Of a stretch of DNA of 64,000 nt, positions 1-64,000 are shown in pieces. Both the position numbers and the translations under genes were made by a program. The DNA is from Patescibacteria group bacterium (GTDB lineage: Bacteria > Patescibacteriota > Patescibacteriia > UBA9934 > GWF2-40-263). How positions within the stretch are numbered: position 1 is the stretch's first letter; each line of letters opens with the position of its first letter. A model generated the notes under the pieces. That model was not told the origin of the DNA and ran no database searches. It was given only the letters and a program-made list of their open reading frames with translations. The stretch covers positions 2,308 through 66,307 of the forward strand of contig JBBTSF010000064.1 in assembly GCA_038064815.1 (NCBI GenBank). The letters are read 5' to 3'.

Positions 1-159
1 GTTCCTTCGGGATTCGTCCCCTTGTGGCGTCGTGCGACGTAGACCGCGATCGCGGCCGGGACTGAATCTGAGTCCAATGCGCAGGCCATCCGATCGATAT
101 CGACCAAGATCTGCCACTGGATTTTCGTGATCGAATGCGCTTCTGGTGCAAATGACATG
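1..159 (-). CDS. hypothetical protein, N-terminal fragment; gene continues beyond the window start
   Basis: Minus-strand ATG at 157-159 preceded by GGAGGAG (reverse complement of 160-175). The reading frame stays open to position 1. Local GC is high. Confidence 0.35.
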
Positions 160-235
160 TGCTGTCTCCTCCAAGGGGCCGATCATGCCTGTTGTGGAAC
201 GGATTGTCAACCCATTCGGGTAAACGAAAACCCGC

Positions 236-751
236 CTATGCGGCGGGTTCTTCTGTTGGAGCTTCTGTTGTTTCGACAACTGGTTCTTCTGCTGGCTTTT
301 CTTTTTCTGCGGCAGCGGCTGCTTCTGCGTCGGCTTTTGCTTGTTCTGCATCCGCCTTCGCTTTGGCGACTGCTTCGGCCTTTGCCTCGGCTTCTTTCAC
401 TTTGGCTTCAGCGGCCTTTGCGGCGGCGTCTTCAGATTTCTTTTTTGATTCCGCGGCTTTTGTTTCCAATTTTACCGCGTGGGTTTTGCTGATATGGGAA
501 GTTCCACGCTTCTTTCCTTCGATCACTTTTTGATCGATAAGAAGGTTCCAGACAGAGTGTGTGGCTTGTGCACCTTGTGCGAGCCAGTACTTTGCGCGAT
601 CTGCTTTGATCACGAATTCTTTTGTGCGTGGATTGTAGTGTCCGAGAATCTCGGTGGTGAGCGCCCAAGGATCTGTGTGCTTTGGCATCACAACGATGCG
701 GTACACAGGCGCTTTTTTCTTTCCAACGCGGGTGAGGCGGATTGATAACAT
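236..751 (-). CDS. rpsP: 30S ribosomal protein S16 with a long Ala/Lys/Glu-rich C-terminal extension
   Basis: The N-terminus MLSIRLTRVGKKKAPVYRIVV...HYNPRT is canonical S16. The start was moved to the ATG at 751 inside the track ORF 236..820. About 90 aa of low-complexity KAEAK repeats follow the S16 domain. A hairpin aaacccgcc..ggcgggttt at 226-247 overlaps the gene's 3' end. Confidence 0.9.
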   Translation of the reverse strand: MLSIRLTRVGKKKAPVYRIVVMPKHTDPWALTTEILGHYNPRTKEFVIKADRAKYWLAQGAQATHSVWNLLIDQKVIEGKKRGTSHISKTHAVKLETKAAESKKKSEDAAAKAAEAKVKEAEAKAEAVAKAKADAEQAKADAEAAAAAEKEKPAEEPVVETTEAPTEEPAA

Positions 752-850
752 AATGAAATAGTCAGGTAAATGAGTCGATGAGCGTCGACGGTGAGTGGAG
801 GATATGGCAGCGGGGTGCATTTGTCAAGAAATACGTAAGAAAAATCCGCC

Positions 851-1498
851 TCAGAGGGGCGGACAGGTGCCGTTGGACGGGCAGGGGTTTTGCCTGCAGC
901 GAGAGCAGGTGTCTGGGTAGAACTGGTAGAGAAGCGTGCTGATGGAAGCGACTCCTTGCAAGGTGACGTAACCCATCCACCAGGCGAAGAGATCCGCGAG
1001 CTCCTCGTGCACACCTTTCTCGTTTCCTTCCAGGACCGCGAACGTGAGCTCTCCTAGCTCTTCGGCGATATGGGCGAAGACGTTTGCTCGACCTTGTTTC
1101 TCATTCGATTTGCCGTAGATGCGTTTCAAGGCGCCTTGGAGCTTATCGATCGGAATTTCCGGCCCAGGGGTACCGAGGACAATGGGACTGCGGACGGCGT
1201 CCAGACAATGACAGTCTGCTTCACACCCACAGTAGACGCAGTGTCCAGGATACTTCATTGCGACGAGTGCCTCGACATCCAGCTCGAACAAGTTGGCCAG
1301 AGCGAAGATTCGAGCGCCGATCCCGGCAAGGGACCGCGGAATGTCCGGGCTGTTCTTGCGGACGCTTTCGGCCAGGCAGCTCAGCTCGATCTGTAGGCGA
1401 AGCAAGATCCGTTCGGGCGATGAACGCAGCCGATTCCGCTTGCCGTACAGAGCTCGGAACGTGTTTTGCCAGCCCTGAATGGTCCTTTCTTCGATCAT
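851..1498 (-). CDS. MazG-like nucleotide pyrophosphohydrolase domain protein with a Cys-rich C-terminal tail
   Basis: Two EExxE...EExxD-type segments (IELSCLAES; AEELGEL...HEELADLF) are typical of the all-alpha NTP-PPase fold. The start was placed at the ATG at 1498, which has GGAGGT six nt upstream. The track ORF runs further upstream from a TTG. Confidence 0.5.
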   Translation of the reverse strand: MIEERTIQGWQNTFRALYGKRNRLRSSPERILLRLQIELSCLAESVRKNSPDIPRSLAGIGARIFALANLFELDVEALVAMKYPGHCVYCGCEADCHCLDAVRSPIVLGTPGPEIPIDKLQGALKRIYGKSNEKQGRANVFAHIAEELGELTFAVLEGNEKGVHEELADLFAWWMGYVTLQGVASISTLLYQFYPDTCSRCRQNPCPSNGTCPPL

Positions 1499-1615
1499 GA
1501 CGACCTCCATGTCGCAGGGAAAATGGTAGACCAAACATTCCGTTTAGTCAACTCATCAGCTTTTTCTATACCCCGAATTATTGGCTTAATTAAGCCTAAA
1601 AATTGTTGACGGTCG

Positions 1616-1644
1616 TTGACAAAAGTCAAAAAATATGATATAGT
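1616..1644 (+). promoter_or_regulatory. sigma70-like promoter TTGACA-N17-TATAGT
   Basis: TTGACA at 1616-1621, a 17 nt spacer, and TATAGT at 1639-1644. The perfect 14 bp palindrome GGCTTAATTAAGCC lies just upstream at 1583-1596. Confidence 0.4.
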
Positions 1645-1650
1645 TTTGCT

Positions 1651-1777
1651 ATCAAGAATGATCATTTAAACAAAAGAAACTCTTGGGAGAGAGTTCGGAC
1701 AAATTTGAGCCAAATAGCGCTCAAAGGTCTATTATTGGATATTTTTCCTCCGAAATATTTAGTAATAGGCCTTTTTT
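1651..1777 (+). ncRNA. candidate small RNA of about 125 nt running from the promoter to an intrinsic terminator
   Basis: No ORF. The predicted TSS is about 1651. The 3' end is the hairpin GGTCTATTATTGG...AGTAATAGGCC followed by TTTTTT at 1725-1777. A CCUCC anti-SD-like motif sits in the terminal loop. The GC-rich islet begins immediately downstream. Confidence 0.3.
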
Positions 1778-1899
1778 GTTGGGTGGCACGGCTGCCGACC
1801 CAGCGAGGCTGAACGTACATAAGGAACGAGCGAAGTTTGGCTCGACCTGATGGACGGATCTGGAAATTCCACAGAAATTCGTGAAGGAAACAAAACCCG

Positions 1900-2373
1900 A
1901 TGCTTTACAAGACTGGTTCCGTGGTGTTCTCGGTTCTCGTTCTGGCTCTCAGCGGTGTGGTCGCCTACGGCGCCTACCACTGCCTGTTCGGCCAGTACGT
2001 GATGCCGCGGATTCCCCGGGCGAACTTCTCGGTGTTTTTCTGGATGTCCATGGGTATGGTCCTGTTCTTCCTCTGGCCGATGGCTGTGAGGATGATCGAT
2101 GACGCCTGGGGGCAGAGCGAGAAGAACATGAAGATCGCCGGGTGTGCGGAGGCGGCCGGCAGGGCCTTCTTCCACGCGTGGGTCATCGTCTTCGCGACGA
2201 CGACCTTCGTCGGCCTTCAGAGCGGACGGATCTTCGAAGGCGGCCCGGCCTACGTGGTCGTGACGGTCATCGGTGCTTTCCTCCTGATCGCGGCGAACTT
2301 CGCCCGAAACGGGTGGAAGTGGACGAGTCACGAGGACTCGTTCGGCCGCCGACTCGCCGTCGAAGTCCTCTAG
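1900..2373 (+). CDS. hypothetical polytopic membrane protein in the GC-rich islet
   Basis: 157 aa ORF with four to five hydrophobic helices, about 60% GC, and GGAAACAAAACCCG ATG upstream. No recognizable family. Confidence 0.55.
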   Translation: MLYKTGSVVFSVLVLALSGVVAYGAYHCLFGQYVMPRIPRANFSVFFWMSMGMVLFFLWPMAVRMIDDAWGQSEKNMKIAGCAEAAGRAFFHAWVIVFATTTFVGLQSGRIFEGGPAYVVVTVIGAFLLIAANFARNGWKWTSHEDSFGRRLAVEVL

Positions 2374-2375
2374 CC

Positions 2376-2473
2376 CACACGACGCCTTGAGAAAGCGTCG
2401 TCAACTCTCTTGCCGGACTTCTCACCCGGCGCTGACCTGAGTGTTTGAGGAAACTCGAATGCTGAGGTCAGGG
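2376..2473 (+). repeat. structured repeat element, copy 1: three consecutive hairpins
   Basis: Hairpins ACGACGC..GCGTCGT, GCCGG..CCGGC and CTGACCTGAG..TGAGGTCAG. A 46 nt core (2398-2443) is identical to 2854-2899. Confidence 0.8.
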
Positions 2474-2548
2474 AAACACAGAGCAGCTTTTGCTCACCCT
2501 GGGCCGTGTTCGGACATTCTGAGAGATTCGAGAGAGAGGCTTATTTCG

Positions 2549-2797
2549 ATGAAGATCATCAAGAAGATGGCGGCTGGGGTCGTTGTGTTCGCGCTCATGC
2601 TCGTTGGCATGATATGTGTGGGTGTGCTGATCGCTCTGCTCATCGCGGGGGTTGTCTGCATCAAGTCTCCGTTCGGAGTGCTGATGCTGGCCATCTTCTG
2701 CGGAAGCTGCTGGTTGCTGAGCAAGGCTGACCACGCGATCGAAAACTTCAATGAGCGGTTTAACGACTGGCTCTGGGAGACGTTCGACCTGAACTAG
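2549..2797 (+). CDS. small hydrophobic membrane protein of 82 aa
   Basis: MKIIKKMAAGVVVFALMLVGMICVGVLIALLIAGVVC... The start was chosen at the ATG preceded by GAGAGAGAGG. The track ORF 2441..2797 begins upstream, inside the repeat. Confidence 0.5.
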   Translation: MKIIKKMAAGVVVFALMLVGMICVGVLIALLIAGVVCIKSPFGVLMLAIFCGSCWLLSKADHAIENFNERFNDWLWETFDLN

Positions 2798-2828
2798 CCC
2801 GCCCACGTCATCGCTATTTCGACATGAT

Positions 2829-2936
2829 CCACACGACGCGCCTGAGAAACGCATCGTCAACTCTCTTGCCGGACTTCTCACCCGGCGCTGACCTGAGTGG
2901 TGGAAAATAGATTCCACCGTTGAGGTCAGAACGAAA
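2829..2936 (+). repeat. structured repeat element, copy 2
   Basis: Same three-hairpin architecture as copy 1, with compensatory variation in the first and third stems. It lies 32 nt after the stop of the preceding small gene. Confidence 0.8.
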
Positions 2937-2946
2937 TCTGGGTGCA

Positions 2947-3075
2947 ATGATGACCCAGAGAGGAGAAGGTTCTGTGACGACGAAAAAGAAGTGGATCATC
3001 GGTGTGGCTGTGGCATTCATTCTGTATGAGTCGTGGCTCATATGGCTGGCAATGACCGCTCCACCATGCCGATGA
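2947..3075 (+). CDS. candidate 42 aa hydrophobic peptide, below the ORF-track cutoff
   Basis: ATGATGACCCAGAGAGGAGAAGG... encodes MMTQRGEGSVTTKKKWIIGVAVAFILYESWLIWLAMTAPPCR. It starts 13 nt after the third hairpin of repeat copy 2. Hairpins at 3079-3104 and 3210-3243 follow. Confidence 0.3.
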   Translation: MMTQRGEGSVTTKKKWIIGVAVAFILYESWLIWLAMTAPPCR

Positions 3076-3276
3076 TCTAGGGGGTTTCTACGTTCGCCCC
3101 CAGTCCTTAAGTCACCAGGATGGTGATGGACGAACCGAGAAATCGGAAAAGAATGTTCCTTCACTGTGGAGGTCAACAACTTGTCGAGAACAAACGCGTT
3201 CCCGACAACTGGCCCTGCATACACGACGTTGCAGGGCCGTTCACCTGAGCGCTCGATCTACTCGAACCTTCAGGAA

Positions 3277-3312
3277 ACAAAACAACCGCCTCATCGAAGG
3301 CGGTTGTTTTGT
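3277..3312 (-). terminator. intrinsic terminator hairpin, bidirectional
   Basis: AACAACCGCC tcatcgaa GGCGGTTGTT flanked by A and T runs, directly after the stop of the DUF559 gene. Confidence 0.55.
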
Positions 3313-3665
3313 TATAGGCAGTTTACACGGATGGTTTCTAGAACACCTTGGATGTTTTCCGTGACTTCGGTGTTGGTGAAACGGAGGGTTTTTATGTTGG
3401 CTTGGTTTAGGAATTCGGTACGAGCTTGGTCGTAAATTTTTCCTTCCGGTGTTTCGTGAGAGTCGCCGTCGATCTCGATGCAAAGTTTTAGACTGGGGCA
3501 GTAGAAATCTAGGATGTAGGGGCCGACGCCTTGTTGACGTCTGAACTTATGTTCCAATTGATTGTTTCTGAGATGTCGCCAAAGGGTTTGTTCCGGTTTG
3601 GTGGCGTTGGAACGGAGTTCTCTGCGGCGGTCTGTTTGAAGGGGTCGGTTGAAAAGATCTCCCAT
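3312..3665 (-). CDS. DUF559 / Vsr-like very-short-patch-repair endonuclease domain protein
   Basis: The sequence contains LRFTNTEV. and IEIDGDSHETPEGKIYDQARTEFLNQ., the conserved core of DUF559 endonuclease-domain proteins. Confidence 0.75.
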   Translation of the reverse strand: MGDLFNRPLQTDRRRELRSNATKPEQTLWRHLRNNQLEHKFRRQQGVGPYILDFYCPSLKLCIEIDGDSHETPEGKIYDQARTEFLNQANIKTLRFTNTEVTENIQGVLETIRVNCL

Positions 3666-3691
3666 ATGTTTTTATAAACACCCTTGGGCAA

Positions 3692-3729
3692 GCCCCCCTC
3701 CCGACCTCCCCCCTAGCAGGGGGAGGAGG
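3692..3729. repeat. GC-rich palindromic element, intergenic copy; a second related hairpin at 3751-3776
   Basis: GCCCCCCTCCCGACCTCCCCCCTAGCAGGGGGAGGAGG is an exact 38 nt reverse-complement match to 41521-41558. It contains the hairpin CCTCCCCC-ctagca-GGGGGAGG. The downstream CCCCCTCC-tgcca-GGGAGGGGG is a related hairpin. Confidence 0.85.
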
Positions 3730-3797
3730 CCGCATTCCGGAACGTGTAACCCCCCTCCTGCCAGGGAGGGGGTCTGGGGGTGGGCCCGACGAGGGCG

Positions 3798-6050
3798 CTA
3801 TCGTCTCGCCGTCTCCCCACTCACCACATCCTCCAAATGCACACTGAGCAAACTCGACACTCCATCATCTCCCATCGTCACTCCGTACAAGACATCCGCC
3901 TTTTCCATCGTCGCGCGATTGTGTGTAATCACGATGAACTGACTTTTTTGGGAGAGTTCGTCGAGGATCGATGCGAAGCGGATCGTGTTGGCTTCGTCGA
4001 GGGCTGCGTCGACTTCGTCGAGGACGACGAATGGGGAAGGGTTCACGTCCATGATCGCGGAGAGAAGCGCGATCGAGGTGAGGGCGCGTTCGCCTCCGGA
4101 GAGGAGGTTGAGGGACTTCATGCGCTTGCCTGGGGGAGTCGCTTGAATGTCTACACCAACGATCGGGTCTTCATGCTTTTTCATTTTTTCCTGAATCTCA
4201 TCGGTCTTTTCTCGCTCTGCGGTTCCGGTGTCTGCAAAGACGCGATCGGGAGTCACTTCTTCTGCTTCGATTTCTTCGGAGGTGAGTTTCACCAAGTTGC
4301 ACGAGCCGCCACCAAACAGAATTTTGAAATAGTGCTGAAATTTTTTATTGATCTCACCGAACACTTTGCTGGATTGTTTTTCGATTTGGTCATCTAGCTC
4401 CTTCACGATTTTTTCGGTAGACGCGATGGCTTGCTGTAAGTCCGTGACTTGCGTTTCCAAAAATTCAAACCGTGTTTTTGTTTCTTGGTATTCTTTAATG
4501 ATCTCCGGATCGATTCCACCGATGAGTTCGAGTTTGTAGCGGATGCGTTGGATTTCTGGATGAAGATCATCGGCGTTGCGTGCGATCGCGACCCGTGTGA
4601 CACGCACGGACGGTCCAGCTTCTTTCATGAATTCATCCATCTCGCGTTTCAAATTTTCACTGCGTTCCTCCAGACGTGCAAGCGTAATTTCGTGTTGATT
4701 GCGATTTTGTTCGAGGACATGAAGTTCCTGTTGTTTGCTGCGAAACGCGCGTTGAGAATCGATCAGTTCCGTGCGAACTTTTTGTTCCTTCGCTGCGTAT
4801 GAGTCGATCTGTTTTTCAATCTGCGATAGCTGCGAAGCCATTTCTTTTTCTTCTACCTGAAGCGTTTTCAATTTCGCAATCAGCTCTGGATCTGGCTTGA
4901 TGTCCTCTGGGTTTGGTCGTTGCAATCGCGAAACCAGCGTATTGGAATGCCCAAACACTTCGTCGATGGCAGTCATGACCTCTTCGAGCTTTTCGAACTT
5001 CTTGAGCTTCTCGAGCTTCAATTTAATCTCTTCTACCCCTTCAATAATCTTCGAAAGCGGAAGTGGCGCCCAGTTCGACTGCGCCTTTACCTTCGAAAGT
5101 TCAATCGATTTTTCTGTTTCAAACTGCGCGCGGCGTGAGAGTTCACATTTCTTCTGCTGCTCACGATATTCTTTTTGCAAAGCCGCAAGCCCTTCATCTT
5201 TAATGTCCTCACCTTCCATCTCTTTTGTTTTCTGCTCGAGGATTTTGAGTTCGGCCTGAAGATCACTCATGGTTTTGTCAGACGCATGGAATCGTTTTTT
5301 GGCTTCCTCAGTTTCGTCCACGAGCGTCCACCACAAACTTCCATAATACTTTTCTTCGAGTCCGCGAAGTTCTTGCTCAACCGCCGCGCGTTCTTCCAAA
5401 CGATTTGCTTGGCGCTTGAGGGATCGAAGGCGCGGCTCAATTTCTTTCATGAGCATTTCCAGATCGTTGAGATTTTCCAGTGTCCGTTTCAACTTCAACA
5501 TCGCCTCATGTCGTTTGATTTGAAACTGTTTTACGCCGGTGGCGTCATCAAAAAACGCTTTACGTTCCTCAGGAGTGGAAACCAAAATATGATCGATCAT
5601 TCCTTGACCGATGACACTATAGGATCGTTGACCGACGTTTGCTTGGGCGAGAAGAAGTTGAATGTCTGAAAGTCGGAGTGCTCCTTCGTTTAAAATATAT
5701 TCAGATGTCCCGTCTCGAAACAATCGACGACTAATCGTCACATGGCCGTATTCAATCGGCATCGCTCCATCTTCGTTGTTGAAGCTGAGTGAGACCTCCG
5801 CAAATCCTCCGCGTGCGCGGCCTTCCGATCCAGAAAAAATCACATCTTCGGATTGCTTTCCGCGTAAGAGTTTCAAACTTTGTTCGCCAAGCACCCAACG
5901 AATGGCGTCGGCTAAGTTTGATTTTCCAGAACCGTTTGGCCCAACCACAGCGGTGACCGGACAGCGCTTTTCGCCTGGTGGCAGAAAGCTCAGAACTGTT
6001 TTTTTTGCGAAGGTTTTAAAGCCCTGAATTTCCAATTTTTCGAGATACAT
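3798..6050 (-). CDS. smc: chromosome segregation protein SMC, unusually short at 750 aa with no recognizable hinge
   Basis: Canonical SMC head at the N-terminus: MYLEKLEIQGFKTFAKKTVLSF..VVGPNGSGKSNLADAIRWVLGEQS. Canonical C-terminus: LSGGERALTSIALLSAIMDVNPSPFVVLDEVDAALDEAN...QFIVITHNRATME. The start was moved to the ATG at 6050; the track ORF extends 94 codons upstream. Confidence 0.85.
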   Translation of the reverse strand: MYLEKLEIQGFKTFAKKTVLSFLPPGEKRCPVTAVVGPNGSGKSNLADAIRWVLGEQSLKLLRGKQSEDVIFSGSEGRARGGFAEVSLSFNNEDGAMPIEYGHVTISRRLFRDGTSEYILNEGALRLSDIQLLLAQANVGQRSYSVIGQGMIDHILVSTPEERKAFFDDATGVKQFQIKRHEAMLKLKRTLENLNDLEMLMKEIEPRLRSLKRQANRLEERAAVEQELRGLEEKYYGSLWWTLVDETEEAKKRFHASDKTMSDLQAELKILEQKTKEMEGEDIKDEGLAALQKEYREQQKKCELSRRAQFETEKSIELSKVKAQSNWAPLPLSKIIEGVEEIKLKLEKLKKFEKLEEVMTAIDEVFGHSNTLVSRLQRPNPEDIKPDPELIAKLKTLQVEEKEMASQLSQIEKQIDSYAAKEQKVRTELIDSQRAFRSKQQELHVLEQNRNQHEITLARLEERSENLKREMDEFMKEAGPSVRVTRVAIARNADDLHPEIQRIRYKLELIGGIDPEIIKEYQETKTRFEFLETQVTDLQQAIASTEKIVKELDDQIEKQSSKVFGEINKKFQHYFKILFGGGSCNLVKLTSEEIEAEEVTPDRVFADTGTAEREKTDEIQEKMKKHEDPIVGVDIQATPPGKRMKSLNLLSGGERALTSIALLSAIMDVNPSPFVVLDEVDAALDEANTIRFASILDELSQKSQFIVITHNRATMEKADVLYGVTMGDDGVSSLLSVHLEDVVSGETARR

Positions 6051-6131
6051 AGGGTGAAGGGATGAAGATAGGGAAAGTATAACACGATTGACGCAGCGGC
6101 TTTGGTCCGATACACTGCATTCTTTCCACAT

Positions 6132-7124
6132 ATGGAAATCCTTCGCCACAAACAAATTTACGAGGAGCTTTTGAGCGCACAGCATCCTGTGTTTGTTTCG
6201 GATGAGCGGATTGATGGGGATAGCTTGGGGTCTGCGCTTGCGATGGTCGACTTTTTGAAAATGTACGGACGTCCACGCCCACCGGTGTTTGTATCTGGAC
6301 CGATTCCTGCCGTGTATCAGTCTCTTCCGCACATCGAAATGTGCACAGACGACATGAGTGTGTTTTTAGACCCGAGCGTGGATTTGATCGTGTCTTTTGA
6401 TTGTTCCGATAGCGAATACATCGATCGATTGCTTGAAACTGCCACGACGCGACCGCGAGTAATCAATATCGATCATCACAAAACGAATGGTCTTTATGGA
6501 AATGTAAACCAAGTCATTGTTGGCGCTCCCGCAACCGCGGAAGTCGTCTATCGATTTTTTGAACACCATCACATTCTCATCAGCAAAGACGCTGCGACCT
6601 GTTTACTGACGGGCCTTTGTTTTGACACAACAGCCTTTTCAAATTCAGCCACCAATGAACGCGCGCTTCATGTTGCCTCACAGCTGGTTCTCAGTGGCGC
6701 CCGTGTCCAAGATGCGATCCGTTCCATGTTTAAAAATCGTTCCATCCCGGCTTTGCGTGTGTGGGGTCTGGCCCTGGAGCGGCTTCATCATAACCCGACG
6801 TTTGATTGCATCATCACCTGTCTGACCCGAAAAGACATTGAAGAAAACGATGTGCTGGATGAGGAGATTGACGGACTTTCGAATTTCTTGAGCCTGGTCA
6901 CAGACACAGAAACGCTTTACGTTTTGCGCGAAACGCCGGAGGGGGGAGTGAAGATTAGTATGCGTTCCTCGAGTCGAGATGTCAGTGCGGTTGCGAAAGC
7001 GAACGGGGGAGGCGGGCATGAAAAGGCGGCAGGGTATTCGGTTGAGAATGCGAAGCTCGTGCCTGCAGAGGATGGGATTTGGAGAGTTGAAAGAAACGTG
7101 GAATGGAGTAAAGTGGTCGAGTAA
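6132..7124 (+). CDS. nrnA: DHH-family phosphoesterase (NrnA-like bifunctional oligoribonuclease/pAp phosphatase)
   Basis: DHH motif in [10 protein letters not shown] and the DHHA1 GGGGH motif in [14 protein letters not shown]. The start is the ATG at 6132, MEILRHKQ. Confidence 0.75.
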
Positions 7125-7137
7125 TTATTCTCCATCT

Positions 7138-7728
7138 ATGTCCACAAAAAATTCCATTCTCATCCCAACCGTGATTGAAAAAACACATATGGGAGAACGT
7201 GCGTACGATATCTACTCACGTCTTCTCAAAGATCGCATTATTTTTTTGGGCACAGAAATCGATGATACGGTCGCGAATCTCGTCATCGCTCAGCTGCTTT
7301 TTTTGGAAAGCCAAGATAAAACAAAAGAGATCAAACTCTACATCAACTCTCCAGGAGGATCGGTTACGTCCGGCCTCGCGATTTACGACGCGATGCAATA
7401 CGTGAAGCCACATGTCTCCACGATCTGTGTGGGAATGGCGGCGTCGATGGGGGCGGTGCTTTTGGCGGCGGGAGAAAAAGGCAAACGCTTTGCTCTGCCA
7501 AATTCAGAGATCATGATTCACCAAGTGCTTGGGGGAGTGAGTGGTCAGGCGACTGATATCAAGATTCACGCAGAGCGTATTTTGAAGATTAAAGACCAAT
7601 TAAACGAGATTCTTTCCAAACATACGGGTCAGAAAAAGGCTAAAGTGGCCGAGGATACGGAACGCGATTATTTCCTGGATTCAGCCGAGGCTGTCAAATA
7701 TGGCCTGGTCGACAAGGTGATAAAATAG
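7138..7728 (+). CDS. clpP: ATP-dependent Clp protease proteolytic subunit
   Basis: [24 protein letters not shown]...[37 protein letters not shown] contains the ClpP catalytic Ser and His context. The start is the ATG at 7138. Confidence 0.9.
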
Positions 7729-7730
7729 CG

Positions 7731-7765
7731 ATTTAAAAAGACTTTCCTAAGGAAAGTCTTTTTTG
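7731..7765 (+). terminator. intrinsic terminator downstream of clpP
   Basis: AAAAGACTTTCC-ttag-GGAAAGTCTTTTTT. Confidence 0.6.
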
Positions 7766-7811
7766 ATTGCATGACCTGTCAAAGTCATGTAACATAACTT
7801 GGTGGAGATTG

Positions 7812-7840
7812 TTGACAATTTCAAAAGTCTCTGGTAGTGT
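7812..7840 (+). promoter_or_regulatory. promoter-like TTGACA-N17-TAGTGT
   Basis: Exact 17 nt spacing. The same -10 variant TAGTGT recurs with a TTGACA at 14814-14842. Confidence 0.3.
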
Positions 7841-7858
7841 ACTGAGTCCCGAACATTA

Positions 7859-7982
7859 CAGGCAGTGATCTGCAGGCACGACAAGCATGGGATTTCATTT
7901 CATGGAAGTTTCAGGTTCTCGGACTTGACCTTCCCATGAATGAAATTTCTTGCCTGCAGATCATTGCCTGTATTTTATTTTC
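7859..7982 (+). ncRNA. candidate structured sRNA: a long imperfect hairpin with an asymmetric internal loop and a U-rich tail (6S-like architecture, or a MITE-like inverted repeat)
   Basis: The 20 nt arms CAGGCAGTGATCTGCAGGCA (7859-7878) and TGCCTGCAGATCATTGCCTG (7951-7970) pair with a single G-U wobble. An inner stem GCATGGGATTTCATTTCATGG / CCCATGAATGAAATTTC follows. TATTTTATTTT comes next. The transcript has its own upstream promoter. Confidence 0.3.
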
Positions 7983-8047
7983 TGCACATCCGATGACATC
8001 GATCTTACGCTTTCACATTTTTTCTGCAAGAGAATCTGTGGATAGAT

Positions 8048-9913
8048 TTATTCCACAACCGGAGCGACTGGTGGAATGTCTGTCACTGGAGCCGGTGTCT
8101 CAATTTTTTCTACTCCGACCAAACAAATTTTTGGAAGCGGACGATAGTGTGAAGTAAACGGAGTGACTTCTTGCGTTCCGTCTGGACGTGCAATGGTATA
8201 GGTGAAAGAAGCATCCGCACCGACGTGTGCTTCCTGACATTTTTGTTCTCCGGGTTTCAGATCAGGTGTTTCAATATTTTTTGCCTCGCCAGCAGGAATC
8301 CAGCGCAAAACGGTAGGAGGTTCGTATGAACCTTTTCTTCCATCAGATGTTCCCCAGAAGGTAAACTTCAACTCCTGCGTTTCAATCAAATTTTCTGTCT
8401 GTAATAGCAGATAATGCCCGGTATCGTTGGTGAATTTAAAATCGGGGTTTGGGTCATAAATCGTGGCGTCTGTCCCCGGTTTTTTGTTTGATGGATCGTT
8501 GTAGTAAGACACGACAAGTGAGTGATTGTGTCGTTCCGTGACGGGAAGGCCTGAATTCATGACGGCTCGAAATGTTGTGGTTCCGATTTGGCACAAACCG
8601 CCACCAATCTCTGGAGTGATCTTATCGCCTTTGATCACAAGCTCGGGAGTGTATCCATTTGCGATCGTGAAGGGCTTGAGTGCCTCTACGAGCGAGAAGA
8701 CTTCATCTGGAGAAATGAGCCGACCGTTCAAAAGATTCACTCCATTTTGAATATTACCGCGTCGATTTTTTGGACTGCCTTTGTAACTCGATGTGCCGAC
8801 TCCTAAAATTTCTGTGATGCCCAGATCGTTCACATCTGCATTTTCCACTTCTGGTGGTTCTGCAAGAAAGGTGATTTCGATCGGTTCATTGGAAGAACTA
8901 TTGAGGGTGTTTGAAAATGCTGTGAGCAAATTTTCGCGATCAAGACGCTCTCCATGTTTTGCTGGGACAAAGTCGGCGACTTTCCCATTTTCAATTTTGA
9001 GCCGCGCATTTTGTGCAGGTCGTTCAAGTGTTTTTGCAATAGGATCAAGGAACGTTTGAAACGCTTCTGGATCAACCGAAATGTTGCCGTTGTTTCCTGG
9101 CAAAAGGAATGTGCTCAACACGCGTGGTGACACAACCCAGTTTAGAGGCTGTTCGCTTTCCTGTTGGGTCGTAAATGAAAATGGGGCGCGGTTTAAAATG
9201 GCAAGCGCGGCTTCTTTTTGTGTGTCTGCGATCGTTTGGGTAATTTCAGACGCATGCTTTTCCAGGGAGAGTGTCATTGTTGGTGCTTGAAGTTGAGAGA
9301 GAGAACCGGAAAGCGTTTCAAAAAAAGCAAACCACGCAAATTCATTTCCTGGAATGTCCTTTGTTGTTTCGATCTTCCATTCGCTCCCACTGACGGAAAA
9401 AATAAAACGTGAATCCTGACCGAGTGTTTCTGCGTCAGGGAAGAGGATATAGACACTCTGTTGAATGTGTGCGCTGGCGAGACTCACTGGCAGGGCGATG
9501 TATTCTTTCTGCCACAGGTTTGAAACGAGCAGCCAAGTTTGCGTGAATGGATTTGGATGGTGACGCACACGCATTGCGTCTGCGATCGCTGCTTCTACAT
9601 CAAATGAAACATCTTCGATCAGGTCTGTTTCACTCAGAGTAGAAAGGGCAACCGGTTTTGTGACACCCTCGACCGTAACAGAGATCCCTTGCTCCATGAT
9701 CGTATCAATCTTTGTCTGCAGAAGTTCCTCTGCTTTTTCAGGAGAAAGACTTCCCACAGAGACCGAACCGACAAAGACATTTGGAGCAATTTTTTTTTCG
9801 TAAGGCTGTGCCCATGCGTACAAAAGTAGAGCGGCCAAAACAAAAAAGACGACCAAGCCAGATGCGACAAAGAGGATCGTCTTTGGGTGATGTGTTTGAA
9901 CTTCGGTTTCCAT
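8048..9913 (-). CDS. VanW-family protein with an N-terminal transmembrane anchor
   Basis: The VanW domain core is GVGTSSYKGSPKNRRGNIQNGVNLLNGRLISPDEVFSLVEAL. A TM helix sits near the N-terminus. The gene lies 5 nt downstream of the hsp20 gene on the same strand. Confidence 0.75.
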   Translation of the reverse strand: METEVQTHHPKTILFVASGLVVFFVLAALLLYAWAQPYEKKIAPNVFVGSVSVGSLSPEKAEELLQTKIDTIMEQGISVTVEGVTKPVALSTLSETDLIEDVSFDVEAAIADAMRVRHHPNPFTQTWLLVSNLWQKEYIALPVSLASAHIQQSVYILFPDAETLGQDSRFIFSVSGSEWKIETTKDIPGNEFAWFAFFETLSGSLSQLQAPTMTLSLEKHASEITQTIADTQKEAALAILNRAPFSFTTQQESEQPLNWVVSPRVLSTFLLPGNNGNISVDPEAFQTFLDPIAKTLERPAQNARLKIENGKVADFVPAKHGERLDRENLLTAFSNTLNSSSNEPIEITFLAEPPEVENADVNDLGITEILGVGTSSYKGSPKNRRGNIQNGVNLLNGRLISPDEVFSLVEALKPFTIANGYTPELVIKGDKITPEIGGGLCQIGTTTFRAVMNSGLPVTERHNHSLVVSYYNDPSNKKPGTDATIYDPNPDFKFTNDTGHYLLLQTENLIETQELKFTFWGTSDGRKGSYEPPTVLRWIPAGEAKNIETPDLKPGEQKCQEAHVGADASFTYTIARPDGTQEVTPFTSHYRPLPKICLVGVEKIETPAPVTDIPPVAPVVE

Positions 9914-9918
9914 ACAGG

Positions 9919-10317
9919 CTAGAGATCTTCAAGGTCCAGAACATGAACCTGCTTCTGCATCTCAACTTTTTTCATGCGGATTGTCAATATTCCGCGTTGC
10001 AGACTTGCGTCGATGTGACGCGAATCCACATGCGCCGGCAAAATAATCGAGCGAGAGAACGCTCCCCAGTGGCATTCTTGAATATGAATCTCTTCGCCAC
10101 GTTGTGTTTGTGCATGATGTTCACGTGATCCTCGAATCGTGAGCGTGTCATCGCTGAGCGTGATATCAAGATCTTTGGCTTGAATGCCTGCGATCGCGGA
10201 ACGCACAATAATTTCACGCGCGGTTTCAATCACATCAATCGAAAGTTGGCCTTCGGAAACAGAAAGCCAGGACGAATCCAAAAAAGCGTGAGCGGATTGT
10301 TTTGGCTCTTGGGCCAT
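9919..10317 (-). CDS. Hsp20 / alpha-crystallin family small heat-shock protein
   Basis: ACD core ...DVIETAREIIVRSAIAGIQAKDLDITLSDDTLTIRGSRE...GAFSRSIILPAHVD...GILTIRM. The ATG is at 10317; the track ORF begins at a GTG. Confidence 0.85.
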   Translation of the reverse strand: MAQEPKQSAHAFLDSSWLSVSEGQLSIDVIETAREIIVRSAIAGIQAKDLDITLSDDTLTIRGSREHHAQTQRGEEIHIQECHWGAFSRSIILPAHVDSRHIDASLQRGILTIRMKKVEMQKQVHVLDLEDL

Positions 10318-10361
10318 ATTGCACACATCTTACCTCTCCTATAGAGTAAACTCAATCGAAT

Positions 10362-10973
10362 ATGTACACAGGAATCATCCACGGAAAATTTCCGGTCGTG
10401 CAAATTGAAGACAAATCCGGTCTTCGTCGTTTTGTGGTTGATCTCACTCCTGAGCTTGTCGCAGATCTCAAAATCGGAGCAAGTGTTTCCGTGGACGGAG
10501 TCTGTTTTACGGTAAGCAACATCGATCACACATGTATTGCGTTTGATGCGATGGAAGAAACGTTACGCAAAACCACGATCGGACAGTTGGCGGAAGGAAA
10601 TCTTGTGAACATTGAACGTTCCGCAAAGATGGGAGAGGAAATTGGCGGACATGTGATGTCAGGTCACGTTTCCACGCTCGCGGAGATTGTCGATGTGCAG
10701 ACGCCGGAAAATAATAAGGCCGTGACGTTCAAAGTTGACCCTGCCTGGATGAAGTTTATTTTTTCAAAAGGGTTCATTGGACTGGATGGAGCGAGTCTTA
10801 CCGTGGTTGATGCTGATAAAGCCGCCGGAACATTCAAGATTTGGTTCATTCCAGAAACACTGCGTCTGACTCGGTTTGGAGACAAAGGTGTCGGAGACAA
10901 GGTGAATGTCGAGATTGATGCCATGACTCAGACCATCGTTGAAACCGTTGAACGCGTGCTCGCTAATTCCTAA
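10362..10973 (+). CDS. ribE: riboflavin synthase alpha subunit
   Basis: MYTGIIHG...SVSVDGVCFTV... and a second lumazine-binding repeat GASLTVVD. Confidence 0.85.
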   Translation: MYTGIIHGKFPVVQIEDKSGLRRFVVDLTPELVADLKIGASVSVDGVCFTVSNIDHTCIAFDAMEETLRKTTIGQLAEGNLVNIERSAKMGEEIGGHVMSGHVSTLAEIVDVQTPENNKAVTFKVDPAWMKFIFSKGFIGLDGASLTVVDADKAAGTFKIWFIPETLRLTRFGDKGVGDKVNVEIDAMTQTIVETVERVLANS

Positions 10974-10983
10974 ATCCTTCCTT

Positions 10984-11382
10984 ATGAAACGCATTGCTAT
11001 CGTCCTCGGCGCTTTCCATCATGATCATGTGACTCGCATGCTCGAGGTGGCTCGTATCACCGCGAAAGAAAATAACCTTGAGATCGTGGAAGAAGTTTGG
11101 GTGCCTGGGTCGATTGAGAAACCACTCGCGCTGAAACGATTGTTGATGCGAGAGGATATCGATGGCGCGGTTGTCCTTGGAATCATCGAGCGGGGAGAAA
11201 CAAAACATGGGTATGTGATGGGACAGGTTGTGTATGACGCCATCATTCAACTCCAACTTGAGTTCATGAAACCGATCGGGCTGGGAATTCTTGGGCCAGA
11301 AATCCTTCCAGAACAAATTCCTCCACGGCTGGATGGATACGCACGCGCAGCCGTCGTCGCAACCGCAAAAATGCTTTCGTAA
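10984..11382 (+). CDS. ribH: 6,7-dimethyl-8-ribityllumazine synthase
   Basis: IAIVLGAFHHDHVTRMLE...VWVPGSIEKPLALKRL...GIIERGETKHGYVMGQV...GLGILGPE matches the lumazine synthase pattern. The start is the ATG at 10984. Confidence 0.8.
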   Translation: MKRIAIVLGAFHHDHVTRMLEVARITAKENNLEIVEEVWVPGSIEKPLALKRLLMREDIDGAVVLGIIERGETKHGYVMGQVVYDAIIQLQLEFMKPIGLGILGPEILPEQIPPRLDGYARAAVVATAKMLS

Positions 11383-11483
11383 ATACAAATTTTGCAACGC
11401 CTCTTGTCTTGACAGGAGGCTCTTTTTTTTCTACACTCTTGCGATTCCGAGCTGAGTCTTGCTCGGAAAAGGAGGGGGATGTA

Positions 11484-11909
11484 ATGAATCAAGTTGCGCG
11501 TGCCAGTGAGGGTCTACCCTGGTGGGTTGGAGTCGTCGCTGCCGTTATTTTGGTGGCTGTCGTGCTTGTCCTGCTGTGGCAACGCTGGATCAAGTCTACT
11601 CATGCTCGTTCTGACGCAGAGTTGCCGCGCCGGCAGGAGACGGGGATCGTACGATCCGTCGAGAAGCAGGACCCGATCAGCCCCGACACGCAGCTCTTCC
11701 TCATTCAGGTTCAGAAGGACAAAGACGGAGAGATCGTTCCATTTCGATGGGCCTTCCTCAATGAACAAGCGAAACCGAATGGATTTCCCAATCTGGATGA
11801 CCGCGTCGTGATCATCTACGTCTATCGGTTTCATGACACGCACGAGCAGTGGGTTCCCGACGCGTTCCACCTGATCGGCGAAGGGGAGCAAGAACATGCG
11901 GGTGAGTGA
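11484..11909 (+). CDS. hypothetical membrane-anchored protein, GC-rich
   Basis: ATG at 11484 with AAGGAGGGGG upstream. A single N-terminal TM helix. The 3' end overlaps the MOSC gene. Confidence 0.5.
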   Translation: MNQVARASEGLPWWVGVVAAVILVAVVLVLLWQRWIKSTHARSDAELPRRQETGIVRSVEKQDPISPDTQLFLIQVQKDKDGEIVPFRWAFLNEQAKPNGFPNLDDRVVIIYVYRFHDTHEQWVPDAFHLIGEGEQEHAGE

Positions 11910-12714
11910 ACTCTGGGTCTACCCCGTGAAGTCCTGCCGCGGCGTGCGCGTCGTGGAAGCAAAGGTGGGACCCACCGGCTTCCAGTACGATCGCGAGTGG
12001 ATGATCGTCGATGAGAAGGGGCTCTTCGTGAGTCAGCGGAAGGATCCGATCCTCGCAACGATTCGTCCGTACGTCAACGGGGATTGTCTGTTCTTATGTG
12101 TCGGTGAGAGTCGAGATCCGATTCTGGAAGTCCCGGTCAATGGGACGCATCAGGATCGCGGACAGAGGGTCACGATCCACACTGACGCGGAGGTCATGGG
12201 AAAAGATCAGGGTGACGAAGCAGCACGTGTTTTGAGCGGTGTCGTCGGTCGACGCGTCCGGCTCGTGAAGAAGGACTGGGCGTTCCCGCGATTCTCTCGT
12301 GGCGGAGAACGCGTCGAGACGGCCTTCTCGGACGGCTATCCGTTCCTTGTCACGACCACAGCGTCGCTCCACGAGCTCAATGAACGGCTCGATTCGCCCG
12401 TGCGGATGAATCGATTTCGACCGAACATCGTTGTCAATGGAACACGAGATCCGTTCGAAGAAGACCAGTGGGGTCACTTCACGGTCGGAAGTGTTACGTT
12501 CGCGGGAAAGACACGCTGCACGCGCTGCCCGATCGTGACTACCGACCAATTCACTGGTGCACGCTCAAGCGAGCCAACCAGAACGCTCCTTACGTATCGA
12601 GTTTTCCCGGGCAGCAAGCATCCCTGCTTCGGGCTCTACGCCGACCACTTCGAAGGCGACACCATTCGCGTCGGGGACGAGATCGTCGTCCACTCCACTC
12701 GTGCATCTTCCTGA
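11896..12714 (+). CDS. MOSC domain-containing protein (MOSC N-terminal beta-barrel plus MOSC domain)
   Basis: MRVSELWVYPVKSCRGVRV...FQYDREWMIVD...FRPNIVV......GKTRCTRCPI are conserved MOSC motifs. About 62% GC. AAGGGGAG lies upstream. Confidence 0.8.
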   Translation: MRVSELWVYPVKSCRGVRVVEAKVGPTGFQYDREWMIVDEKGLFVSQRKDPILATIRPYVNGDCLFLCVGESRDPILEVPVNGTHQDRGQRVTIHTDAEVMGKDQGDEAARVLSGVVGRRVRLVKKDWAFPRFSRGGERVETAFSDGYPFLVTTTASLHELNERLDSPVRMNRFRPNIVVNGTRDPFEEDQWGHFTVGSVTFAGKTRCTRCPIVTTDQFTGARSSEPTRTLLTYRVFPGSKHPCFGLYADHFEGDTIRVGDEIVVHSTRASS

Positions 12715-12735
12715 TCGCATCACTGCGGTCTTTTT

Positions 12736-13788
12736 TTATTCCTTACGTGTGTTTGTCAAAATTCCCGCTTTATAAAGTTCGATGAGTGCAAGTGCAGCAG
12801 CAAGAATCGCTGGACCTGCGATCGCACCAATGGCTCCGAATGCAGAGAGTCCTCCCAAAATAGAAATGAGGATCAAAAATGCATGCATGTTTGTTTTGCC
12901 TTTGATGATGTAGGGTCCAATGAAATTATCAGCCAGTCCAACCACAACCGCAGACCAAATAAGCAGTCCAATGGCCGCGCCCACAGAACCTGTGAAGAAA
13001 AGATAGAGAATCGCGGGAACGAGAATGAGACTTGTCCCAACGAGCGGAATCAAAGAGGCCACAGCTGTGAGCGATCCCCAAATGAGCGCACCTGGGACGC
13101 CAAAGATGGTCATCCCGATCGACGCTAAAATGCCTTGAATGATTGCTAAGACAAGAACACCAAACACAACAGAACGGATTGTCTCGATGACGCGTCGTAG
13201 AATCGCTTTGTCCATCGCGTCACGCAAAGGACTCAGTTCAAGCATCGCATTGTACAATCGTTCTCGATCGACGAGTAAATGATAGACCGCTAAGAAAAAG
13301 ATAAGCAGATGAAGAATCAGTCCCGTGATGCTCGAAAAAATATCTCCCACATTTCGAAACGCCCACTGTGCGACCGTCATCCCAATCTCGCGGAAGTCGT
13401 AGGACAAAATATATCCACGAATGCTTGCAGGAAAGAACGCGAGAATAGGTGCGAGTGCGTTTGTGAGATTCTGTACCCAGTTCGTATCCCCAAATGAGGT
13501 TTGTAAAAGTTCCGATGCTTGGCTGGCGATGAGCAGGAGAACGAGGAGAAGCGGAATAAAGATGAGTAGCAACACACCCACAGACAAAATCGCTGCGGAT
13601 AATTTTGGACGTTTTAAAAATTGACGGAGGCGATGATCAATCGGAGAAAGAATAATTGCTGCAACCCCAGCCATGAGAAGCACAAGCGCAAACGGTTGAA
13701 GAATTTTCCAAAAAAGATAGACGACGAGACCAACAATTAAGAGAAAGAACCATTTTTCAATCGTCATGTGCGGTTGGGAATTTTGCAT
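12736..13788 (-). CDS. AI-2E family transporter (UPF0118 / PerM-like)
   Basis: Polytopic membrane protein with the characteristic ...RSVVFGVLVLAIIQGILASIGMTIFGVPGALIWGSLTAVASLIPLVG... segment. Confidence 0.8.
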   Translation of the reverse strand: MQNSQPHMTIEKWFFLLIVGLVVYLFWKILQPFALVLLMAGVAAIILSPIDHRLRQFLKRPKLSAAILSVGVLLLIFIPLLLVLLLIASQASELLQTSFGDTNWVQNLTNALAPILAFFPASIRGYILSYDFREIGMTVAQWAFRNVGDIFSSITGLILHLLIFFLAVYHLLVDRERLYNAMLELSPLRDAMDKAILRRVIETIRSVVFGVLVLAIIQGILASIGMTIFGVPGALIWGSLTAVASLIPLVGTSLILVPAILYLFFTGSVGAAIGLLIWSAVVVGLADNFIGPYIIKGKTNMHAFLILISILGGLSAFGAIGAIAGPAILAAALALIELYKAGILTNTRKE

Positions 13789-13907
13789 ACCCTTCCATCA
13801 TACAGTGTTTTATTTGAGGGAGTAACCCCTTATTTTTTTGGTTGCGATCTTGACGCAAGTGCTTTTTTGTTTTATGATCTTGGGCCGTTCATTGGAGTGT
13901 ACAGACC

Positions 13908-14585
13908 ATGGGAAGAATTTTTTGCCTCGGCGGAGGCGGATACGCGATTGATTTCGACGAGCAGCTCGATCGTTGGTGGCTCTCGCTTGCCGGCGCTCAG
14001 AGGCCGCGCATTGCGTTCATCCCAACCGCCACGGGCGACTCCCTTCACGTAATTGACGTCTTCACACGGAGCTTCAGAAACGAGGCTGCATCGATCGCAA
14101 CACTTCGTCTCTTCGAACGTGACGTGGTCGACCTCGACAGATTTCTCCGCGGCGTCGACCTGGTCTACGTGCATGGCGGTAACACAGCGAGCATGCTCGC
14201 GGTCTGGCGCGCACACGGCTTGGACGCGGCGCTCAAGCGCGCTTCTGCACGTGGACTCGTGATGGGTGGAAGCAGCGCCGGCGCCATCTGCTGGGGCCTG
14301 GGAGGAACGACCGATTCCTTCGGCGACATCCGCATTCTGCACGACGGTCTAGGACTGCTCAACGTCTCCATCTCGCCTCACCATGAGACGGAAGGACGAC
14401 GACCTCTGTTTGAACAGGCAATCAAGGAGGGAAGTCTCTGCCCGGGTTACGGAATCGACAACGGGGTCGGCCTGCTCTTTGAAGACGGAACGCTCAAGGA
14501 GTCTGTGAGTGCTCGTTCCTGGGCACGGGCACGTCTGACGGGCACCGACTTGCTCGAAGAGTGTCCCATCGAATTGCTCAGCTGA
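13908..14585 (+). CDS. peptidase S51 family protein (dipeptidase E / cyanophycinase-like), GC-rich
   Basis: RIAFIPTATGD...LVYVHGGNTASMLAVWRAHGLD...GLVMGGSSAGAICWG.. contains the S51 catalytic Ser context and the glutamine amidotransferase-like fold. About 63% GC. Confidence 0.7.
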   Translation: MGRIFCLGGGGYAIDFDEQLDRWWLSLAGAQRPRIAFIPTATGDSLHVIDVFTRSFRNEAASIATLRLFERDVVDLDRFLRGVDLVYVHGGNTASMLAVWRAHGLDAALKRASARGLVMGGSSAGAICWGLGGTTDSFGDIRILHDGLGLLNVSISPHHETEGRRPLFEQAIKEGSLCPGYGIDNGVGLLFEDGTLKESVSARSWARARLTGTDLLEECPIELLS

Positions 14586-14624
14586 CACCTCGACTCGCGC
14601 TTCACCTACAGTGAGGCGCTTTTT

Positions 14625-14660
14625 TTATAACAAAAAACCGACGTGTGTTACGTCAGTTTT
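14625..14660. terminator. bidirectional terminator hairpin
   Basis: AAAAAACC-GACGT-gtgtt-ACGTC-AGTTTTTT, between the S51 peptidase gene and tRNA-Glu. Confidence 0.5.
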
Positions 14661-14663
14661 TTG

Positions 14664-14738
14664 TGGTGACCCCAGGGGGAGTCGAACCCCCCTTACCAGG
14701 ATGAAAACCTGATGTCCTAACCGATAGACGATGGGGCC
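14664..14738 (-). tRNA. tRNA-Glu (anticodon UUC) with encoded CCA
   Basis: Minus-strand sequence GGCCCCATCGTCTATCGGTTAGGACATCAGGTTTTCATCCTGGTAAGGGGGGTTCGACTCCCCCTGGGGTCACCA. Acceptor pairs GGCCCCA/TGGGGTC. The T-loop is TTCGACT. The anticodon loop TTTTCAT gives TTC. Confidence 0.85.
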
Positions 14739-14813
14739 TTGTCGAACCCAATGCGGCGTTATCATAAGCAAGAAAAATGTTTTCGTCAAGATGAAATGTG
14801 CCCTGTTTATTCG

Positions 14814-14842
14814 TTGACAAAGAGGTCGGCTCGCGATAGTGT
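14814..14842 (+). promoter_or_regulatory. promoter-like TTGACA-N17-TAGTGT upstream of the nucleotidyltransferase gene
   Basis: Same architecture as the element at 7812-7840. Confidence 0.3.
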
Positions 14843-14915
14843 CGCTCTACCAGGTGTTCGATAAACATGAGTTCTCGGGCGGAGGAAACCACAAACCTGG
14901 TGGAGGATAGTAACC

Positions 14916-15836
14916 ATGGGCTTTCTCTTTTCGTGGGACCAGATCCAGCGTGAGCGGATCCCTGGCCCGGAAGACTTCGACTGTGTGCGGTCGCAAGTGA
15001 CGGAAGCCCTCTACCCCCATCCAGGCGTAGTCGCGGCTTCCGTGTATGGCTCTGTCGTGCGCGGCGATCATAATTGGCGAAGCGATCTCGACCTCATTGT
15101 TATCTGCCGAAACGCAGAAGAGCTGTGTGTGCGTGGATCGGTTGTCGAACTCATGAGCGATGCGTTCAATCGCAGAGTCGTCATCGTCCCTCACGTCTAT
15201 ACGGTTTCGGAGGCGCGGTCCGGTCAGCATCCGTTGGGCCCCTCCTACCGTTTTACGCTCGCACGGCTTGCGAATAACGGTGTCGCCAGTGGTCGGGTAC
15301 ATCAGTACCTGGTTTGCAGGGACAACGATATTCGCGTAGAGATGTGCAAGCGGATTCTGTCTGCTCGTCGATGTGTGGCAATCGCCCACGCGCAGTTCTG
15401 GGAGATGGTTCCCAATGGCGCGCATGACGACATGGAGCGATGGCTCGCTCAACGCGAGGTGCAGGGAGGATATCGCTTCCGCATCTTTCACTTGTACGTC
15501 AACATCGCCCGCTGGCTGCTGTGGTGGCATCACTGCAGCCTCATTAATGATGGCAAACGTGCAGTTTGCGAAGCGGTGATCAACAATGGTCTCTTTCGCC
15601 TCGTTCAGAGAGATTTCCAAATCCTCGTCGAGGCGGATAGGGCTTACGATGAGCTTCTCGATGACGCCCTCTCAGGCGCGGTGACGCGTGCCGAGTATCT
15701 TCAGAAGGTGCTTGAGCTGACAGCGATGGTTTTCACCGTTTCCATCGGGCTACTCCGCCGCGCGTCGCGCCTCATCACCGCACAATCGGTCCAATCCTCC
15801 AGGTTGACTACGTCCGCACGGCGAGCTGTCGCCTGA
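14916..15836 (+). CDS. nucleotidyltransferase-domain protein, ANT(3'')/ANT(9)-like: a pol-beta NTase fold plus a helical C-terminal domain, GC-rich
   Basis: VYGSVVRGDHNWRSDLDLIV matches the G-S...S-D-x-D nucleotidyltransferase motif of aminoglycoside adenylyltransferases. A roughly 180 aa alpha-helical C-terminal region follows. GGAGGA lies upstream. About 60% GC. Confidence 0.65.
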   Translation: MGFLFSWDQIQRERIPGPEDFDCVRSQVTEALYPHPGVVAASVYGSVVRGDHNWRSDLDLIVICRNAEELCVRGSVVELMSDAFNRRVVIVPHVYTVSEARSGQHPLGPSYRFTLARLANNGVASGRVHQYLVCRDNDIRVEMCKRILSARRCVAIAHAQFWEMVPNGAHDDMERWLAQREVQGGYRFRIFHLYVNIARWLLWWHHCSLINDGKRAVCEAVINNGLFRLVQRDFQILVEADRAYDELLDDALSGAVTRAEYLQKVLELTAMVFTVSIGLLRRASRLITAQSVQSSRLTTSARRAVA

Positions 15837-15892
15837 CTCCCATCCCTGCAGGGCTTCCCAAGCCCTGTTTTTTCTTTTACACTCAGCACATT

Positions 15893-16936
15893 ATGCGTGT
15901 CCTTGGAATTGAATCGAGCTGTGATGAAACAGCAATCGCTCTTATAAACAAAGAGGGCGATCAGATTGTGGTTGAAAAAAAGTTCCTCGCGTCGCAAGTC
16001 AAAACACATGCGGTTTATGGTGGTGTCGTACCGGAAGTCGCTGCTCGTGAACATGCAGATTTGGTCTTCACACTTCTACAACAATCCGGAATCAGTCGTG
16101 ATGGGAGTGATGTCGATGTGATCGCCGTCACCGCAGGACCAGGACTTATTCCTGCGTTGCGTGTCGGAGTTGAGTTAGGAAAGTCACTCGCTTGGGCATG
16201 GAAGCCCGGCGGAGCCGGGTCCGGCTTCGCCGGAAAACCACTTGTGGCGGTGAACCATTTGGAAGGGCACATCTACAGCGTGTGGCTTACGAAGGAAATG
16301 AATGTTCCACAGTTTCCGGCACTCTGTTTACTCGTCTCTGGTGGTCACACAGAACTGATTCTGATGAAAACTCACGGCGTCTATGAACTCATCGGAATGA
16401 CGCGCGACGATGCGGCAGGGGAGGCATTCGATAAAGTCGCGAAACTTTTGAAACTTGGGTATCCAGGTGGTCCAGAAATTTCTCGTGCTGCGTCCAAGGG
16501 AAATCCAACCGCCATTAATTTTCCTCGCCCGATGCTTGATTCCAAAGATTTCGATTTCAGCTTTTCCGGTTTAAAAACAGCGGTGAGGATTTGTGTGGAA
16601 TCGCAGCAAGGTCATTCCGTCGAAGACATTGCCGCGTCTTTTCAAGCCGCCGTCGTGGAAACACTTGTGACCAAAACGCTTCGCGCGGTTTCTGAGTATC
16701 ACCCCGCGTCCGTGATTTTGGCGGGTGGTGTAGCAGCAAACAGTTCTTTGCGAGCGTCGTTGCAACAAGTACTTTCTCATCAAAATGAAACCGTCACATT
16801 CCACGCTCCCGATCTTTCACTTACGGGCGACAATGCGGTGATGATTGCGGTGGCTGGAGCATTTCGCGCAGAAAAGGAAGAGTTTGTTGATCCACTTACG
16901 TTGATTGCAGATGCGAATTTGTCGTTGGTCAAATAA
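15893..16936 (+). CDS. tsaD: tRNA N6-adenosine threonylcarbamoyltransferase
   Basis: MRVLGIESSCDETAIAL...VNHLEGHIYS...GGV..N is canonical Kae1/TsaD. Confidence 0.9.
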   Translation: MRVLGIESSCDETAIALINKEGDQIVVEKKFLASQVKTHAVYGGVVPEVAAREHADLVFTLLQQSGISRDGSDVDVIAVTAGPGLIPALRVGVELGKSLAWAWKPGGAGSGFAGKPLVAVNHLEGHIYSVWLTKEMNVPQFPALCLLVSGGHTELILMKTHGVYELIGMTRDDAAGEAFDKVAKLLKLGYPGGPEISRAASKGNPTAINFPRPMLDSKDFDFSFSGLKTAVRICVESQQGHSVEDIAASFQAAVVETLVTKTLRAVSEYHPASVILAGGVAANSSLRASLQQVLSHQNETVTFHAPDLSLTGDNAVMIAVAGAFRAEKEEFVDPLTLIADANLSLVK

Positions 16937-17373
16937 TGTCTATGCAATATCGCTCCAACACCCCAGAGCAAACAAAAAAAATCGCCGCTGAGGTCGCTCA
17001 AACCCTCAAAGCGGGCGATGTTCTTTTTTTGGAAGGGAATTTGGGCTCAGGGAAAACGACGTTCGTGCAAGGTTTGGTTGAAGCTTTTCGCTACGATGGG
17101 CCTGTGCGGAGTCCTACGTTCGCCATCATGAATGTGTACCCAACCTCACACCCAACGATTCAAAAAATTGTTCATGTCGATTTATATCGTTTGGCCGACG
17201 CGAGTGAACTTCGGACGCTCGCGCTTGAAGAATGTTTGGAAGATCCAAATGCCCTTGTCATTGTTGAGTGGCCGCACCTTCTTGAACCACTGATCAAAAA
17301 ACCTTACACGAAAATCACCTTTGCCTTTTTAGAAAATGAAGCACGTCTTTTGACGATTGAAAAATATCCGTGA
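16936..17373 (+). CDS. tsaE: tRNA threonylcarbamoyladenosine biosynthesis ATPase TsaE
   Basis: The P-loop LFLEGNLGSGKTTFVQGL. The TAATG overlaps the tsaD stop. Confidence 0.85.
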   Translation: MSMQYRSNTPEQTKKIAAEVAQTLKAGDVLFLEGNLGSGKTTFVQGLVEAFRYDGPVRSPTFAIMNVYPTSHPTIQKIVHVDLYRLADASELRTLALEECLEDPNALVIVEWPHLLEPLIKKPYTKITFAFLENEARLLTIEKYP

Positions 17374-17376
17374 GGA

Positions 17377-19107
17377 TTATTCTCCTGCGACACGCAGGAT
17401 TTCATCAATGGTTGTGAGTCCGTCGAGAACTTTCAAAATTCCATCCTGTTGCATGGTCACCATGCCTTGTTGTTTTGCGAGTTCGCGCACTTGATATTCG
17501 GAAATCGATTCAGACATCGCGGCTTTAATCTCATCGCTCATAGTGAGAATTTCATAAATTCCCAAACGTCCTTTGTAGCCAGAGTTGTTGCACACCACGC
17601 ATCCTTTTCCTTTCAAAAATTTCCATTCGGTTTCAGCAGGCGTTTTTTCTCCAGAGGCTGCCGGGATTTCTGCAACGACCTTTTTTACAAATTCAAGTTG
17701 CGTTGGTTCAAGTGTGACTTCTTCTTTGCACTCGTTACAGATTCGTCGTGTGAGACGTTGTCCGATAATCGCATTCATGGCAGGAGCCAAAAGAAACGGC
17801 TTCACGCCCATGGAAAGAAAGCGGGGGATAGCTCCGGCGGCATCATTGGTGTGAAGTGTAGAAAGCATGAGGTGTCCGGTGAGTGCGGCGTTGATCGCGA
17901 CTTCAGCCGTTTCCAAATCTCGAATTTCTCCAACCATCACCACATCCGGATCTTGGCGCAAAATAGAACGCAACCCGTTTGCGAACGTGTAGTTTTTATC
18001 TTGAGAAATTTGCGATTGGTTGATGCCTTGCAGTTTGTACTCGATTGGATCTTCCAATGTGACGATCTTCACGTCCGACGTGTTGCGCTTTCGCAAAATA
18101 GCGTACAACGTTGTCGTTTTTCCGGATCCGGTTGGACCCGTGGTCATGATCATGCCGTGTGGCTTTTCAATTTCCTTGAGAAGTTTTGCAGCCACAAGTG
18201 GACGAAACCCTAACTTTTCAAAATCTACATTAATCGCGCTTGGTTTCAAAATACGCATCACGACCGATTCACCCCACGTGGTTGGGATCGTTGAAACACG
18301 CACATCCGTGTCGCCTTCTTTGAGAAAAATCGTAAAGCGTCCATCTTGTGGGCGTTCGTTCACGTTGATTTTGAGACCGCTGATGAGCTTGATACGCGCG
18401 ACAATTTTTTTCCAAAATTCATGGGGAAGCACGGCGACTTCCTGCAACACACCATCAATACGAAAACGCACCACGATTTGTTTTTCCTCCGCTTCGACGT
18501 GCACATCGCTTGTGCCAAATTGGAGACCTGCCGCCATAATGATGGTCATCATGTCTGTGGTGGTGGCGTGATCCATGACGGCCTGAATGTCTTTGTATGT
18601 TTTGAGTTGGGCCACGTATTTTTCCAACTCTTCATCCGTGACTTTGACTCCTTTGACGATCTGTTTAATCTTTGGCAACGCGTCGTACGCCTTGATGGCG
18701 ATGCGAAGACTTTCGTCTGAAATCAAATAGAGTCCACCGTTTGCTTTGTTGCGTTCCTGAATCTGATAGAGAAGATCTTTCACGGCTTGTGAGTCTGGTT
18801 GCGTAGAGGCAATGCGAATTTCTGGACCAGTAAACAAAAAACACACAGCTTTGAGCTGTTCGGCTTGTTCTTGTGGAATTTGTCGAAGCGCTTCTGGGGA
18901 AACGGGGAAGCCTTTGAGGTTTACGTACGGGACATGAAGTGTTTTTGCGTGTTCTTGTGCTTGCACCTCTTTTTCTTTGATGCGCACTTCATGCATCTTC
19001 ACTTCAAATGCTTCTTGAACGGTAATACCGCTGCCTGCATTTTTTTCAGGAGATTTTGCTCCTGTGAGTTTGAGCAGAGCTTCGATGCTTTGGATAGCGT
19101 CATTCAT
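17377..19107 (-). CDS. pilB: type IV pilus assembly ATPase PilB / GspE family
   Basis: Walker A GPTGSGKTTTLYA, GEIRD, and the C-terminal tetracysteine CNECKEEV...CVVCNNSGYKGR. Confidence 0.85.
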   Translation of the reverse strand: MNDAIQSIEALLKLTGAKSPEKNAGSGITVQEAFEVKMHEVRIKEKEVQAQEHAKTLHVPYVNLKGFPVSPEALRQIPQEQAEQLKAVCFLFTGPEIRIASTQPDSQAVKDLLYQIQERNKANGGLYLISDESLRIAIKAYDALPKIKQIVKGVKVTDEELEKYVAQLKTYKDIQAVMDHATTTDMMTIIMAAGLQFGTSDVHVEAEEKQIVVRFRIDGVLQEVAVLPHEFWKKIVARIKLISGLKINVNERPQDGRFTIFLKEGDTDVRVSTIPTTWGESVVMRILKPSAINVDFEKLGFRPLVAAKLLKEIEKPHGMIMTTGPTGSGKTTTLYAILRKRNTSDVKIVTLEDPIEYKLQGINQSQISQDKNYTFANGLRSILRQDPDVVMVGEIRDLETAEVAINAALTGHLMLSTLHTNDAAGAIPRFLSMGVKPFLLAPAMNAIIGQRLTRRICNECKEEVTLEPTQLEFVKKVVAEIPAASGEKTPAETEWKFLKGKGCVVCNNSGYKGRLGIYEILTMSDEIKAAMSESISEYQVRELAKQQGMVTMQQDGILKVLDGLTTIDEILRVAGE

Positions 19108-19116
19108 AGGGATTCA

Positions 19117-20103
19117 TCAGGAAGCATGAAAGAGTCTGAGGATTTTTGCAAATGCTTTTTTGCCGTAGGTGCGATGTGCAGCATGTTTGTAAAATGCACA
19201 CCAAGCGCTGTACTGAAAACTCACCAGTGCTCCACCCACCGTAAAGATGAGACCAAGAATGATGAGAAGCAGAACCAGGTTGAGGCCCAACAAAAGAGAA
19301 GAAGAGCCTGAGATAAAGGTAAGAGTAAAAAGGAATGAGTATGGGATGCTCAAGAGAATGAGGAGTGTGACAAGGCAAAGTCCGGCGATACAGACCAGGG
19401 CGAACAGCACGAAACCGAATTCAAGTGTTGTGAGCCATTGTTTTTTGAACAGCTGAAGGGCTTTGCGGATCGCTTCAAACGCATGATGATCTGCTTCGAC
19501 AACGTCCACAATCGCCAGCATGGAAAGAATGTGAAGAACGATGACCGCTGGGATAAACAAAACCAAGTGACAAAAAAGAAGGGTTGAGGAGAAGCTGTTT
19601 CCATTGAGCAAAAACAAAAGGGTAGGGAGTGTAGTCAGGGCGGTGAGCAAGATGGTGAGAATTTTTGTGAATGCATCGACAAGAAAAATATCCCAGAAGT
19701 GTTTGTGAACAGAGCGTCGAAGTTCTGTGAAATTTTTTTGTGTGAAACGAACCGAGTGAATCAGCGCCGCTTGGGAAATGATTCCGAGGACGAGAAAGAA
19801 TAAACAAAAGAGCGTGCAAAGAATGAGAAACGCTCCAATTTGACCAGGGCCAATCTGTTGAAACAGAAGGATTGCCTGCGAGGCGTAAGCATATCCAACA
19901 AATGTTTGATCCAGAAGCTGTTCAAGAAAAGAACCTGCGGCAGTGGCTTGTTTCAGTCCGGAGAGGGCGACTTCAAAGACTCCGCCGGTTGAAATGAATC
20001 CTGCGAAGATACCAAAAATCCACAAGGATTTTCGCTGCCAGGTGTGCGTGAATGCTTCACGGAGCAGAGTGCGATAAATCGATGTGGATTTTTTTGTGGG
20101 CAT
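19117..20103 (-). CDS. hypothetical polytopic membrane protein
   Basis: 328 aa with 7 to 8 hydrophobic helices. Sits between ftsH and pilB on the same strand. No recognizable family. Confidence 0.5.
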   Translation of the reverse strand: MPTKKSTSIYRTLLREAFTHTWQRKSLWIFGIFAGFISTGGVFEVALSGLKQATAAGSFLEQLLDQTFVGYAYASQAILLFQQIGPGQIGAFLILCTLFCLFFLVLGIISQAALIHSVRFTQKNFTELRRSVHKHFWDIFLVDAFTKILTILLTALTTLPTLLFLLNGNSFSSTLLFCHLVLFIPAVIVLHILSMLAIVDVVEADHHAFEAIRKALQLFKKQWLTTLEFGFVLFALVCIAGLCLVTLLILLSIPYSFLFTLTFISGSSSLLLGLNLVLLLIILGLIFTVGGALVSFQYSAWCAFYKHAAHRTYGKKAFAKILRLFHAS

Positions 20104-20120
20104 ATTCTTTTTTGGGAGAA

Positions 20121-21932
20121 CTATGCCTCGAAGATGGCGGCGAATGCTTCTTTTTCAATCGTTTCCTTTTCAAGCAAGACGTTCGCAATGGCGTCGAGGT
20201 ATTTTTTTTCTTTCTGAATTATACCACGAGCCGTTTCCATTGCACGAGAGATAAGCAATCGCACTTCTGCATCAATTGCTTCTGCTGTTTTTTCTGAGTA
20301 GTTTCTTTGTTCGTGAATTTCCTTCCCGAGAAAAACCATTTCTTGCGATTCCCCAAAGACTTGAGGTCCAAGTGCATCACTCATGCCGAACCGCATGACA
20401 ATTTCGCGGGCGAGACGTGTACACTTTCGTAAATCATCGGATGGGCCTGTGGTGATGTCTCCGAAGGTATCCATTTCTGCCACGAATCCTCCGAGCATGA
20501 CGGCCATGTCATCGATGAATGTGGAGCGTTTGTGCAAGCGAACATCTGCGGAAGGAAGTTTCAGCGTGTATCCACCGGCCGAGCCACGAGGAATGATGGA
20601 AACTTTGTGAACCGGATCGGCGTTTGGAAGCATGCGTGCAACCAGTGCGTGACCGGCTTCGTGATAGGCGGTGACTTTCTTTTCTTCAGCATTCATCACG
20701 TAACTCTTGCGTTCGGGACCGAGAAGCACTTTTTCGATCGAGTCGAGTGTGTCTTCTTGAGTGATTTCTTTTCGATCAAAGCGTGCGGCTCGGATCGCTG
20801 CCTCGTTCAAAATGTTCATGAGGTCGGCTCCGGAAAAACCGGGAGTGCGTTCTGCGACACGACGGAGGTTTACATCTGTGGCAAACGGTTTACCCTTCGC
20901 GTGCAGTTCCAGAATTTCGACGCGTTCGTTGATGTCTGGAAGATCGAGCATGACGCGGCGATCGAAGCGTCCAGGACGTAGGAGGGCAGGATCCAGGACA
21001 TCTGGGCGGTTTGTAGCGGCGATGACGATCACGCCGATGTTTGTTTCAAATCCATCCATTTCTACCAAGATTTGGTTGAGCGTTTGTTCACGTTCGTCGT
21101 GACTTCCTCCCAGGCCAGTTCCGCGTTGGCGTCCAACTGCATCGATTTCGTCGACGAAGATAATACAAGGAGCGGCTTTTTTTGCACGCGCGAAGAGATC
21201 GCGAACACGGGAAGCTCCGACTCCGACGAACATTTCGACGAATTCAGAACCGCTCATGTGAAAGAAGGGAACTCCTGCCTCACCGGCAACAGCTCGGGCC
21301 ATGAGAGTTTTTCCCGTTCCCGGACGACCCATCATCAGCACACCTTTTGGCAGTTTCGCGCCAAGGTCAGAAAACTTTTTTGGATTTTTCAGGAACTCAA
21401 CGACTTCTTCGAGTTCAACCTTCGCTTCTTTTGATCCAGCCACATCTTTGAATGTGACTTTTTGTTTTGTGTCCTTGATTTCTTTTGCGCCAGACATCCC
21501 AAACGACATTGCGCGGTTGTTTGCGCCCTGCATTTGGCGGAGCATGAACCAAAAGATTCCAACAAGAAGGATAAGGGGAAGAAGAGATGGCAGAATGACT
21601 CCTAAGATGTAGGAACGTGTGCTGCGATCTTGGATTTCGATATTGGCGGCGCGGATGTCGTCAGCCTCCAGTCCGTATTGTGTGAGAATTTCTTCGAGCG
21701 ACGCGGAACTATCTTTGCGTGTTTTCTGATCGGTCTCATCCTTCAGTTTGATGGTGACTTCCGAGCCCTCCACTTTTGTGGATTGCACGAGTCCTTTTTC
21801 GACTTCTTCAGCGAGCGTGGCGATCGAGATGCTTTGTGGTTTTTTTCCCTGCAGGGAGATGCTGGAAAAAATAGCAGAGATAACCAAAACAACAATGATC
21901 GCCAAGATGATGTTTTTGGAAAGAGGTTTCAT
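20121..21932 (-). CDS. ftsH: ATP-dependent zinc metalloprotease FtsH
   Basis: AAA+ Walker A GPPGTGKT is present as [23 protein letters not shown]. The HEAGHA zinc site and SRH are present. The start is the ATG at 21932 ([10 protein letters not shown] with a TM helix); the track ORF extends upstream. Confidence 0.9.
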
Positions 21933-21987
21933 AGGAGATGGAAAAGGGGAAACCCGGCTCTGCCGGGAAAGAACAAGAACGAAGGGA

Positions 21988-23127
21988 TTATTCTGCAGGT
22001 TTTGCTTCTGGTGCAGGGGCGGCCGCGGTTGGCTGCTCATTCATTTTTTTCCAGACAGCTTCGTCAGCGGCTTTCAAGGAAAGACCGAGACGGTGTTCGT
22101 TTGGTTCGATGGAAACAATGCGGAAGGTCAGCTTGTCTCCAGATTTTGCGATGGTGTTTACGTCCGCAACCGGCTTTTCAGAAAGCTCGCTGACGTGGGC
22201 AAGTCCGTGGATTTCTGGATCGAGTTCTACGAAGAATCCAAATGGATTCACTTTCAGAACGGTTCCTTCCACCAAGCTGCCAACAGTGTAGCGCTCATAG
22301 ACGTTTGCCCATGGATCTCGGACGAGTTTCTTCATGGAAAGGAAAATTTTACTTCCTTCGATTCCAATGATTTCCGCTTTCACGGTTTGTCCGATCTTAA
22401 GTAGATCGCGTGGATGGTCAATTCGTTGCCAAGCAATTTCGCTGATGTGCACCAATCCTTCGAGAGAATCAAATTTGACGAAGGCGCCGAAGTCCGCAAC
22501 TGCGGTGACTTCTCCTTCAATCTTGTCTCCGACTTTGAATTGAGAGATGACGTTCTTCTGCTCATCTTCCCAAACCGCCTTTTCAGAAACGATCAGTTTT
22601 TCTTCTTGTTCGTTGACATCAATAATGCGCACGGCCATCTTTTGACCCATGAGCGATTTGAGCTTTTCAAGAATTTTGTTCTTATCTCCACCGCTTACGC
22701 GTGGGTAGTGCTCTGGAGAAAGTTGGGAAACAGGAAGAAATCCTGTGATGTGCTGGACGTTGACGATGAGACCACCTTTGTTGGCTTCCAAAATTTTTGT
22801 TTCCACGGATTCGCCTGTCGTAAAAATGCGGCGAAGTTCTTCCCAAGCGCGTGCTTGGCCGGCAAAGCGGAACGAAAGTTCCATTTCGCCATTTTCGTTT
22901 TCAAGCTCGATGATCGTCGCTTTGACTTCCTCGCCTGTGGCAAGGTTGCCGTACTCGCTGCTTTCTGAAAAAAGTTCACGTCCTCGGACGACACCGGTGG
23001 ACATCCCATTGATGTCGAGTCGAATCTCACGTCGACCCGCACCGATCACTTTGCCAGTGACCACGTCACCAACCTTCGGAATATTTAAATACTCTCCTCC
23101 CTCAAGTAACTTTTGAAACTCAGACAT
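21988..23127 (-). CDS. rpsA: 30S ribosomal protein S1, short four-S1-domain form
   Basis: Repeated S1 domains of the form GDVVTGKV...GLVHISE. The start is the ATG at 23127 (MSEFQKLLEG). Confidence 0.85.
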   Translation of the reverse strand: MSEFQKLLEGGEYLNIPKVGDVVTGKVIGAGRREIRLDINGMSTGVVRGRELFSESSEYGNLATGEEVKATIIELENENGEMELSFRFAGQARAWEELRRIFTTGESVETKILEANKGGLIVNVQHITGFLPVSQLSPEHYPRVSGGDKNKILEKLKSLMGQKMAVRIIDVNEQEEKLIVSEKAVWEDEQKNVISQFKVGDKIEGEVTAVADFGAFVKFDSLEGLVHISEIAWQRIDHPRDLLKIGQTVKAEIIGIEGSKIFLSMKKLVRDPWANVYERYTVGSLVEGTVLKVNPFGFFVELDPEIHGLAHVSELSEKPVADVNTIAKSGDKLTFRIVSIEPNEHRLGLSLKAADEAVWKKMNEQPTAAAPAPEAKPAE

Positions 23128-23273
23128 GGGTTGTGTGTTTTGCACATTTTTTCCGCAAGACGGCTTCCGCACAAGGAGTGACCCAAGGCATGGCGGCCCG
23201 ACGGCACTAAGAATTAATAAGCCTCGCGAGTGTATCGAAAACATGGGGAATGGTCAAGAAAAGGCCTTCTTTT

Positions 23274-23302
23274 ATTGACAAAATGGCTTTTTTGTCGTAT
23301 AG
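23274..23302 (+). promoter_or_regulatory. sigma70-like promoter TTGACA-N17-TATAGT
   Basis: Exact spacing. A roughly 135 nt structured leader follows, with the hairpin GCGGTTTGG...CCTAAACCGC, before the GC-rich ORF at 23440. Confidence 0.4.
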
Positions 23303-23439
23303 TCTCACCTTAAAAGTAGCGGTTTGGCGCCTTTGTTAAAGCCCTAAACCGCCGCTTTTAACAAATTAGGAGCTCGATAAACGGGGATAGTCCTCGCAAT
23401 CGACCTCTCGCGGCTTCGAGGTAGATAAGGAGACTGACC

Positions 23440-24081
23440 ATGTCCGACAAGGATGTGCTCGGTGGCATCGCTCTGGCCAGTGTGGTCGGACCGATCGGTG
23501 ATCTCAACAGCAAGCTCGCGGGCAAGGAGGGAGAGAAGTGGCTCGCGGCCTTCAAGCGGTTCCTCCGCGGGGAGAACCCCTGGCCAGAGGTCCCCCTCTG
23601 GCGGAAGGTCGGTGACCTGGCGATCGAGGTCAACCTCGATGCGCCGCCCGTGATCCCGTTCGCGGACGCGACGGTCGAGTGGACCAAGCCCGGCCAGACC
23701 GGGTGGATCCGGGTGGAGCGCATCGGCGACCTCCTGTTCGTTGGAGGCAACGAGGTGCTCCTGCATCTCGACGCCGGTCAGCTGAAGGGGAAGTCGATCG
23801 TCGGCACCGAGCTCCGGAAGAAGCTGGAGCGGGAGGCCACGCTCCACCCGAACATCCTCGATGCCCTCTTCGAGAACCAGCACCTGATCCCGGACAACCT
23901 GAAGCAGAACGAGGATGGCAACACCATCTACCTCTACTTCTGGTCCGTCGTCTACCGCCACTCGGGCGGCGACCTGTACGTCCGCTACGTGTACTTCAGC
24001 GGCGGGCGGTGGCACCGGCGCTGCAACTGGCTCGGCGGCCGCTTCGGCGGCCAGAGCCCGGCTGCGGTCTCCGCGAGTTAG
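23440..24081 (+). CDS. hypothetical protein of 213 aa, about 65% GC, no recognizable family
   Basis: Good RBS AAGGAGACTGACC ATG and non-repetitive protein-like composition. The overlapping antisense ORFs are GC-content artifacts. Confidence 0.55.
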   Translation: MSDKDVLGGIALASVVGPIGDLNSKLAGKEGEKWLAAFKRFLRGENPWPEVPLWRKVGDLAIEVNLDAPPVIPFADATVEWTKPGQTGWIRVERIGDLLFVGGNEVLLHLDAGQLKGKSIVGTELRKKLEREATLHPNILDALFENQHLIPDNLKQNEDGNTIYLYFWSVVYRHSGGDLYVRYVYFSGGRWHRRCNWLGGRFGGQSPAAVSAS

Positions 24082-24248
24082 CGCTGGGGCTTTGGAACTT
24101 TGGGCGATCCATTGGCCCTTTGATCCTTGGCTCTTTGTCCTTTCTCGCGTCTCGCGTTCGCAAAGTCTCGCTACGTTCTCACGGCGAGGCTTTTTTATTT
24201 TCAGTAAGTTCCGTGAGCTTGTTGAACTCAAATCCAAAAAACCTTAAG

Positions 24249-25493
24249 ATGTGGCATATGTCTTTCAACCATCCACGCGGGGAACACCCGCCACTTGAAA
24301 CAACCGTTCCACCTAGTCATGAACCAGTAGAACCAGCTCCGCGAGATTTTGGGTTAGACAAAACCAAGCACGGAATTCCAGCGGCTCCGGCTGTGACGAT
24401 AGATGCCATGGAAGAATTCGTGCAAAGTCCGACAGAAGCGTATCCCGCCGAAACATCTGAAGATCAGACCAAGATTCCGTTGGGAGAGACGTTTACAGAT
24501 GCGTATGGGAATCAATATCGTGTTGATGAGAAATTGGGTGAGGGCGGAATGGGAGGAGTTTATAAAGTAGAGGATCTACGACTCGGCCTCCCGCGAGCCG
24601 TAAAGTTTATGCATGCAGAGGCTCGAAATGTTCCGTCAATGATGGCCCGTTTTCAAAGAGAAATTGAAGTGCTCGGACAAATGGAAAATCCGTTTATTGT
24701 GGCAGCCAACAAAGTCATAAGAGTGACCGTTGATGAACAGGAGACAGTTGGTCTGGTTATGGATTATGTAGAAGGGACCAGTCTCGACCGTCTCGTGAAA
24801 GACCGTTTGGAACCCGACCGCGTTGCCGTCCTCTCGGCTCAAATGTGTTTTGCACTCGAATCCCTGAGGAAAGCAGGAATCGTTCATCGGGATTTCAAAC
24901 CTGCCAATATTTTGATTCACGAAATGCCGGACGGTGAACAATTTGTGCGCATTGGAGATTTTGGGATTGCTGGCTTTGCGTTTGAAAAAGATCAGCCACT
25001 TGCAACAGATGAAACGACACCTGCATTACCTGGCAGAACAGTGCTGACACAGTCCGGAAGTTTTCTGGGAACGCCGGCTTACGCATCCCCTGAATCTGTT
25101 AAGAGCATGCCTGTTGATCATCGATCAGATCTCTATTCGCTAGGGTTGGTGATGTACAAGATGACCACAGGAGCAGAGCCATTTCAAGAGGTGACGGATC
25201 CAAAAGCGAATAAAAAAGATCAAGTGCACGCGCAACTGAAAGCGCATATGGAGAGTAAGCCAAAATCGTTTGGTGAACGAGGTGTGAAAGAGGTACCTGC
25301 TTGGCTTGAAGCGATCGTGTTTAAACTCTTAGATAAAGATCCAGATCAGCGATTCCAGTCCGCAGCAGAAGTGTTTGTTGCCCTTAAACAAGGAGTGAAA
25401 GAGAGTCATCCAGAAATGTTAAGTGAAATTCCCTTTATTTGGGACGTAAAACCACCAGAACACTATGCAACACCCACAGAAATCGCTGCTTGA
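24249..25493 (+). CDS. serine/threonine protein kinase
   Basis: Glycine loop LGEGGMGGVY, catalytic VHRDFKPANIL, DFG, and the APE-like GTPAYASPE. The start is the ATG at 24249 or 24258, inside the longer GC-rich artifact ORF 23679..25493. Confidence 0.85.
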   Translation: MWHMSFNHPRGEHPPLETTVPPSHEPVEPAPRDFGLDKTKHGIPAAPAVTIDAMEEFVQSPTEAYPAETSEDQTKIPLGETFTDAYGNQYRVDEKLGEGGMGGVYKVEDLRLGLPRAVKFMHAEARNVPSMMARFQREIEVLGQMENPFIVAANKVIRVTVDEQETVGLVMDYVEGTSLDRLVKDRLEPDRVAVLSAQMCFALESLRKAGIVHRDFKPANILIHEMPDGEQFVRIGDFGIAGFAFEKDQPLATDETTPALPGRTVLTQSGSFLGTPAYASPESVKSMPVDHRSDLYSLGLVMYKMTTGAEPFQEVTDPKANKKDQVHAQLKAHMESKPKSFGERGVKEVPAWLEAIVFKLLDKDPDQRFQSAAEVFVALKQGVKESHPEMLSEIPFIWDVKPPEHYATPTEIAA

Positions 25494-26148
25494 GGAATTT
25501 CAACATGCGATCCGGCATTTCGCACCGACCCTGCCAAAAGAGATTAAAAAAGAAGCGCAGGATATTCATGATCAGCTTTCAGAAGACCTGAAGGCAGATG
25601 AGATGCAGATTCGCAAAACGTTCTACGAAGTTGGGGTCAAAGAATATCCGTATCGTCGGGCGTACCAAGAACTCACAGAGGGGGAAGCCGGAGCACAAAT
25701 GAAAATGCTTGTACTCGAGCATGTCGACGAAACGGTTCGGGGTTTTATCAAGCCTCATCTTGATGCCGGAGTGTCCCTTGAGGAGCTTGTGAAAAGTGAA
25801 TTATTTGAAACACAGCTGACCGCAGAGCAGCGCTATCAGATTGAAGATGGAATTCTCGTGGCGAGCAGCAAAATTTCCGACGAGTTAAAAGTGCAGAAAA
25901 ATCCTACCGAAAGCACGCACTACGACGCGCTTGTCAAAAAGTGGACGGCGCACGCAAAGGAAATTCAAAAAGCAATCAATGAATACGAAGCACTCGCAAA
26001 ACGGGGAGATGACAATCAACGCCGAGAGATTCTGGAAAAGGCATTGGAGTATCGCGAAGGATTCCTTGTCACAGAGCCGGACGTGGAGCTCGAAGACGTC
26101 AAAAAAGAAATCGGGTATTGGGAAGAGATTTTCAAAGAGGGGGAGTAA
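25465..26148 (+). CDS. hypothetical acidic helical protein whose start overlaps the kinase stop by 29 nt
   Basis: ORF of 227 aa with no recognizable domain. Likely co-transcribed with the kinase. Confidence 0.45.
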   Translation: MQHPQKSLLEEFQHAIRHFAPTLPKEIKKEAQDIHDQLSEDLKADEMQIRKTFYEVGVKEYPYRRAYQELTEGEAGAQMKMLVLEHVDETVRGFIKPHLDAGVSLEELVKSELFETQLTAEQRYQIEDGILVASSKISDELKVQKNPTESTHYDALVKKWTAHAKEIQKAINEYEALAKRGDDNQRREILEKALEYREGFLVTEPDVELEDVKKEIGYWEEIFKEGE

Positions 26149-26215
26149 TCCCTCTCTTGTTTTTGGAGTACTTTCATGCTAATCTTTTTGCGTTATTCTT
26201 CCTTTCCGTCACCCT

Positions 26216-26869
26216 ATGCAACTTTCCTGGCACGGACTTTCTGCGTTTGAAATCGTTACAAAAAATACAGATGGTGAGGTGGTTCTTGTGACCGATCCAT
26301 ACGATAACGCGACCGGTCTTCGGTTTCCAAAAACAATTGAAGGTCATATTGTGACCGTCTCGCACGATGAAGCAGAGGCAAACAGCGTCACTTCTGTGAC
26401 GGGGTCACCGGCTCTCATTACAGTACCCGGCGAATTCGAAGTCCGTGGCGTCTTCGTGTTCGGAATCGACGCTCCGCTCAAACGTCAGGACAAAAAAGGA
26501 AGACCATCCCCAAACATTTTGTACCGCATTGAAACAGAAGGAATGCAGATTGCTCATCTGGGATCACTTGATCGTCTTCTTACCGATGAGGAACTTGAAC
26601 GTCTGAAAAATATCGACATCTTGATGGTTCCTGTTGGTGGAGGAATGGTTCTTTCCCCAACACTTGCTGCAGAAGTCATCAGTCAGATCGAGCCACGGGT
26701 GATTATTCCAATGATGTACGAACTTCCTGGCCTCAAAGAAACATATGGTCCTGTAGAAGCGTTTTATAAAGCGATGGGAGCCTGTCGTCGGGAAGATATG
26801 AATAAGTATAAAGTCACTCGCAAAGATCTTCCGGAAGAGGATATGCTTATTGTGACACTCACCAAATAG
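26216..26869 (+). CDS. MBL-fold metal-dependent hydrolase (UPF0173-like)
   Basis: ...VSHDEAEAN...HLGSLD...VPVGGG are beta-lactamase-fold motifs. Confidence 0.65.
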   Translation: MQLSWHGLSAFEIVTKNTDGEVVLVTDPYDNATGLRFPKTIEGHIVTVSHDEAEANSVTSVTGSPALITVPGEFEVRGVFVFGIDAPLKRQDKKGRPSPNILYRIETEGMQIAHLGSLDRLLTDEELERLKNIDILMVPVGGGMVLSPTLAAEVISQIEPRVIIPMMYELPGLKETYGPVEAFYKAMGACRREDMNKYKVTRKDLPEEDMLIVTLTK

Positions 26870-26870
26870 T

Positions 26871-27239
26871 ATGTATAAGGCGCCGGTTCGATTGGGACGG
26901 CTCAGTCGCAGACAGCAAGTCCTTTATTATGTCGGCGTTGGCATGACGATCCTACTCGTTCTGCTTGGATGGATTTTCTCGGCGCGCCAAGCGCTCATGG
27001 AAAACGTCAAAACCGCCAAAAGCGCTCTTGCAGATTCTGCACACACGGCACAAACGGAACTCGAAAAAACACGTGCCCTGCGCGCACAAGCGCAAGAGGG
27101 AATACAGAAAGCAAAGACAACGGGCGGAAGTTTGTTCGAACTTCACGACAAAAAAGAAGCCATCTCCAATCAACTTATTGAATCTCTTAAAGCTCAACTA
27201 GAAACAGACGCACTGTATGGCACCCAAGCTCCCCATTGA
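26871..27239 (+). CDS. hypothetical membrane-anchored coiled-coil protein
   Basis: An N-terminal TM helix followed by a helical segment. The 3' end overlaps the gyrA start. Confidence 0.4.
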
Positions 27240-29700
27240 ACCGGAAAAAGAACTTGTTCCTCCAGCGAACGTTGTTGGACAAAGTCTTGTTGAAGAAATG
27301 CAAACGTCGTACTTGAGCTACGCGATGTCTGTCATCGTTGGCCGTGCGCTTCCAGATATCCGCGACGGACTCAAGCCTGTGCATCGTCGTATTTTGTATT
27401 CGATGTGGCAGACCGGTTTGCGCTCTGGAGCAAAATTTAAAAAGTGTGCGAGCGTGGTCGGAGATGTGCTTGGTAAATACCACCCACACGGAGATAGCGC
27501 GGTTTACGAATCGCTCGTGCGTATGGCGCAAGATTTTTCTTTGCGTTATCCGCTGGTGCGAGGCCAAGGAAACTTCGGATCGCTCGATGGAGATGCCGCC
27601 GCTGCGTATCGTTACACCGAAGCCAAGCTCGAACAGATCTCCGAAGAGCTTTTGCTCGATTTGGAAAAGGGAACGGTTGATTTTGTTCCGAACTTTGACG
27701 GCACACACAAAGAACCAAAAGTCCTTCCTGCCAAACTTCCAAACTTACTCATCAACGGAACGCTCGGAATCGCCGTCGGAATGGCATCGAGCATTCCTCC
27801 ACACAACCTCACCGAAGTCTGCTCGGCGATTTTGGAACTCATCAAAAACAAAGACATCACCGTGGACGAATTGTCCGACATTGTGCTTGGACCAGATTTT
27901 CCAACGGGAGCGATCGTCTACAACAGCAAAGACATGAAGCAAGCCTTCTCCACCGGAAAGGGTGGAGTGGTGGTGCGTGCGAAGACAGAAATTGTCGAAA
28001 ACAAAAAAGGGGACTTCGTGATTCTTGTGACAGAAATTCCTTATCAAGTAAACAAGTCCACGTTGCTCATGCGTATTGCGCAAAACGTGAAAGATAAAAA
28101 GGTGGAAGGCATTCGCGATCTTCGCGATGAATCGAGCAAAGGAAAAGTTCGTATTGTGATTGAGCTCAAAAAAGATGCCTTTCCAAAAAAGGTACTCAAT
28201 CGTTTGTATCAAACCACGCAGCTTCAAGAAACATTTCACTACAACATGCTCGCGCTCGTGGATGGCATCCAACCACGCGTGCTCAACTTGAAGATGATTT
28301 TGGAAGAGTATGTGAAACATCGTCGCGAAGTCGTGCGTCGTCGCACGGAGTTCGATTTGCAACGCGCTCGAGATCGCGCGCACATCTTGGAAGGATTGCG
28401 CATCGCGATGCTCAAAATCGATGAAGTCATCGAGACAATCAAAAAATCCAAAGACAAAGATGAGGCACGCCTCAACCTTGTTAAAAAATACAAACTTTCC
28501 GAAATTCAAGCCACCGCGATTTTGGAAATGCGCTTGCAACAACTTGCCAACCTTGAGCGGTTGAAAGTGGAGCAAGAGTATGACGAAAAGATGCAGCTCA
28601 TCAAAGAACTCGAAGCGATTCTTGCCTCTGAGAAAAAGATGTTGGGCGTCATCGCCACAGAAGTAGAAGACTTGCGAAAGAAATACGGCAGCGAGCGCCG
28701 CACACAAATCATGAAGCATGGCATCAAAGAGTTTTCGATTGAGGATGTCATTCCAGATACGCCAACGGTGGTCATGATTACCCGTGCGGGATACATCAAG
28801 CGCATTCCACCAGACACATTCAAAACACAAAAGCGTGGAGGAAAAGGAGTCGCGGGACTCACGACAAAAGATGAGGATGTGGTCGAGCAAGTATTCTCCA
28901 CAACCACACACAAAGATCTTTTGTTCTTCACCAGCCGTGGTCGCGTGTTTCGCATGAAGGCATACGATGTTCCAGAGGCGACACGCATTGCAAAGGGACA
29001 AGCGTTGGTGAACTTCCTGCAACTCGCGCCAGGCGAAACCGTTTCCGCAGCGTATTCCACAGATGATATCGAGCATGCAAAATACTTACTCATGGTGACC
29101 AACAAAGGAACCGTGAAGAAGGTTGAGCTTTCTGAGTTTGAAAACATTCGCAACTCCGGGCTCATCGCGATTAAACTCAAAGATGGAGACAACCTTGAGT
29201 GGGTGCGACCAACCACGGGCAACGATGACGTCGTACTCGTCACCACACAAGGTCAGGCCATTCGATTTGCGGAAAAGAATACGCGTGCCATGGGACGTGT
29301 CGCGTCCGGTGTGCGAGGTATTCGTTTGAAAGGGAAGGATCAGGTCATCGGCATGGGAGTCATTCCAGCAAACGCCACAAAGAAACCTGGTCAATATGAA
29401 TTGTTGGTCGTGATGGCACATGGATATGGAAAGCGGACCGATATTTCTGAGTACAAAGTTCAGGGCCGAGGTGGTTCTGGAATCAAGACGGCAAACACGA
29501 CAAAGAAAACAGGTTCGATCGTTTCCGCACACGTGACTCCAGCGAACGACGAACGTGATCTGTTCGTGATTTCCAGTGCGGGACAGGTCGTTCGTTCACC
29601 ACTGTCGTCCGTTCCATCTCTTGGACGCGCGACGCAGGGAGTGCGTGTGATGCGATTTAAGAAGGAGAATGATAGTGTCGTGAGCTTAACGTTGATCTAA
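27217..29700 (+). CDS. gyrA: DNA gyrase subunit A
   Basis: [27 protein letters not shown] and AAAMRYTEA-like motifs at full length, plus the C-terminal beta-pinwheel repeats. Confidence 0.95.
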
Positions 29701-29747
29701 TAAAAACACTGCGGTTTATCCGCAGTGTTTTCGTCTACACCTTTACT

Positions 29748-30755
29748 ATGAGTTTAGAGCCCGCTTTACAACATGCCATTGAAGAAAAACTCCAGCATGA
29801 TTTCGGTTTGGATGGGATCATAGAATTTTCCGTCATTCGCGGCGGGCACCTTTGCAAAAATTATTTTTTGCAAACATCCAAAGAGCGCTATTTTTTGAAA
29901 CAGTATCGCAGCATCTCGAGCGTTGCAGATATCAAAGCGGCAGAAATCTTTTTTTTCACACACGGGTTTCCCGTGATTCTTCCGATTCGATCAAACAAAG
30001 GAAGAGATTTTTTTGATATCGAAGAACATCGGTTTAGTCTGTTTCCGTTTGTGGACCAAATTTCGCCACGCGCCAGTGAGCTCACGAAAACGATGATCGC
30101 TTCCATGGGAACAACGCTTGCGAAAATGCATTCCATTGGAAAAGACGAAAAGCATACACGATATGCTCCCATTCGACTTTGGAAGCGGGAAGATTTTTTT
30201 GCCTCGCTTCATATCCTGGAAACATTTCTCGCGAAACAAGAATCTATTTCCCCGATGCAAAAATTTGCGCTAAATAGTTTGCACATCCAAGAGGAGTATT
30301 TGGAAGAACATCAACAATCTCCCAACGATTTTTCTCTTCCGCACGACTGCCTCTTACACGGAGATTTTATTTATACGAATCTTTTTTTTGATGGGGAAGG
30401 CCAGATTCGTTCGATCTACGATTTTGAACGAACAGGGATGGGGCCTCGCGCCTACGAATTGGCGCGGAGTATTTTTTTGACCTGCTTTGACGATGGGTGG
30501 GAAGAGCGGAATTATGAGATGGCAAGAGATTTTCTCCGTGCTTACACGGATGTGTTTCCCATGCAAAAGGACGAATATATGCTCGGAGCTCGAATGTACG
30601 CCCAACATTTCATGCACATGACCTGGCTGGAAACCAAGGTGATTCTCGAGAAATCCGGGCCTCACATCAATCTCCTACACCCCGCCCGCCGCCGAACTGT
30701 TCGGTTTGTGGAAGGAGTCGATCAAATTGTCGAGAAAATCTGGCAACCGGCATGA
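29748..30755 (+). CDS. phosphotransferase enzyme family protein (APH / choline-kinase fold)
   Basis: Brenner motif HGDFIYTNLFFD and the downstream IYDFE.. motif. Substrate unknown. Confidence 0.65.
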   Translation: MSLEPALQHAIEEKLQHDFGLDGIIEFSVIRGGHLCKNYFLQTSKERYFLKQYRSISSVADIKAAEIFFFTHGFPVILPIRSNKGRDFFDIEEHRFSLFPFVDQISPRASELTKTMIASMGTTLAKMHSIGKDEKHTRYAPIRLWKREDFFASLHILETFLAKQESISPMQKFALNSLHIQEEYLEEHQQSPNDFSLPHDCLLHGDFIYTNLFFDGEGQIRSIYDFERTGMGPRAYELARSIFLTCFDDGWEERNYEMARDFLRAYTDVFPMQKDEYMLGARMYAQHFMHMTWLETKVILEKSGPHINLLHPARRRTVRFVEGVDQIVEKIWQPA

Positions 30756-30757
30756 TT

Positions 30758-30786
30758 TGACGGACAGGGCTAAAGATGGTATATTT
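30758..30786 (+). promoter_or_regulatory. promoter TTGACG-N17-TATATT upstream of rpmF
   Basis: Exact 17 nt spacing. Confidence 0.4.
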
Positions 30787-30827
30787 CTTTAGTAATTTGT
30801 AGATATTTTCAACCCCTCACGACTCCT

Positions 30828-31004
30828 ATGCCAGTGCCAGCGCGACGAAAATCCAGTTCCTCTGTTCGACGAGGAGCTTCACACATGGCCCTTAAGCCTG
30901 TGACCACAAGTATTTGCACCTCCTGCAACGCACCGATCATGCCGCACAAGGCCTGTCCAAAGTGTGGAATGTATCGCGGACGCGCAACGAAAACAAAGAA
31001 GTAG
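30828..31004 (+). CDS. rpmF: 50S ribosomal protein L32, 58 aa, below the ORF-track cutoff
   Basis: MPVPARRKSSSSVRRGASHMALKPVTTSICTSCNAPIMPHKACPKCGMYRGRATKTKK has the L32 basic N-terminus (xVPxRRxS...RRxxH) and a C-x-x-C...C-x-x-C zinc ribbon. Confidence 0.8.
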   Translation: MPVPARRKSSSSVRRGASHMALKPVTTSICTSCNAPIMPHKACPKCGMYRGRATKTKK

Positions 31005-31072
31005 TCATGGATAGAGTCGTTAAGAATTCTTGACGGCTCGACTACCTGACGACTTATCTCGCTCTTTTCCTT

Positions 31073-31558
31073 ATGTCCAATCGTCATCTTTCACGAACGA
31101 TCGCCATGCAATCCCTCTATCAGTGGGATTTTTTGGAAAAACCGGAAGGAACGCTTCCGGAGATCATCGCCTTTAATCGTAGAGAATTCGCACCGAAGTT
31201 TGATGATGAAGGATTTGTGGAGACACTTGTCGAAGGTGTCATTAAACATCAAGACGAAATCGATAAAACGATTACGGAGTTTGCCCCCGATTGGCCGCTT
31301 GATACGCTCGCGATCGTGGATCGAAATATTTTGCGCCTTGGGGTGTATGAATTGATGTATCACGATGCCATTCCCGCAAAGGTGGCGATCAATGAAGCCA
31401 TTGAGCTCGCAAAAGGATTCGGAGGGCCGTCGTCTGGCAAGTTTGTGAATGGAGTTCTCGGTGCGGTTTATAAAGATCTCCTCGCAAAAGGTCAGATCAA
31501 GGCCGTTGATAAAGTCGCTAAACCAGAAATGGCTGTCGAACCAATTCCCAACAGCTAA
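31073..31558 (+). CDS. nusB: transcription antitermination factor NusB
   Basis: RHLSRTIAMQSLYQWDF...ILRLGVYELMY... Confidence 0.85.
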   Translation: MSNRHLSRTIAMQSLYQWDFLEKPEGTLPEIIAFNRREFAPKFDDEGFVETLVEGVIKHQDEIDKTITEFAPDWPLDTLAIVDRNILRLGVYELMYHDAIPAKVAINEAIELAKGFGGPSSGKFVNGVLGAVYKDLLAKGQIKAVDKVAKPEMAVEPIPNS

Positions 31559-31567
31559 CGCCCTCAT

Positions 31568-32263
31568 ATGCCTAAAGAAGAACTGGAGGATTTAGAGCAG
31601 ACGCTTGGTGTCACGTTCAACAACAAAGACACGTTACGACAAGCGCTTGTTCACCGATCCTATCTCAACGAACATCCCGACTTTCCGCTCGGTCACAACG
31701 AACGATTGGAATTTTTGGGCGACGCGGTTCTCGAACTTGTTGTCACAGAACACCTGTACGACAACTACGAAAACCCAGAAGGAGAACTCACCAACTGGCG
31801 CGCGGCTCTGGTGAACGCCGAAATGCTCGCCGAGCTTTGTGCAAAGTTGGAGATCGAACCGTATCTGCACCTGTCCCGCGGGGAAGCAAAAGATAAAGAT
31901 TCCAAAGCGCGAAAGTACATTCTCGCGAACGCGTTTGAAGCATTGATTGGAGCAATCTATATTGATGGCCAATGGGAACCCTCAAAGAAATTTATCGAAG
32001 AGCGCGTCCTGTGCGAACTGCCACGTATTCTGAAGCAGCGTTTGTATATCGATCCGAAGAGTCGATTCCAAGAAGCGGCGCAGGAACACGCCGGCGTCAC
32101 GCCTTCCTACAAAGTCCTCTCCGAAGAAGGTCCAGATCACGCCAAACAGTTTCAAGTCGGTGTGTATCTCGCAAAAGAACAGATAGCGATCGGAATCGGC
32201 ATGTCAAAACATGAAGCTCAAGTCGTTGCTGCAGAAGCGGCATTGAAAGAAAAAGGTTGGTAA
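31568..32263 (+). CDS. rnc: ribonuclease III
   Basis: RNase III signature ERLEFLGDAVLELVV and the dsRBD at the C-terminus. Confidence 0.9.
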   Translation: MPKEELEDLEQTLGVTFNNKDTLRQALVHRSYLNEHPDFPLGHNERLEFLGDAVLELVVTEHLYDNYENPEGELTNWRAALVNAEMLAELCAKLEIEPYLHLSRGEAKDKDSKARKYILANAFEALIGAIYIDGQWEPSKKFIEERVLCELPRILKQRLYIDPKSRFQEAAQEHAGVTPSYKVLSEEGPDHAKQFQVGVYLAKEQIAIGIGMSKHEAQVVAAEAALKEKGW

Positions 32264-32324
32264 AGAAAAACATCCTCGTGAAGAGGATGTTTTTTGATAC
32301 GAATCGGGTATACTTCAAAACACT

Positions 32325-34349
32325 ATGCCTATTCCAGCGACAAAACGTGAGGAATTAAAAGAAGAGATCCATGGAATTTCCGTTTCGGATCCGTATCGTT
32401 GGTTGGAAAATCCGGACCATCCTGAGGTCAAAGATTGGATTGCGGAGCAAAATGCCTGGACGGATTCGCATCTGCGCAATGAAACGCAGAAGATGTTTTC
32501 TGAAGAACTTGCGCGCAGTTTTCATGTCGTGAATTTTTCGAGTCCTGTTCCCGTGAACGGCCGATACTTTTTTACAGAGCGCCAGCCGGGGCAGGATCAG
32601 ATGGTTTTGTTTGTAAAAAATGGATTAGAGGATGAACCAACGGAACTCATCAATCCAAATGCGATCGGAACGACGACCACATTAGATTTTTGGATGCCGA
32701 GTTCGACGGGTCGATTTGTTGCTTACGGCCTTTCTTCTGGGGGAGATGAAATTGCCACATTGCGCGTGATGGACGTAGAAACAAAACAAGATCTCCCAGA
32801 CACGATCGCGCCATGTCGCTATGCATCGATCACGTGGTTACCCGATGACTCAGGATTTTTTTATACGCGTGGTCCAAAACCTGGAACCGTCCCCGACAAT
32901 GAAATCACGTTGCACAACAAGTTGTATTTTCATGTGCTCGGAGCGGATCCTCAGACAGACATGATGGTGTTTGGGGAGGGAAGACCGATGGATGATATGA
33001 TCCAGCTTTCGATGTCTGTTGATGGAAATCTCCTTGCGATCCACGTTGCACGCACTTGGACGCACAACGAAATATATCTTTACGACATTAAACAAAAAAC
33101 ACTTTCACCGCTTATCGTGAATATTCCCGCACAGTTCATACTGGAGTTTCTCAACGACAAAGTGATTGTAAAGACAAACTATCTTGCGGATCGATACCGC
33201 GTTTTGACGACCCACCTGAACGATCTTTTCAAACCACTCGACGGCTGGGAGGAGTTTATCCCTCAGCGTGATTCTGTTTTGGAGTCTGTGCATGTGACAA
33301 AAGATCAGATTCTTCTTTCGTATCTTGTGAATGTCTGTGGTCAGATTGTGACACTCGATCACAACGGACGTGAGACGGGAACGATTCCACTTCCTGCGTT
33401 TACCACAATCACCGATATTTCTTCCCGCATTGAAGAAGCGGAATTTTTTTACGGCATCGCTTCGTTCACGTTTCCAAAAAAGATTTATCGATTTGATGCG
33501 ACACGTAAGCAATACGATCTTTATCGCGCGACGGACAATCCGATTTCTCCAGAGAACTATGTCGCCACGCAACAGTGGTGCGTCTCCAAAGACGGAACGA
33601 AGATCCCGTATTTTCTTTTTCATAAAAAGGACGTTGAACTCAATGGAAAAAATCCAACGCTTCTTTATGGCTACGGTGGGTTTGCTTCGAGTGTGTTGCC
33701 AATGTTTATGCGTCAGTGGATCCCGTGGCTTGAGCGTGGTGGAGTTTTTGTCGTTGCGAACATTCGTGGTGGTGGCGAGTTTGGCGAATCCTGGCACACG
33801 CAAGGAATCAAAGATCGAAAACAAAATGGGTATGATGATTTTATTGCGGTTGGGGAACAGTTAGTCGTCGATCAAGTCACCGATTCGTCTCATCTTGGAA
33901 TCATCGGAGGAAGTAATGGTGGTTTGCTTGTGAGTGCGGTTGCCGTCCAACGACCAGATTTATTTGAATCGGTCTGTTCGATGGTACCGCTTACCGATAT
34001 GGTGCGCTTCCCAAAGTTTGGAATGGCGATGCGATGGGTTCATGAATATGGAAATCCAGAAATCAAAAATGACTTGGAGCAAATTCTCAAATGGAGTCCG
34101 TATCACAACGTGAAGTCAGACGTTGAATATCCAAATATTCTTTTTACGACGGCGAACAAAGATACACGTGTCGATCCGCTGCATGCCAGAAAGATGGCGG
34201 CTGCATTGCAGGCCGTGAATCAAAAAAACGTGGTGTTGATTTTCAGTGAAGAGGAAGCAGGTCACGGTCCAGGAAAACCGATTTCAAAATACGTCGAAGC
34301 GCAGTCATTGATTCTTACGTTTTTTGCCCAGACGCTTGGGCTCAAATAA
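32325..34349 (+). CDS. prolyl oligopeptidase (S9A) family peptidase
   Basis: N-terminal beta-propeller and a C-terminal alpha/beta hydrolase domain with GGSNGGLLV (catalytic Ser), D and H. Confidence 0.85.
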   Translation: MPIPATKREELKEEIHGISVSDPYRWLENPDHPEVKDWIAEQNAWTDSHLRNETQKMFSEELARSFHVVNFSSPVPVNGRYFFTERQPGQDQMVLFVKNGLEDEPTELINPNAIGTTTTLDFWMPSSTGRFVAYGLSSGGDEIATLRVMDVETKQDLPDTIAPCRYASITWLPDDSGFFYTRGPKPGTVPDNEITLHNKLYFHVLGADPQTDMMVFGEGRPMDDMIQLSMSVDGNLLAIHVARTWTHNEIYLYDIKQKTLSPLIVNIPAQFILEFLNDKVIVKTNYLADRYRVLTTHLNDLFKPLDGWEEFIPQRDSVLESVHVTKDQILLSYLVNVCGQIVTLDHNGRETGTIPLPAFTTITDISSRIEEAEFFYGIASFTFPKKIYRFDATRKQYDLYRATDNPISPENYVATQQWCVSKDGTKIPYFLFHKKDVELNGKNPTLLYGYGGFASSVLPMFMRQWIPWLERGGVFVVANIRGGGEFGESWHTQGIKDRKQNGYDDFIAVGEQLVVDQVTDSSHLGIIGGSNGGLLVSAVAVQRPDLFESVCSMVPLTDMVRFPKFGMAMRWVHEYGNPEIKNDLEQILKWSPYHNVKSDVEYPNILFTTANKDTRVDPLHARKMAAALQAVNQKNVVLIFSEEEAGHGPGKPISKYVEAQSLILTFFAQTLGLK

Positions 34350-34393
34350 AAAAACCTCAATACAAAAGACACCCTCTTTCAAGGGTGTCTTTT

Positions 34394-34471
34394 GTGGTGC
34401 GGGCAGAGGGGCTCGAACCCCCAACCCTCAGCTTCGAAGGCTGATGCTCTATCCAATTGAGCTATGCCCGC
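34394..34471 (-). tRNA. tRNA-Arg (anticodon UCG) with encoded CCA
   Basis: Minus-strand sequence GCGGGCATAGCTCAATTGGATAGAGCATCAGCCTTCGAAGCTGAGGGTTGGGGGTTCGAGCCCCTCTGCCCGCACCA. Anticodon stem TCAGC/GCTGA with loop CTTCGAA gives TCG. Confidence 0.85.
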
Positions 34472-34560
34472 ATTCCAGAAGGACACGCGCTGAATGATAG
34501 GCAAAAGATTGACTCTCGTCAATCAATCTGGCAGAATTGAGCCGTTCATCAATGTCTTAT

Positions 34561-34635
34561 GCGCTGGTAGCTCAGCGGTAGAGCAGGAGACTCTTAATCT
34601 CTTGGCCGTGGGTTCGATCCCCACCCAGCGCACCA
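34561..34635 (+). tRNA. tRNA-Lys (anticodon CUU) with encoded CCA
   Basis: GCGCTGGTAGCTCAGCGGTAGAGCAGGAGACTCTTAATCTCTTGGCCGTGGGTTCGATCCCCACCCAGCGCACCA. Anticodon loop CTCTTAA. T-loop TTCGATC. Confidence 0.85.
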
Positions 34636-34665
34636 AAAAGAGACCACGTGTGTGGTCTCTTTTTA
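34636..34665 (+). terminator. intrinsic terminator after tRNA-Lys
   Basis: AGAGACCAC-gtgtg-TGGTCTCTTTTT. Confidence 0.6.
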
Positions 34666-34733
34666 TGTACGTATTATTCTCAATCATATTCGTCAACTCC
34701 GGCTAGTCTTTTTCTACTCGGAAATCTCCTGAT

Positions 34734-36197
34734 ATGATATCTTTGCCACATCAATTAATCGAACCTATGGAAGAGAAAAAAATAACGGCTCGGGCGGAGG
34801 ACTATAATCAATGGTATTTGGATGTGATTGCCGCGGCAGATTTGGCCGAACATTCGCCTGTGAAAGGCTGTATGGTCATCAAACCGTACGGATATGCCAT
34901 CTGGGAGATGATGCAGAAAACGCTTGATCAGAAATTCAAAGATCAGGGAGTGGAAAACGCCTATTTTCCTTTGTTTATACCAGAAAGCTTTTTAAAGCGT
35001 GAAGAAAACCACGTAGAAGGGTTTGCGCCTGAGGTGGCCGTCGTCACTCATGCTGGCGGGAAAAAATTGGAAGAGCCGCTCGTCGTGCGTCCAACGTCGG
35101 AGACGATCATGTACGAAGTGTTTTCAAATTGGATTCAGTCGTATCGCGATTTGCCGCTGCTCATTAACCAATGGGCGAACGTCGTGCGTTGGGAACTCCG
35201 AACACGTTTGTTTTTGCGCACCACAGAATTTTTGTGGCAAGAAGGACACACGGTTCACGCAAGTTCTGAAGAAGCGGATGCATTCGCGCGCACTATGCTC
35301 GATGTCTACGGAGACTTTGCGGAAAACTACTTGGCCGTTCCTGCGGTTCTTGGTCAAAAATCTGACAGCGAAAAGTTTGCCGGAGCGCACACAACCTATT
35401 GTGTAGAGGCGATGATGCAAGATGGCAAAGCCCTTCAATTCGGCACCTCACATTTTTTGGGACAGAATTTTGCCAAAGCGTTCAATGTGAAGTTTAGCGA
35501 CAAAGAAAATGTCGAACAGTTTGGTTGGCAAACAAGTTGGGGAGTTTCCACGCGCATGATCGGTGGCCTCATCATGACCCACAGCGATGACAAAGGACTT
35601 GTCGTTCCTCCAAACATCGCGCCGGTTCAAGTCGTCATTATTCCGCTCTGGTTTAAAGAGGAACAGAAAGAAGAAATTCTCGCCGCAGCCAAGGCATTGC
35701 AAACACAACTGACGGCGCTCAACATGCGAGTCAAAATGGATGTGCGTGAACTGCGACCGGGAGAAAAGATTTTTCACTGGGAGAAAAAAGGAGTACCAGT
35801 TCGCATCGAACTTGGTCCAAAGGATCTCGCCGCTGGAGTCGGAATTGTTGCCCGACGTGATGGGGGAGACAAAGAATCGATTGAATTGAATAAGCTGCCA
35901 GAGCACGTCGCAAAGGTTCTCGAGAATATCCAACAGACGTTATGTGATCGGGCAAAGACACTTCGAGAAACGAACACCGTCTCCGTCGATTCCTGGGAGG
36001 AATTTACCAAAGCGATCGAAGAAGGAAAGTTCGTGATGGCTCACTGGTCTGGCGATGCAGAAGATGAAGCAAAGATTAAAGAAGAAAGCGGTGCGACCAT
36101 TCGCTGTTTGCCGTTTGCGCAGAAGACCGAAGAGGGGTCGTGTGTGTACAGTAAGAAGCCATCCAAGATACGCGTGTTGTTTGCCAAGTCCTATTAG
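34734..36197 (+). CDS. proS: proline--tRNA ligase, archaeal/eukaryotic-type short form
   Basis: Class II aaRS motifs and a C-terminal anticodon-binding domain. [32 protein letters not shown] at the N-terminus is typical of this ProRS subtype. The start could instead be the ATG at 34767. Confidence 0.9.
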   Translation: [487 protein letters not shown]

Positions 36198-36305
36198 AAG
36201 ATTCACAAAACAGGCCGTAAAGACGGCCTGTTTTGATTTTCGGCATTTTACAAAATGACATTGCCATGATAGAAAAGCCCCGTCACAAGGACAAGGAGGT
36301 TCCCC

Positions 36306-37298
36306 GTGAAAGTTGTGTTCATCAACGGCGATGGCATTGGGCCGGAGGTGATGAACATCACCCGCCGCGTCCTGGATGTCTTGGCGAGCGACCAGATCCA
36401 GTGGATCGAAGCCCATGCCGGGCGGCGGTGTCACGAGGCAACAGGAGAGTCGCTGCCGGCGGAAACGCTCGCACTCCTGCGCGAGCATCGTGTAGGCATC
36501 AAAGGCCCGACCGAAACGCCGAGTGGCGGAGGGTTCACGAGCGCCAACGTTCGTCTCCGTCAGGAGCTTGATCTGTTCGTAGGATTGCGTCCCGCGGTAT
36601 CGATGGGCTTGCCGGGCACGCGCGACAACGTCAACCTCGTGACGTTTCGCGAGAACACGGAAGGGCTCTACGCCTGCTCGGAGGAACAGACCGGTTTCAC
36701 GGTCGTCCTGACCGCGCGGTTCACGGCGGAGGGTATGCGGCGTCTGGCTGCCTCAGCATTCGTCTACGCCCTCGAGCACGGATACGATCACGTCACGCTT
36801 GTGACCAAAGAGAACATCCACAAGGTCTGGGGCCGGCTCTACCATGATGCGTTCAACACGGTCGCACAGATGCAGAACTTCCGCGGAATCCGCGTTGACC
36901 ACATGCTGGTCGATGCGATGTGTATGTCGCTCGTGAGGAATCCCAGCAAGTGGGGCGTCATCGTCACCGAGAATATGTTCGGGGACATTATCTCGGATCT
37001 GTGTGCGGGTCTCGTCGGCGGTCTGGGTGTCACGCCCGGCGCCAACATCGGCGCGCAGGTCGCGCTCTTCGAAGCTGTTCACGGCTCCGCTCCCGACATC
37101 GCGGGCATGGGCATCGCCAACCCGGCCGGCCTCCTGCTCTCGGGTGGGCTGCTCCTCGACCATCTCGGTCTGCGCGGATTGGGGAACCGCCTGCGCAACG
37201 CCATCGCGCAGGCCCTGCGGGCTGGCGAGTGGACGCGCGACATCGGCGGCGAGCTCAACACCTACCAGTTCACCCAGGCCGTCCTCGCCCGGGTGTAA
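36306..37298 (+). CDS. isocitrate / isopropylmalate dehydrogenase family protein, GC-rich with a GTG start
   Basis: MKVVFINGDGIGPEV...GIKGP.ETP...N(V/L)RL...DLFVGLRP...NTEG.Y.....DHMLVDAMCM is a conserved beta-decarboxylating dehydrogenase core. AAGGAGG lies 8 nt upstream of the GTG. About 65% GC. Confidence 0.75.
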   Translation: MKVVFINGDGIGPEVMNITRRVLDVLASDQIQWIEAHAGRRCHEATGESLPAETLALLREHRVGIKGPTETPSGGGFTSANVRLRQELDLFVGLRPAVSMGLPGTRDNVNLVTFRENTEGLYACSEEQTGFTVVLTARFTAEGMRRLAASAFVYALEHGYDHVTLVTKENIHKVWGRLYHDAFNTVAQMQNFRGIRVDHMLVDAMCMSLVRNPSKWGVIVTENMFGDIISDLCAGLVGGLGVTPGANIGAQVALFEAVHGSAPDIAGMGIANPAGLLLSGGLLLDHLGLRGLGNRLRNAIAQALRAGEWTRDIGGELNTYQFTQAVLARV

Positions 37299-37314
37299 AC
37301 CAGTCACGTCACGA

Positions 37315-37338
37315 CCCACTCTCACAGGTGGGATTTTT
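37315..37338 (+). terminator. intrinsic terminator after the dehydrogenase gene
   Basis: CCCACTCTCACAGGTGGG followed by ATTTTTAT. Confidence 0.55.
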
Positions 37339-37381
37339 ATTTGTAGGGATTTGGGGTCAGACCCCTGACAGTTTGAGTCAA

Positions 37382-37405
37382 TAAAAAAACACCCGACTTG
37401 GGTGT
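37382..37405 (-). terminator. intrinsic terminator for the minus-strand gene ending at 37415
   Basis: On the minus strand: CACACCCAAGTCGGGTGTG followed by TTTTTTT. Confidence 0.5.
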
Positions 37406-37414
37406 GAGACCGAA

Positions 37415-37876
37415 CTAGCTCTTCACGAGGTACAGCTGTGCTCGCTTGAGTTGCGAGCGTTCCAAGATCGTGAGAACGGCCCGTGTGATTCCGGTGGCTT
37501 CATCTGAACTGAAGGTGATGTGGAAGCCGACACGGATGACTCCATCAATTTCGACCGCGAACTGTGAGGACTGATCGACCCGGCTTTCTACCTTCAGATC
37601 CGCGATGAACCGGAGGCGACGCAGCAGAGCTCGGAGGAGTTTTCCTGGAGGCCGCATGATCAACTGCCACTGGCCGCCGGCCTTCTGTCTGACTTCGCAC
37701 GTCCTGTTTGGAATCCCTTCCAGGACGACTTCCGTTGCGCCCCGGCTCGTCACGTTTGCAAGTGTCACGTCAATGATCTGGATGACCGGGATCAACAAGT
37801 AATCCTCGATTCCCGGGTCGTCCATCGGATCGGACGCGATCGGTGGAGGACGCAACTGCACGATGGGGATTTCCAT
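37415..37876 (-). CDS. hypothetical protein of 153 aa, GC-rich
   Basis: Clean ATG start. No recognizable family. A weak PilZ-like RxxxR...DG.I.VG pattern is too weak to assert. Confidence 0.45.
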   Translation of the reverse strand: MEIPIVQLRPPPIASDPMDDPGIEDYLLIPVIQIIDVTLANVTSRGATEVVLEGIPNRTCEVRQKAGGQWQLIMRPPGKLLRALLRRLRFIADLKVESRVDQSSQFAVEIDGVIRVGFHITFSSDEATGITRAVLTILERSQLKRAQLYLVKS

Positions 37877-38071
37877 TAGTCGATCTCCACACTTGAAAGA
37901 TCAATCGTTGGTATCAGCATTGGGCACCTCCTAATCGTCACGACTGTGGTGTATTTTTCGGTTTTTGTCAATCCCGTTTCCTCATGATGATTCATTGACT
38001 TTCTTCACAAAATTGATTAACCTCTCTCTTCGTTACGCAATTTAGACCGCTTGGTTGAGAAGGGGGTTGTC

Positions 38072-38695
38072 GTGTACGAAACCATGGTTCTTGTCACGAT
38101 CCTCCTCAAGGTCGTGTCTTCTATTCATTACGTGTATTGCGCGTGGACACGTCGGACGTCGCCGGTGCCGGCGACATGGATTCTGCTCCTCACTACAATG
38201 GCCCTTTCATTGTGGATGTATTGGCACAGCGAGAACAAATCGTGGACGGCAAACATTGGGCTGATGGCGGCGTTTGGGAGCACGGTCTGCATTTTTGTGG
38301 GAGTCATTGCATCCCACATTCGGCACAAGACACTCGTCGTGACCTTCAATCGAGTACAGAAAGGATGCTTGATGGCAGGAGCACTTATTGTCCTGTTCTG
38401 GACTTTTACGCGCCAGCCGCTCATCTCCTACGTGCTTGTTCAATGCATCGCCTTGGTGGGTTATTTCGCCACCGTCCAAAAGCTGCGAAGTGTGACCTCT
38501 AGCACCGAACCCTTGTTCCTCTGGGTGTGTGTGCTCCTGTCAGGGTTGAGTGCCCTCTACCCAGCTTGGGTGAAGAGCGATGTCTTCGCTTGCATCTATC
38601 TTGGACGGGCAATTCCCTCTACCGTTCTCATGGTTCTGCTGATCGCAAAGATCAAAACGAACTCGGCTCCACTTTCAGACACGGCCTCCTCGTAG
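38072..38695 (+). CDS. hypothetical polytopic membrane protein, GC-rich
   Basis: Six predicted TM helices. AAGGGGG lies upstream of the GTG at 38072, with an in-frame ATG at 38084. The track ORF starts at a TTG. Confidence 0.45.
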   Translation: MYETMVLVTILLKVVSSIHYVYCAWTRRTSPVPATWILLLTTMALSLWMYWHSENKSWTANIGLMAAFGSTVCIFVGVIASHIRHKTLVVTFNRVQKGCLMAGALIVLFWTFTRQPLISYVLVQCIALVGYFATVQKLRSVTSSTEPLFLWVCVLLSGLSALYPAWVKSDVFACIYLGRAIPSTVLMVLLIAKIKTNSAPLSDTASS

Positions 38696-38963
38696 GCGTG
38701 TTTTTTTGTTGCAACCCATTGACATTTTTCTCTTTTCATGACACGGTCTGAATAGAATCACCTGTAAATAATTTTATGAACAAAGACAATACCCGCAGTT
38801 CCACGCTCGCACGGTCTCGCAAGGCCGCAACGCAAGGCTCAAGCTCTGCACAGTGTTCTTTTTGTCGCTCGGGACGTTATGGGGTTCGTTGTCCACTGGG
38901 ACATCTGCCAAAGCAAAGCGCCGGACACTCTTTGTCCAGTTCAAGACGATAATGTTCATAAAC

Positions 38964-38991
38964 AAAAATAGAGCCTCGTGGCTCTATTTTT
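38964..38991. terminator. bidirectional intrinsic terminator downstream of hup
   Basis: AAAAATAGAGCC-tcgt-GGCTCTATTTTT. Confidence 0.6.
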
Positions 38992-38993
38992 GT

Positions 38994-39284
38994 TTAAACG
39001 CTTCGTTTTCCTTTTAATGTATCTTTGAGCGCTTTTCCTGCTTTGAACTTTGGCACGACAACGGTTGGAATTTCGATCGCTTCACTTGGTTTTTGCGGAT
39101 TCACTCCCATGCGGCCTTTGCGTTGTCTGGCGCTGAATGTTCCAAATCCAGCAATCGTCACTTCATCGCCATTAAGAAGTGTGCGGGTGACGATTTCCTC
39201 AAAAGCGGCGACGAAATCTTCGGCGAGTTTTTTGGAAACATTCAGTTGTTCGGCAAGGCGAGTTGCCAGGTCAGCTTTGTTCAT
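38994..39284 (-). CDS. hup: HU-family DNA-binding protein
   Basis: MNKADLATRLAEQLNVSKKLAEDFVAAFEEIV...GFGTFSARQRKGRMGVNPQ is canonical HU/IHF. Confidence 0.9.
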   Translation of the reverse strand: MNKADLATRLAEQLNVSKKLAEDFVAAFEEIVTRTLLNGDEVTIAGFGTFSARQRKGRMGVNPQKPSEAIEIPTVVVPKFKAGKALKDTLKGKRSV

Positions 39285-39307
39285 ATCTTAGGCTCAAGAT
39301 AGCACAA

Positions 39308-40873
39308 TTATCTCGCGTATTCAATCACGCGTGTTTCACGAATGACGGTGACTTTAATTTCTCCTGGGTAACTGAGTTCCGCTTCAATTTTGTTTGCGAT
39401 ATCTTTGGCGAGTTTGAAGGCGGTGAGGTCGTCGATTTTTTGTGGATGAATGAAGACGCGGATTTCACGACCCGCTTGAATGGCATACGTTTTCTCCACG
39501 CCCTCAAACGCGTTCGCGGTTTTTTCCAACTCTTCCATGCGTTGCACAAATTGTTCGAGCGATTGTTTGCGTGCGCCTGGACGTGAACCGGAAATTGCGT
39601 CCGCGGCTTTCACGATGGCACCCTCAATTGTACGCGGACGATCTTCGTGATGAGCAATCGACTGGTAACAAATCTCTTCTGGGAATCCAAACTTCTTCAT
39701 GATGTTGTAGCCGATTTCTGGATGGGCGCCTTGCATGTCGTGATCGACCGCTTTTCCAATATCGTGGAACAGTCCACCTTTTTTACAGATGAATACATCG
39801 GCTCCAAGTTCCTCCGCGATCATTCCGGCAATCGTTCCAACCTCAAGCGAGTGTTGAAGGGCATTTTGTCCGTAGCTTGTACGAAACTTCATGCGCCCGA
39901 GAATCGAGGTGAGTTTTGGATCAACAGAGGAAACAGGAATTCCAAGTTGATACAACGCTTCTTCTCCCGCTTTGCGTAAGTCTTGTGCGAGCGATTTTTT
40001 TGCTTCCTGAACCGCTTCTTCGATACGAGCTGGCTGAATACGACCATCCTTGATAAGTGCTTCCAAAGAGCGTTTCGCGACCTGGCGACGAATAGGGGAG
40101 AAGCCACTGATCGTGATGGCGTTTGGGGTATCATCCACGATAATTTCGGTTCCGGTGAGAAGTTCGATTGCTTTGATGTTGCGTCCCTCTTTTCCGATAA
40201 TGCGTCCTTTCATTTCATCGTTTGGAAGTTCTACAGACGTGGTGGTGGTATCGGCGCAGACAGAGGAGGCATAGCGAGTCAGGGCAAGGGAAAGCACTTT
40301 GCGTGATTTCACCTCGAGCTCTTCTTCGGTAACTTCTTCCATTTTGCGCAGACGCGTCATGAGGGCTTCTTGTGAATCCTCTTGGACTTGTTGCATCAAT
40401 CGTTCCTCGGCTTGCTCGTGTGTGAGTTTTGCAACCTCTTGTAGCTTCACGATCTGTTCTTCTTTTAATTGTTCGATCGAGGATCGTACACTCTCGATTT
40501 CTTTTGTTTTTTCCTCTAACTTCGTTTTTTTGTCTTCGACTTCGATCAGCTTCTCATCAAACATGCTTTCTCGCTTTTCCAAGCGTCGTTGCTGATCTTG
40601 AATATCACGACGTCGTGTTTGTTCCTCACGCTTGGCTTCTTCGATAAGGTTGATGGATTTTTCTTTTGCCTCAAGGAGAAGTTCTTGTTGACTGGTCTTT
40701 GCTTGTTGAAGAATCTCTTGCTGCTTTGCCTTTGCTTCACTGAGCATCTGCTCGGCTTTTGCTTCGGCATGATCGGCGGATTTTTTTCCAACCGATTGGC
40801 GATAATAATATCCACCCGCTCCTCCTATTGCGAGCGCAATCAGTGTGAGAACGATTGTTTGGAGAATTAACAT
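39308..40873 (-). CDS. rny: ribonuclease Y
   Basis: An N-terminal TM helix, coiled coil, KH domain (GKEGRNIKAIELLTG), and HD domain (HSLEV..IAGMIAEELG...LFHDIGKA). The start is the ATG at 40873. Confidence 0.9.
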   Translation of the reverse strand: MLILQTIVLTLIALAIGGAGGYYYRQSVGKKSADHAEAKAEQMLSEAKAKQQEILQQAKTSQQELLLEAKEKSINLIEEAKREEQTRRRDIQDQQRRLEKRESMFDEKLIEVEDKKTKLEEKTKEIESVRSSIEQLKEEQIVKLQEVAKLTHEQAEERLMQQVQEDSQEALMTRLRKMEEVTEEELEVKSRKVLSLALTRYASSVCADTTTTSVELPNDEMKGRIIGKEGRNIKAIELLTGTEIIVDDTPNAITISGFSPIRRQVAKRSLEALIKDGRIQPARIEEAVQEAKKSLAQDLRKAGEEALYQLGIPVSSVDPKLTSILGRMKFRTSYGQNALQHSLEVGTIAGMIAEELGADVFICKKGGLFHDIGKAVDHDMQGAHPEIGYNIMKKFGFPEEICYQSIAHHEDRPRTIEGAIVKAADAISGSRPGARKQSLEQFVQRMEELEKTANAFEGVEKTYAIQAGREIRVFIHPQKIDDLTAFKLAKDIANKIEAELSYPGEIKVTVIRETRVIEYAR

Positions 40874-41093
40874 AAAACAGTCTTCTATTTTCCAAAGAAG
40901 CATCGCGAGCGGTTTTATGGACTTTACTTACGACAACAATGAGCCCCTTTTATGGGAGGGGATGCGGAAATTCGAGGATGAAAAGCCGATAATTGAAGGC
41001 ATAGAAAGGCCAAATGACGCCACGGGTGTTGCTTCTGTTGGAACGTTCATTTGATTAAACACGCATTGAAGGTATCAAAAAACCCCCGTGCTG

Positions 41094-41825
41094 TCAAAGA
41101 CGCGCAAGGAGGCTTTCCGCTGAAACAAGCAAATTTTTCCAATCTTCGGTTTTAAATTTCTCCAGGGAGACAGACTCGGAAATCGTGAATGGGCCGATGG
41201 AAGTGCGACGCAATTCCTGTACATATCCTCCCGTTCCCAGCGCCTGCCCAAGGTCGCGCGCGATTGCACGGATGTAGGTGCCTGTAGAACAGTGGATGAT
41301 GAGTGGGAGGAGGGTTTGTGAAGAGCCGGCTTCAATGGCGTGGATAGGTCCTATTTTAATGGAGTGGATGGTTACGGTTCGCGGCTTCGCCTCCAGCGGT
41401 TTTCCCTCACGCGCCGCCTCATACATTTTCTTTCCACCAATCTTGATCGCCGAATAAGCCGGTGGAATCTGTGAAATCTCGCCAGTGAATTGCTTAAGCG
41501 CATCCGCGATTGCGTCATGTCCTCCTCCCCCTGCTAGGGGGGAGGTCGGGAGGGGGGCACGTGGCGTAATCGTCCCCATCCGATCATCCGTATCCGAACT
41601 CGCTCCAAGCACAAACACCGCCTCATACGTCTTATCGAGTCCTACTAACTTAGGAAACTCTCGTGTCGCTTCACGTCCAACCCCAATAATCAAAAGCCCG
41701 CTCGCAAACGGATCAAGTGTTCCCGCATGACCCACGCGTTTTTCTCCCGTGATACGCCGAATTTTATCGACGATATCGTGAGAAGTGGGGCCGATTGGCT
41801 TGTCGATCAGGAGGAAGCCGGACAT
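41094..41825 (-). CDS. truB: tRNA pseudouridine(55) synthase TruB, carrying an in-frame copy of the GC-rich palindromic element
   Basis: Canonical GHAGTLDPFASGLL catalytic Asp motif and QIPPAYSAIKIGGKKMYE. The extra Pro/Gly segment TPRAPLPTSPLAGGGG is encoded by the 38 nt repeat. Confidence 0.9.
   Translation of the reverse strand: MSGFLLIDKPIGPTSHDIVDKIRRITGEKRVGHAGTLDPFASGLLIIGVGREATREFPKLVGLDKTYEAVFVLGASSDTDDRMGTITPRAPLPTSPLAGGGGHDAIADALKQFTGEISQIPPAYSAIKIGGKKMYEAAREGKPLEAKPRTVTIHSIKIGPIHAIEAGSSQTLLPLIIHCSTGTYIRAIARDLGQALGTGGYVQELRRTSIGPFTISESVSLEKFKTEDWKNLLVSAESLLARL
41521..41558. repeat. GC-rich palindromic element, intragenic copy inside truB, inverted relative to 3692-3729
   Basis: Exact 38 nt reverse-complement identity, in frame in the truB coding sequence. 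Local GC is far above the surrounding gene. Confidence 0.85.
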
Positions 41826-41902
41826 AGTTTCGCCATCGTACCATGATCTTTGACCTTTTCTGCCTTTTCCCGTAAACTCGCAGAAGTTTCTTTATCTTGC
41901 CT

Positions 41903-43936
41903 ATGAACATTACTGAACTCGCGCGTCGCATGCGGATCAATCCGATTTTGCTCAGAGATAAACTCCCTGAGCTCGGGTTTAGTGTTGGAAAAAAGGCGAT
42001 CAAGATTGATAACCGTCAGGCCCAAGCCATCATGGAAGCCTGGTCGGAGATGACGCGCAAAGAACGACTCGCGCAAAAGATGGAAGCACAAAAAAGTTCT
42101 CGCGAGCGCGGAGCCGATGGAGCTCTGGTCGAACTCAAAACGGTTGCCGTTCCCGCCGTGATTAGCGTTCGCGATTTTGCCTCTCGCCTTGAATTGCCTG
42201 TTCCACGCGTCATGCAGGAGCTCATGAAGAACGGAATTTTGGCGGCGATCAATCAACAAATCGATTTTAATACCGCAAGCATTATTGGTGAGGATCTTGG
42301 CTTTAAGGCTGAACTGGAAGGAAGTGCTGTTGTGGAAGATACACAAGGTTTAGAAAAAATTCGTGAACGTGCAGAGTCTGAAGATGAAAATTTACAGTCT
42401 CGTCCACCCGTCATTGTGGTGATGGGACACGTCGACCACGGAAAAACAAAATTGCTCGATGCGATTCGCGAAACGAAAGTCATGGAAAGCGAGGCTGGTG
42501 GAATCACTCAGCACATCGGTGCGTACCAAGTGGATCACAAAGGCAAGTCGCTTACCTTCATTGATACCCCCGGTCACGAAGCGTTTACCGTGATGCGTTC
42601 GCGTGGAGCGAAAGTGGCGGATTTGGCGATTCTTGTGGTCGCAGCTGACGACGGAGTCCAACCACAAACAAAAGAAGCGGTCGACATCATCAAGTCCGCT
42701 GGTCTTCCATTTATCGTTGCACTGAACAAGATCGATCGCGAACAATCCAACATCGACAAAGTAAAAAGTGAACTTTCCGAACTCGGGCTCGTGCCAGAAG
42801 ATTGGGGAGGAAAGACAATCATCGTTCCGATTTCTGCAAAACAAGGAACAAACATTCAAACCCTTCTCGACATGTTGCTGTTGGTTGCGGACATAGAGAA
42901 AGATCGCATTGTCGCCAATCCAGATCACCGCGCACTCGGAACTGTTATTGAGTCCCATGTGAATCCAGGATCAGGAGCGGTTGCGACTGTTTTGATTCAG
43001 AGCGGAACATTGCGCGTCGGAGAAACACTCAGTGTGCACGACACTCTCTATGGTCGTGTACGCGCCATGCGTAACTGGAAAGGAGAAGAGTTGAAACAAG
43101 CCGGCCCTTCCACACCGGTAGAGATTATTGGATGGAAAAATGCACCTGCGGTTGGAGATATCATGGAAGTTCCAGATCCAACCCAAGAATTGAAAAAGAT
43201 TAAAGCCACGGATAGTTCGTTTAAAGCCACCGAAGAAATGGCTTCGATTCGTCACACGCAAGCCTCGGATGAAAAAGAAGAAAAAGATCATCCAGGTAAG
43301 GTGATGTTGAATGTCATTATTCGTTGCGACGTTCTTGGTTCACTGGAAGCCATTTTAGGAATGCTCGACAAGATTCATCACGAAGAGGTTGGTGTCAAAG
43401 TGACACAAAAAGGACTTGGAAATATTACGGACGCGGACATCTTGAGTGCGGAAGCACAAAAGGCGATCGTGATCGGATTCAATGTGCGCCCAACCACAAC
43501 AGCAGAAGAGTTGGCTCGAGATAAAGAAGTTGAAATCCGAAAATATCAGATCATCTACAAATTGTTTGAATCGATTTTGGATGATTTGCAGAAGCTTGTT
43601 CCATCCCAAACGATCCTCACAGAGATTGGAACCTTTGGTGTGTTGAAGAATTTTCGAAAAACAGACAATGGATTTATTTTGGGAGGTCAGGTTCGAAAGG
43701 GGGTGCTCGTTGCGAAAGCGAAACTTCGTCTTTCACGCGCGGGAGAATATATTGGTGAAGGAGTGATCGAAGCATTGCAACTTGGAAAGTCTGAACTCAA
43801 AGAAGCACGCGAAGGACAGGAGATCGGACTCAAGTATAAAGGAAAAATCAAACCAGAAGAGGGGGATATGCTCGAAGCATACACAGAAGAGGTGATTGCA
43901 AAAAAATTGAAAATTGAAGGCATTCGTCTTCGCTAA
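41903..43936 (+). CDS. infB: translation initiation factor IF-2
   Basis: G domain VVVMGHVDHGKTKLLDAIR...DTPGHEAF...NKID, plus the C-terminal beta-barrels. The ATG is at 41903; the track ORF starts at a TTG at 41897. Confidence 0.9.
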   Translation: MNITELARRMRINPILLRDKLPELGFSVGKKAIKIDNRQAQAIMEAWSEMTRKERLAQKMEAQKSSRERGADGALVELKTVAVPAVISVRDFASRLELPVPRVMQELMKNGILAAINQQIDFNTASIIGEDLGFKAELEGSAVVEDTQGLEKIRERAESEDENLQSRPPVIVVMGHVDHGKTKLLDAIRETKVMESEAGGITQHIGAYQVDHKGKSLTFIDTPGHEAFTVMRSRGAKVADLAILVVAADDGVQPQTKEAVDIIKSAGLPFIVALNKIDREQSNIDKVKSELSELGLVPEDWGGKTIIVPISAKQGTNIQTLLDMLLLVADIEKDRIVANPDHRALGTVIESHVNPGSGAVATVLIQSGTLRVGETLSVHDTLYGRVRAMRNWKGEELKQAGPSTPVEIIGWKNAPAVGDIMEVPDPTQELKKIKATDSSFKATEEMASIRHTQASDEKEEKDHPGKVMLNVIIRCDVLGSLEAILGMLDKIHHEEVGVKVTQKGLGNITDADILSAEAQKAIVIGFNVRPTTTAEELARDKEVEIRKYQIIYKLFESILDDLQKLVPSQTILTEIGTFGVLKNFRKTDNGFILGGQVRKGVLVAKAKLRLSRAGEYIGEGVIEALQLGKSELKEAREGQEIGLKYKGKIKPEEGDMLEAYTEEVIAKKLKIEGIRLR

Positions 43937-43945
43937 GTTTTTCTT

Positions 43946-44260
43946 ATGTCTGAACTCACACTGACTTCTTTAAATTTCGATCAAGCCGTTTTGCAGTCTG
44001 CTAAACCTGTCCTTGTAGATTTTTGGGCACCATGGTGTGGACCCTGCAAAATCATGGCTCCGGTTTTGGAAGCACTCGCCCAAGAGATGGATAGCGTCGT
44101 GATTGGAAAAGTGAACGTCGATGAAGACGGCGAACTCGCACAACGCTATAACATTCTTTCCATCCCAACCTTTATTATTTTCAAAGGTGGCCAAGTACTC
44201 GAACAGTTTTCTGGAACGATGAGCAAAGAACAACTCAAAGAAAAACTCTTAGCGTTATAG
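43946..44260 (+). CDS. trxA: thioredoxin
   Basis: WAPWCGPCK active site. Confidence 0.9.
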   Translation: MSELTLTSLNFDQAVLQSAKPVLVDFWAPWCGPCKIMAPVLEALAQEMDSVVIGKVNVDEDGELAQRYNILSIPTFIIFKGGQVLEQFSGTMSKEQLKEKLLAL

Positions 44261-44283
44261 GTCCTATAGGACCAATTGGACCT

Positions 44284-45222
44284 ATGTCAGAACGAAAACT
44301 CATTATCATTGGTTCTGGTCCCGCAGGATACACCGCGGCAATTTATGCCGCACGTGCAGAACTCAAACCGATGTTGTTTGAAGGACAAAGTCTCGGTGGT
44401 CAACCTGGCGGTCAGCTCATGCTTACAACCGAGGTCGAGAATTTCCCTGGATTCCCTCAGGGTTTGATGGGTCCAGAAATGATGGAGCTCTTCAAAAAAC
44501 AAGCCTTACGATTTGGCACAGAGATTCTTCCTGAGGATATTGTCTCTGTCGATTTTTCCAAACGACCGTTTGTGGTAAACACTGCGACCCAGTCCTATAC
44601 ATCCGATGCAGTGATCATCTGCACAGGTGCACAAGCCATCTGGCTTGCTGTTCCTGGTGAAAAGCAATATCAAGGTCATGGTGTCACCGCTTGTGCCACA
44701 TGCGACGGATTCTTTTTTAAAGGAAAGGATGTGGTCGTTGTGGGCGGAGGAGATTCTGCGATGGAAGAAGCTTTGTTTCTCACGAAGTTTGCAAACAAAG
44801 TGACCGTGATGCACCGACGTGCCGAGCTTCGCGCTTCAAAGATCATGCAGAAGCGTGCGCAAGACAATCCAAAGATTGAGTTTGTGTGGAATACAGAAAT
44901 TCAAGAAGTGCTTGGTGATGGAACGCGGATGACAGGTCTCAAAATTTTCAACAATCAAACGAGCGCGATTTCTGAATTTGCCGCGGACGGATTATTCCTC
45001 GCGATTGGTCACAAACCCAACACAGAAATTTTCCAAGGCCAACTCGAGCTCGATCAAAAAGGCTACATCATCGTCCAACACGGCTCGACTCGCACAAGTG
45101 TGGAAGGAGTCTTCGCGGGTGGCGACGTCATCGATCACATCTACCGCCAAGCAATTACCGCCGCCGGGACAGGATGTATGGCGGCACTCGATGCAGAGCG
45201 ATGGCTCTCTGTTCAAGAATAA
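44284..45222 (+). CDS. trxB: thioredoxin-disulfide reductase
   Basis: GSGPAGYTAAIYAAR FAD motif and the CATCDGFFF redox-active disulfide. Confidence 0.9.
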   Translation: MSERKLIIIGSGPAGYTAAIYAARAELKPMLFEGQSLGGQPGGQLMLTTEVENFPGFPQGLMGPEMMELFKKQALRFGTEILPEDIVSVDFSKRPFVVNTATQSYTSDAVIICTGAQAIWLAVPGEKQYQGHGVTACATCDGFFFKGKDVVVVGGGDSAMEEALFLTKFANKVTVMHRRAELRASKIMQKRAQDNPKIEFVWNTEIQEVLGDGTRMTGLKIFNNQTSAISEFAADGLFLAIGHKPNTEIFQGQLELDQKGYIIVQHGSTRTSVEGVFAGGDVIDHIYRQAITAAGTGCMAALDAERWLSVQE

Positions 45223-45228
45223 GAAAAA

Positions 45229-45258
45229 ACAACCGGTTTACGCCGGTTGTTTTGTTTT
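45229..45258 (+). terminator. intrinsic terminator after trxB
   Basis: AACAACCGG-tttacg-CCGGTTGTTTTGTTTT. Confidence 0.6.
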
Positions 45259-45292
45259 CCGAAAAAGCCTATTCTTAATTCACAAAAAATCT

Positions 45293-46513
45293 ATGCCAAA
45301 TCCATTCGAAAATGCCCTTACGCAGCTTGAACGTGCGGTTGCTGTTTCGTCCTTTGATTCAAAACTTATTTCTCGACTCATACATCCGAATCGCCAAATC
45401 CAGGCACAACTTCCGCTTGAGATGGACGACGGTTCGCTTCGTTTTGTGGAAGCATATCGTGTGCAACACAATGCCTGGCGCGGGCCGTATAAAGGAGGAA
45501 TTCGTTTTCATGAGCAGACGGATATTGAAGAAGTAAAAGCGCTCGCGTTTTGGATGACGCTTAAGTGCGCCGTTGCGAATATCCCGATGGGGGGAGGAAA
45601 AGGTGGAGCCACTATCAATCCAAAAGAATTGTCTCAAACAGAATTGGAACGACTTTCCCGCGCGTGGATGCGCGCGATGGCGGATGTGGTTGGGCCAGAC
45701 AAAGATGTTCCAGCTCCGGACGTAAACACGACTCCACAAATTATGGCGTGGATGGCGGATGAATATGGAAAGATCACGGGTGATCGAACGGGAGCCGTCA
45801 TCACAGGCAAGCCGATCGAAAACGGCGGATCATTGGGACGCGACATCGCCACGGCACTCGGCGGACTCTTCGTCTTCGAAGCTCTTCGTGAAAAATTAGG
45901 CCTGCCAGAAAAATGTCGTATTGTGATTCAAGGATTTGGAAACGCGGGCCTTCATGCCGCAGAATTATTTTCTCGTGCGGGGCATATGATTGTGGGGACG
46001 TCTGATTCAAAAGGCGCAATCGTGTCTGCAAGTGGACTCGATGTCGCGGCGCTTAGTGCACATAAAGAACAAACAAAATCCGTGAAAGGATTTGCCGGCG
46101 TGCAAGATATCTCTGGCAGTATTTTAGAAGTCGAATGTGACGTGCTTATTCCTGCCGCGCTTGAAAATCAGATCACAAAAGAAAACGCTTCTCGTATCAA
46201 TACCAAGATGATTTTAGAACTCGCCAACGGACCAACGACTCCGGATGCAGATGACGTTTTGTTTGCAAAAGACATCACCGTCATTCCAGATATTCTGGCG
46301 AACTCGGGTGGTGTGACTGTTTCGACTTACGAATGGGAGCAAAATAAAAAAGGCGAGCATTGGAGTGTGGAAGATGTGCATGCTCGACTCAAACAAAACA
46401 TTCAGTCTCAAGCGCATTTGATTTTTGATCGTTCGAAAGAATTACATACAGATATGCGCCGTAGTGCGTTTACCGTCGCACTCGAACGACTCGCGCAAGC
46501 CATGCCTAAATAA
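45293..46513 (+). CDS. gdhA: Glu/Leu/Phe/Val dehydrogenase (short glutamate dehydrogenase)
   Basis: GPYKGGIRFH, the catalytic Lys-region PMGGGKGG, and the NAD(P) fold GFGNAG. The ATG is at 45293, inside the longer track ORF. Confidence 0.9.
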   Translation: MPNPFENALTQLERAVAVSSFDSKLISRLIHPNRQIQAQLPLEMDDGSLRFVEAYRVQHNAWRGPYKGGIRFHEQTDIEEVKALAFWMTLKCAVANIPMGGGKGGATINPKELSQTELERLSRAWMRAMADVVGPDKDVPAPDVNTTPQIMAWMADEYGKITGDRTGAVITGKPIENGGSLGRDIATALGGLFVFEALREKLGLPEKCRIVIQGFGNAGLHAAELFSRAGHMIVGTSDSKGAIVSASGLDVAALSAHKEQTKSVKGFAGVQDISGSILEVECDVLIPAALENQITKENASRINTKMILELANGPTTPDADDVLFAKDITVIPDILANSGGVTVSTYEWEQNKKGEHWSVEDVHARLKQNIQSQAHLIFDRSKELHTDMRRSAFTVALERLAQAMPK

Positions 46514-46546
46514 AAAACGCTCTCACCCGCAGGGAGAACGTTGAGA

Positions 46547-47455
46547 TCAGGGCGAAGGCTGAGCCTCCGCGGCAGGTGCGGTGAGTTGGTGGGGCCACGC
46601 GTGGAGCATGGCCGTTTCGAGGGCCGCAACCTCGGTGCCATTCATGGCGAGATCATATCGTCCGCCATTGAGACGGCCGACTCGGACGATCACGGGAACG
46701 AATCCCGTGTCGTTGTCGACGTTGAATCGCCGCACCTTGTCGAAGAAGCGACGGCGTCTGGCAGAGGTCTGTGCGACCTCGATGTCGGAAGGCCGTTCGG
46801 CGAGCACTAACGCGTCTAGTCCTGTTCCCGAGACTCCCGTCTTGATGTCGAGTGCGAGTTCAACGGGACCATAGCGGACGAAGAGGTCGACCCCGTCGTC
46901 GACATCCTCGTGGATGCTGGGAAGGAACACTTCGCAGTCGCGGATGCTACAGAACGCCATGATCGTCCGGGCGCATGCGGCGGCTCCGACGAAGGCGTTT
47001 TCCCACTCCATCCGATCATACCCGATGTGTCTTCCCAGCTCGAAGAGCATCTGGTGTTGAGCTTCCACGACCGACGCGAGTACGAGGCTCAAACGTTGCT
47101 GGATCATGGCACCCAACACGGGAATGCATCGACCAAATCGGCGGAGTTGAATTCGCTGATTGGCGATGTATGCCTGCAACCGGTGCAGTGCGACCACTTC
47201 CTGCAGCAACCGGTCGATCACATGCCGCACCGCGAACGGCAACAGCATCTCGTCCACGATCATCATGAAGTGACCGACGTACACTCGGGCGATCGAAGTC
47301 GCGTCGAGAATCGTCGCCCACTTCCACGGAATGACCGTCTCCGCAATGACCCGAAGGTCGTTGGTGAAGAGATATCCCGGGAGCACATGCAATGCCCCCG
47401 CCCGTCGAACCTGCTGATGGGTGAGGACGAATGCTTCGAGCATGGCACGCTCCAT
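46547..47455 (-). CDS. hypothetical protein of 302 aa, GC-rich, no recognizable family
   Basis: ATG at 47455 (MERAMLEAF). The AT-rich 117 nt upstream of it, which the track includes in the ORF, looks like a promoter region. About 60% GC. The antisense ORF 46910..47911 is composition noise. Confidence 0.45.
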   Translation of the reverse strand: MERAMLEAFVLTHQQVRRAGALHVLPGYLFTNDLRVIAETVIPWKWATILDATSIARVYVGHFMMIVDEMLLPFAVRHVIDRLLQEVVALHRLQAYIANQRIQLRRFGRCIPVLGAMIQQRLSLVLASVVEAQHQMLFELGRHIGYDRMEWENAFVGAAACARTIMAFCSIRDCEVFLPSIHEDVDDGVDLFVRYGPVELALDIKTGVSGTGLDALVLAERPSDIEVAQTSARRRRFFDKVRRFNVDNDTGFVPVIVRVGRLNGGRYDLAMNGTEVAALETAMLHAWPHQLTAPAAEAQPSP

Positions 47456-47577
47456 TCCGACAAGATCGAGGTAAGTGGATATAAATCTACCGAAGGAACA
47501 GACGCAGAGAATAATGGAAAAACCTCGTTTTGTCAAGGTTGTCCGCGTTTGATAAGATCCATGCAATATCAATTTTT

Positions 47578-49998
47578 ATGGCTTATAATCATCACGAAAT
47601 CGAGAAAAAGTGGCAGGAACGTTGGGAAACGTCTGGAGTCTTTCAAGCGAAGGACCAATCAAATAAGCCCAAGTTTTATGGGCTTATTGAATTTCCGTAT
47701 CCATCAGGAGCGGGTTTGCATATCGGTCATCCACGCAGCAACACCGCGATGGACATCATTGTGCGCAAGCGTCGCATGCAAGGATTTAATGTCCTTTATC
47801 CGATTGGCTGGGATGCGTTTGGTCTTCCTACAGAAAACTACGCGATCAAAACCGGTCGCAAACCAGAGGAGGTTACGCGTGAAAACATCGACACGTTTCG
47901 CCGTCAGTTGAAATCGCTCGGATTCAGTTTCGATTGGTCGCGCGAAGTGAGCACAACAGATCCGGAGTATTACAAATGGACGCAATGGATGTTCCTCGAA
48001 TTTTTTAAAGCCGGCCTTGCGTACAAAGCCAAGATGCCAATCAACTGGTGTTTGTCGTGCAAGATTGGTTTGGCAAATGAAGAGGTTGTCGATGGAATGT
48101 GTGAACGCTGTGGTGGCGCAACCGAGAAGCGCGAGAAGGAACAATGGATGATTGCGATTACAAAATATGCGGATCGTTTGCTTGAGGATTTGGAAACCGT
48201 GAATTATCTTGAAAAAATTAAAATTCAACAACGTAATTGGATCGGAAGAAGTGAAGGTGTGAATTGGAAGCAGAAGATTAAAGATCTCGATATCGTTTTG
48301 GAGGCGTATGACTCTGTTCCACAAACGTTCATGGCACAGACGTTCGCCGTGATCGCACCGGAACATCCGTTATTGAAAACGATTGTTGCTGGAACGCCGA
48401 ATGAAAAAGAAGTGATGGAGTACGCGCGGCAGATCACACAAAAGAAAGCGGGAAAAGGATTTGAAGTCGACAAAGAGGTCGATGGAATTTTCACCGGACG
48501 CTATCTCGACAACCCATTTGGAACGGGCGACTTACCAATTTGGGTCGCGTCTTTTGTCGTGATGGATTATGGAACTGGATTTGTAAACTGCAGTGCGCAC
48601 GACGAACGCGATTTTGATTTTGCAAAAAAGTACAACATCCCTCTGCGACCGGTGATGTTTCCAGTGGACGCGGTCGAAGCAGAAAAAGTAAAAAATTTGG
48701 AAGTCTGTTATCACCATGATCCAGAAGCGATCATGCAAGCACCAGCTCCATTTGTTGGCCGAAAGTGGGGAGAAGTGCGTGAAGAAATTATTTCGTATGT
48801 GGTGGAACAAGGATTTGGTGAGCGTGCGGTCAATTACAAACTTCGCGATTGGGTATTTTCTCGACAACGCTATTGGGGTGAACCAATTCCACTTGTGAGT
48901 TGTGAGAAGTGCGGATGGGTCCCGCTTCCAGACAATCAACTTCCGCTCATTCTTCCAGACGTTGAAAAATACGAACCGACTGACACGGGTGAGTCTCCGC
49001 TTGCTGCGATGACCGACTGGGTCAACACAACCTGTCCGACCTGCGCGGGTCCGGCAAAACGGGAAACCGACACGATGCCAAACTGGGCCGGATCGAGTTG
49101 GTATTTTTTGCGCTACATCGATCCACACAACAACGACGCGTTTGCGCTCAAAGAAAAACTTTCGTACTGGATGCCCGTTGATTGGTACAACGGCGGCATG
49201 GAACACACAACGCTTCACTTGCTGTACTCCCGATTCTGGAACAAATTTTTGTTTGATCGAGGATATGTGACCACAAGCGAGCCGTATGCCAAGCGTACAA
49301 GTCACGGACTCATTCTTGCCTCTGACGGAACCAAGATGTCCAAGTCAAAAGGGAATGTCGTCAATCCAGACGAAGTGGTTTCCCAGTACGGAGCGGACGC
49401 TGTTCGTCTGTACCAGATGTTCATGGGGCCGTTTGCAGAACCGGTGCCATGGAGCGTGAATGGCTTGATTGGTATGCGACGATTTTTGGACAAGGTCACT
49501 GCGTTGCCACAACTCATCAAAGCGGATGAATCGGTAGAAGTGACTCGTTGTTTGCATCAAACAATCAAAAAAGTTTCAGACGATATCGAAAACATGCGAT
49601 TCAATACGGCCGTTTCGCAGATGATGATTTTTGTGAACACAGCCAAGGAGTATGGATCGATCACCAAAGATTCGTTTAAGACATTCCTCTATTTGCTGTG
49701 TCCGTTTGCTCCTCATCTTGCAAACGAGTTACAAGAAGGATTGGGAGAAGAAGGAATGCTCGAAGAAAAAACGTGGCCTGAGTTTGACGCAGCGCTTGCA
49801 AAGGAAGAGATGGTTGAAATTGGTGTGCAAGTCAGTGGAAAGGTTCGAGGGACAATTACCTTGTCGCCAGAGACCCAAGAAGCGGATGCACTCGAGCTCG
49901 CAAACGCAAACGCGAATATCGCGAGACATCTCGAAGGGAAAGAGGTCGTCAAAGTCATTTATGTGGCGGGAAAGATTTTGAATATCGTCGTGAAATAA
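47578..49998 (+). CDS. leuS: leucine--tRNA ligase
   Basis: HIGH motif as PYPSGAGLHIGH, KMSKS as KMSKSKGN, and the CP1 editing domain. Confidence 0.95.
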   Translation: MAYNHHEIEKKWQERWETSGVFQAKDQSNKPKFYGLIEFPYPSGAGLHIGHPRSNTAMDIIVRKRRMQGFNVLYPIGWDAFGLPTENYAIKTGRKPEEVTRENIDTFRRQLKSLGFSFDWSREVSTTDPEYYKWTQWMFLEFFKAGLAYKAKMPINWCLSCKIGLANEEVVDGMCERCGGATEKREKEQWMIAITKYADRLLEDLETVNYLEKIKIQQRNWIGRSEGVNWKQKIKDLDIVLEAYDSVPQTFMAQTFAVIAPEHPLLKTIVAGTPNEKEVMEYARQITQKKAGKGFEVDKEVDGIFTGRYLDNPFGTGDLPIWVASFVVMDYGTGFVNCSAHDERDFDFAKKYNIPLRPVMFPVDAVEAEKVKNLEVCYHHDPEAIMQAPAPFVGRKWGEVREEIISYVVEQGFGERAVNYKLRDWVFSRQRYWGEPIPLVSCEKCGWVPLPDNQLPLILPDVEKYEPTDTGESPLAAMTDWVNTTCPTCAGPAKRETDTMPNWAGSSWYFLRYIDPHNNDAFALKEKLSYWMPVDWYNGGMEHTTLHLLYSRFWNKFLFDRGYVTTSEPYAKRTSHGLILASDGTKMSKSKGNVVNPDEVVSQYGADAVRLYQMFMGPFAEPVPWSVNGLIGMRRFLDKVTALPQLIKADESVEVTRCLHQTIKKVSDDIENMRFNTAVSQMMIFVNTAKEYGSITKDSFKTFLYLLCPFAPHLANELQEGLGEEGMLEEKTWPEFDAALAKEEMVEIGVQVSGKVRGTITLSPETQEADALELANANANIARHLEGKEVVKVIYVAGKILNIVVK

Positions 49999-50002
49999 AT
50001 CT

Positions 50003-50560
50003 ATGATTCCATCAAACGCAAAAAAAGTTTTCACCGGTGTGATCTTTGATGTCTATCAATGGCCACAAGAAATGTTTGATGGAAGTATTGAGACGTTTGA
50101 GATGCTCAAGCGTCGGACAAGTACAGACGTCATTGCAACACAGAACGGAAAGATTTTATTGCAAGTACAAGAACAGCCAGCCAAACCCATCTTTCTTTCT
50201 TTTCCTGGAGGTCAGGCGGAAGACGCGGAAGATTCACTCGTTGGCGCAAAAAGAGAATTGCTTGAAGAGACGGGTTGCACATCGAATGACTGGCACTTGT
50301 TCTCTGAAGTGAATGCGATTTCAAAAATTGATTGGTTTGTCTACACCTACATTGCACGAGATTGCACGATCGTTCAGGATCAACAATTAGATGCAGGAGA
50401 ACGGATCACAATCCGGTGGGTCACACTCGACGAGCTCATTGATTTGGTGGATCAGCAGAAATTTACGCAGATTGAACCAAGTTTCCGGATGGATCTGGTT
50501 CGCGCAAAGTATCATCCCCCTGCACGACAAGAATTAGAAAAGAAAATTTTCGGACTATGA
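50003..50560 (+). CDS. Nudix hydrolase
   Basis: Nudix box GGQAEDAEDSLVGAKRELLEETG. Confidence 0.8.
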   Translation: MIPSNAKKVFTGVIFDVYQWPQEMFDGSIETFEMLKRRTSTDVIATQNGKILLQVQEQPAKPIFLSFPGGQAEDAEDSLVGAKRELLEETGCTSNDWHLFSEVNAISKIDWFVYTYIARDCTIVQDQQLDAGERITIRWVTLDELIDLVDQQKFTQIEPSFRMDLVRAKYHPPARQELEKKIFGL

Positions 50561-51885
50561 ACATCGTCATGATCGGAACCGGATATGTTGGTCTCACCAC
50601 AGGTCTTGGATTTGCGGGGTTGGGACATCGTGTGGCCTGTGTAGACACAGATTCGCTCAAGATTGCGAAGCTTGATTTAGGTCAAGCGCCTTTTTATGAA
50701 CCGGGCTTGGACGCGCAACTTAAGACGCTTCAAGATCAAGGGCAGATTGTGTTCACGACGGATCTTTCTTCGGTGATGAGCGGGGCAGACGTCATCATGA
50801 TCGCGGTGCAAACTCCTCCGAAAGAAAATGGGGATGCGGATTTGGTGTATGTTCGTTCTGTTGCGGAAGAGGTGGGAAGATTGTTGGATCATGAGGCACT
50901 TATTATTACAAAAAGTACGGTTCCGGTCGGAACGAATCGTGTGGTCCTTGAGTTGATTCGTCAAACCATGTCGGCAAATGGAAGAGCAGAGCTCGCAAGT
51001 TTGATTCAGATTGCATCTGTCCCAGAATTTTTGCGCGAAGGTGCGGCCTTCGCAGATTTTTTGGAACCAGATCGTGTGGTGATTGGTGCCGATGATGATG
51101 TTGTTTTTGCAACGGTTGAGCAAATGCATGCAGGAATCAAAAGTGTGTTCATGCGTACGAGTATCGAATCGGCTGAGCTGATCAAAGTCAGCTCGAACGC
51201 GTTTCTTGCCACAAAGATTTCTTTCATCAACGAGATTGCAAACATTGCAGAAGGAACGGGAGCGGATGTGCGCGACATTGCTCGGGGAATCGGACTCGAT
51301 AAACGCATCGGCCCGCTTTTTCTGCGCGCAGGAATTGGATTCGGCGGCTCGTGTTTTCCAAAGGATGTGTCTGCGCTCAAGTCTTACGCCGGTGTGCATG
51401 GATATGATTTCAAATTGTTGAACGCCGTGATTGAGGTCAACAACAGACAGCGCGAATTATTTTTCAAAAAGATTCAATCGGTTCTTGGAACTCTCAAAGG
51501 ACGAAAGATTGGTGTGTGGGGACTCGCGTTCAAACCAGATACAGACGACATTCGAGATTCCGCGGCGATCGATTTGGTTCAACGGATTTTGGCGCACGGC
51601 GCGGAAGTCTCCGTGTACGATCCAAAAGCCATGCAAAATGCGATGCGTGTTTTACCCGACGAGGTTATTTACACACCCACTGCGATGGACGCAGCCATTG
51701 GGGCAGAGGCATTAATTGTTCTGACAGAATGGCCAGAATTTCGTGATGTGTCTTTTGCGTCTCTTCGTTCTCAAATGGTTGAGCCGATTATTTTTGATGG
51801 ACGCAACACTCTGGCAGATCTTGAACTTTCGGCGATCGGGTTCCGCTATTACGGAGTCGGAATATGCGACTCGCACAAATCGTAG
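50557..51885 (+). CDS. ugd: UDP-glucose / nucleotide-sugar 6-dehydrogenase
   Basis: GTGYVGL Rossmann motif and the catalytic Cys in GGSCFPKD. The ATGA overlaps the Nudix hydrolase stop. Confidence 0.85.
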   Translation: MNIVMIGTGYVGLTTGLGFAGLGHRVACVDTDSLKIAKLDLGQAPFYEPGLDAQLKTLQDQGQIVFTTDLSSVMSGADVIMIAVQTPPKENGDADLVYVRSVAEEVGRLLDHEALIITKSTVPVGTNRVVLELIRQTMSANGRAELASLIQIASVPEFLREGAAFADFLEPDRVVIGADDDVVFATVEQMHAGIKSVFMRTSIESAELIKVSSNAFLATKISFINEIANIAEGTGADVRDIARGIGLDKRIGPLFLRAGIGFGGSCFPKDVSALKSYAGVHGYDFKLLNAVIEVNNRQRELFFKKIQSVLGTLKGRKIGVWGLAFKPDTDDIRDSAAIDLVQRILAHGAEVSVYDPKAMQNAMRVLPDEVIYTPTAMDAAIGAEALIVLTEWPEFRDVSFASLRSQMVEPIIFDGRNTLADLELSAIGFRYYGVGICDSHKS

Positions 51886-53357
51886 CCTCGCCCTCAAAGA
51901 CTCTCGCCGCCCTGCTCGGGTCTTTTTGTTTGGGAATTTTATTTGGCCCTCTCTGTTTGTCTGTCGCAAGTCTATTTGTGTTGGTCCTGATTTTTTTCTT
52001 GCTGGTCGTTTGTCTTTTTCTCAAAAATGCAAAGCAACGTTTTCTTTTTTTATTTGCCCTCTTTTTTCTTGTCGGAATTTTTCGTTATCAACAAAGTGAA
52101 ATTCCTGCGGTGGTTGTCACGGCGGCTGATCGTGTTGGGAAAAGTGTCAGCGTGACAGGAATCGTTTCTTCACCGGTCGATCATCGCATTGATAGTCAAC
52201 ACGTGATCATCTCACATGTTTTTGTTGGAGATGAACCGGTCGATGGACGTGTGCTGGTGCGTTTTCTTTTGTATCCAGAAGTTTCTTTTCAAGATCGTGT
52301 GGAGTTTACCTGTCGGCTTGAGAAACCAGAACCGTTTAATGGGTTTGCTTACGATCGCTATCTGAATTCCCAGGGCGTGGTTGCTGTCTGTGGCTTTCCT
52401 GAGTTTGCGATTGTTGAGCAGACAAAATATCCAAATATCTTCGCTTGGATTTTACGTGGACGCGATGTACTTGTGACACAAATCAAACTGATTTTTTCTG
52501 AACCGTACGCGACGTTCGTGACAGGTCTGCTCTTTGGAGGAAGCTCTTCGTTCTCAACCGATCTACGAACCGATTTTGCACGCACGGGAACTTCACACAT
52601 TCTTGCCGCCTCCGGATTTAACGTCGCGCTTTTTTCCGTGGTCCTTTTAGAGTGGCTGCTTCAGAGTCCGTTGGGACGCAAGAAAGGATTGTTTGTGACC
52701 GCGGTCATTTTGTTTCTGTACCTCTTTGCCGCAGGCGCAACCGCTGCGGTATTACGTGCAACCCTAATGGCGAGTTTGCTCATTGTGCAAAAATGGATTG
52801 GCAGACGCGCGTGGATGGTGAACACGGTTCTGCTCACACTCACCATCATGCTTCTTTTGAACCCACGCATTCTTCTGGACGATGTCGGATTCCAACTTTC
52901 ATTTGTGGCAACGGTGAGTTTATTGTTTGTCACCCCACTATTTGAGAAGCGATTCCTTTTCTTCCCAGAACGATTCGGAATCCGTACGGCCATTGTCTCA
53001 TCTGTGATCGCGATCATTTTTACGTTACCGATCGTGATCTGGCATTTTGGACAGGTCTCACTTGTGGCGCCGCTCGTGAATTTACTTGTGCTTCCATTTA
53101 TTCCATTTGTGATGGCCGCATCTTTGATTGCACTTATCGCAAGTTTTATCTGGATGCCATTTGGATCTCTTCTCGCCCTTCCGGTCTGGGTGATCTCGTT
53201 TGCTTTACTCGAACTGATCCGCACCATGAGCACACTTTCGTTTGCAACGGTCACGGTTCCGATCGCGCATCTGATTGCCACCGTGATCGGTATTCTTCTC
53301 TTACTCTTTTTGTTTTCGCAACGTCATGTCCTCGGTCATTCGACACACACAAAATAA
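51864..53357 (+). CDS. comEC: ComEC/Rec2 competence protein, membrane-channel portion (DUF4131 plus competence domain)
   Basis: LLFGGSSSFSTDLRTDFARTGTSHILAASGFNVAL is the ComEC competence-domain signature. Polytopic. Confidence 0.8.
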   Translation: MRLAQIVASPSKTLAALLGSFCLGILFGPLCLSVASLFVLVLIFFLLVVCLFLKNAKQRFLFLFALFFLVGIFRYQQSEIPAVVVTAADRVGKSVSVTGIVSSPVDHRIDSQHVIISHVFVGDEPVDGRVLVRFLLYPEVSFQDRVEFTCRLEKPEPFNGFAYDRYLNSQGVVAVCGFPEFAIVEQTKYPNIFAWILRGRDVLVTQIKLIFSEPYATFVTGLLFGGSSSFSTDLRTDFARTGTSHILAASGFNVALFSVVLLEWLLQSPLGRKKGLFVTAVILFLYLFAAGATAAVLRATLMASLLIVQKWIGRRAWMVNTVLLTLTIMLLLNPRILLDDVGFQLSFVATVSLLFVTPLFEKRFLFFPERFGIRTAIVSSVIAIIFTLPIVIWHFGQVSLVAPLVNLLVLPFIPFVMAASLIALIASFIWMPFGSLLALPVWVISFALLELIRTMSTLSFATVTVPIAHLIATVIGILLLLFLFSQRHVLGHSTHTK

Positions 53358-54225
53358 GATTCGGTCGAAGTTTAAGCAGATTGCACTGAGTGTGTTCGTT
53401 CTTGTTTTGTTTTCCGTGTGGTCTCTCATGACGATCGCAAATCTTCAGCCACAAGGAAATTTACAGATGTGGGTTTTTGATATCGGCCAAGGTGACGCCA
53501 TTTTTATTCAGACAAAAGAAGGACAGCAAATTCTGATTGATGGAGGACGTGATCAAAAAATTCTTCAAAAACTTTCTTCGGTGATGTGGCCGTGGGATCG
53601 AACCATTGATGCGATTGTCGCGACTCATCCGGACGCAGATCACATCACAGGACTCATCTCTGTCCTTGATCGTTATCAGGTCAATACGATTTATGAAACC
53701 GGTGTGCGTGGAGAGACGCCGATGATTGATGCACTTGTTGAAGCGATTGGTCGGGAAGAGGCGGCACACACGATTTTGCGAGCGGGAGACAGATTCGATT
53801 TCGGAGACGTTCAATTTATGATCGAATGGCCGACGCAAGAGGCGGTGAATTCAGCAAAAGATCGGAACAACACATCCATCGTTTTAAAGCTTATCTATGG
53901 ATCTCATTCCATCTTGCTCACAGGAGATGCAGAAAAAGAGGTTGAAGCAGAAATAGCGAAAAAAATTGGCGATGTCGATGTGTTAAAAGTCGGTCATCAC
54001 GGAAGTGTTTCTTCGAGCACACTCACATTTCTTGAACAGATCAAACCAGAATATGCACTCATTCCTGTGGGAGAAAAAAATTCATACGGACACCCGCACC
54101 CGGTCGTGCTCTCTCGATTGATGCAAGTGGCCGCACAGATTTTTCGAACAGATCTTGATGGAGATATTCTGGTGACGACGGACGGAACCCATCTCCAGGT
54201 GGGACCCAAGTCCTTGCCATTTTGA
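53326..54225 (+). CDS. ComEC-type metallo-beta-lactamase domain protein; +1-frame ORF overlapping the comEC 3' end by 32 nt
   Basis: One TM helix, then MBL motifs: VFDIGQGDAI, ATHPDADHITGL, KVGHHGS. In canonical ComEC this domain is the C-terminus of the same polypeptide. Confidence 0.7.
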   Translation: MSSVIRHTQNKIRSKFKQIALSVFVLVLFSVWSLMTIANLQPQGNLQMWVFDIGQGDAIFIQTKEGQQILIDGGRDQKILQKLSSVMWPWDRTIDAIVATHPDADHITGLISVLDRYQVNTIYETGVRGETPMIDALVEAIGREEAAHTILRAGDRFDFGDVQFMIEWPTQEAVNSAKDRNNTSIVLKLIYGSHSILLTGDAEKEVEAEIAKKIGDVDVLKVGHHGSVSSSTLTFLEQIKPEYALIPVGEKNSYGHPHPVVLSRLMQVAAQIFRTDLDGDILVTTDGTHLQVGPKSLPF

Positions 54226-54264
54226 GAAATCGATGCTAGTCTTCCACTAAATTGATAAATATCT

Positions 54265-54732
54265 ATGGCAAATATCGAACAAACACTCGTACTCCTCAAG
54301 CCGGACGCACTTCAACGCGATCTTCTTGGTGAGATTACTTCTCGCTTCGAACGCAAAGGAATGAAGATTGTGGGATTGAAATTCATTCATCTCACAGAGG
54401 AGTTGCTTAATGAACACTATGTGCATCTTGCAGAGAAACCATTCTTTCCAAGTTTGAAACAGTTCATGATGCAGACACCTGTGGTCGCGATGGTACTTGA
54501 AGGGTACGACACCGTGGCTGAAGTGCGTAAGCTTGTTGGTTCAACCAACCCACGACAAGCAGACGCTGGAACGATTCGCGCGGATCTCTCCATGAATGTT
54601 CCATCGAACTTGATTCACGCTTCTGATTCTCTCGAAGCCGCACAAACAGAAGTGAAGCGATTTTTTGCAGAGAGTGAATTGTTCTCCTACGAAAAAATTA
54701 CAGACCGCTATCATTACGGAGAAGGTGTCTAA
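54265..54732 (+). CDS. ndk: nucleoside diphosphate kinase
   Basis: LVLLKPDALQR...GLKF... and the catalytic His in NLIHASDS, a G-to-A variant of NxxHGSD. Confidence 0.9.
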   Translation: MANIEQTLVLLKPDALQRDLLGEITSRFERKGMKIVGLKFIHLTEELLNEHYVHLAEKPFFPSLKQFMMQTPVVAMVLEGYDTVAEVRKLVGSTNPRQADAGTIRADLSMNVPSNLIHASDSLEAAQTEVKRFFAESELFSYEKITDRYHYGEGV

Positions 54733-54771
54733 GAATAAAAAATCATCGGCTACATGCCAATGATTTTTTGT

Positions 54772-55869
54772 TTAGTCATTTTTGACAAACTGATCGAGAA
54801 ACTCGCCGATCGTCTGCATGTCCTGAATGTTGGCTTCTTCTGTGTATTGATGGGCGTTGTAGTATCCCGATCCGATCGGCACACAGCGAATGCCTTTTGC
54901 GTTGAACACGGTTGCATCTGATCCGCCAAAGGTTTCAAAGTAATTTGGCTTGAGACTCATGGAGGCAAATGTTTTTTCTAGTCGTTCGAAGAGCGGGTGA
55001 TCTTGTGTCAGAGCATATCCACTAAACTCGAGCGTGTTTTTGATTTCACATTTCGCTCCGTGCTTCTGAACAACGTCTTCGATCGTTTTTGTCACGCGAT
55101 GCATTTCACTGAGTGCCTTTTCTGTCTCAAAGCTTCGTAGTTCTGCTTGGAAGGTGACAGATCCAGGAACGCTGTTACGCGCGGTTCCTGACTGAAATAT
55201 TCCGACGTTCCAAGTCACTCCTTCCGTGCTGTAGCCCCATGGCAGAGACATGAGTGCATCACATGCCGCATGAAGCGCGTTGATTCCGTTTTCTGGTTCG
55301 CGGGGGTGGACGATTTTTCCGATGATCGTTGCATCCATTTTGATCATCGCGGGAGCTTTGATCACGACTTGTGTGACAGGGCCGTCTTCGTCGAGCACCA
55401 ACCCAATTTTTGCACTGAGCAAGGAGTAATCCGCTTGAAGCGCTCCGAGCAATCCTGTTTCTTCTCCACGGGTGAGAAGGACTTCGATAGGGCGATGGGT
55501 GCTGTGGTCGCGCTTTGCCATCACGGCAAGAAATTCGATGAGAACGGCCAGACCTGTTTTTGGATCGGCTCCCAGAATCCCGGTTCCGTTTGAGCGGATC
55601 ACATCTCCGTCGATCGTGTAGTCAGGATTTGGAAGCGGTTCTGGAATGTCTAAGTGTGTTGAAAGAAGAATGGCTTCGCCTTGACCTGGAATTTTTGCCA
55701 CGATGTTTCGAAACGAATCGTCTTCCCAAGCGACACCGGCGTCCGTGAGACGCTTTTTTGTGTAGATCAACACCTCGTTTTCGTTTGGATAAATCTCGTT
55801 AATCATCATCAACTCAATGAACGTTTTTTGCAGTTGTTCTTTTGGGATCATATTTTTTTTAATACTCAT
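54772..55869 (-). CDS. M20-family metallopeptidase (peptidase T / M20B-like)
   Basis: STHLDIPEP H-x-D, GADPKTG, and RGEETGLLGA metal ligand context. The ATG is at 55869; the track ORF starts at a TTG. Confidence 0.65.
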   Translation of the reverse strand: MSIKKNMIPKEQLQKTFIELMMINEIYPNENEVLIYTKKRLTDAGVAWEDDSFRNIVAKIPGQGEAILLSTHLDIPEPLPNPDYTIDGDVIRSNGTGILGADPKTGLAVLIEFLAVMAKRDHSTHRPIEVLLTRGEETGLLGALQADYSLLSAKIGLVLDEDGPVTQVVIKAPAMIKMDATIIGKIVHPREPENGINALHAACDALMSLPWGYSTEGVTWNVGIFQSGTARNSVPGSVTFQAELRSFETEKALSEMHRVTKTIEDVVQKHGAKCEIKNTLEFSGYALTQDHPLFERLEKTFASMSLKPNYFETFGGSDATVFNAKGIRCVPIGSGYYNAHQYTEEANIQDMQTIGEFLDQFVKND

Positions 55870-55958
55870 CAAGCGTCTGTTTGTTCAAACGTCTGAGGAC
55901 TATCGAGAAAAAATGGGTGAGGTGGCAGCGCATTCGTTGCGTTGCCACCTCACGAGAA

Positions 55959-56777
55959 TCACACGTGTCGGCCGACCCACCAGGTCGACCGGGCGATCAT
56001 GCCCAGTTCGCCGGTGTGGCCCTCGTAGTACGGGTTGACTTCCGTTGCGAGTCCTTGGGACTCCATGAAAATTCCAGCCCGACGGAAGTGTTCCTGCACC
56101 TGCCCGCGGTTGAGAATGGCCTTCTGATAGGTCCCTTCCCAAGCGAGTTCGCTCGTCGATCGATCGGTCACCCGAACGTCGATGGACATGATGCCCGAGT
56201 GTTCGTCGAACCGAGGGGCTCGATCGTCGAAGACCGGACGACCGTTGAGTTCAGCCTCCCACCGCATGGGGCTCCGTGTACGGCATCGGTCGAGGTAACC
56301 CTCACCGATATAGTCCATGACGAATACCCCCGTGTGGGAAACCGGACGAACCATGCCGTAGGTGACCCGGGCCAAGAGCTCCGGATCAACGATGTCGCCG
56401 AACGAGTTACCGAGCAGGATGCCCGCGCCAAGTCGTTCGTCGCTCTTCCATGTAGCAAGGTCACCGACGTGGAGTTCCACCCGCGGATCGTCGCAATGAG
56501 CCCGACGGGCTTTGTCGACGCACTTGGGGGAGAGATCCACCCCGACGATTCGTCGCACACCGCGATTGAGCAGGGAAGCGATGTGCCGACCCGTGCCGAA
56601 GCATGGGAGGAACACCGACCTTGGAACCCTGCCGATCAGCCGCAGAACGGTGTCGACTTCGGCGTCTGCGAGCGCGCGATCGTCATGAACGTCGCGATCG
56701 AGCTCTTCCATGACGTCGTAGTGACGCGCGATGTCGAACTGGGCTGGATGCTGGATCTGCGATGAGAGAGGCGCCAT
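55959..56777 (-). CDS. class I SAM-dependent methyltransferase, GC-rich
   Basis: Motif I VFLPCFGTGRHIASLL and motif II RIVGVDLS. The start is the ATG at 56777, which overlaps the TAA of the upstream gene as TAATG. The 306-codon N-terminal extension in the track ORF is Arg/Pro-rich GC-frame noise. Confidence 0.7.
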   Translation of the reverse strand: MAPLSSQIQHPAQFDIARHYDVMEELDRDVHDDRALADAEVDTVLRLIGRVPRSVFLPCFGTGRHIASLLNRGVRRIVGVDLSPKCVDKARRAHCDDPRVELHVGDLATWKSDERLGAGILLGNSFGDIVDPELLARVTYGMVRPVSHTGVFVMDYIGEGYLDRCRTRSPMRWEAELNGRPVFDDRAPRFDEHSGIMSIDVRVTDRSTSELAWEGTYQKAILNRGQVQEHFRRAGIFMESQGLATEVNPYYEGHTGELGMIARSTWWVGRHV

Positions 56778-58633
56778 TACAGCTCGTCCGTGAAGACGAC
56801 CGGGCCCTCTTCGGCATCGTCCGCGCCGTGGATGCGGAAGCTCTTGCTTCGCAACGTCATCGTCGCGCCAGCGAGCTCGACCAACGAACCGGCCTTCCCG
56901 TGGAACAGGAAGAACGGGGTCAGGCGAGTGCGCGCGGCACGATCGATGGCGACCCGGCCCATCGCGTCGCGGTAGGCAACCGTGTAGCGGGCCGAGGCGA
57001 TGATGTGCTGAGCGACCACGGGGTGCGGCAGAGCCGCGACATCCTTGAGATGCGTGACCCACGCCGTCTGATTCTGGGCCTGGGGCCCGAGCACGATGCT
57101 GCGAGATCCCCAGGACTGGTTCTTGCCGTCCCATGCGGCGAACTTGGTGAGGTGAAGGTCGCGCTGGTTGGCGACCTCGGACTCCCAGGTTGAGCCGTTG
57201 ACGACCTGCGTCTGCGCGACGCAGTTGTGCAGGGTCGTGAGGGTTGCCTGGCCACCGAGGCTGACGATGCGGTCCATGACGGTACGATCCCAGAGGGCGG
57301 CCATCAGGCTCTTGCTCTCGAGGAAATACCACAGGGGGTTCATGACGTACGCGCCCTGTTCGTGCCAACGCTTCAGCAGTTCGAGTGCGTTGGTGTTGAC
57401 CAGGTTGTCCAGGTATCCGAAGCGGTAGATCACCGTCTCCGGCCCGAGGTCGAGGGGCATCCCCTCGTCGCTTCCGTGGACGAACTCGAGGAACCCGAGG
57501 CTCCGGAGTCGACCGAGGAAGTCGCGGTTCCACGCGGCGCGCGCGGTTGCGGAGATGTCCTTGTGGGGCTCCCACGCCGTCTGCACGCGCTCGTGGATCT
57601 CCGCGAGCGGCCTGTCGAACCAGAGTTCGGCATCCACGCCCGCGTCGCGCAGCGCCTTGATGAAGCAGGCCTGCTCCCACGTGTACTCGGCCCACTCGTT
57701 GGTGGCGAGCACAATGTACCGTCGCCCCTTGAGAAGCCGCAGGTAGCCGTTGAGCATGCTCAGCGGCAGGCCGTAGCCGAGCTCCATGGCGTGCGCCATG
57801 CCCTGACCGCCGGGGCAGCTCTCGAACTCCGTGATGACCGGGCGCAGCTTCTTGGTGACGGGATCGAGGACCACCACGATGTCGGGGCGCATCACGCCCA
57901 CCGTGTCTCCGTGGAGAAGGGCGGGGATGCGATCCGGCTTGCGGTAGCTGAGCAGATTGCGCGGTGTCTCGTAGTCGCGGTGGGTCTCGTAAACGGCCTG
58001 GAAGGCCACGCCGAGAGCCTGACCAAGCTCACCGAGCTCCGTCACGAAGTATGTCGGCAGAGCGAACGGATCGATCATCTGGCGCCACGTGACGCCGGTG
58101 CCACCCTTGTAGCCGACGCCAGTCGCCGTCATGATCCGCCGCGTCTCTTCGACGCTGGGCTCGACGGGCTTGCCGATGCGGTCAGCGAACTTGCTGACGC
58201 CCGCGGCCTGGTCGTATCCGTCGACGAGCTCGGGTTCGACCAGGAGAAGGTCTGCGAGGTTCGGGGTGACGCCACCGATCTTGGGGATGTTCTCGATGAC
58301 AACCCACTTGCGCGGCTGACCCTTGCGAACTCCTTCCTCCGCCCGCCACTTGAACCCGATGATGGCGTACCGCTCCTCGAGCGCATTCAGAATTGGACCG
58401 TTCTTCGGCCACTCCGTGCTCTGCTCGGGGACGGTCACACCGTCCAGCTCGACCTTGCCGGCGAGCACTTCGTCTCGCCACTTCTTGGTCGTTCCATGTG
58501 GGGTGCCATTGGGCCCTGGCTTGAAGCCGTGCTTCACCCGCACTGCGAGAATCGCATCGGGCTTCGCCTTGGCTGTTGTTCCGCCCTCCCAGCTTCCGCT
58601 GGTGGTCGGACGATCTTCGGTGAGCAATGTCAT
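56777..58633 (-). CDS. hypothetical 618 aa protein with an ATP-grasp-like motif, GC-rich, translationally coupled to the methyltransferase
   Basis: ATG at 58633 with GGAGGG nine nt upstream. PVITEFESCPGGQGMAHAMELGYGL resembles the ATP-grasp E-x-N-x-x-P-G segment of D-Ala-D-Ala ligase, here E-x-E-x-x-P-G. Non-repetitive protein. About 65% GC. Confidence 0.5.
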   Translation of the reverse strand: MTLLTEDRPTTSGSWEGGTTAKAKPDAILAVRVKHGFKPGPNGTPHGTTKKWRDEVLAGKVELDGVTVPEQSTEWPKNGPILNALEERYAIIGFKWRAEEGVRKGQPRKWVVIENIPKIGGVTPNLADLLLVEPELVDGYDQAAGVSKFADRIGKPVEPSVEETRRIMTATGVGYKGGTGVTWRQMIDPFALPTYFVTELGELGQALGVAFQAVYETHRDYETPRNLLSYRKPDRIPALLHGDTVGVMRPDIVVVLDPVTKKLRPVITEFESCPGGQGMAHAMELGYGLPLSMLNGYLRLLKGRRYIVLATNEWAEYTWEQACFIKALRDAGVDAELWFDRPLAEIHERVQTAWEPHKDISATARAAWNRDFLGRLRSLGFLEFVHGSDEGMPLDLGPETVIYRFGYLDNLVNTNALELLKRWHEQGAYVMNPLWYFLESKSLMAALWDRTVMDRIVSLGGQATLTTLHNCVAQTQVVNGSTWESEVANQRDLHLTKFAAWDGKNQSWGSRSIVLGPQAQNQTAWVTHLKDVAALPHPVVAQHIIASARYTVAYRDAMGRVAIDRAARTRLTPFFLFHGKAGSLVELAGATMTLRSKSFRIHGADDAEEGPVVFTDEL

Positions 58634-58726
58634 CTTCGCTATCCCTCCATCACTGGTTGCGTTCTGGTCATTCCTCCAACAAGCATTTCTGCTCGCAGAG
58701 GGAAAACAGGACACAACCCTTAAACA

Positions 58727-58757
58727 AAATCGCTACGGATTCTCTCCGTAGCGATCT
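58727..58757. promoter_or_regulatory. hairpin at the GC-island / host boundary
   Basis: ATCGCTACGG-attctctc-CGTAGCGAT, immediately upstream of the 618 aa gene. GC composition changes here. Confidence 0.3.
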
Positions 58758-58938
58758 GTCTTTCTAGTTGCTTTAAGGAAAACAGCTAGGCAGGTAGACT
58801 ACGGAAAGAGAAGTTGACACGAATAAAGGTAACCCAAAGTGTTGTAAGGTCCTTTACGTGTGTCATCTTTTTTCCGTAGACATTGTTCATATCGTCGAAA
58901 AGTATAAAGAACAGGAAAATAGTTGTCAAATTTATTGT

Positions 58939-59727
58939 ATGATCGGCATCTTTGATTCTGGGATTGGTGGGTTGGGAGTGATGTATGTAATTCGTCAGAA
59001 ATCTGCAAACGCAGACCTGATTTATTTTGGAGATTTGGCGAATATGCCATACGGTCCGAAGTCCGCAGACGAGCTTTTTACGCTCACCATGCGAGCGATG
59101 GCGTTTCTTGGTTCTCAGGGTGCGACGCAATATGTCTCTGCATGTAATTCGGTTTCCGTTTCTGTCATTCAACCTCTTTTGCAATCACAAGGTTTACGCG
59201 ATGTGCGCATCATCGAGATGGTTCAGCCAGCCGCAAAGGCACTCAGCCATCAGACGTCGGGAAAAATATTGGCTGCGGCGACAGAGGCAACCGTCCGATC
59301 CGGAATGTATGAACGCGTGCTTGCCACGTACGGGCTTGATGTCGAAATGATTGCTCTACCAGAACTCGCCAGTGCGATTGAGCGAAATGAAGAGGAAGAG
59401 ATTTTGCGTTCGATCATTTCTCCTGCGATTGAAAAAGCGATTGAGATAAATGCAAAGACGTTTGTGTTTGGTTGCACGCAATATCCATTTGTAAAAAATC
59501 TTTTCGCGAAGGTGTTTGGTGAAAGGGAACATGAAATCAAGTTATTCGATCCAAGCGAAGCGGTTGCGGAAGAAACAATTAAAAATTTTGAGATGAAGGG
59601 AAGTGGAACGAATAAGTTTTTTGTTTCCAAGTCGTCAGAAGTATTTGAGGACACGGTTCGGCGTTTGTTTGGCACGAATTCACAAGTGATTTGTGTTGAT
59701 GTGGATAAAACTGTGCACAAAGAGTGA
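58939..59727 (+). CDS. murI: glutamate racemase
   Basis: IGIFDSGIGGLGV and the catalytic GCTQYP second cysteine motif. The ATG is at 58939. Confidence 0.85.
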   Translation: MIGIFDSGIGGLGVMYVIRQKSANADLIYFGDLANMPYGPKSADELFTLTMRAMAFLGSQGATQYVSACNSVSVSVIQPLLQSQGLRDVRIIEMVQPAAKALSHQTSGKILAAATEATVRSGMYERVLATYGLDVEMIALPELASAIERNEEEEILRSIISPAIEKAIEINAKTFVFGCTQYPFVKNLFAKVFGEREHEIKLFDPSEAVAEETIKNFEMKGSGTNKFFVSKSSEVFEDTVRRLFGTNSQVICVDVDKTVHKE

Positions 59728-59841
59728 TTAACCAAGCCTTTCCACGCTTGTCGCTTTCTGTCAGAGTGATACATTTAAATTGCTTCACGATCAGATGGGT
59801 GTGCCTATTAAATACAAGTCACTTGATGGTCTGAAATTGTT

Positions 59842-60051
59842 GTGCCACGCATGACAAAAGACCACACGGTTTATTCTTTCTGCGGCGACGACACGGTGGA
59901 CCAATCCTCTACCCTCACCGTTCTGCAGACGGATAGATATGACACTCGCTCTGTTCGAGTAACCGCATATCAGAATCCAATCACTTTGTTGCTAATCCGG
60001 GCCACCCATTTTCTTGTGAGGCACGAAAAAATCACGTTCATGGAAACGTGA
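59842..60051 (+). CDS. possible small protein of 69 aa inside the long leader region; alternatively non-coding
   Basis: The ORF ends inside the terminator stem at 60031-60058. No SD-like sequence upstream. Coding status unresolved. Confidence 0.2.
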   Translation: MPRMTKDHTVYSFCGDDTVDQSSTLTVLQTDRYDTRSVRVTAYQNPITLLLIRATHFLVRHEKITFMET

Positions 60052-60058
60052 TTTTTTT
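60031..60058 (+). terminator. strong intrinsic terminator 45 nt upstream of the membrane-protein operon
   Basis: AAAAAA-ATCACGT-tcatggaa-ACGTGAT-TTTTTTT. Confidence 0.6.
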
Positions 60059-60102
60059 ATTCACCTTTCATTTTTAAGAAGAGCCGGGTGGTGGTACAGT
60101 GA

Positions 60103-60471
60103 ATGCCTGTGAAACAGAATCATTTTTTGAATTTTTTGATCGTGGGAGGATACGCCTTTATTCCGTGGATTCTGATTTTATTTGTTTTATCTCTCACGTT
60201 TCATTTTCCGCATGCGGTATTTGTTCTTCTGCATTACGTGCTGAATGTTTTACTGTTCTTCATCGCATTTCGTTTCTTCTACCGAACTTACCCGCACGCA
60301 AACCCATTCTTTACGACGCTGAAGGTCCTCTTATTTCTCTGTCTGTTTGAAATTATCCTCTGGATTTTTTTCGGTCAGCCACAAAAACCATTCTTGAACT
60401 ATATTGATTTTCTTTTTCCCGCGTTTCTTATTGTGACCACTATTTATGCCGTCGGAAAACAACAAAACTAA
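60103..60471 (+). CDS. small polytopic membrane protein of 122 aa, paralog of the 62170..62526 product
   Basis: The C-terminus FLNYIDFLFPAFLIVTTIYAVGKQQN is homologous to FLNYVDWIFPMFLAVSTVYFVGKFFV in the second copy. Three to four TM helices. Confidence 0.6.
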   Translation: MPVKQNHFLNFLIVGGYAFIPWILILFVLSLTFHFPHAVFVLLHYVLNVLLFFIAFRFFYRTYPHANPFFTTLKVLLFLCLFEIILWIFFGQPQKPFLNYIDFLFPAFLIVTTIYAVGKQQN

Positions 60472-62173
60472 CATCCCAATTTTTTACTTCGATCGCGATT
60501 GCGGTTTGTGTCGCTATTGGACGAACTATTGGAAACAACTCACGGGAGATCATGTTGAGTATCGGGAATTTGAAGGGAAGGTTCCCGGCTCCTCAGAGTT
60601 TGTGGAAACAGATGGACGTGTTTTTTCTGGGGCGCAAGGCGTCGCACGACTTCTTTCTTACGCGCCGGGAAAAGGATGGTTTCTGTGGTTGTATAAACAT
60701 ATTCCACCGTTTGCGTGGATCAGCGAATTTGTTTACAAACAAGTCTCGAAGTGTCGCACGTGTGCGGCAAAATTCACTCGTCTTCTTTGGGGAGAAAATC
60801 TTCAACCCTCCACATTTTTTTTCACCCGTCGATTGTTTCTTCGATTGATCGGGCTTGTATACTTCATCGCTTTTTTGGCATTCGGTCTCCAGATCCCTGG
60901 ACTCATCGGAGAGCAGGGGATTCTTCCTGCAGGATCTTTTCTGAATAACGTTCATCAGATGTTTGGTTCCTGGTCGTTTTTGAATGTCCCCACGCTCGCA
61001 TGGATAAATAGTAGCGGATCATTTTTGCAAATGCTTGCGTTTATTGGCGCCGCGTTTGGTCTTCTTGCATTCATCGGCATCCAACTGGCGCCGATGTTTT
61101 TTGTCCTATGGATTTTGTATCTCTCGCTTTTTTACGCGGGGCAAACATTCATGGGATTTCAGTGGGACACCATGCTGCTCGAAGTTGGATTCCTCGCGAT
61201 CTTTTTTGCTCCCATGCGATTTGCCTCAAGAATTAATCCTTCCGCCATCGTTGTCTGGCTCTACCGGTTTTTAATTTTTCGTTTAATGCTTGGATCTGGT
61301 TTTGTGAAACTCGCAAGCGGAGATCTCTCTTGGCGATCTCTTTCCGCACTCGACTATCATTACTTCACCCAACCGATTCCAAATCCGATTTCTTGGTTTG
61401 CCCATCAGCTTCCGTTATTCATCAATCACGCGAGTGTATTGATGATGTTTGTCATTCAACTCATCTTGCCATTTTTTATTTTTGCACCACGCCGTTTTCG
61501 TTTCGCTGCCGCAACAGGGTTCGTCCTACTCGAAGGACTCATCGCATTCACCGGAAATTTTTCTTTCTTCAATTTACTCACATTGATTTTAGTCATCCCA
61601 CTTTTTGACGACGCGTTCTTTCGTTATAAAAAAAGTCACGCGCCCCACAAACAACCAAGTAAATTTTCTGTCTGGACCTATCGTAGTCTCGCAACACTCG
61701 TGATCGCTTTATTTCTTTTTCAAATCCCAACGCCGTTTCGTTTGGTGAATCCATATGGTGTGTTCGCAACGATCACAACATCACGCCAAGAGATTGTGAT
61801 GGAGGGAAGTATGGATGGAAAAAGTTGGCAGGCATATGAATTCAAGTACAAGCCGGGAGATGTGATGCGACATCCACCGGTGATCGCGCCCTATCAACCA
61901 CGATTGGATTGGCAAATGTGGTTTGCCGCGCTTTCTTCCTATGAACAGAATCCTTGGTTCTTAAAATTCGCGACTCAGTTGCTCAACGCCTCACCGGACG
62001 TCTTGTCTCTGCTCGCAAACGACCCATTCCACGGATCTCGTCCAAGGTACATTCGCGCAGCGTTGTACGAATATACCTTTACGACCATGGATGAACGTCG
62101 CGAAACGGGCGCGTGGTGGAAGCGAGAAGGGAAAGGTCTTTACATGCCGCAAATCCAAAGACGAACATTATGA
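60446..62173 (+). CDS. fusion of a DCC-type thiol-disulfide oxidoreductase domain (DUF393) with an HTTM / vitamin-K-dependent gamma-carboxylase-like (lipase-maturation-factor-like) membrane domain
   Basis: N-terminal IFYFDRDCGLCRYW matches the DCC D-G-x-C-x-L-C motif. A large polytopic HTTM-like body and a soluble C-terminal region follow. The 5' end overlaps the upstream gene by 26 nt. The ATGA overlaps the downstream paralog. Confidence 0.7.
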   Translation: MPSENNKTNIPIFYFDRDCGLCRYWTNYWKQLTGDHVEYREFEGKVPGSSEFVETDGRVFSGAQGVARLLSYAPGKGWFLWLYKHIPPFAWISEFVYKQVSKCRTCAAKFTRLLWGENLQPSTFFFTRRLFLRLIGLVYFIAFLAFGLQIPGLIGEQGILPAGSFLNNVHQMFGSWSFLNVPTLAWINSSGSFLQMLAFIGAAFGLLAFIGIQLAPMFFVLWILYLSLFYAGQTFMGFQWDTMLLEVGFLAIFFAPMRFASRINPSAIVVWLYRFLIFRLMLGSGFVKLASGDLSWRSLSALDYHYFTQPIPNPISWFAHQLPLFINHASVLMMFVIQLILPFFIFAPRRFRFAAATGFVLLEGLIAFTGNFSFFNLLTLILVIPLFDDAFFRYKKSHAPHKQPSKFSVWTYRSLATLVIALFLFQIPTPFRLVNPYGVFATITTSRQEIVMEGSMDGKSWQAYEFKYKPGDVMRHPPVIAPYQPRLDWQMWFAALSSYEQNPWFLKFATQLLNASPDVLSLLANDPFHGSRPRYIRAALYEYTFTTMDERRETGAWWKREGKGLYMPQIQRRTL

Positions 62174-62526
62174 TGTTGTTTTTCGACATCTTACTCATCG
62201 CACTCCACGCATTCATCGCTTGGTTGCTTGTTGAGGTGTTTGTGAACAATGCGCATTCTTTTTCACGCAAGAAATTCATCTTCTTTCATTACCTGTGTGT
62301 GATCGCGACGTTTGCGATCATCTTCGCTATTTACTTTTCTTTTTTCTCCACGTTTTCCGTCTTCGCCACAGCCGTCATTGCGATTTGTGTTGTGGGGTTT
62401 TTGGAGCTTCTTGTCTTTGGATATCTCTATAGCGGCGACCGATGGTTTTTAAATTATGTTGATTGGATTTTTCCGATGTTTCTTGCGGTAAGCACGGTTT
62501 ATTTTGTGGGAAAATTTTTCGTGTAG
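62170..62526 (+). CDS. small polytopic membrane protein of 118 aa, paralog of the 60103..60471 product
   Basis: The ATG at 62170 overlaps the TGA of the HTTM gene. The track ORF begins at an upstream GTG. Confidence 0.6.
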   Translation: MMLFFDILLIALHAFIAWLLVEVFVNNAHSFSRKKFIFFHYLCVIATFAIIFAIYFSFFSTFSVFATAVIAICVVGFLELLVFGYLYSGDRWFLNYVDWIFPMFLAVSTVYFVGKFFV

Positions 62527-62559
62527 TTGATTGACTTCTCTGAAAAAAAAGGTATCCTA

Positions 62560-63876
62560 ATGGCGCTTATGGAAACATTTCACATCACAGGCGGGAAGCC
62601 TCTTTTTGGGGAAGTTACGCTCTCAGGCACGAAGAATGCCGCTTCTAAAATGATGATCGCCAGCTTGCTCACCGACGAGCCGGTTGTTTTGCAAAATGTT
62701 CCGCGTCAACACGAGACACAGATTACGCAAGACATCATTACAACGATCGGGGCGCAAATTATTTGGAAAGACGAACACACGCTTCAGACGACCACCTCTA
62801 CGATTGCCACAAGCTCTGTTCAAACGCTTTCTCCAAAAAACAGAATCGGCATTTTAACGCTCGCTCCACTGTTGCATCGCACAGGCGAAGTGTTCGTTCC
62901 GTTTCTTGGGGGAGATCAGATTGGTCCACGTCCGGTGGATTTTCACGTTCGAGCGCTTCAAAAAATGGGCGCGCAGATTGAAGAAAGTGCGGAAGGCTAT
63001 CACGCAACCACAAAAAAACGATTGAAAGGAGCACTGATTGAACTTCCGTACCCATCTGTCGGTGCCACAGAAACCGCTATTCTTGCCGGTGTTCTTGCGG
63101 AAGGCCGCACCACGATTCGTAATGCAGCGAGCGAACCAGAAATTCTGACACTCATCATGATGCTCCAAGACATGGGCGCCATTATCCAGATGAATGCGGG
63201 ACGTTCGATTGAAATTTTGGGAGTGGAAAAATTGCACGGCACAACCGTTTCTGTGTTGCCTGATCGCAACGAAGCGGTTTCATATGCCTGTATGGCGCTT
63301 GGAACGCACGGCGAAATTTTTGTCCGTGGCGCACAACATGAACATCTCATGACCTTTCTTAATACCGTTCGACGCATCGGTGGGGAATATCAGGTGAGTC
63401 CTGATGGAATTTTGTTTAAGGGGGGCGATCAGTACACAGGTGTCGAACTCGAAACAGATACACATCCAGGATTCATGACCGATTGGCAACAGCCGCTTGT
63501 AGTCGTGCTGACACAAGCAAAAGGCATTTCTGTTGTGCACGAAACGGTTTATGAAGAACGATTTGCGTACACCCAAGCGCTCAATAAAATGGGAGCCAAC
63601 ATCACCCTTTTTAGTAACTGCTTAGGAGAAATCGAGTGTCGTTTCAAAGGACAAAATTATAAACACTCCGCTGTGGTCACGGGTCCGACACCGCTTCATG
63701 CGGCAGAAGTCGTGGTTCCAGATATTCGTGCGGGACTCGCGTTTGTCGTCGCTGCCTTGGTGGGAGAAGGAACCTCTCTTTTAAGTGGAATTGAGCATCT
63801 AGATCGCGGATACGAGCGTTTGGAAGAAAAATTGCTCGGCATTGGTGCGCAGATTAAACGCGTCGTGAGTAACTAA
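62560..63876 (+). CDS. murA: UDP-N-acetylglucosamine 1-carboxyvinyltransferase
   Basis: GGKPLFGEVTLSGTKNAASKMMIASLL and the Cys/Asp-loop region. The start is the ATG at 62560 or 62569. Confidence 0.9.
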   Translation: MALMETFHITGGKPLFGEVTLSGTKNAASKMMIASLLTDEPVVLQNVPRQHETQITQDIITTIGAQIIWKDEHTLQTTTSTIATSSVQTLSPKNRIGILTLAPLLHRTGEVFVPFLGGDQIGPRPVDFHVRALQKMGAQIEESAEGYHATTKKRLKGALIELPYPSVGATETAILAGVLAEGRTTIRNAASEPEILTLIMMLQDMGAIIQMNAGRSIEILGVEKLHGTTVSVLPDRNEAVSYACMALGTHGEIFVRGAQHEHLMTFLNTVRRIGGEYQVSPDGILFKGGDQYTGVELETDTHPGFMTDWQQPLVVVLTQAKGISVVHETVYEERFAYTQALNKMGANITLFSNCLGEIECRFKGQNYKHSAVVTGPTPLHAAEVVVPDIRAGLAFVVAALVGEGTSLLSGIEHLDRGYERLEEKLLGIGAQIKRVVSN

Positions 63877-63898
63877 TTTTTACAATTTTAAGAAGAGT

Positions 63899-64000
63899 AT
63901 GTTTTTAAATCTTATTTTTGCGTCGCCAGCGATTGGGCTTGCCTGGGCTCTGGCGATTTTGGCCTCCCTCACCCTCCATGAATTTGCACACGCCTTTGTG
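63899..64000 (+). CDS. M50 / site-2 protease family membrane metalloprotease, N-terminal fragment; continues past the window end
   Basis: MFLNLIFASPAIGLAWALAILASLTLHEFAHAFV contains the HExxH zinc motif in a TM helix. Confidence 0.6.
   Translation, partial: MFLNLIFASPAIGLAWALAILASLTLHEFAHAFV

Follow-up and report, generated by a model that had tools for sequence, protein, structure and literature searches.

A conserved multi-hairpin element separates orphan small membrane-protein ORFs in a groundwater Patescibacterium

Introduction

The small genomes of Patescibacteria carry very few repeats, and their regulatory RNAs are, to our knowledge, almost entirely uncharted. Near one end of a 64-kb stretch of DNA from an uncultivated groundwater Patescibacterium (the whole of which we call ‘the window’) lies a GC-rich ‘islet’, where small hydrophobic open reading frames (ORFs) alternate with copies of a folded, non-coding sequence; a sequence that had previously been picked out as a structured RNA from the letters of the window alone (the ‘original prediction’). 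What is this element, does it act as RNA or as DNA, and why should it sit between genes that bear no resemblance to one another? Here, we describe the islet from its promoter to its terminal hairpin, compare it with the matching locus of a second Patescibacteria genome (L019), and weigh the roles that the element might play.

Results

The islet and its ORFs

Moving along the forward strand, GC content climbs from 37% (positions 1501-1800) to 61-65% (2001-2400), bearing out the jump originally reported here. The sequence agrees fully between two independent assemblies over 8 kb, and the islet is therefore not an artefact of assembly; nor is it the only GC-rich DNA present, GC3-rich genes being scattered across the 64-kb window.

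Table 1. Features of the islet and its boundaries, by position in the window
Feature	Position	Strand	Remarks
Near-consensus sigma-70-type promoter, TTGACA-17-TG-TATAGT	1616-1644	+	11/12 consensus positions; kept in L019
AT-rich leader RNA, ~130 nt, closed by 20-bp hairpin and T6 (terminator 1725-1778)	1651-1778	+	
Hairpin GGGTGGCAcggcTGCCgACCC, directly 3' of leader terminator	1781-1801	+	Kept in L019
12-mer AGGAAACAAAAC, includes ORF1 Shine-Dalgarno	1885-1896	+	Exact repeat at far end of array
ORF1, 157 aa, about four transmembrane helices, orphan	1900-2373	+	GC1/2/3 0.56/0.44/0.86
Element copy 1: H1 2379-2401, H2 2412-2430, H3 2432-2471, then GGGAAACA, H4 2481-2495	2375-2495	+	
ORF2, 82 aa, two transmembrane segments, acidic C-terminal tail, orphan	2549-2797	+	GC3 0.82
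Element copy 2: H1 2833-2857, H2 2868-2886, H3 2888-2929, H4 2938-2958	2829-2958	+	
ORF3, 42 aa from ATG, single transmembrane helix, coding status uncertain	2947-3075	+	GC3 0.58
Possible degenerate third copy, hairpin GGCCCTGCA...TGCAGGGCC with ACACGACG in loop	3211-3274	+	
AGGAAACAAAAC again (3272-3283), leading into array-end hairpin	3272-3313	+	

As had been proposed, the ORFs of 157, 82 and 42 aa all lie on the forward strand, are hydrophobic (GRAVY 0.66, 1.15 and 0.39, respectively) and share no similarity with each other. The further claim that all three are genes stands for ORF1 and ORF2, where GC3 is 0.82-0.86 as against ~0.47 for the host. Both are orphans: ORF1 retrieved only itself from 5.8 billion proteins and 1.84 billion representatives, ORF2 likewise only itself among billions of proteins, and neither has a meaningful match in Pfam, PHROGs or NCBIfam. 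A single-sequence AlphaFold2 model of ORF1 is helical, with a pLDDT of 57. ORF3 is a less certain gene; its GC3 is lower (Table 1), it is called by no gene caller, and its ATG falls within the loop of H4 in the second element copy. An alternative start, the GTG at 2974, is preceded by a GGAG box and would give a protein of 33 aa. Minus-strand ORFs of 190, 159 and 136 aa, annotated in one assembly, were rejected because GC peaks at codon position 1 in these frames and at position 3 in those of the forward strand.

Promoter, leader and boundaries

The promoter upstream of ORF1 faces the islet, its -35 box overlapping the divergent promoter of an adjoining MazG-like gene (851-1498, minus strand; GC 58%), and a consensus scan of the forward strand finds no further promoter between 1650 and 3300. 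In aligned columns the leader that follows shares 88% of its bases with its L019 counterpart, and the terminator stem shows one compensatory change (U-A to G-C); the leader has no match in Rfam, and a search of IMG/VR with its pattern found nothing. What had been taken for a ‘host terminator’ at 1777 instead closes this conserved promoter-leader unit, which points into the islet, and ends no host gene. The small hairpin immediately beyond reads GGATGGCgcgtTGCCgATCC in L019, differing by one double change of G-C to A-U. Two candidate pairings were discarded: complementarity between the 3' arm of a leader hairpin, GAGAGAGUU, and an element linker, AACUCUCUU, is missing in L019, and a long-range pairing of 1707-1722 with 1828-1843 is not kept there. 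We likewise set aside the MazG-like gene as part of the system, as a 27%-identical relative sits within a dNTP-metabolism cluster and synteny differs around relatives of 58% and 51% identity.

At the far end, the array closes with a perfect 16-bp hairpin (3276-3313); bidirectional and terminator-like, with its U-run inside its own arm. The 12-nt direct repeat brackets the whole array rather than single elements, and a 12-mer shared between the two boundary regions arose in 12 of 5000 shuffles (p ~0.002). From the end of ORF3 through this hairpin the DNA is heavily folded (hairpin chain 3076-3320, z -7.6), and within the chain lies what, by eye, looks like a third copy of the element with a second hairpin of CCTGAG...CTTCAGG; a covariance model gives it 11.7 bits (E 0.15) and alignment z ≤ 1.8, and we list it as ‘possible’ only. 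A ‘copy 0’ seen by eye before ORF1 aligns locally no better than shuffles (z ≤ 1.8) and was dropped.

The element and its fold

The two clear copies, 456 bp apart, always share the orientation of the ORFs; the element starts 1 nt 3' of the ORF1 stop codon and 31 nt 3' of that of ORF2, leaving 77 nt before ORF2 and 18-45 nt before ORF3. The identical 46-nt core described originally is present at 2398-2443 and 2854-2899 (0 expected in shuffles), and a 66-nt ungapped repeat, 88% identical, makes this the largest direct repeat of the 64-kb window. The element itself is longer than the ~70 nt first assigned to it, at ~100 nt (2375-2471 in copy 1, 2829-2929 in copy 2), or ~125 nt with a fourth hairpin included.

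On the forward strand both copies are predicted to fold more stably than their shuffles (copy 1, -46.8 kcal/mol, z -5.1; copy 2, -41.5 kcal/mol, z -4.7), the minus strand of copy 1 reaching a z of -1.7 only. An H1 hairpin had been claimed for each copy and is there overall, save that in copy 2 it contains one C.A mismatch. H3 is a 17-bp stem, split by a central mismatch into 7 and 10 bp. Its outer stem is conserved, whilst its inner stem and loop vary; the original picture of a kept stem and changing loop therefore needs amending in that the inner stem differs too, although the changes are compensatory. H4 is variable. No terminator-like site is called over H1-H4 on the forward strand, such sites occurring only at 1725-1778 and 3276-3313.

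The loops of H1 and H2 are complementary to one another, a feature overlooked in the original prediction: UGAGAA of H1 (2388-2393 in copy 1, 2843-2848 in copy 2) can pair with UUCUCA of H2 (2419-2424 and 2875-2880). This 6-nt complementarity recurs in all three full copies, that of L019 included, and was matched in 2-34 of 5000 shuffles; an A-to-G change in the L019 loop keeps the pairing as G.U.

As to strand, seven G.U pairs are possible solely on forward-strand RNA—six in H3 (three in copy 1, two in copy 2, one in L019) and one in the ‘kissing’ loop of L019—and the copy 1 H3 reaches -25.6 kcal/mol on the plus strand against -12.4 on the minus. In L019 neither strand of H3 folds better than the other, and H1 has two mismatches that read C.A in sense and would read U.G in antisense.

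A matching locus in a second genome

In L019 the order is unchanged: the MazG-like gene, again divergent, is followed by a promoter close to consensus, an AT-rich leader of ~130 nt that includes a terminator, an ORF rich in GC that encodes four helices, and then a homologous element (109 bits), present as one partial and one full copy in tandem. The L019 contig stops 120 nt past this element. Non-coding blocks are 76-88% identical between the two genomes, as compared with 41-48% at fourfold-degenerate sites of the flanking genes; the element itself is 76-80% identical (z 8.6 and 5.5 against shuffles). Across the three full copies, three pairs of H3 have changed on both sides and are still paired, which, together with the homologous copy at this locus, upholds the view that the element is structured and conserved rather than a chance repeat.

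The small ORFs are not conserved, an outcome that the original prediction had named as counting against it; in addition to the orphan status of ORF1 and ORF2, the positional counterpart of ORF1 in L019 is unrelated. Both first ORFs encode four-helix proteins of ~150 aa, with no detectable similarity to one another (protein z ≤ 1.3; nucleotide score no better than codon shuffles), a residual z of 4.5 from a permissive aligner being an artefact of codon periodicity. The element thus goes with the locus, and with a small, GC-rich ORF for some membrane protein, rather than with a particular protein family, the variation in ORF content between relatives being seen in one comparison genome only.

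Searches for further copies

Pattern, covariance-model (filters off) and repeat searches find no other copy in the 64 kb or in a further 2.7 kb of flank, and within this DNA there is no sign of the dispersed REP/BOX-type family that would have spoken against a specific link to the ORFs. Scans of GTDB species representatives, JGI metagenomes and IMG/VR gave only chance matches in GC-rich coding DNA, judged by reading the flanks; these used three to four element patterns with exact matches required, and would therefore miss diverged copies. Querying phage and plasmid collections by blastn with 1600-3320 returned nothing. The Rfam comparison proposed alongside the original prediction finds no family over the element: in Rfam 15 only tRNAs pass in the window, the element scoring at best 8-15 bits against cutoffs of 39-80, lax filters included, and the best antitoxin family, OrzO-P, reaching 17.9 bits where 60 would be needed. 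We also rejected a CRISPR array, since the repeat is ~100 nt, the spacing 456 nt and the ‘spacers’ hold complete ORFs with ribosome-binding sites; CRISPR arrays have repeats of 23-50 nt and regular spacers of 25-75 nt.

Discussion

The element is a real, undescribed non-coding element; conserved above the neutral level in two genomes, with its structure kept and a lean towards the sense strand. As only three full copies are available from two genomes, covariation cannot gain statistical weight, and we infer the function of the element, including its transcription, its processing and its effect on expression. Our best reading, held tentatively and at somewhat less than an even chance, is that of a module of sense-strand RNA, acting in cis on the processing or stability of the transcript. 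Such modules would form the 3'-UTR or intercistronic spacer behind each small membrane-protein gene of a single transcription unit, running from the promoter through the leader and its terminator to ORF1, module, ORF2, module, ORF3 and the final hairpin; read-through of the leader terminator would yield one polycistronic RNA. Each module may fold compactly, through a 6-bp kissing interaction of H1 with H2, then the long H3 and the variable H4. H3 and H4 could together offer a cleavage point to an RNase, either double-strand-specific or guided by hairpins, as well as a barrier to exonucleases, such that cutting would split the transcript into separately stable mRNAs; the H1-H2 domain, conserved in sequence, might then be the recognition surface for some trans factor. 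Both RNase III (31568-32263) and RNase Y (39308-40903) are encoded in the genome.

Several points sit awkwardly with an RNA module. Read-through of the leader terminator would be required, 46 identical bases exceed the needs of a plain exonuclease barrier, and the strand preference is imperfect: the C.A mismatches of H1 would pair as U.G on the antisense strand, and H3 of L019 is strand-neutral. Furthermore, conserved spacers between unrelated, foreign-looking ORFs are more directly explained by cassette exchange.

On that explanation, which we think unlikely but which is the main rival to our own, the elements are cassette boundaries; DNA recombination sites of an integron-like array in which small promoterless genes are captured and exchanged behind a fixed promoter-leader ‘platform’, H3 being the folded single-strand site and GGAAACA its core. 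The layout suits this, with one element behind each ORF in uniform orientation, a strong fixed promoter upstream, and ORFs that are mutually unrelated orphans of GC3 0.82-0.94 (host ~0.47), while L019 keeps platform and element around an unrelated ORF. Units of ~340-590 bp fall within the size range of integron cassettes, AGGAAACAAAAC brackets the array, GGGAAACA follows H3 in both copy 1 and L019, the partial and full tandem elements of L019 resemble a scar or empty unit, and one strand of the copy 1 H3 folds far more stably than the other. Integron arrays, including integrase-less attC clusters, similarly have unrelated, mostly orphan, promoterless ORFs of one orientation, each followed by a similar folded site, behind a fixed promoter; their sites are more alike than their genes, their content varies while the platform is kept, and the attC hairpin is likewise part conserved and part variable. 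Saying this, neither an integrase (IntI) nor a transposase or other recombinase is found among the ORFs of the 64-kb window or the Pfam hits of its flank, and the RYYYAAC/GTTRRRY core is absent from both strands of 1780-3330, where a single self-overlapping GTTTAAC inside ORF2 forms no pairs. An attC site carries the inverse core RYYYAAC at one end and the core GTTRRRY at the other, 57-141 bp apart (PMC5027507), a range that H3 alone, at 40-42 nt, falls under. Rather than the one imperfect hairpin of an attC site, with extrahelical bases, an unpaired central spacer and a variable terminal structure, the element makes three or four separate ones (three on both strands), a terminator stands between promoter and first gene, and there are only three units. 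Copy 1 and L019 stay similar through H4, beyond the putative crossover at GGAAACA, whereas copy 2 diverges after H3, so that the copies share no consistent breakpoint. The ~150-aa four-helix first ORFs of both genomes would fit divergence in situ; high GC3 need not mean recent import, since the MazG-like gene has raised GC3 in both genomes; and both the complementary loops and the G.U pairs of the sense strand speak for RNA. A related proposal is, in our judgement, rather unlikely: a Patescibacteria gene-capture platform of new type, holding foreign GC-rich membrane genes and multi-hairpin sites, its recombinase encoded elsewhere.

Other functions for the RNA were also weighed. Were it a ligand- or protein-responsive riboswitch or attenuator, as offered originally, each copy would control the ORF behind it, ORF2 for copy 1 and ORF3 for copy 2; the positions of the copies upstream of these ORFs, the compact kissing-loop architecture, the conserved loop sequences and the small membrane proteins downstream (common riboswitch cargo) all suit this, and the Bacillus subtilis pyr operon, with its three PyrR-binding attenuators, repeats a similar structured RNA in successive spacers. 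Unlike those attenuators, the element has no terminator/antiterminator alternative and no U-tract after H3 or H4, and the first gene has a different RNA as leader; together with an element-to-start distance and sequence wholly different between the copies, no predicted helix that would sequester a ribosome-binding site, and no Rfam match even with lax filters, this makes such a role decidedly unlikely. A self-cleaving ribozyme of an undescribed class, cutting the operon transcript between genes, has only a slim chance of being right: known bacterial ribozymes often sit between operon genes and the element combines several helices with a loop-loop tertiary contact, repeated within one operon, but no Rfam ribozyme class matches, three copies are known, and no conserved unpaired core stands out beyond the linkers. 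That the element is a functionless local duplicate or selfish repeat (REP/MITE-like, or a tandem leftover), kept similar by gene conversion, is improbable. It would account for near-identical copies 456 bp apart, as recent duplication or conversion would leave, for the partial extra copy in L019 and for assemblies breaking at the repeat; it does not sit well with retention at the same locus of a genome whose neutral sites are near saturation, compensatory changes in H3, preserved loop-loop pairing, the want of dispersed copies in any of the DNA searched, or the absence from the window of a transposase or RAYT-like gene. REP/BIME, ERIC, BOX and Correia repeats resemble the element in placing stable hairpins in operon spacers and in sharing gene orientation; they are transcribed, and may protect upstream mRNA or serve as RNase III substrates. 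They run, however, to tens to hundreds of copies per genome, as against one locus in 64 kb, and the element is syntenic in L019, longer, modular and predicted to form a kissing loop. Finally, we consider a type I toxin-antitoxin-like system, another of the original suggestions, very improbable for this locus; the small hydrophobic peptides would be toxins and the element the target or template of an antisense RNA. Small hydrophobic peptides and a heavily folded mRNA (3076-3320) recall hok/sok, ORF3 is toxin-like in its 33-42 aa, lysine-rich N-terminus and single helix (albeit of weak coding status), and H4 of copy 1 resembles a weak minus-strand terminator. In contrast to hok/sok, no antisense gene was found (a consensus scan of 1650-3400 finds no minus-strand promoter, the promoter rules of the phylum not being established), ORF1 and ORF2 exceed the usual toxin size of < ~60 aa, the elements lie between ORFs rather than across start codons or 5' UTRs, and no Rfam antitoxin family reaches threshold.

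Whichever way it acts, the only sizeable direct repeat of the window is a structured element under selection, and the genes it separates are unrelated orphans of foreign-looking codon usage. The leader and the element provide two covariance-model ‘handles’ for locating similar loci, under the RNA and the DNA reading alike. If the elements mark exchangeable cassettes, they would reveal a mechanism of gene capture in Patescibacteria, which are thought poor in mobile elements; a capture platform of the new type would be an analogue of the integron with unrelated sites and enzyme. If, as we favour, the element is a module for RNA processing or stability, it would represent a novel RNA motif, predicted to fold through a kissing loop and with a putative role in expressing the small membrane proteins of an episymbiont.

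The repeated element and its fold

The element is real, conserved, structured and undescribed. As originally noted, its two copies share an identical core of 46 nt, for which shuffled sequences gave no match, and an ungapped repeat of 66 nt (88% identity) is the largest direct repeat of the whole 64 kb. A covariance model, built on the three full copies known (two in the window and one in L019, the orthologous locus of a second Patescibacteria genome) and run with filters off, strongly recovers only copies 1 and 2 in the window (116-117 bits), with a weak match at 3174-3284 (11.7 bits, E about 0.15) and no element in an extra 2.7 kb of flank.

Both copies fold on the + strand far beyond shuffled sequence (z -5.1 and -4.7), giving four successive hairpins, H1-H4; the linker before H4 reads GGGAAACA in copy 1 and AACGAAAT in copy 2. 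Across the three full copies H2 is unchanged, while in H3 three pairs are altered on both sides with pairing retained, and several G-C pairs have changed to G-U. The third stem had been described as kept with a varying loop; its pairing is indeed kept between copies, but the sequence of the inner H3 stem differs too.

In both window copies the six bases UGAGAA of the H1 loop are fully complementary to UUCUCA of the H2 loop, and in L019, where the H1 loop reads UGAGAG, the pairing is retained as G.U; when the loops were shuffled at constant composition, 6 nt of complementarity arose in no more than 34, 8 and 2 of 5000 trials. The element is thus predicted to form a ‘kissing-loop’ or pseudoknot domain. 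Seven wobble pairs are available to + strand RNA only (six in H3, one in the L019 loop-loop pairing), and in copy 1 the folding energy of H3 is -25.6 kcal/mol on the + strand versus -12.4 on the - strand. Two observations count against reading the element on the sense strand alone: in L019 the two strands of H3 fold equally well, and the single H1 mismatches of copy 2 and L019 are C.A on the + strand where they would be U.G on the other.

Features of the window and of L019 (L019 layout taken on the strand matching the window)
Feature	Coordinates (strand)	Description
MazG/PRA-PH-like gene	851-1498 (-)	GC3 0.69 (L019 orthologue 0.61); unusual Cys-rich stretches CVYCGCEADCHC and C-terminal CSRCRQNPCPSNGTCPP
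Palindrome TTGACAAAAGTCAA	1606-1629	-35 boxes of both divergent promoters; kept in L019, one change
Promoter	1616-1644 (+)	11/12 consensus positions, extended -10
Leader terminator	1725-1778	20-bp hairpin + T6
Identical core	2398-2443, 2854-2899	46 nt
H1		7-8 bp
H2		GCCGG/CCGGC, 9-nt loop
H3		7 + 10 bp flanking G.G mismatch
H4	2481-2495, 2938-2958 (+)	in copies 1 and 2, sequence differing
Hairpin chain	3076-3320	3' of ORF3; about seven hairpins (z -7.6)
Bidirectional hairpin	3276-3313	perfect 16 bp; ends chain, common to convergent DUF559 gene
DUF559 endonuclease-like gene	3312-3665 (-)	Pfam E 2.7e-31; uncalled in one ENA assembly's annotation
38-nt exact repeat GCCCCCCTCCCGACCTCCCCCCTAGCAGGGGGAGGAGG	3693-3730 (+)	DUF559/SMC spacer; within ~100-nt C-tract/G-tract hairpin 3692-3790 (z -3.2 and -4.8)
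Second copy of GCCCCCCTCCCGACCTCCCCCCTAGCAGGGGGAGGAGG	41521-41558 (-)	within truB reading frame
Scattered GC3 0.61-0.84 genes	11409-12714, 13908-14585, 14916-15836, 36306-37876, 46547-47572, 55881-58714	include MOSC, peptidase S51, Pol-beta nucleotidyltransferase, isocitrate/isopropylmalate dehydrogenase, three ORFs without Pfam match
L019 unit 1		divergent promoter + leader, as in window
L019 unit 2		leader terminator, as in window; one U-A to G-C double change
L019 unit 3		hairpin directly 3' of terminator, as in window; one G-C to A-U double change
L019 unit 4		GC-rich ORF, 145 aa, four hydrophobic helices, GC3 0.94
L019 unit 5	186-262 (-)	partial element: H1, H2-loop remnant (TTCTCAC), then different hairpin GCGCGATtgtccgATCGCGC
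L019 unit 6		full element copy, 109 bits with covariance model
L019 unit 7		contig end, 120 nt past element
L019 GIY-YIG endonuclease gene	3236-3562 (-)	between trmD and KH-domain gene; absent at that window position

Comparison with the orthologous locus

Our comparative evidence comes from one other genome, GCA_041643055.1, in which contig JBGGHI010005348.1 (L019) carries a 66%-identical MazG-like homologue (P0004) with neighbours as in the window (S16, TrmD, KH). Identity over aligned columns is 88% for the leader, the AT-rich region preceding ORF1 (z 13 above shuffles), and 76-80% for the element (z 8.6 and 5.5), against only 41% (MazG-like) and 48% (S16) at fourfold-degenerate sites of the flanking orthologues; these non-coding blocks therefore evolve much slower than neutral sites. 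ORF1 and the L019 ORF, the latter a singleton cluster, have nothing detectable in common by BLASTP (E 2.3); their protein shuffle z is at most 1.3, at the nucleotide level they score no higher than controls with shuffled codons, and blastn finds no match between window 1812 and 2411.

ORFs, transcription and genomic setting

The GC jump reported after 1777 is borne out (37% in 1501-1800, 61-65% in 2001-2400). Of the three same-strand hydrophobic-protein genes proposed, all are hydrophobic and two hold as coding: GC at codon positions 1/2/3 is 0.56/0.44/0.86 for ORF1 and 0.51/0.33/0.82 for ORF2, and since GC peaks at position 3 in the + frames and at position 1 in the long antisense ORFs (annotated in one assembly), the + frames are the coding ones. 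ORF3 is doubtful as a gene, its GC3 being 0.58, its ATG lying within the H4 loop and no annotation having called it; an alternative start, the GTG at 2974 with a GGAG box upstream of it, would reduce the product to 33 aa. Conservation of the small ORFs did not emerge: ORF1 and ORF2 find only themselves among 5.8 billion clustered proteins, as does ORF1 when 1.84 billion representatives are searched in full with HMMER, and the ORFs match no family in Pfam, PHROGs or NCBIfam. An exact 12-mer, AGGAAACAAAAC, stands directly before ORF1 and directly after the last hairpin (12/5000 shuffles).

Transcription from the + strand promoter would yield ~130 nt of AT-rich RNA ending in the leader terminator. 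This terminator had been taken to close a host gene, which it does not, because the upstream MazG-like gene lies on the other strand. No further + strand promoter-like site was found between the leader and 3300, so the ORFs would most simply be transcribed via read-through of this terminator. The 1616-1801 block may encode a small RNA in its own right or may act as attenuator for the islet; its terminator loop holds CCUCC, an additional hairpin lies 3' of the T-run, its 88% identity to L019 includes compensatory changes, and it has no Rfam match. The TTGACAAAAGTCAA palindrome could also be an operator. A distant relative of the MazG/PRA-PH-like protein is located in a thymidylate and dCTP-deaminase cluster.

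The window belongs to a Patescibacteria (CPR) genome assembled from a Hainich groundwater metagenome (ENA ERZ1292640, contig Hain_H43_02um_R1_100; NCBI locus tags AAB431_02820, 02825, 02830). Its first 8 kb are identical in a second assembly (ERZ1292638 NODE_76), and a Logan contig breaks inside copy 1, as expected where a repeat exceeds the assembly k-mer; assembly error therefore did not create this arrangement. The surroundings are ordinary core genome of ~47% GC (S16, TrmD, SMC, ClpP, FtsH, GyrA, IF-2, several aminoacyl-tRNA synthetases, RNase III, RNase Y), with no integrase, transposase or phage genes found in the window. Host genes have GC3 of 0.41-0.53; the scattered high-GC3 genes suggest either that DNA was imported repeatedly from donors of high GC or that some process raises GC locally.

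Discussion

What the element does we infer, and most of the observations can be accounted for by either of two readings. The one we favour, tentatively, is a sense-strand RNA module punctuating a polycistronic mRNA, which agrees with how the copies are oriented, with their wobble and loop-loop pairs and with their location right after stop codons; the compact H1-H2 domain would be bound by some factor, with the long H3 and H4 serving as RNase site and exonuclease barrier. Neither copy is an intrinsic terminator, as H3 and H4 lack a U-tract. The other reading, that the copies are cassette boundaries of an integron-like array, is on balance unlikely, although it best accounts for conserved spacers between unrelated orphan genes of foreign-looking codon usage, and for a related genome retaining the ‘platform’ with a different first gene; AGGAAACAAAAC at both array ends and GGGAAACA after H3 are suggestive. 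Yet there is no recombinase in the window, and the element shows none of the features that define attC sites, namely RYYYAAC/GTTRRRY cores, a single imperfect hairpin 57-141 bp long that carries extrahelical bases, and an adjacent IntI (PMC5027507). Moreover, the copies share no breakpoint, since the similarity of copy 1 to L019 continues through H4 where copy 2 diverges as soon as H3 ends; and both first ORFs encode four-helix proteins of about 150 aa and the MazG-like GC3 is raised in both genomes, hence in-situ divergence under loose constraint is a possible alternative.

The remaining explanations are less probable again. Rfam 15 gives only tRNAs at gathering thresholds, and relaxing E to 10 adds no meaningful match, including searches with element or leader alone; a riboswitch or attenuator is improbable, and a new self-cleaving ribozyme the least credible reading of all. 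A dispersed REP/MITE family, or the genome-wide REP/BOX-type repeat originally considered, is unsupported, there being no further copy in the available DNA (64 kb + 2.7 kb flank), and scanning GTDB representatives, JGI metagenomes and IMG/VR for exact patterns brought up chance matches only; that the element is a functionless local repeat seems to us slightly more improbable than a riboswitch. The suggested type I toxin-antitoxin role fits ORF3 only, and a consensus scan found no antisense promoter; such a link is very improbable.

The element, whether it acts as RNA or as DNA, is new and comes from a phylum about which little is known; the chance that it belongs to a new gene-capture system is small.

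Follow-up and report, generated by a model that had tools for sequence, protein, structure and literature searches.

The closest described relatives of the element analysed here are the BoxC, PIT or TM_ECO repeats, which occur in E. coli and in cyanobacteria (Bergler 1992; Hoyne & Maher 2000, 2002; Holder et al. 2015, PMC4666352). The published motif is CCCTCNCCC-N3-6-GGGNGAGGG-N3-GGGNGAGGG; it has three blocks (C-stem, loop of 3-6 nt, G-stem, 3-nt loop, mirror G-stem), also occurs in inverted pairs, and is reported to be 'always intergenic' in E. coli (PMC4666352). The latest dedicated study, which tied these motifs to local genome variability, left their origin and means of spread unexplained: it reported no triplex in vivo, no promoter, terminator or mobility function for the motifs and no mobility function near them (PMC4666352). 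Three other systems are comparable in part. REP/BIME repeats and REPINs are short hairpin repeats of two subtypes, in inverted doublets, which flank the gene of one small enzyme, the HUH/Y1 (IS200/IS605-like) transposase RAYT, and greatly outnumber it. Rickettsia palindromic elements (RPEs) are about 100-150 nt long and are tolerated in frame in essential genes, to which they add a peptide of tens of residues, translated as a surface segment. MITEs consist of terminal inverted repeats found around a coding version, with short ORF-less versions alongside. On the enzyme side, the EDxHD or Vsr-like homing endonucleases (I-Bth0305I; Taylor et al. 2011, PMC3239194) belong to the VSR/DUF559/DUF2726 nuclease fold clade and lead a selfish-gene lifestyle via break-induced copying, on pseudopalindromic targets centred on the insertion site.

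The window, i.e. the whole 64,000-nt stretch that was analysed, from an Uhrbacteria-like MAG of a Patescibacteria group bacterium, contains two exact copies of a 38-mer, GCCCCCCTCCCGACCTCCCCCCTAGCAGGGGGAGGAGG, at 3692-3729 (+) and 41521-41558 (-); no match was obtained in 100 dinucleotide-preserving shuffles. The features concerned are the following.

3278-3311, minus strand: terminator-like hairpin, AAAACAACCGCC-TTCGATGA-GGCGGTTGTTTTG, directly 3' of the DUF559 stop codon
3312-3665, minus strand: DUF559 gene, 117 aa (Pfam PF04480, E=2.7e-31), YcjD-like, predicted Vsr-fold PD-(D/E)XK nuclease
3692-3785, no strand: whole inverted pair, C-box-hairpin ... hairpin-G-box, at the 5' border of the DUF559 cassette and downstream of the smc stop codon
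3692-3729, plus strand: unit E1, the 38-mer, made of G, C-box CCCCCCTCC (3693-3701), spacer CGA, C-arm CCTCCCCC(C) (3705-3713), loop TAGC(A), G-arm GGGGGAGG (3719-3726) and AGG
3730-3748, no strand: central spacer of the E1/E2 inverted pair, with the palindrome TTCCGGAA inside
3749-3785, plus strand: unit E2, diverged and inverted, made of hairpin CCCCCTCC-TGCCAG-GGAGGGGG (3751-3772), spacer TCT and G-box GGGGGTGGG (3776-3784)
3798-6050, minus strand: smc, the upstream neighbour, element-free here; its ortholog in the sister genome has an in-frame unit
41094-41825, minus strand: truB, host gene of the solo unit (TruB_N, E=2.1e-42)
41521-41558, minus strand: solo unit in truB, identical to E1, codons A90-G102 (APLPTSPLAGGGG)

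The first-pass annotation had correctly described the two copies, their gene context (DUF559, smc and truB) and their perfect 8-bp stem, CCTCCCCC/GGGGGAGG (3705-3712/3719-3726). The second hairpin that it reported does have an 8-bp stem, CCCCCTCC/GGAGGGGG (3751-3758/3765-3772), but it had been missed that this hairpin, together with the trailing GGGGGTGGG, is in fact an inverted, diverged copy of the 38-mer unit. On the DUF559 sense (-) strand, E1 reads as hairpin, TCG and G-box GGAGGGGGG, and ends 26 nt before the DUF559 ATG; on the plus strand, the truB unit reads likewise as hairpin (41524-41545), TCG and G-box (41549-41557). Comparison of their flanks shows that the two 38-mers diverge right at both ends. 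No third copy with up to 3 mismatches was found in the window, and no unit beyond E1, E2 and the truB copy in the window or in 10.9 kb of extra contig (2.7 kb + 8.2 kb). The arms of the pair (3692-3740 and 3737-3785) are 71% complementary, and the whole can adopt a single hairpin or cruciform structure of about 94 nt (-73.7 and -79.1 kcal/mol, z of -2.2 and -3.1, with only Watson-Crick pairs in the model); the spacer core, ACACGTTCCGGAATGCG, is also kept in the sister genome L004, in its orthologous pair. An Rfam gathering search over the window returned 3 tRNAs only, and E-value searches of the pair site and six related loci gave only sub-threshold matches to miRNA precursors, attributable to the long hairpin; no RNA family fits.

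A unit consists of a 9-nt C-rich arm, a short loop, a complementary G-rich arm and, after a 3-nt spacer, another G-rich block that mirrors the first; read on the opposite strand, it is a C-box followed by a hairpin. The three window units have perfect 8-bp C-rich/G-rich stems with 6-nt loops, which can alternatively be read as 9-bp stems with a single mismatch and 4-nt loops. The purine-motif triplex rule (second G-rich block mirroring the first across a loop of about 3 nt, with triplets G*G:C, A*A:T and T*A:T) holds in all three at 8/8 positions, with a second loop of 3 nt; the E1 box is a perfect mirror of its arm and E2 reaches 8/8 with a T over A. The same was seen in a set of 146 units, where the box mirrors the arm in 99 and repeats it directly in 12 (p=3.5e-14), and where the second loop is of 3 nt in 107. 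Since the box mirrors the arm and does not repeat it directly, we rejected the possibility of a riboswitch-like toggle in which it would compete for Watson-Crick pairing with the C-arm. Another idea concerned CCWGG sites and the Dcm-Vsr system, with the CCAGG found in the loop of relatives and the CTAGG of the window as the deamination product repaired by Vsr; it was dropped as a general explanation because the family shows no conservation of the loop sequence.

At the level of sequence anatomy, these features show that the 38-mer is one unit of the BoxC/PIT-type intrastrand triplex motif repeats. Shared with this family are the three-block structure, the G/C richness and size (34-37 nt), the two subtypes in inverted pairs (here E1 with TCG and E2 with TCT, over 3692-3785), the many dispersed copies with wide phylogenetic spread in locally variable loci and, for one K-12 copy, the proximity of ycjD. 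The differences are the host, here a Patescibacterium, the orientation of the pair, whose boxes point outward whereas those of the E. coli K-12 pairs point inward, and the location, since copies lie in frame in essential genes and coding copies are found in truB, smc, leuS and a terminase-like ORF. The window stems, CCTCCCCC and CCCCCTCC, also deviate from the CCCTCNCCC...GGGNGAGGG...GGGNGAGGG consensus of TM_ECO, so that the window unit is to be classed as a G/C-rich class II triplex motif and not as TM_ECO in the strict sense. The novelty of a lineage-specific element, suggested at first, is thus lost: the anatomy has been described since the 1990s and near-identical units are present in proteobacterial contigs. 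A scan of genome contigs with a degenerate 34-mer matched a single locus, in a Permianibacter MAG (the source genome itself gave no match), which brought the cross-phylum spread to light.

In truB, the unit is read in frame as A90-PLPTSPLAGGG-G102, as previously noted, and the corresponding loop is absent from most orthologs: the modal length of the segment is 40 aa, against 46 here. In the AF2 model of TruB, residues 89-100 are coil, and pLDDT falls to its lowest value, 70, in the 91-100 block. The copy is not the plain insertion that had been proposed, because about 7 native codons, coding for a Pro/Leu loop, were overwritten for a net gain of 6 aa; elsewhere, the net gain is 0 to +2 aa. The earlier argument that 38 is not a multiple of three becomes moot, given that identity stops at 38 nt and that the frame is kept through the amount of native sequence replaced. 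This in-frame behaviour recurs, with units also carried by smc, leuS and a phage terminase-like ORF, and we consider in-frame overwriting of native codons as demonstrated. The picture of a dispersed, selfish-looking palindromic mini-repeat that resides in frame in an essential gene was therefore borne out; lineage novelty, membership of the RPEs and plain insertion were not.

The truB unit is also present in two other, related MAGs, and is inherited from a common ancestor of at least three genomes; the TruB protein that includes the element-coded peptide appears on three contigs, of three separate sources. Its nucleotides have changed much less than the gene around them: the window unit and that of P0003 are identical at 37/38 positions (P about 1e-3) and those of P0002 and P0003 at 59/59 (P about 1e-5), against 78-82% for the rest of truB. 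The derived 38-nt form of the window is also found at the DUF559-proximal site, where the orthologous unit of L004 is clearly different. This shows a recent sequence exchange between the truB unit and the DUF559-proximal unit in the lineage of the window, i.e. concerted evolution. Across orthologs, the truB site displays several unit variants, in both orientations, and presence or absence of a unit differs.

The most informative feature of the locus is the tie between the repeats and the DUF559 gene, which the first-pass annotation had named without connecting the two. The gene product matches PDB 3hrl (E=7.6e-19) and NCBIfam PRK09767, and D53, E64, D66 and H70 are invariant in 40 homologs. 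The window and L004 both carry the DUF559 cassette after smc, whereas L140 and L141 do not; the hairpin that follows the DUF559 stop codon is common to L004 and the cassette-free L140, and therefore marks the 3' limit of the inserted segment. No transposase was found within the cassette, nor any precise empty/filled site pair; O157:H7, which lacks ycjD, was considered as a clean empty allele and discarded, different genes being present there between sap and fabI.

The linkage between units and DUF559 was surveyed in 80 metagenomic loci with relatives of the window gene. Of 72 loci, 45 had a correctly oriented unit no more than 130 nt upstream, and 44 of 74 had one no more than 110 nt downstream, for a background of about 2% per flank; at least one adjoining unit was present in 50/66 (76%). 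With a strict scan the values were 26/72 and 32/74, versus 0.5% overall and 2.2% in distant non-ORF DNA. The orientation was marked: the box of the nearest unit points toward DUF559 in 27 loci versus 3 upstream, and in 32 versus 5 downstream (p about 1e-5 for each). The two units on either side of a given locus resemble each other more than units taken from separate loci do (0.79 versus 0.67, p=4e-8), and lie 380-503 nt apart. In many lineages, the ORF of the closest relatives is bracketed by two inverted units, forming a compact cassette of about 450 bp. Such a cassette fits exactly between rpiB and rpe in Uhrbacteria L005, and the layout is also found on a plasmid of the alphaproteobacterial isolate Qipengyuania citrea and in prophage-like contigs (L036, L015); in L004, there is a pair upstream of DUF559 and a unit that forms the C-terminus of the ORF. 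In E. coli K-12, ycjD has TM_ECO #9 about 170 nt downstream and a degenerate unit across its stop codon.

A weaker replication was obtained with viral contigs, where 16/51 stand-alone DUF559 genes had a flanking unit versus a background of 0.8%; the 35/51 without one indicate that the link is confined to one subfamily. Most units are far from any DUF559 gene, as seen for 48/50 element-bearing viral loci and, in the published table, for 17/18 K-12 sites; solo units and ORF-less pairs far outnumber cassettes. TM-like matches are also present in E. coli genomes without ycjD, which make up about 38% of the complete ones. In a 30-row E. coli sample, further TM-like places numbered 3.2 with ycjD and 1.6 without, a weak difference, confounded by phylogroup and megablast sensitivity. 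The literature on DUF559, COG2852 or Vsr-like proteins and repeats, incompletely covered, gave no report of a DUF559-repeat link, and the BoxC/PIT/TM description does not mention such bracketing. From the sequence survey, we concluded that the units are statistically linked to DUF559, which makes this gene a candidate partner of the repeats; the linkage alone fits either a driver or a parasite.

The reading that we lean towards, by a narrow measure, is that the cassette is the autonomous form of the triplex units and that the solo units, the truB copy among them, are orphan derivatives. Units would be copied between loci by recombinational or templated repair, after breaks or nicks at or near these structure-prone sequences, most plausibly made by the DUF559 nuclease. 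In truB, an orphan would have overwritten native codons of a Pro/Leu-rich loop partly similar to the C-box, and its translation would give a flexible loop at the surface, tolerated by TruB. Both the causal role of DUF559 in the spread of the units and the repair route are what we infer from the linkage and from the copies. Against this reading, a 117-aa nuclease is, to our knowledge, unable to transpose DNA alone. A precedent exists in the EDxHD homing endonucleases, which use the Vsr fold (PMC3239194). The window protein differs from these in being a bare catalytic domain without a NUMOD/HTH module, and its ORF stands free between units, not in an intron or intein.

The same precedent could be turned the other way. 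DUF559 might be a free-standing parasite of the homing endonuclease type, which cuts the centre of existing ORF-less pairs (hairpin-G-box ... C-box-hairpin) and is copied in by repair, the repeats spreading by other means and the truB copy being unrelated to it. Several observations would suit this arrangement: ORF-less pairs with inward boxes and spacers of 16-33 nt exist in K-12 and in proteobacterial contigs (L018, L030, L040, L043, L044, L045), the DUF559 ORF sits exactly at the centre of the pair, the units vastly outnumber the DUF559 genes, and Vsr-fold homing endonucleases recognise pseudopalindromic targets (PMC3239194). However, it leaves the multiplication of the units unexplained and gives no reason why the solo truB unit has the sequence of the DUF559-proximal one; in the few cases inspected, moreover, the ORF flanks showed no resemblance to the spacers of empty pairs. 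We regard it as possible but doubtful. An immobile, host-selected DNA or RNA element (a replication or recombination pause site, an mRNA stabiliser, a control in the DUF559 5' UTR), with coding copies that are incidental or due to local quasi-palindrome correction, is in our opinion improbable. Identical 38-mers at unrelated loci, near-identical units in different phyla, and orthologs that differ in presence or absence and show both orientations at one truB site are difficult to reconcile with it, in spite of the frozen nucleotides of the truB unit in a diverging gene and of the link to local genome variability (Holder et al., PMC4666352). A G-box 0-40 nt ahead of the DUF559 start could assist a ribosome-binding site or hide it, but the inverted layout around the ORF argues for a logic at the DNA and not the mRNA level, published tests detected neither promoter nor terminator activity (PMC4666352), and no Rfam family matches.

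Homology to, or true membership of, the Rickettsia palindromic elements or the REP/RAYT repeats appears very unlikely. The residence in frame in essential genes, with translation as surface segments, is indeed RPE-like, but the unit (34-38 nt) is about one third as long, comes from an unrelated lineage, has another anatomy with a mirror-repeat third block, and replaces native codons (net 0 to +6 aa) where an RPE adds a large peptide. The inverted doublets around a single nuclease-type gene that they outnumber recall REP/RAYT; here the neighbour is a Vsr-fold PD-(D/E)XK nuclease of the DUF559 family, not a Y1 transposase, and the repeats have a third, mirror block, and copies inside coding sequence that overwrite instead of inserting. 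MITEs offer a similar parallel, with the difference that there is no transposase and that the ends are structured three-block motifs, also found singly. Finally, a chance match or an assembly artefact can be practically dismissed: one short-read (Logan) contig does stop inside the element, but none is expected from the shuffles, the truB unit and its peptide recur in the other MAGs and contigs mentioned above, and the pair on the DUF559 side was recovered in an independent ENA assembly as well.

Catalogues of BoxC/PIT/TM repeats go back some 30 years; the repeats occur in hundreds of genomes and have been linked to instability of the genome around them. The strength of the bracketing of one DUF559 subfamily, and its specific orientation, single out a definite candidate enzyme and, as E. 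coli has a homolog, ycjD, make a long-standing question directly testable at the bench. As a more tentative proposal, which we put forward at somewhat less than even confidence, YcjD-like DUF559 proteins could be the long-sought partner of BoxC/PIT repeats, the cassette of about 450 bp being a minimal autonomous selfish element, found from Patescibacteria to Proteobacteria, whose nicking or cutting at these structure-prone motifs would drive short-patch, template-guided copying of the 34-38-nt units; if so, unit copying would overwrite loop-coding segments of essential genes with their length unchanged. The replacement of native sequence, over its addition, hints at such a route of short-patch templated repair, a mechanism that would be new for bacterial repeats. 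The coding copies show that these repeats can rewrite short loops of essential genes (truB, smc, leuS) in the small-genome Patescibacteria, and thereby give rise to variation in protein loops, to peptides mis-annotated as 'low-complexity' and to breaks in assemblies.

The 38-mer GCCCCCCTCCCGACCTCCCCCCTAGCAGGGGGAGGAGG occurs in the window as the two exact copies claimed by the first-pass annotation, at 3692-3729 (+) and 41521-41558 (-); no match was obtained in 100 dinucleotide-preserving shuffles and no further copy was found in the window at up to 3 mismatches. The identity of the two sites stops abruptly at either end. The stems described there are indeed perfect, and the gene context is as stated:

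Genes around the two copies of the 38-mer
3312-3665, - strand, DUF559 gene (Pfam E=2.7e-31)
True start at 6050, smc, neighbour of the intergenic copy
41094-41825, - strand, truB, host gene of the second 38-mer

The DUF559 start lies 26 nt past the end of the intergenic pair. Clustered repeated runs of at least 5 C or G are found only at the two 38-mer sites, with single runs elsewhere in the window (GC of 49.6%). An assembly artefact was ruled out because the window TruB, whose relatives are Candidatus Uhrbacteria, has a 100% match in a Patescibacteria MAG protein carried by one contig each from NCBI, MGnify and ENA, and because the DUF559-side pair is also present in an independent ENA assembly. 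The Logan contig L143, assembled from short reads of this organism, stops within the distal unit (last 35 nt), as contigs typically do at repeats. Elsewhere, positions 56000-58000 have a GC content of 63-66% versus about 47% around them and may be acquired DNA; no Pfam match is on record for the 498-aa ORF at 57227-58723 (+). Some 1.5-3.5 kb past the right end of the window (contig L144, 15074-17110), EF-G is represented after rpsL-rpsG by no more than a 227-aa fragment (EFG_IV, EFG_C), and where its 5' part would be expected the opposite strand carries an ORF of 192 aa; this EF-G gene may be interrupted or mis-called.

Each unit consists of three blocks, in the order C-arm, 4-6 nt loop, G-arm, 3-nt spacer and G-box on the G-rich strand; the DUF559-proximal unit is CCTCCCCCT-GCTA-GGGGGGAGG-TCG-GGAGGGGGG. 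Box and adjoining arm are related as mirror images, not as direct repeats. Each of the three window units obeys the triplex pairing rule at every position (8/8) and has a second loop of 3 nt; among 146 related units the mirror relation prevails over the direct one by 99 to 12 (p=3.5e-14) and the second loop is 3 nt long in 107. The hairpin previously described as a second, related one is related but is not a separate element: together with the GGGGGTGGG that trails it, it makes up another copy of the unit, in inverted orientation and diverged. Complementarity between the two arms (3692-3740 and 3737-3785) is 71%, and the pair can be folded as one hairpin of ~94 nt (-74 to -79 kcal/mol), which explains why Rfam searches of the site and related loci gave sub-threshold miRNA-precursor matches and nothing else. 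Some 210 nt downstream of DUF559 there is a G-first hairpin, GGGGGTTTCTACGTTCGCCCCC (3075-3105), which is no triplex motif.

The three-block anatomy with its mirror-symmetric third block firmly supports the classification of the window unit among the BoxC/PIT/'TM' intrastrand triplex motifs, the published consensus of which is 5'-CCCTCNCCC N3-6 GGGNGAGGG N3 GGGNGAGGG (PMC4666352). These motifs, of two subtypes set by the 3-nt second loop and arranged as inverted pairs, have 23 representatives in E. coli K-12, occur in over 260 proteobacterial genomes and are abundant in cyanobacteria; as single strands they form a stable purine-motif triplex in vitro, none having been seen in vivo, and locally variable loci are associated with them (Holder et al. 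2015, PMC4666352). The window stems differ from the E. coli consensus; rich in G/C, the unit is a triplex motif of the kind to which the published E. coli motifs (TM_ECO) belong, but it is not TM_ECO itself. The proposal of a new, lineage-specific element was not borne out: besides the BoxC/PIT/TM anatomy, near-identical units occur well outside the phylum, with a Permianibacter MAG pair 33/35 identical to the window unit (hand alignment of sequences), and the full anatomy is present in ~40/50 prophage-like contigs, all matched by a 21-nt pattern. That the unit belongs to a dispersed family with concerted evolution is firmly supported. What is new here is the host phylum, the stem sequence and the residence in coding sequence by overwriting; the kind of repeat was already known. 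The E. coli motifs are, as their authors stress, always intergenic (PMC4666352).

The copy in truB is in frame, as had been noticed, and encodes A90-G102. In the AlphaFold2 model of TruB (mean pLDDT 93) residues 89-100 form a coil between strand 86-88 and helix 101-111, and residues 91-100 have the lowest confidence of the protein (70); that the unit is tolerated in frame, as a predicted coil loop, is firmly supported. Among 119 TruB orthologs the commonest length of the S-x-TDD to QIPP segment is 40 aa (44 proteins); it is 46 aa long in the window and 53 aa in the two closest relatives, P0002 and P0003, where the unit occupies the same place with a loop 21 nt longer, flanked by CCCTGGCAGG direct repeats. 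Since truB identities group the window with P0002 and leave P0003 as outgroup, the long form is ancestral and the 38-nt form of the window derived. Between genomes the truB unit is 37/38 and 59/59 identical, against just 78-82% for the rest of truB (P about 1e-3 and 1e-5). The derived state is also that of the window's DUF559-proximal unit, and the orthologous sister-genome unit is clearly different, so sequence moved between two loci 38 kb apart after the window and P0002 lineages split. The loop is CTAGG in the window (41534-41538 and 3715-3719) versus CCAGG in the truB units of both relatives (L002/L003). CTAGG is what deamination of a Dcm-type site produces, a lesion repaired by canonical Vsr, and lies here beside a Vsr-fold gene; given that the repeat family does not conserve the loop, this neighbourhood is probably a coincidence.

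Other Uhrbacteria TruBs carry differing variants in the same loop, in both orientations: hairpin then G-box in P0025 and P0019 ("PLPLAKGELEGV"), C-box then hairpin in P0048 ("HNHPFPLLQKEGE"). There is also an apparent decay series, e.g. LPLAKGELEGV, LPLSKEELEGV, LPPSEKELEKI. In seven further Uhrbacteria TruBs (P0037, P0050, P0095, P0057, P0065, P0080 and P0091) the loop contains translations of other small GC-rich repeat families (e.g. 'LLRSARNDE'/'SSASGLLAMT', 'APGFSLG...PRLKPGAT'). This TruB loop apparently acts as a sink for palindromic repeats in general.

Plain insertion, as first proposed, does not describe these events. Net length changes are small for a unit of 11-13 codons, so native codons were replaced rather than cleanly interrupted:

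Net length changes at in-frame units
truB, window: +6 aa
truB, C-box-first variants: +5 aa
truB, hairpin-first variants: +1 to +2 aa
smc, sister genome L004 (9020-9060), LPLAKGEVWRGSG in frame for a native SMC linker segment: 0
leuS, contig L136 (2464-2496), VPLLAKEGSGEV in place of NVPGQESGKQKV of LeuRS: 0, no gap versus two orthologs

The replaced truB loop is P-L-P-x-x-P-L-like in relatives and so resembles the C-box and C-arm. Similar peptides (LPPTRGGIKGGG, LPPARGGTKGGG) stand at the place of the L004 unit in SMC orthologs P0276, P0282 and P0274, and a terminase-like ORF (~600 aa) has in-frame units at one position in four prophage-like contigs. Another SMC homolog, P0313 (1220 aa), contains PF14528 and PF14890, which we take to be intein/LAGLIDADG-type domains. 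Either near-length-neutral events are those kept by selection in essential genes, or copying is a short templated patch. The comparison with Rickettsia palindromic elements holds for selfish, in-frame behaviour but not for membership, the present units differing from them by replacing native codons.

Units also reside around DUF559 genes. This was analyzed in 80 metagenomic loci carrying the closest relatives of the window DUF559 protein (45-55% identity):

Units flanking DUF559 genes (backgrounds per flank, per strand)
Strict scan, upstream within 110 nt, box facing the gene: 26/72
Strict scan, downstream within 100 nt, inverted: 32/74
Strict scan, both flanks: 15/66
Strict scan, background: 0.5% overall, 2.2% in distant non-ORF DNA
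Relaxed scan, upstream within 130 nt, box facing the gene: 45/72
Relaxed scan, downstream within 110 nt, inverted: 44/74
Relaxed scan, at least one flank 50/66, both flanks 29/66; background about 2%

The association is orientation specific, the nearest upstream unit facing DUF559 in 27 cases versus 3 and the nearest downstream unit in 32 versus 5. Bracketing units are 380-503 nt apart and co-vary (similarity of 0.79 within a locus versus 0.67 between loci, p=4e-8). Several N-terminal 'extensions' of DUF559 homologs are translated units (e.g. SPSKIRGGQGAL, PLLDKEGVGGG, PPLEQGRLGGV). In the sister genome (L004) both the pair and its central spacer are conserved, and a further unit supplies the last 10 ORF residues; in another Uhrbacterium (L005) the cassette exactly fills the space between rpiB and rpe, and the layout recurs on an isolate plasmid of Qipengyuania citrea and in loci L036 and L015. 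After smc the cassette is absent from two more distant Uhrbacteria, where unrelated palindromes reach to a shared terminator-like hairpin (in L140, 6255-6470, TACCCCGCCGCAAAGCGGACGGGGTA; ...CTCGGTCGGAATGACAGAC). In E. coli K-12, TM_ECO #9 (1,351,239-1,351,204) lies ~170 nt downstream of ycjD, the stop of which is overlapped by a degenerate unit; in the ycjD-fabI region (L145, 5040-5830) two copies of the ycjD 3' end flank a degenerate motif ('ETVLENILQELNRR' / 'ETVLENIRQGLNR'). Replication was weaker in viral contigs, with a correctly oriented unit at 16/51 stand-alone DUF559 ORFs versus a 0.8% background; the unit-bearing ORFs are the closer relatives, and therefore the link is confined to one DUF559 subfamily and does not extend to every DUF559 domain. 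That the unit family brackets this subfamily as inverted terminal units is firmly supported; no literature report of a DUF559-repeat link was found.

The window protein is a bare Vsr-fold domain (PDB 3hrl, E=7.6e-19) of the clade VSR/DUF559/DUF2726, with D53, E64, D66 and H70 invariant in 40 homologs. A tentative reading, which we put at about evens or somewhat below, is that the nuclease causes copying: it would nick or cut at structure-prone motifs, and templated or recombinational repair from another unit would follow, the cassette being the autonomous form and solo units orphans. Against it, most units are far from any DUF559, many viral DUF559 genes have no units, and some 38% of the complete E. 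coli genomes have TM-like matches but no ycjD (ycjD and the adjacent motif occur together in only 3375/5426). Nor was a precise empty/filled junction found when the E. coli ycjD region was compared. Units also greatly outnumber DUF559 genes, 48/50 element-bearing viral loci being without one. The main rival, that DUF559 is a homing-type gene merely invading the centre of pre-existing pairs, we regard as rather unlikely. ORF-less pairs do exist, in the same boxes-inward orientation with 16-33 nt spacers, and the same fold serves the EDxHD homing endonucleases, whose cleavage targets are pseudopalindromic (Taylor et al. 2011, PMC3239194).

No transposase or integrase was ever found near the E. 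coli motifs, and their mechanism and origin "remain unanswered" (Holder et al. 2015, PMC4666352). To this old question about the repeats, the orientation-specific association with DUF559 brings a testable candidate.

Follow-up and report, generated by a model that had tools for sequence, protein, structure and literature searches.

The genomes of Patescibacteria (CPR) are tiny: very little biosynthesis can be recognised in them, and hardly any of their gene regulation has been characterised. What, then, is made by two coupled, unusually GC-rich enzyme genes in such a genome, what controls them, and do they act alone? We asked this of a 64,000-nucleotide stretch from a Patescibacteria group bacterium (GenBank contig JBBTSF010000064.1, positions 2,308 to 66,307; hereafter the window), in which an initial annotation had singled out an ATP-grasp-like protein and a methyltransferase as a compact acquired two-enzyme module. 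The genes concerned and the hairpin between two of them are as follows.

58933..59727, plus strand: murI, flanking gene
56777..58633, minus strand: LIG, 618 aa predicted ATP-grasp amide ligase of the glutathione-synthetase/GspS/Cp1B type
55959..56777, minus strand: MT, class I SAM-dependent methyltransferase of 272 aa, in translational coupling with LIG through TAATG
55908..55953, minus strand: terminator-like hairpin with T-run between MT and M20 (16-nt arms, 94% complementary)
54772..55869, minus strand: M20, 365 aa PepT-like (tripeptidase-like) metallohydrolase (Pfam Peptidase_M20 and M20_dimer)

The layout proposed for the pair was borne out. LIG (58633..56777) starts with an ATG that lies 9 nt 3' of a GGAGGG ribosome-binding site (58648-58643), and its TAA stop (56779-56777) shares bases with the ATG of MT (56777-56775; gene 56777..55959) in a TAATG junction. 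The block from 55959 to 58720 is the stretch with the highest GC in the whole window, at 0.637 compared with 0.463 in 53000-55900 and 0.437 in 58760-61700, and GC at third codon positions (GC3) is 0.85 in LIG, 0.72 in MT and 0.51 in M20. The neighbours of LIG are MT, M20, murI, ndk and comEC.

Such a composition, with a GC of 0.64 between flanks of 0.44-0.46 and sharp edges at both hairpins, is what a recently acquired foreign island of two genes, functionally unconnected to its neighbours, might look like. It was, however, the only island-like property that we found. No flanking direct repeats, integrase or tRNA were present at the borders of the pair, no plasmid or phage homologues were found, and the same window has further GC-rich accessory genes at scattered positions. 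The pair is present in all relatives and recurs with the same GC3 excess in about 20 Patescibacteria lineages; its placement relative to M20 and to an upstream leader described below is the same even in lineages whose LIG proteins share no more than 35–57% identity. It is not a recent acquisition, because the synonymous divergence of MT and M20 is about equal in the closest relative, L037 (dS 0.36 and 0.41). We rejected the stray island, which is extremely improbable on this evidence, and regard the pair as the core of an operon conserved across Patescibacteria.

The 618 aa protein had been described as ATP-grasp-like and free of a P-loop. LIG indeed contains no Walker A motif, and by structure comparison its fold is ATP-grasp, with three domains in the permuted order of eukaryotic glutathione synthetase; its closest structural neighbours are without exception small-molecule carboxylate-amine ligases. 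Across 102 family members R249, D251 and E269 vary little or not at all. They align to R139, D141 and E163 of Cp1B, the ATP-grasp ligase with which fungi make E-64, where they are essential by mutagenesis (PDB 9cjn; PMC12568646). K497 is also conserved and aligns to the ATP-binding LKP lysine. The segment EFESCPGG (residues 269–276) had been likened to an E-x-N motif with Glu in place of Asn, and the alignment of E-F-E-S to Cp1B E163/N165 supports this reading of it as the metal/phosphoryl motif. Glu271, at the canonical Asn position, is invariant in the 16 closest homologues, and the 102-sequence family alignment also has Glu there (consensus TELES); it could alter metal handling or chemistry in this family. 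Taken together, the fold and the positions of the catalytic motifs place LIG in the glutathione-synthetase/GspS/Cp1B branch and predict an amide-ligase activity.

Cp1B is 14% identical to LIG and has Asn where LIG has Glu271, and LIG carries an extra, lineage-specific N-terminal domain (residues ~1–150) and comes from Patescibacteria rather than fungi. Cp1B is partnered by an Fe/2-oxoglutarate epoxidase (epoxysuccinate synthase) and an ANL amide-bond synthetase, whereas LIG is partnered by MT and M20; neither an Fe/2-oxoglutarate epoxysuccinate synthase nor an ANL synthetase is clustered at the LIG locus, and all related loci likewise have MT and M20. Identity to eukaryotic-type glutathione synthetase and to the circularly permuted glutathionylspermidine synthetase/YgiC/YjfC proteins is 8–15%; these have Asn at the motif position, their Pfam models miss LIG, and no gamma-glutamylcysteine ligase or polyamine genes lie near it. 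LIG had no hits in Pfam or NCBIfam at E<=1, ten distant relatives had none in Pfam at E<=0.01, and the curated models GSH_synth_ATP, GSP_synth and CP_ATPgrasp did not match it. The family comprises about 490 clusters without a Pfam or NCBIfam model, and its sole solved relative detectable by sequence was characterised in 2025.

The second gene had been called a SAM methyltransferase, and a class I enzyme is what we found: MT scored 32.2 bits with Pfam Methyltransf_25 (cut-off 27) and 23.3 bits with Methyltransf_11 (cut-off 21.2), and its Rossmann-like SAM-binding domain carries a Gly-rich motif I (LPCFGTGRH ... VGVDLS). Its nearest solved relatives are ToxA-type N-methyltransferases (5jdz, 3e-5). 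The daptide N-methyltransferase model NF041820 gave a weak match of 31.3 bits, far under its equivalog cut-off of 175. Many of the 81 close homologues of MT share contigs with homologues of M20.

This last gene had been passed over as a host-like neighbour, but it proved to be the one invariable neighbour of the pair. LIG and MT co-occur in every relative examined, and M20 lies 3' of them in every locus examined (about 20 Patescibacteria loci in at least six unrelated flanking contexts, among them rpsL/aroA, FAD oxidase/kinases, clpP/atp, gap/pgk, TGT/C39 and ROK). The order LIG-MT-M20 was found in L001, L003, L004, L005, L008, L009, L011, L012, L015, L016, L017, L037, L039, L041, L042 and L043; in L038 LIG-MT could be followed as far as the contig end. 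M20 matched the PepT-like model TIGR01883 at 1.9e-67 (227.8 bits, below the cut-off of 274.25) and the PepT-like structures 3gb0 and 3rza at about 1e-46, and candidate metal or catalytic motifs (STHLD, GAD, GEE, LDED, AHQ) can be read from its sequence. Its omega of 0.012 indicates very strong purifying selection, and the LIG and MT proteins evolve about 20 times faster. An equivalent of the hairpin at 55908-55953 follows MT in nearly all related loci, so M20 may be tied to the pair by function and not strictly co-transcribed with it.

The other side of the pair was equally informative. The hairpin at 58727-58757 had been taken as the place where composition switches, and no precursor peptide or partner had been noticed nearby. 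The hairpin does coincide with the composition boundary, but it is not merely a boundary: it appears to be the terminator of a conserved regulatory leader, and a conserved 34-codon ORF (58890..58786, minus strand) lies between murI and LIG. The leader has the following predicted elements, in order of transcription except that segments a and b lie within the ORF.

58901..58929, minus strand: sigma-70-type leader promoter (TTGACA, 17-nt spacer, TATACT)
58786..58890, minus strand: leader ORF (uORF), 34 codons, MNNVYGKKMTHVKDLTTLWVTFIRVNFSFRSLPA
58867..58881, minus strand: segment a, 5' side of the long hairpin in the leader (anti-antiterminator)
58797..58813, minus strand: segment b, 3' side of that hairpin and at the same time the complement of the terminator 5' arm (antiterminator partner)
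58722..58757, minus strand: segments c:d, leader intrinsic terminator with U-run, which includes the hairpin noted earlier
58634..58721, minus strand: spacer with a stable hairpin (58655-58719) and the GGAGGG site (58648-58643) of LIG

The promoter agrees with the consensus at 11 of 12 positions and is the sole strong promoter-like site on the minus strand between 54800 and 59300. In 16 of 17 related leaders an exact TTGACA is found at the corresponding position, and none of the 17 has a promoter-like site between the leader terminator and LIG. The terminator hairpin has 11 pairs at 58729-58755, or 13 at 58727-58757 if G-U pairs are counted; a GC-rich hairpin with T-run was found in 16 of 17 leaders scanned (none was detected in L017), and compensatory changes affect seven of ten stem pairs in the 17-sequence alignment. 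Upstream of it, the uORF region is predicted to form a single long hairpin, closed by pairing of nt ~10 with nt ~94 (z -4.2 in the window), and this a:b architecture recurs in 15/15 lineages despite differing sequences (mean z -3.3). When the terminator 5' arm is paired with the uORF region, the best duplex lies at nt 82–105 in 13/15 lineages and is absent from the expected place in two (L012 and L038). Although the terminator sequences differ between lineages, this b:c duplex has a mean z of -2.1 and p<=0.04 in nine of the fifteen. As read from these sequences, LIG and MT have no promoter of their own, and the conserved leader in front of them offers three pairings, a:b, b:c and c:d, that are mutually exclusive.

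An ORF of 30–41 codons is found at the same position in 15 independent lineages. In shuffle tests of the longest ORF, p was 0.009–0.065 per locus and 9e-11 when combined by Fisher's method. The distance from the uORF stop to the terminator stem is always 21–30 nt. An in-frame Trp codon is present in 14/15 lineages (7.3 expected), His at codons 10–15 in 11/15 (2.9 expected), and a C-terminal Arg is conserved; the peptides are cationic, with many K/R-x-K/R motifs and only 10 Asp or Glu among 555 residues. The uORF has no Shine-Dalgarno sequence, whereas LIG has GGAGG, and it starts 10 nt past the -10 box (8–15 nt in most loci), so leaderless or near-leaderless initiation would be needed; we know of no demonstration of this in Patescibacteria. 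Codon-position counts in two close leader pairs were [6,7,14], in which third positions are weakly favoured.

Could the long a:b hairpin itself be the sensor, as a riboswitch or protein-binding attenuator with the ORF incidental? Its very stable and conserved fold, a closing helix whose sequence varies between lineages, and the coincidence of conserved blocks with stems and of variable blocks with loops between the window and L003 would fit this. So would the missing ribosome-binding site and the high nucleotide conservation of the leader, which is 94–97% identical to that of L037 at a dS of about 0.4 in the adjacent genes. We nevertheless consider it unlikely, given the retention of the ORF in 15 lineages (p ~1e-10), the constant spacing between stop codon and terminator and the in-frame conservation of His and Trp. 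Outside the stems the primary sequence is little conserved, leaving scarcely anything resembling an aptamer, and an Rfam search of the leader (to E<=10) returned no family, only chance miRNA-hairpin matches below the gathering score.

A second possibility is that the peptide is a substrate rather than a switch. Leaky terminator hairpins are common after precursor genes, and in pheganomycin PGM1 ligates at the C-terminus of ribosomal peptides. On such a RiPP-like reading the hairpin would be a leaky terminator of this kind, LIG would ligate something to the cationic peptide, for example at the C-terminus, MT would methylate it and M20 would trim it, which is a typical tailoring set of enzymes. 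In favour of a precursor, a translated-looking ORF lies immediately upstream in every lineage and is equipped with a strong promoter and a terminator, and its peptide has the conserved His, Trp and C-terminal Arg. Graspetide (microviridin-type) clusters, to which the initial annotation had compared the pair, similarly combine an ATP-grasp enzyme with a methyltransferase and have a small ORF upstream. The comparison does not hold up in detail: LIG belongs to the small-molecule, glutathione-synthetase branch rather than with the RimK/MdnB-C-type graspetide or PGM1-like ligases, MT is not PIMT-like, and graspetide cross-links need the Asp and Glu side chains that these peptides nearly lack. The N-terminal domain of LIG, examined as a PqqD-like RiPP recognition element (RRE), is not one. 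Between the window and L037 the first 100 LIG codons are 55% identical while the leaders are nearly identical, so peptide and LIG do not co-vary. A RiPP-like pathway would also leave the b:c antiterminator pairing without a role, and the uORF lacks a Shine-Dalgarno sequence. Altogether we regard it as quite unlikely.

The arrangement instead looks like ribosome-mediated attenuation. Known examples include the trp, his and pheA leaders, ermK, vmlR and bmrCD, and the arrest peptides TnaC and SpeFL. The leader shares with them a promoter, a short ORF, pairings of the 1:2, 2:3 and 3:4 type and a terminator before the structural genes, and its cationic, His-rich peptide of 30–41 aa recalls SpeFL (34 aa). 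It differs in that single conserved His and Trp codons replace the run of regulatory codons of classical amino-acid attenuators, in the absence of a Shine-Dalgarno sequence, in that the 1:2 hairpin encloses the entire uORF, and in that the genes are not for amino-acid biosynthesis. A literature search found no paper describing such an arrangement in Patescibacteria.

Antibiotic-sensing attenuators (erm, vmlR, lmo0919, bmrCD) use a short uORF, an antiterminator and a terminator, and the same layout here might serve a translation-stress or antibiotic resistance operon, with the uORF as the sensor of ribosomes stalled by a drug and with LIG and MT as modifiers of the drug or of a ribosomal component. 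The many K/R-x-K/R motifs of the leader peptides and the fast evolution of LIG and MT, which is like that of conflict genes, would agree with this. MT, however, resembles small-molecule N-methyltransferases (ToxA, daptide methyltransferase) rather than rRNA methyltransferases, none of the genes matches a known resistance family, and a conserved PepT-like partner would be unexpected. We consider a resistance operon very unlikely.

The model that we favour, with somewhat better than even confidence, is a conserved Patescibacteria operon of promoter, leader ORF, terminator/antiterminator, LIG, MT, terminator and M20. Transcription from 58929-58901 would halt at the 58757-58722 terminator in two situations: when the uORF is untranslated and the a:b hairpin forms, and when a ribosome reaches the uORF stop and masks segment b. 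A ribosome stalled between a and b, where the conserved His (codons 10–15) and Trp codons sit, would block a:b; freed b could then pair with c, the terminator would not form, and LIG-MT would be transcribed. Candidate causes of stalling are low charging of His- or Trp-tRNA, a metabolite-dependent arrest peptide or a translation inhibitor. LIG would phosphorylate a carboxylate, be it on a small acid, an amino acid or a short peptide, and then couple an amine, as suggested by the fact that all its structural neighbours do so. MT may methylate the product or a protected intermediate, and M20, transcribed separately, would cleave the same kind of amide bond.

Two schemes could accommodate these steps. 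One is a make/tailor/break cycle such as that of carnosine synthase, carnosine N-methyltransferase and carnosinase, the animal anserine pathway, which is not operon-encoded; by analogy the same three classes (ATP-grasp ligase, SAM N-methyltransferase, M20 dipeptidase) act there on one small peptide, with homology to LIG, MT and M20 demonstrated no further than the superfamily level. The other is a protect/modify/deprotect route, as in LysX/LysK or the Puu and Ipu pathways. We infer that the pair, induced under certain conditions, probably makes and tailors a small methylated peptide or amide, and that M20 hydrolyses this product.

The operon of LIG, MT, attenuator leader and M20 is so far undescribed. 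It would represent a three-enzyme module kept in many Patescibacteria lineages and guarded by a dedicated, strongly conserved attenuator, the first ribosome-dependent one described in this group and a way into the signals that these cells sense. Knowing its product would enlarge the sparse biochemistry of symbiotic Patescibacteria by one metabolite, possibly a methylated peptide. A bolder and doubtful proposal is that the leader peptide (cationic, 30–41 aa, with His near residue 11 and a conserved Trp) belongs to a new class of sensory arrest peptides that respond to a metabolite or to His/Trp-tRNA charging, or else is the substrate of a new RiPP-like chemistry by glutathione-synthetase-type ligases. 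Were either so, it would be the switch for a Patescibacteria-specific small-molecule pathway or the substrate itself, and in both cases the ~490 clusters of the LIG family, which no library model covers, would constitute a new family of enzymes. The constant GC3 excess and the ~20-fold faster evolution would then point to an unusual regime, for example conflict or biased gene conversion; the attenuator and ligase-operon model by itself explains neither this lasting GC3 excess nor how fast LIG and MT evolve.

Short-form homologues of LIG are also found in Chloroflexota, where they adjoin EamA transporter, Fe-ADH, DAO and MttB-family genes, a small-molecule setting that agrees with the chemistry we favour. 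Gene callers have repeatedly annotated wrong-strand ORFs over the GC-rich LIG gene, and the family is therefore under-counted in protein databases.

The most GC-rich stretch of the 64 kb window, 55959-58720 (GC 0.637 vs 0.463 and 0.437 in the two adjacent 2.9 kb segments), encodes a predicted ATP-grasp amide ligase (LIG, ORF1) and a SAM methyltransferase (MT, ORF2), and is adjoined by the gene for a metallohydrolase (M20). The initial annotation's description of two overlapping GC-rich ORFs with a GGAGGG site and a TAATG junction proved accurate, and the hairpin that it placed at 58727-58757 is present.

58648-58643, minus strand: GGAGGG ribosome-binding site of ORF1
58633..56777, minus strand: ORF1 (LIG), 618 aa, ATG start
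56777..55959, minus strand: ORF2 (MT), 272 aa, its ATG overlapping the ORF1 TAA stop as TAATG
55908-55953: second terminator-like hairpin, after ORF2
54772..55869: M20, PepT-like M20 metallohydrolase, downstream of MT

GC3 is 0.85 in ORF1 and 0.72 in ORF2 vs 0.51 in the M20 gene and 0.44 in ndk, so the compositional signal lies at the codon level.

Gene order around the pair is conserved. LIG, MT and M20 occur in the same order and strand in all 16 loci that span the trio (L001, L003, L004, L005, L008, L009, L011, L012, L015, L016, L017, L037, L039, L041, L042 and L043, the last from a complete 931 kb genome), which come from Uhrbacteria, Magasanikbacteria, Kerfeldbacteria, Jacksonbacteria, Woykebacteria and other Patescibacteria. 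The flanks differ between groups: rpsL-aroA / ndk-comEC, FAD oxidase / Ser-Thr kinases, clpP / ATP synthase, gap / pgk-eno, TGT-C39 peptidase, or ROK kinase. Rather than a mere host-like gene, as first described, M20 is the sole constant neighbour of LIG-MT across these unrelated flanks; murI lies next to the pair only in the window's own clade. LIG and MT co-occur in every related locus obtained, always with M20 except where the contig ends earlier (L038 stops inside MT). The databases hold 139 M20 homologues at E<=1e-60 and 81 MT homologues, many of them apparently on the same contigs, consistent with co-location. In nearly all loci MT and M20 are divided by a GC-rich hairpin that carries a T-run; given the hairpins on both sides, LIG-MT makes up a bicistronic unit with a terminator at either end, and the adjoining M20 is probably transcribed separately. 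In public annotations, hypothetical ORFs of 135, 107, 537, 773 and 224 aa cover LIG or MT DNA on the wrong strand (L002 9941-10831, L042 3304-4917, L043 2668-5929), and tblastn found intact LIG and MT opposite them in all three loci. Because gene callers chose these wrong-strand ORFs, the LIG family is under-counted in protein databases.

Neither Pfam nor NCBIfam has a model for the LIG family. The protein, listed at NCBI as 'MAG: hypothetical protein AAB431_03100 [Patescibacteria group bacterium]', gave no match in Pfam, NCBIfam or PADLOC scans, and none of 10 distant family members carried a Pfam domain. A word-indexed search of 5.8 billion proteins returned just 16 relatives, all of the named ones from Patescibacteria, while 489 family members at E<=1e-3 came out of an exhaustive profile search against 1.84 billion cluster representatives. 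These fall into a long form of about 600 aa and a short form of 420–480 aa that lacks the first ~140 residues; among loci with organism names, only those of Patescibacteria showed the long form, which carries a new N-terminal domain. We considered this domain as an RRE or a winged helix and rejected both, and likewise rejected L019:3393-4790, on a contig carrying a short form, as a ligase paralogue.

A search of PDB sequences gave nothing meaningful with the single protein or with a 16-sequence profile; only a 102-member profile reached Cp1B, the ATP-grasp ligase of fungal E-64 biosynthesis (E 9.6e-6). In the alignment, R249-P-D251 and E269-x-E271 of LIG correspond to R-P-D and E-I-N of Cp1B, and K497 to the lysine of its L-K-P. 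In Cp1B, residues R139, D141, E163 and N165 lie around the nucleotide, and activity depends on them (PMC12568646). Across 102 LIG-family sequences D251, E269 and K441 are invariant, and R249, K497, W508, G509, R511, R570 and H602 nearly so. The segment EFESCPGG (residues 269-276) had been read as an ATP-grasp motif with its Asn replaced by Glu, and the Cp1B alignment supports this in substance, with EFES as E-x-N; the closest homologues share the swap, and the wider family's consensus has it too. As first noted, ORF1 has no P-loop (Walker A motif). Fold and motifs place LIG in the small-molecule branch of ATP-grasp ligases, of the glutathione-synthetase/GspS/Cp1B type.

With Methyltransf_25 above its cut-off, MT is a class I SAM methyltransferase that has a SAM-binding domain. 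It weakly resembles N-methyltransferases acting on small molecules or peptide termini, including ToxA (5jdz) at 3e-5; the daptide methyltransferase model scored far below its cut-off. PADLOC gave a weak 'mad2' match for MT alone, and we dropped a defence reading since nothing else supported it. M20 belongs to the M20 family and shows candidate metal-ligand and catalytic motifs.

Upstream of LIG lies a leader with a promoter, a short ORF (uORF), alternative pairings and a terminator, and with no second promoter.

58929-58901, minus strand: near-consensus promoter TTGACA-17-TATACT, upstream of LIG
58890..58786, minus strand: uORF of 34 codons, its ATG 10 nt after the -10 box
58757-58722, minus strand: terminator hairpin and U-run, 28 nt beyond the uORF stop

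This promoter is the only strong promoter-like site on the minus strand in the region, and none was found between the terminator and the LIG start, 93 nt further on. The earlier statement that no precursor peptide or partner lies nearby thus fails: a small ORF and a partner gene both adjoin the pair. All 17 leaders (15 independent lineages) share this layout and are otherwise hardly alignable. TTGACA is exact in 16 of them, the uORF has 30–41 codons wherever a terminator was detected (16 leaders) and 27 codons in L017, the gap from uORF stop to terminator is 21–30 nt, and the distance from ATG to terminator is 116–150 nt. A crude window scan for leaders of like architecture was insensitive, missing the known leader itself. 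A stable hairpin at 58655-58719 (minus strand), between the terminator and the LIG ribosome-binding site, is part of a -98.8 kcal/mol leader fold and might act in mRNA stability or as a second control layer.

We compared the longest ATG-initiated ORF in any frame, from transcription start to terminator, with dinucleotide shuffles. Preservation of the ORF gave per-locus p values of 0.009–0.065 (Fisher combined 9e-11), and a narrower test on stop-codon position gave 4e-9. Because the leader hairpin (a:b) is too divergent to align, its helix was assessed by per-sequence statistics. The uORF region folds as one long hairpin pairing nt ~1–17 with nt ~91–107 in 15 of 15 lineages (mean z -3.3), and the whole window leader fold has a z of -6.6. 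Within the uORF region, the terminator 5' arm finds its best partner at nt 82–105, in the 3' strand of the long hairpin, for 13 of 15 lineages (mean z -2.1). This antiterminator (b:c) pairing keeps its position despite terminator stems of the types CUACGGA, CCACCGC, CCCCGA and CCUCC; L012 and L038 lack it. The terminator (c:d) itself shows compensatory changes in 7 of 10 stem pairs and was the only element that RNAalifold recovered from a MAFFT alignment of the 17 leaders. The predicted pairings give the leader the 1:2 / 2:3 / 3:4 logic of a transcription attenuator. Rfam returned no family for it at gathering or permissive thresholds. A pure riboswitch is unlikely, contradicted chiefly by the preservation of the ORF, and an antibiotic-sensing resistance operon is very unlikely.

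No peptide family common to all lineages was found; only a His near codon 11, a Trp and a C-terminal Arg are positionally shared. An in-frame Trp codon occurs in 14 of 15 lineages (expected 7.3, p 2e-4) and a His codon at codons 10–15 in 11 of 15 (expected 2.9, p 5e-6, for a window of codons picked post hoc). There is no run of regulatory codons. With no Shine-Dalgarno sequence and an ATG only 8–15 nt from the -10 box, the uORF would need leaderless-type initiation. Between the window and its closest relative, L037, the leader is 94–97% identical where neighbouring genes have a dS of ~0.4, which places it under strong constraint at the nucleotide level. In two close leader pairs, substitutions by codon position (6, 7 and 14) favour the third mildly, though the counts are few. 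The peptides are strongly cationic, with 80 Lys+Arg vs 10 Asp+Glu in 555 residues. Were the uORF peptide the precursor of a RiPP-like product, the strong promoter and the conserved peptide features would be accounted for, but the b:c pairing and the small-molecule ligase branch would be left without explanation. Moreover, there is no RRE, the peptides are largely without acidic residues, and the near-identical leaders of the window and L037 stand against highly diverged LIG N-termini, with no co-variation between them. We regard such a precursor as quite unlikely.

As the likely mode of control, we propose that transcription from the leader promoter would halt at 58757-58722 either with the a:b hairpin formed or with b occupied by a ribosome that has arrived at the uORF stop. 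Should the ribosome stall between a and b, it would block a:b, letting b pair with c and polymerase enter LIG-MT; the conserved His codon is located where a stalled ribosome would cover a. All close structural relatives of LIG act on a small acid or a short peptide, whose carboxylate they activate and then join to an amino acid or polyamine. LIG is therefore expected to make a small-molecule amide bond; MT might methylate the product or an intermediate, and the PepT-like M20 might cleave such an amide bond. The outcome could be a make/tailor/break cycle, by analogy with the enzyme classes of carnosine synthase, carnosine N-methyltransferase and carnosinase, or a protect/modify/deprotect chemistry like that of LysX/LysK, Puu, Ipu or butirosin BtrJ/BtrG. 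On Chloroflexota-like contigs, short-form homologues repeatedly adjoin a DAO-type FAD oxidase, an Fe-ADH, an EamA transporter and an MttB-family methyltransferase (L018 2940-5295, L019 4799-6983, L032 36-4659). This neighbourhood suggests methylated-amine metabolism, and a small-molecule role of LIG fits with it. ATP-grasp ligation, SAM methylation, M20 hydrolysis and the attenuation principle are all of known kinds; a full-text literature search found no account of the operon, nor of attenuation in the phylum.

The pair had been called an acquired module. Recent acquisition is rejected by the recurrence of the GC3 excess, a dS in MT equal to that in M20, and the absence of marks of mobility. 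LIG and MT exceed M20 and host genes in GC3 by 13–48 points in every lineage, and LIG proteins are just 35–57% identical between lineages. Divergence between the window and L037 is as follows.

LIG: dS 0.68, dN 0.203, omega 0.30
MT: dS 0.36, dN 0.081, omega 0.22
M20: dS 0.41, dN 0.005, omega 0.012

MT and M20, equal in synonymous divergence, thus share a history; LIG and MT simply change about 20 times faster in protein sequence. Judged from identity matrices, the trees of the three proteins are broadly concordant (Spearman 0.34–0.62) but star-like, which keeps their agreement from being decisive. Direct repeats do not flank the pair, neither a tRNA nor an integrase lies close to it, and no homologues turned up on plasmids or phages. 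With neither repeats nor plasmid or phage matches, we reject a mobile-element origin. A recent island is extremely improbable.

Nucleotide identity between the window and L037 (where LIG occupies 197-2083) drops from 94% to 57% precisely where LIG starts, at its initiation codon, and climbs back to ~90% over MT and M20. Across the first 100 LIG codons there is a dN of 0.33 and an omega of 0.39, and this N-terminal divergence may reflect diversifying selection. Translational selection was rejected as the cause of the GC3 excess: GC3 is not high in the highly expressed host genes fusA, rpsL, gap, eno and atp, and the excess therefore does not stem from adapting to the codons that the host prefers. 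It could arise from GC-biased gene conversion, from transcription-associated C-to-T decay that spares a rarely transcribed unit, or from selection on the mRNA.

Other GC-rich accessory genes recur in this ~47% GC genome. Within the window these are an isocitrate/isopropylmalate dehydrogenase gene at 36273-37295 (plus strand; GC 0.64, GC3 0.80) and a 218 aa ORF with no Pfam match at 23425-24078 (plus; GC3 0.90). Also rich in GC and GC3 are genes for a MOSC-domain protein (11875-12711, plus), a peptidase S51 (13878-14582, plus), a nucleotidyltransferase (14871-15833, plus) and a MazG-like protein (854-1543, minus). ComEC is split between two plus-strand ORFs that overlap by 32 nt, 51864-53357 with the DUF4131 and Competence domains and 53326-54225 with the metallo-beta-lactamase domain, and is likewise split in the syntenic loci L001, L002 and L042. 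At 60446-62173 (plus) lies the gene for a 575 aa protein whose N-terminus, a DCC1-like thiol-disulfide oxidoreductase domain, is fused to the lipase-maturation-factor domains LMF1 and LMF1_C, an unusual architecture in a bacterium of the Patescibacteria group.
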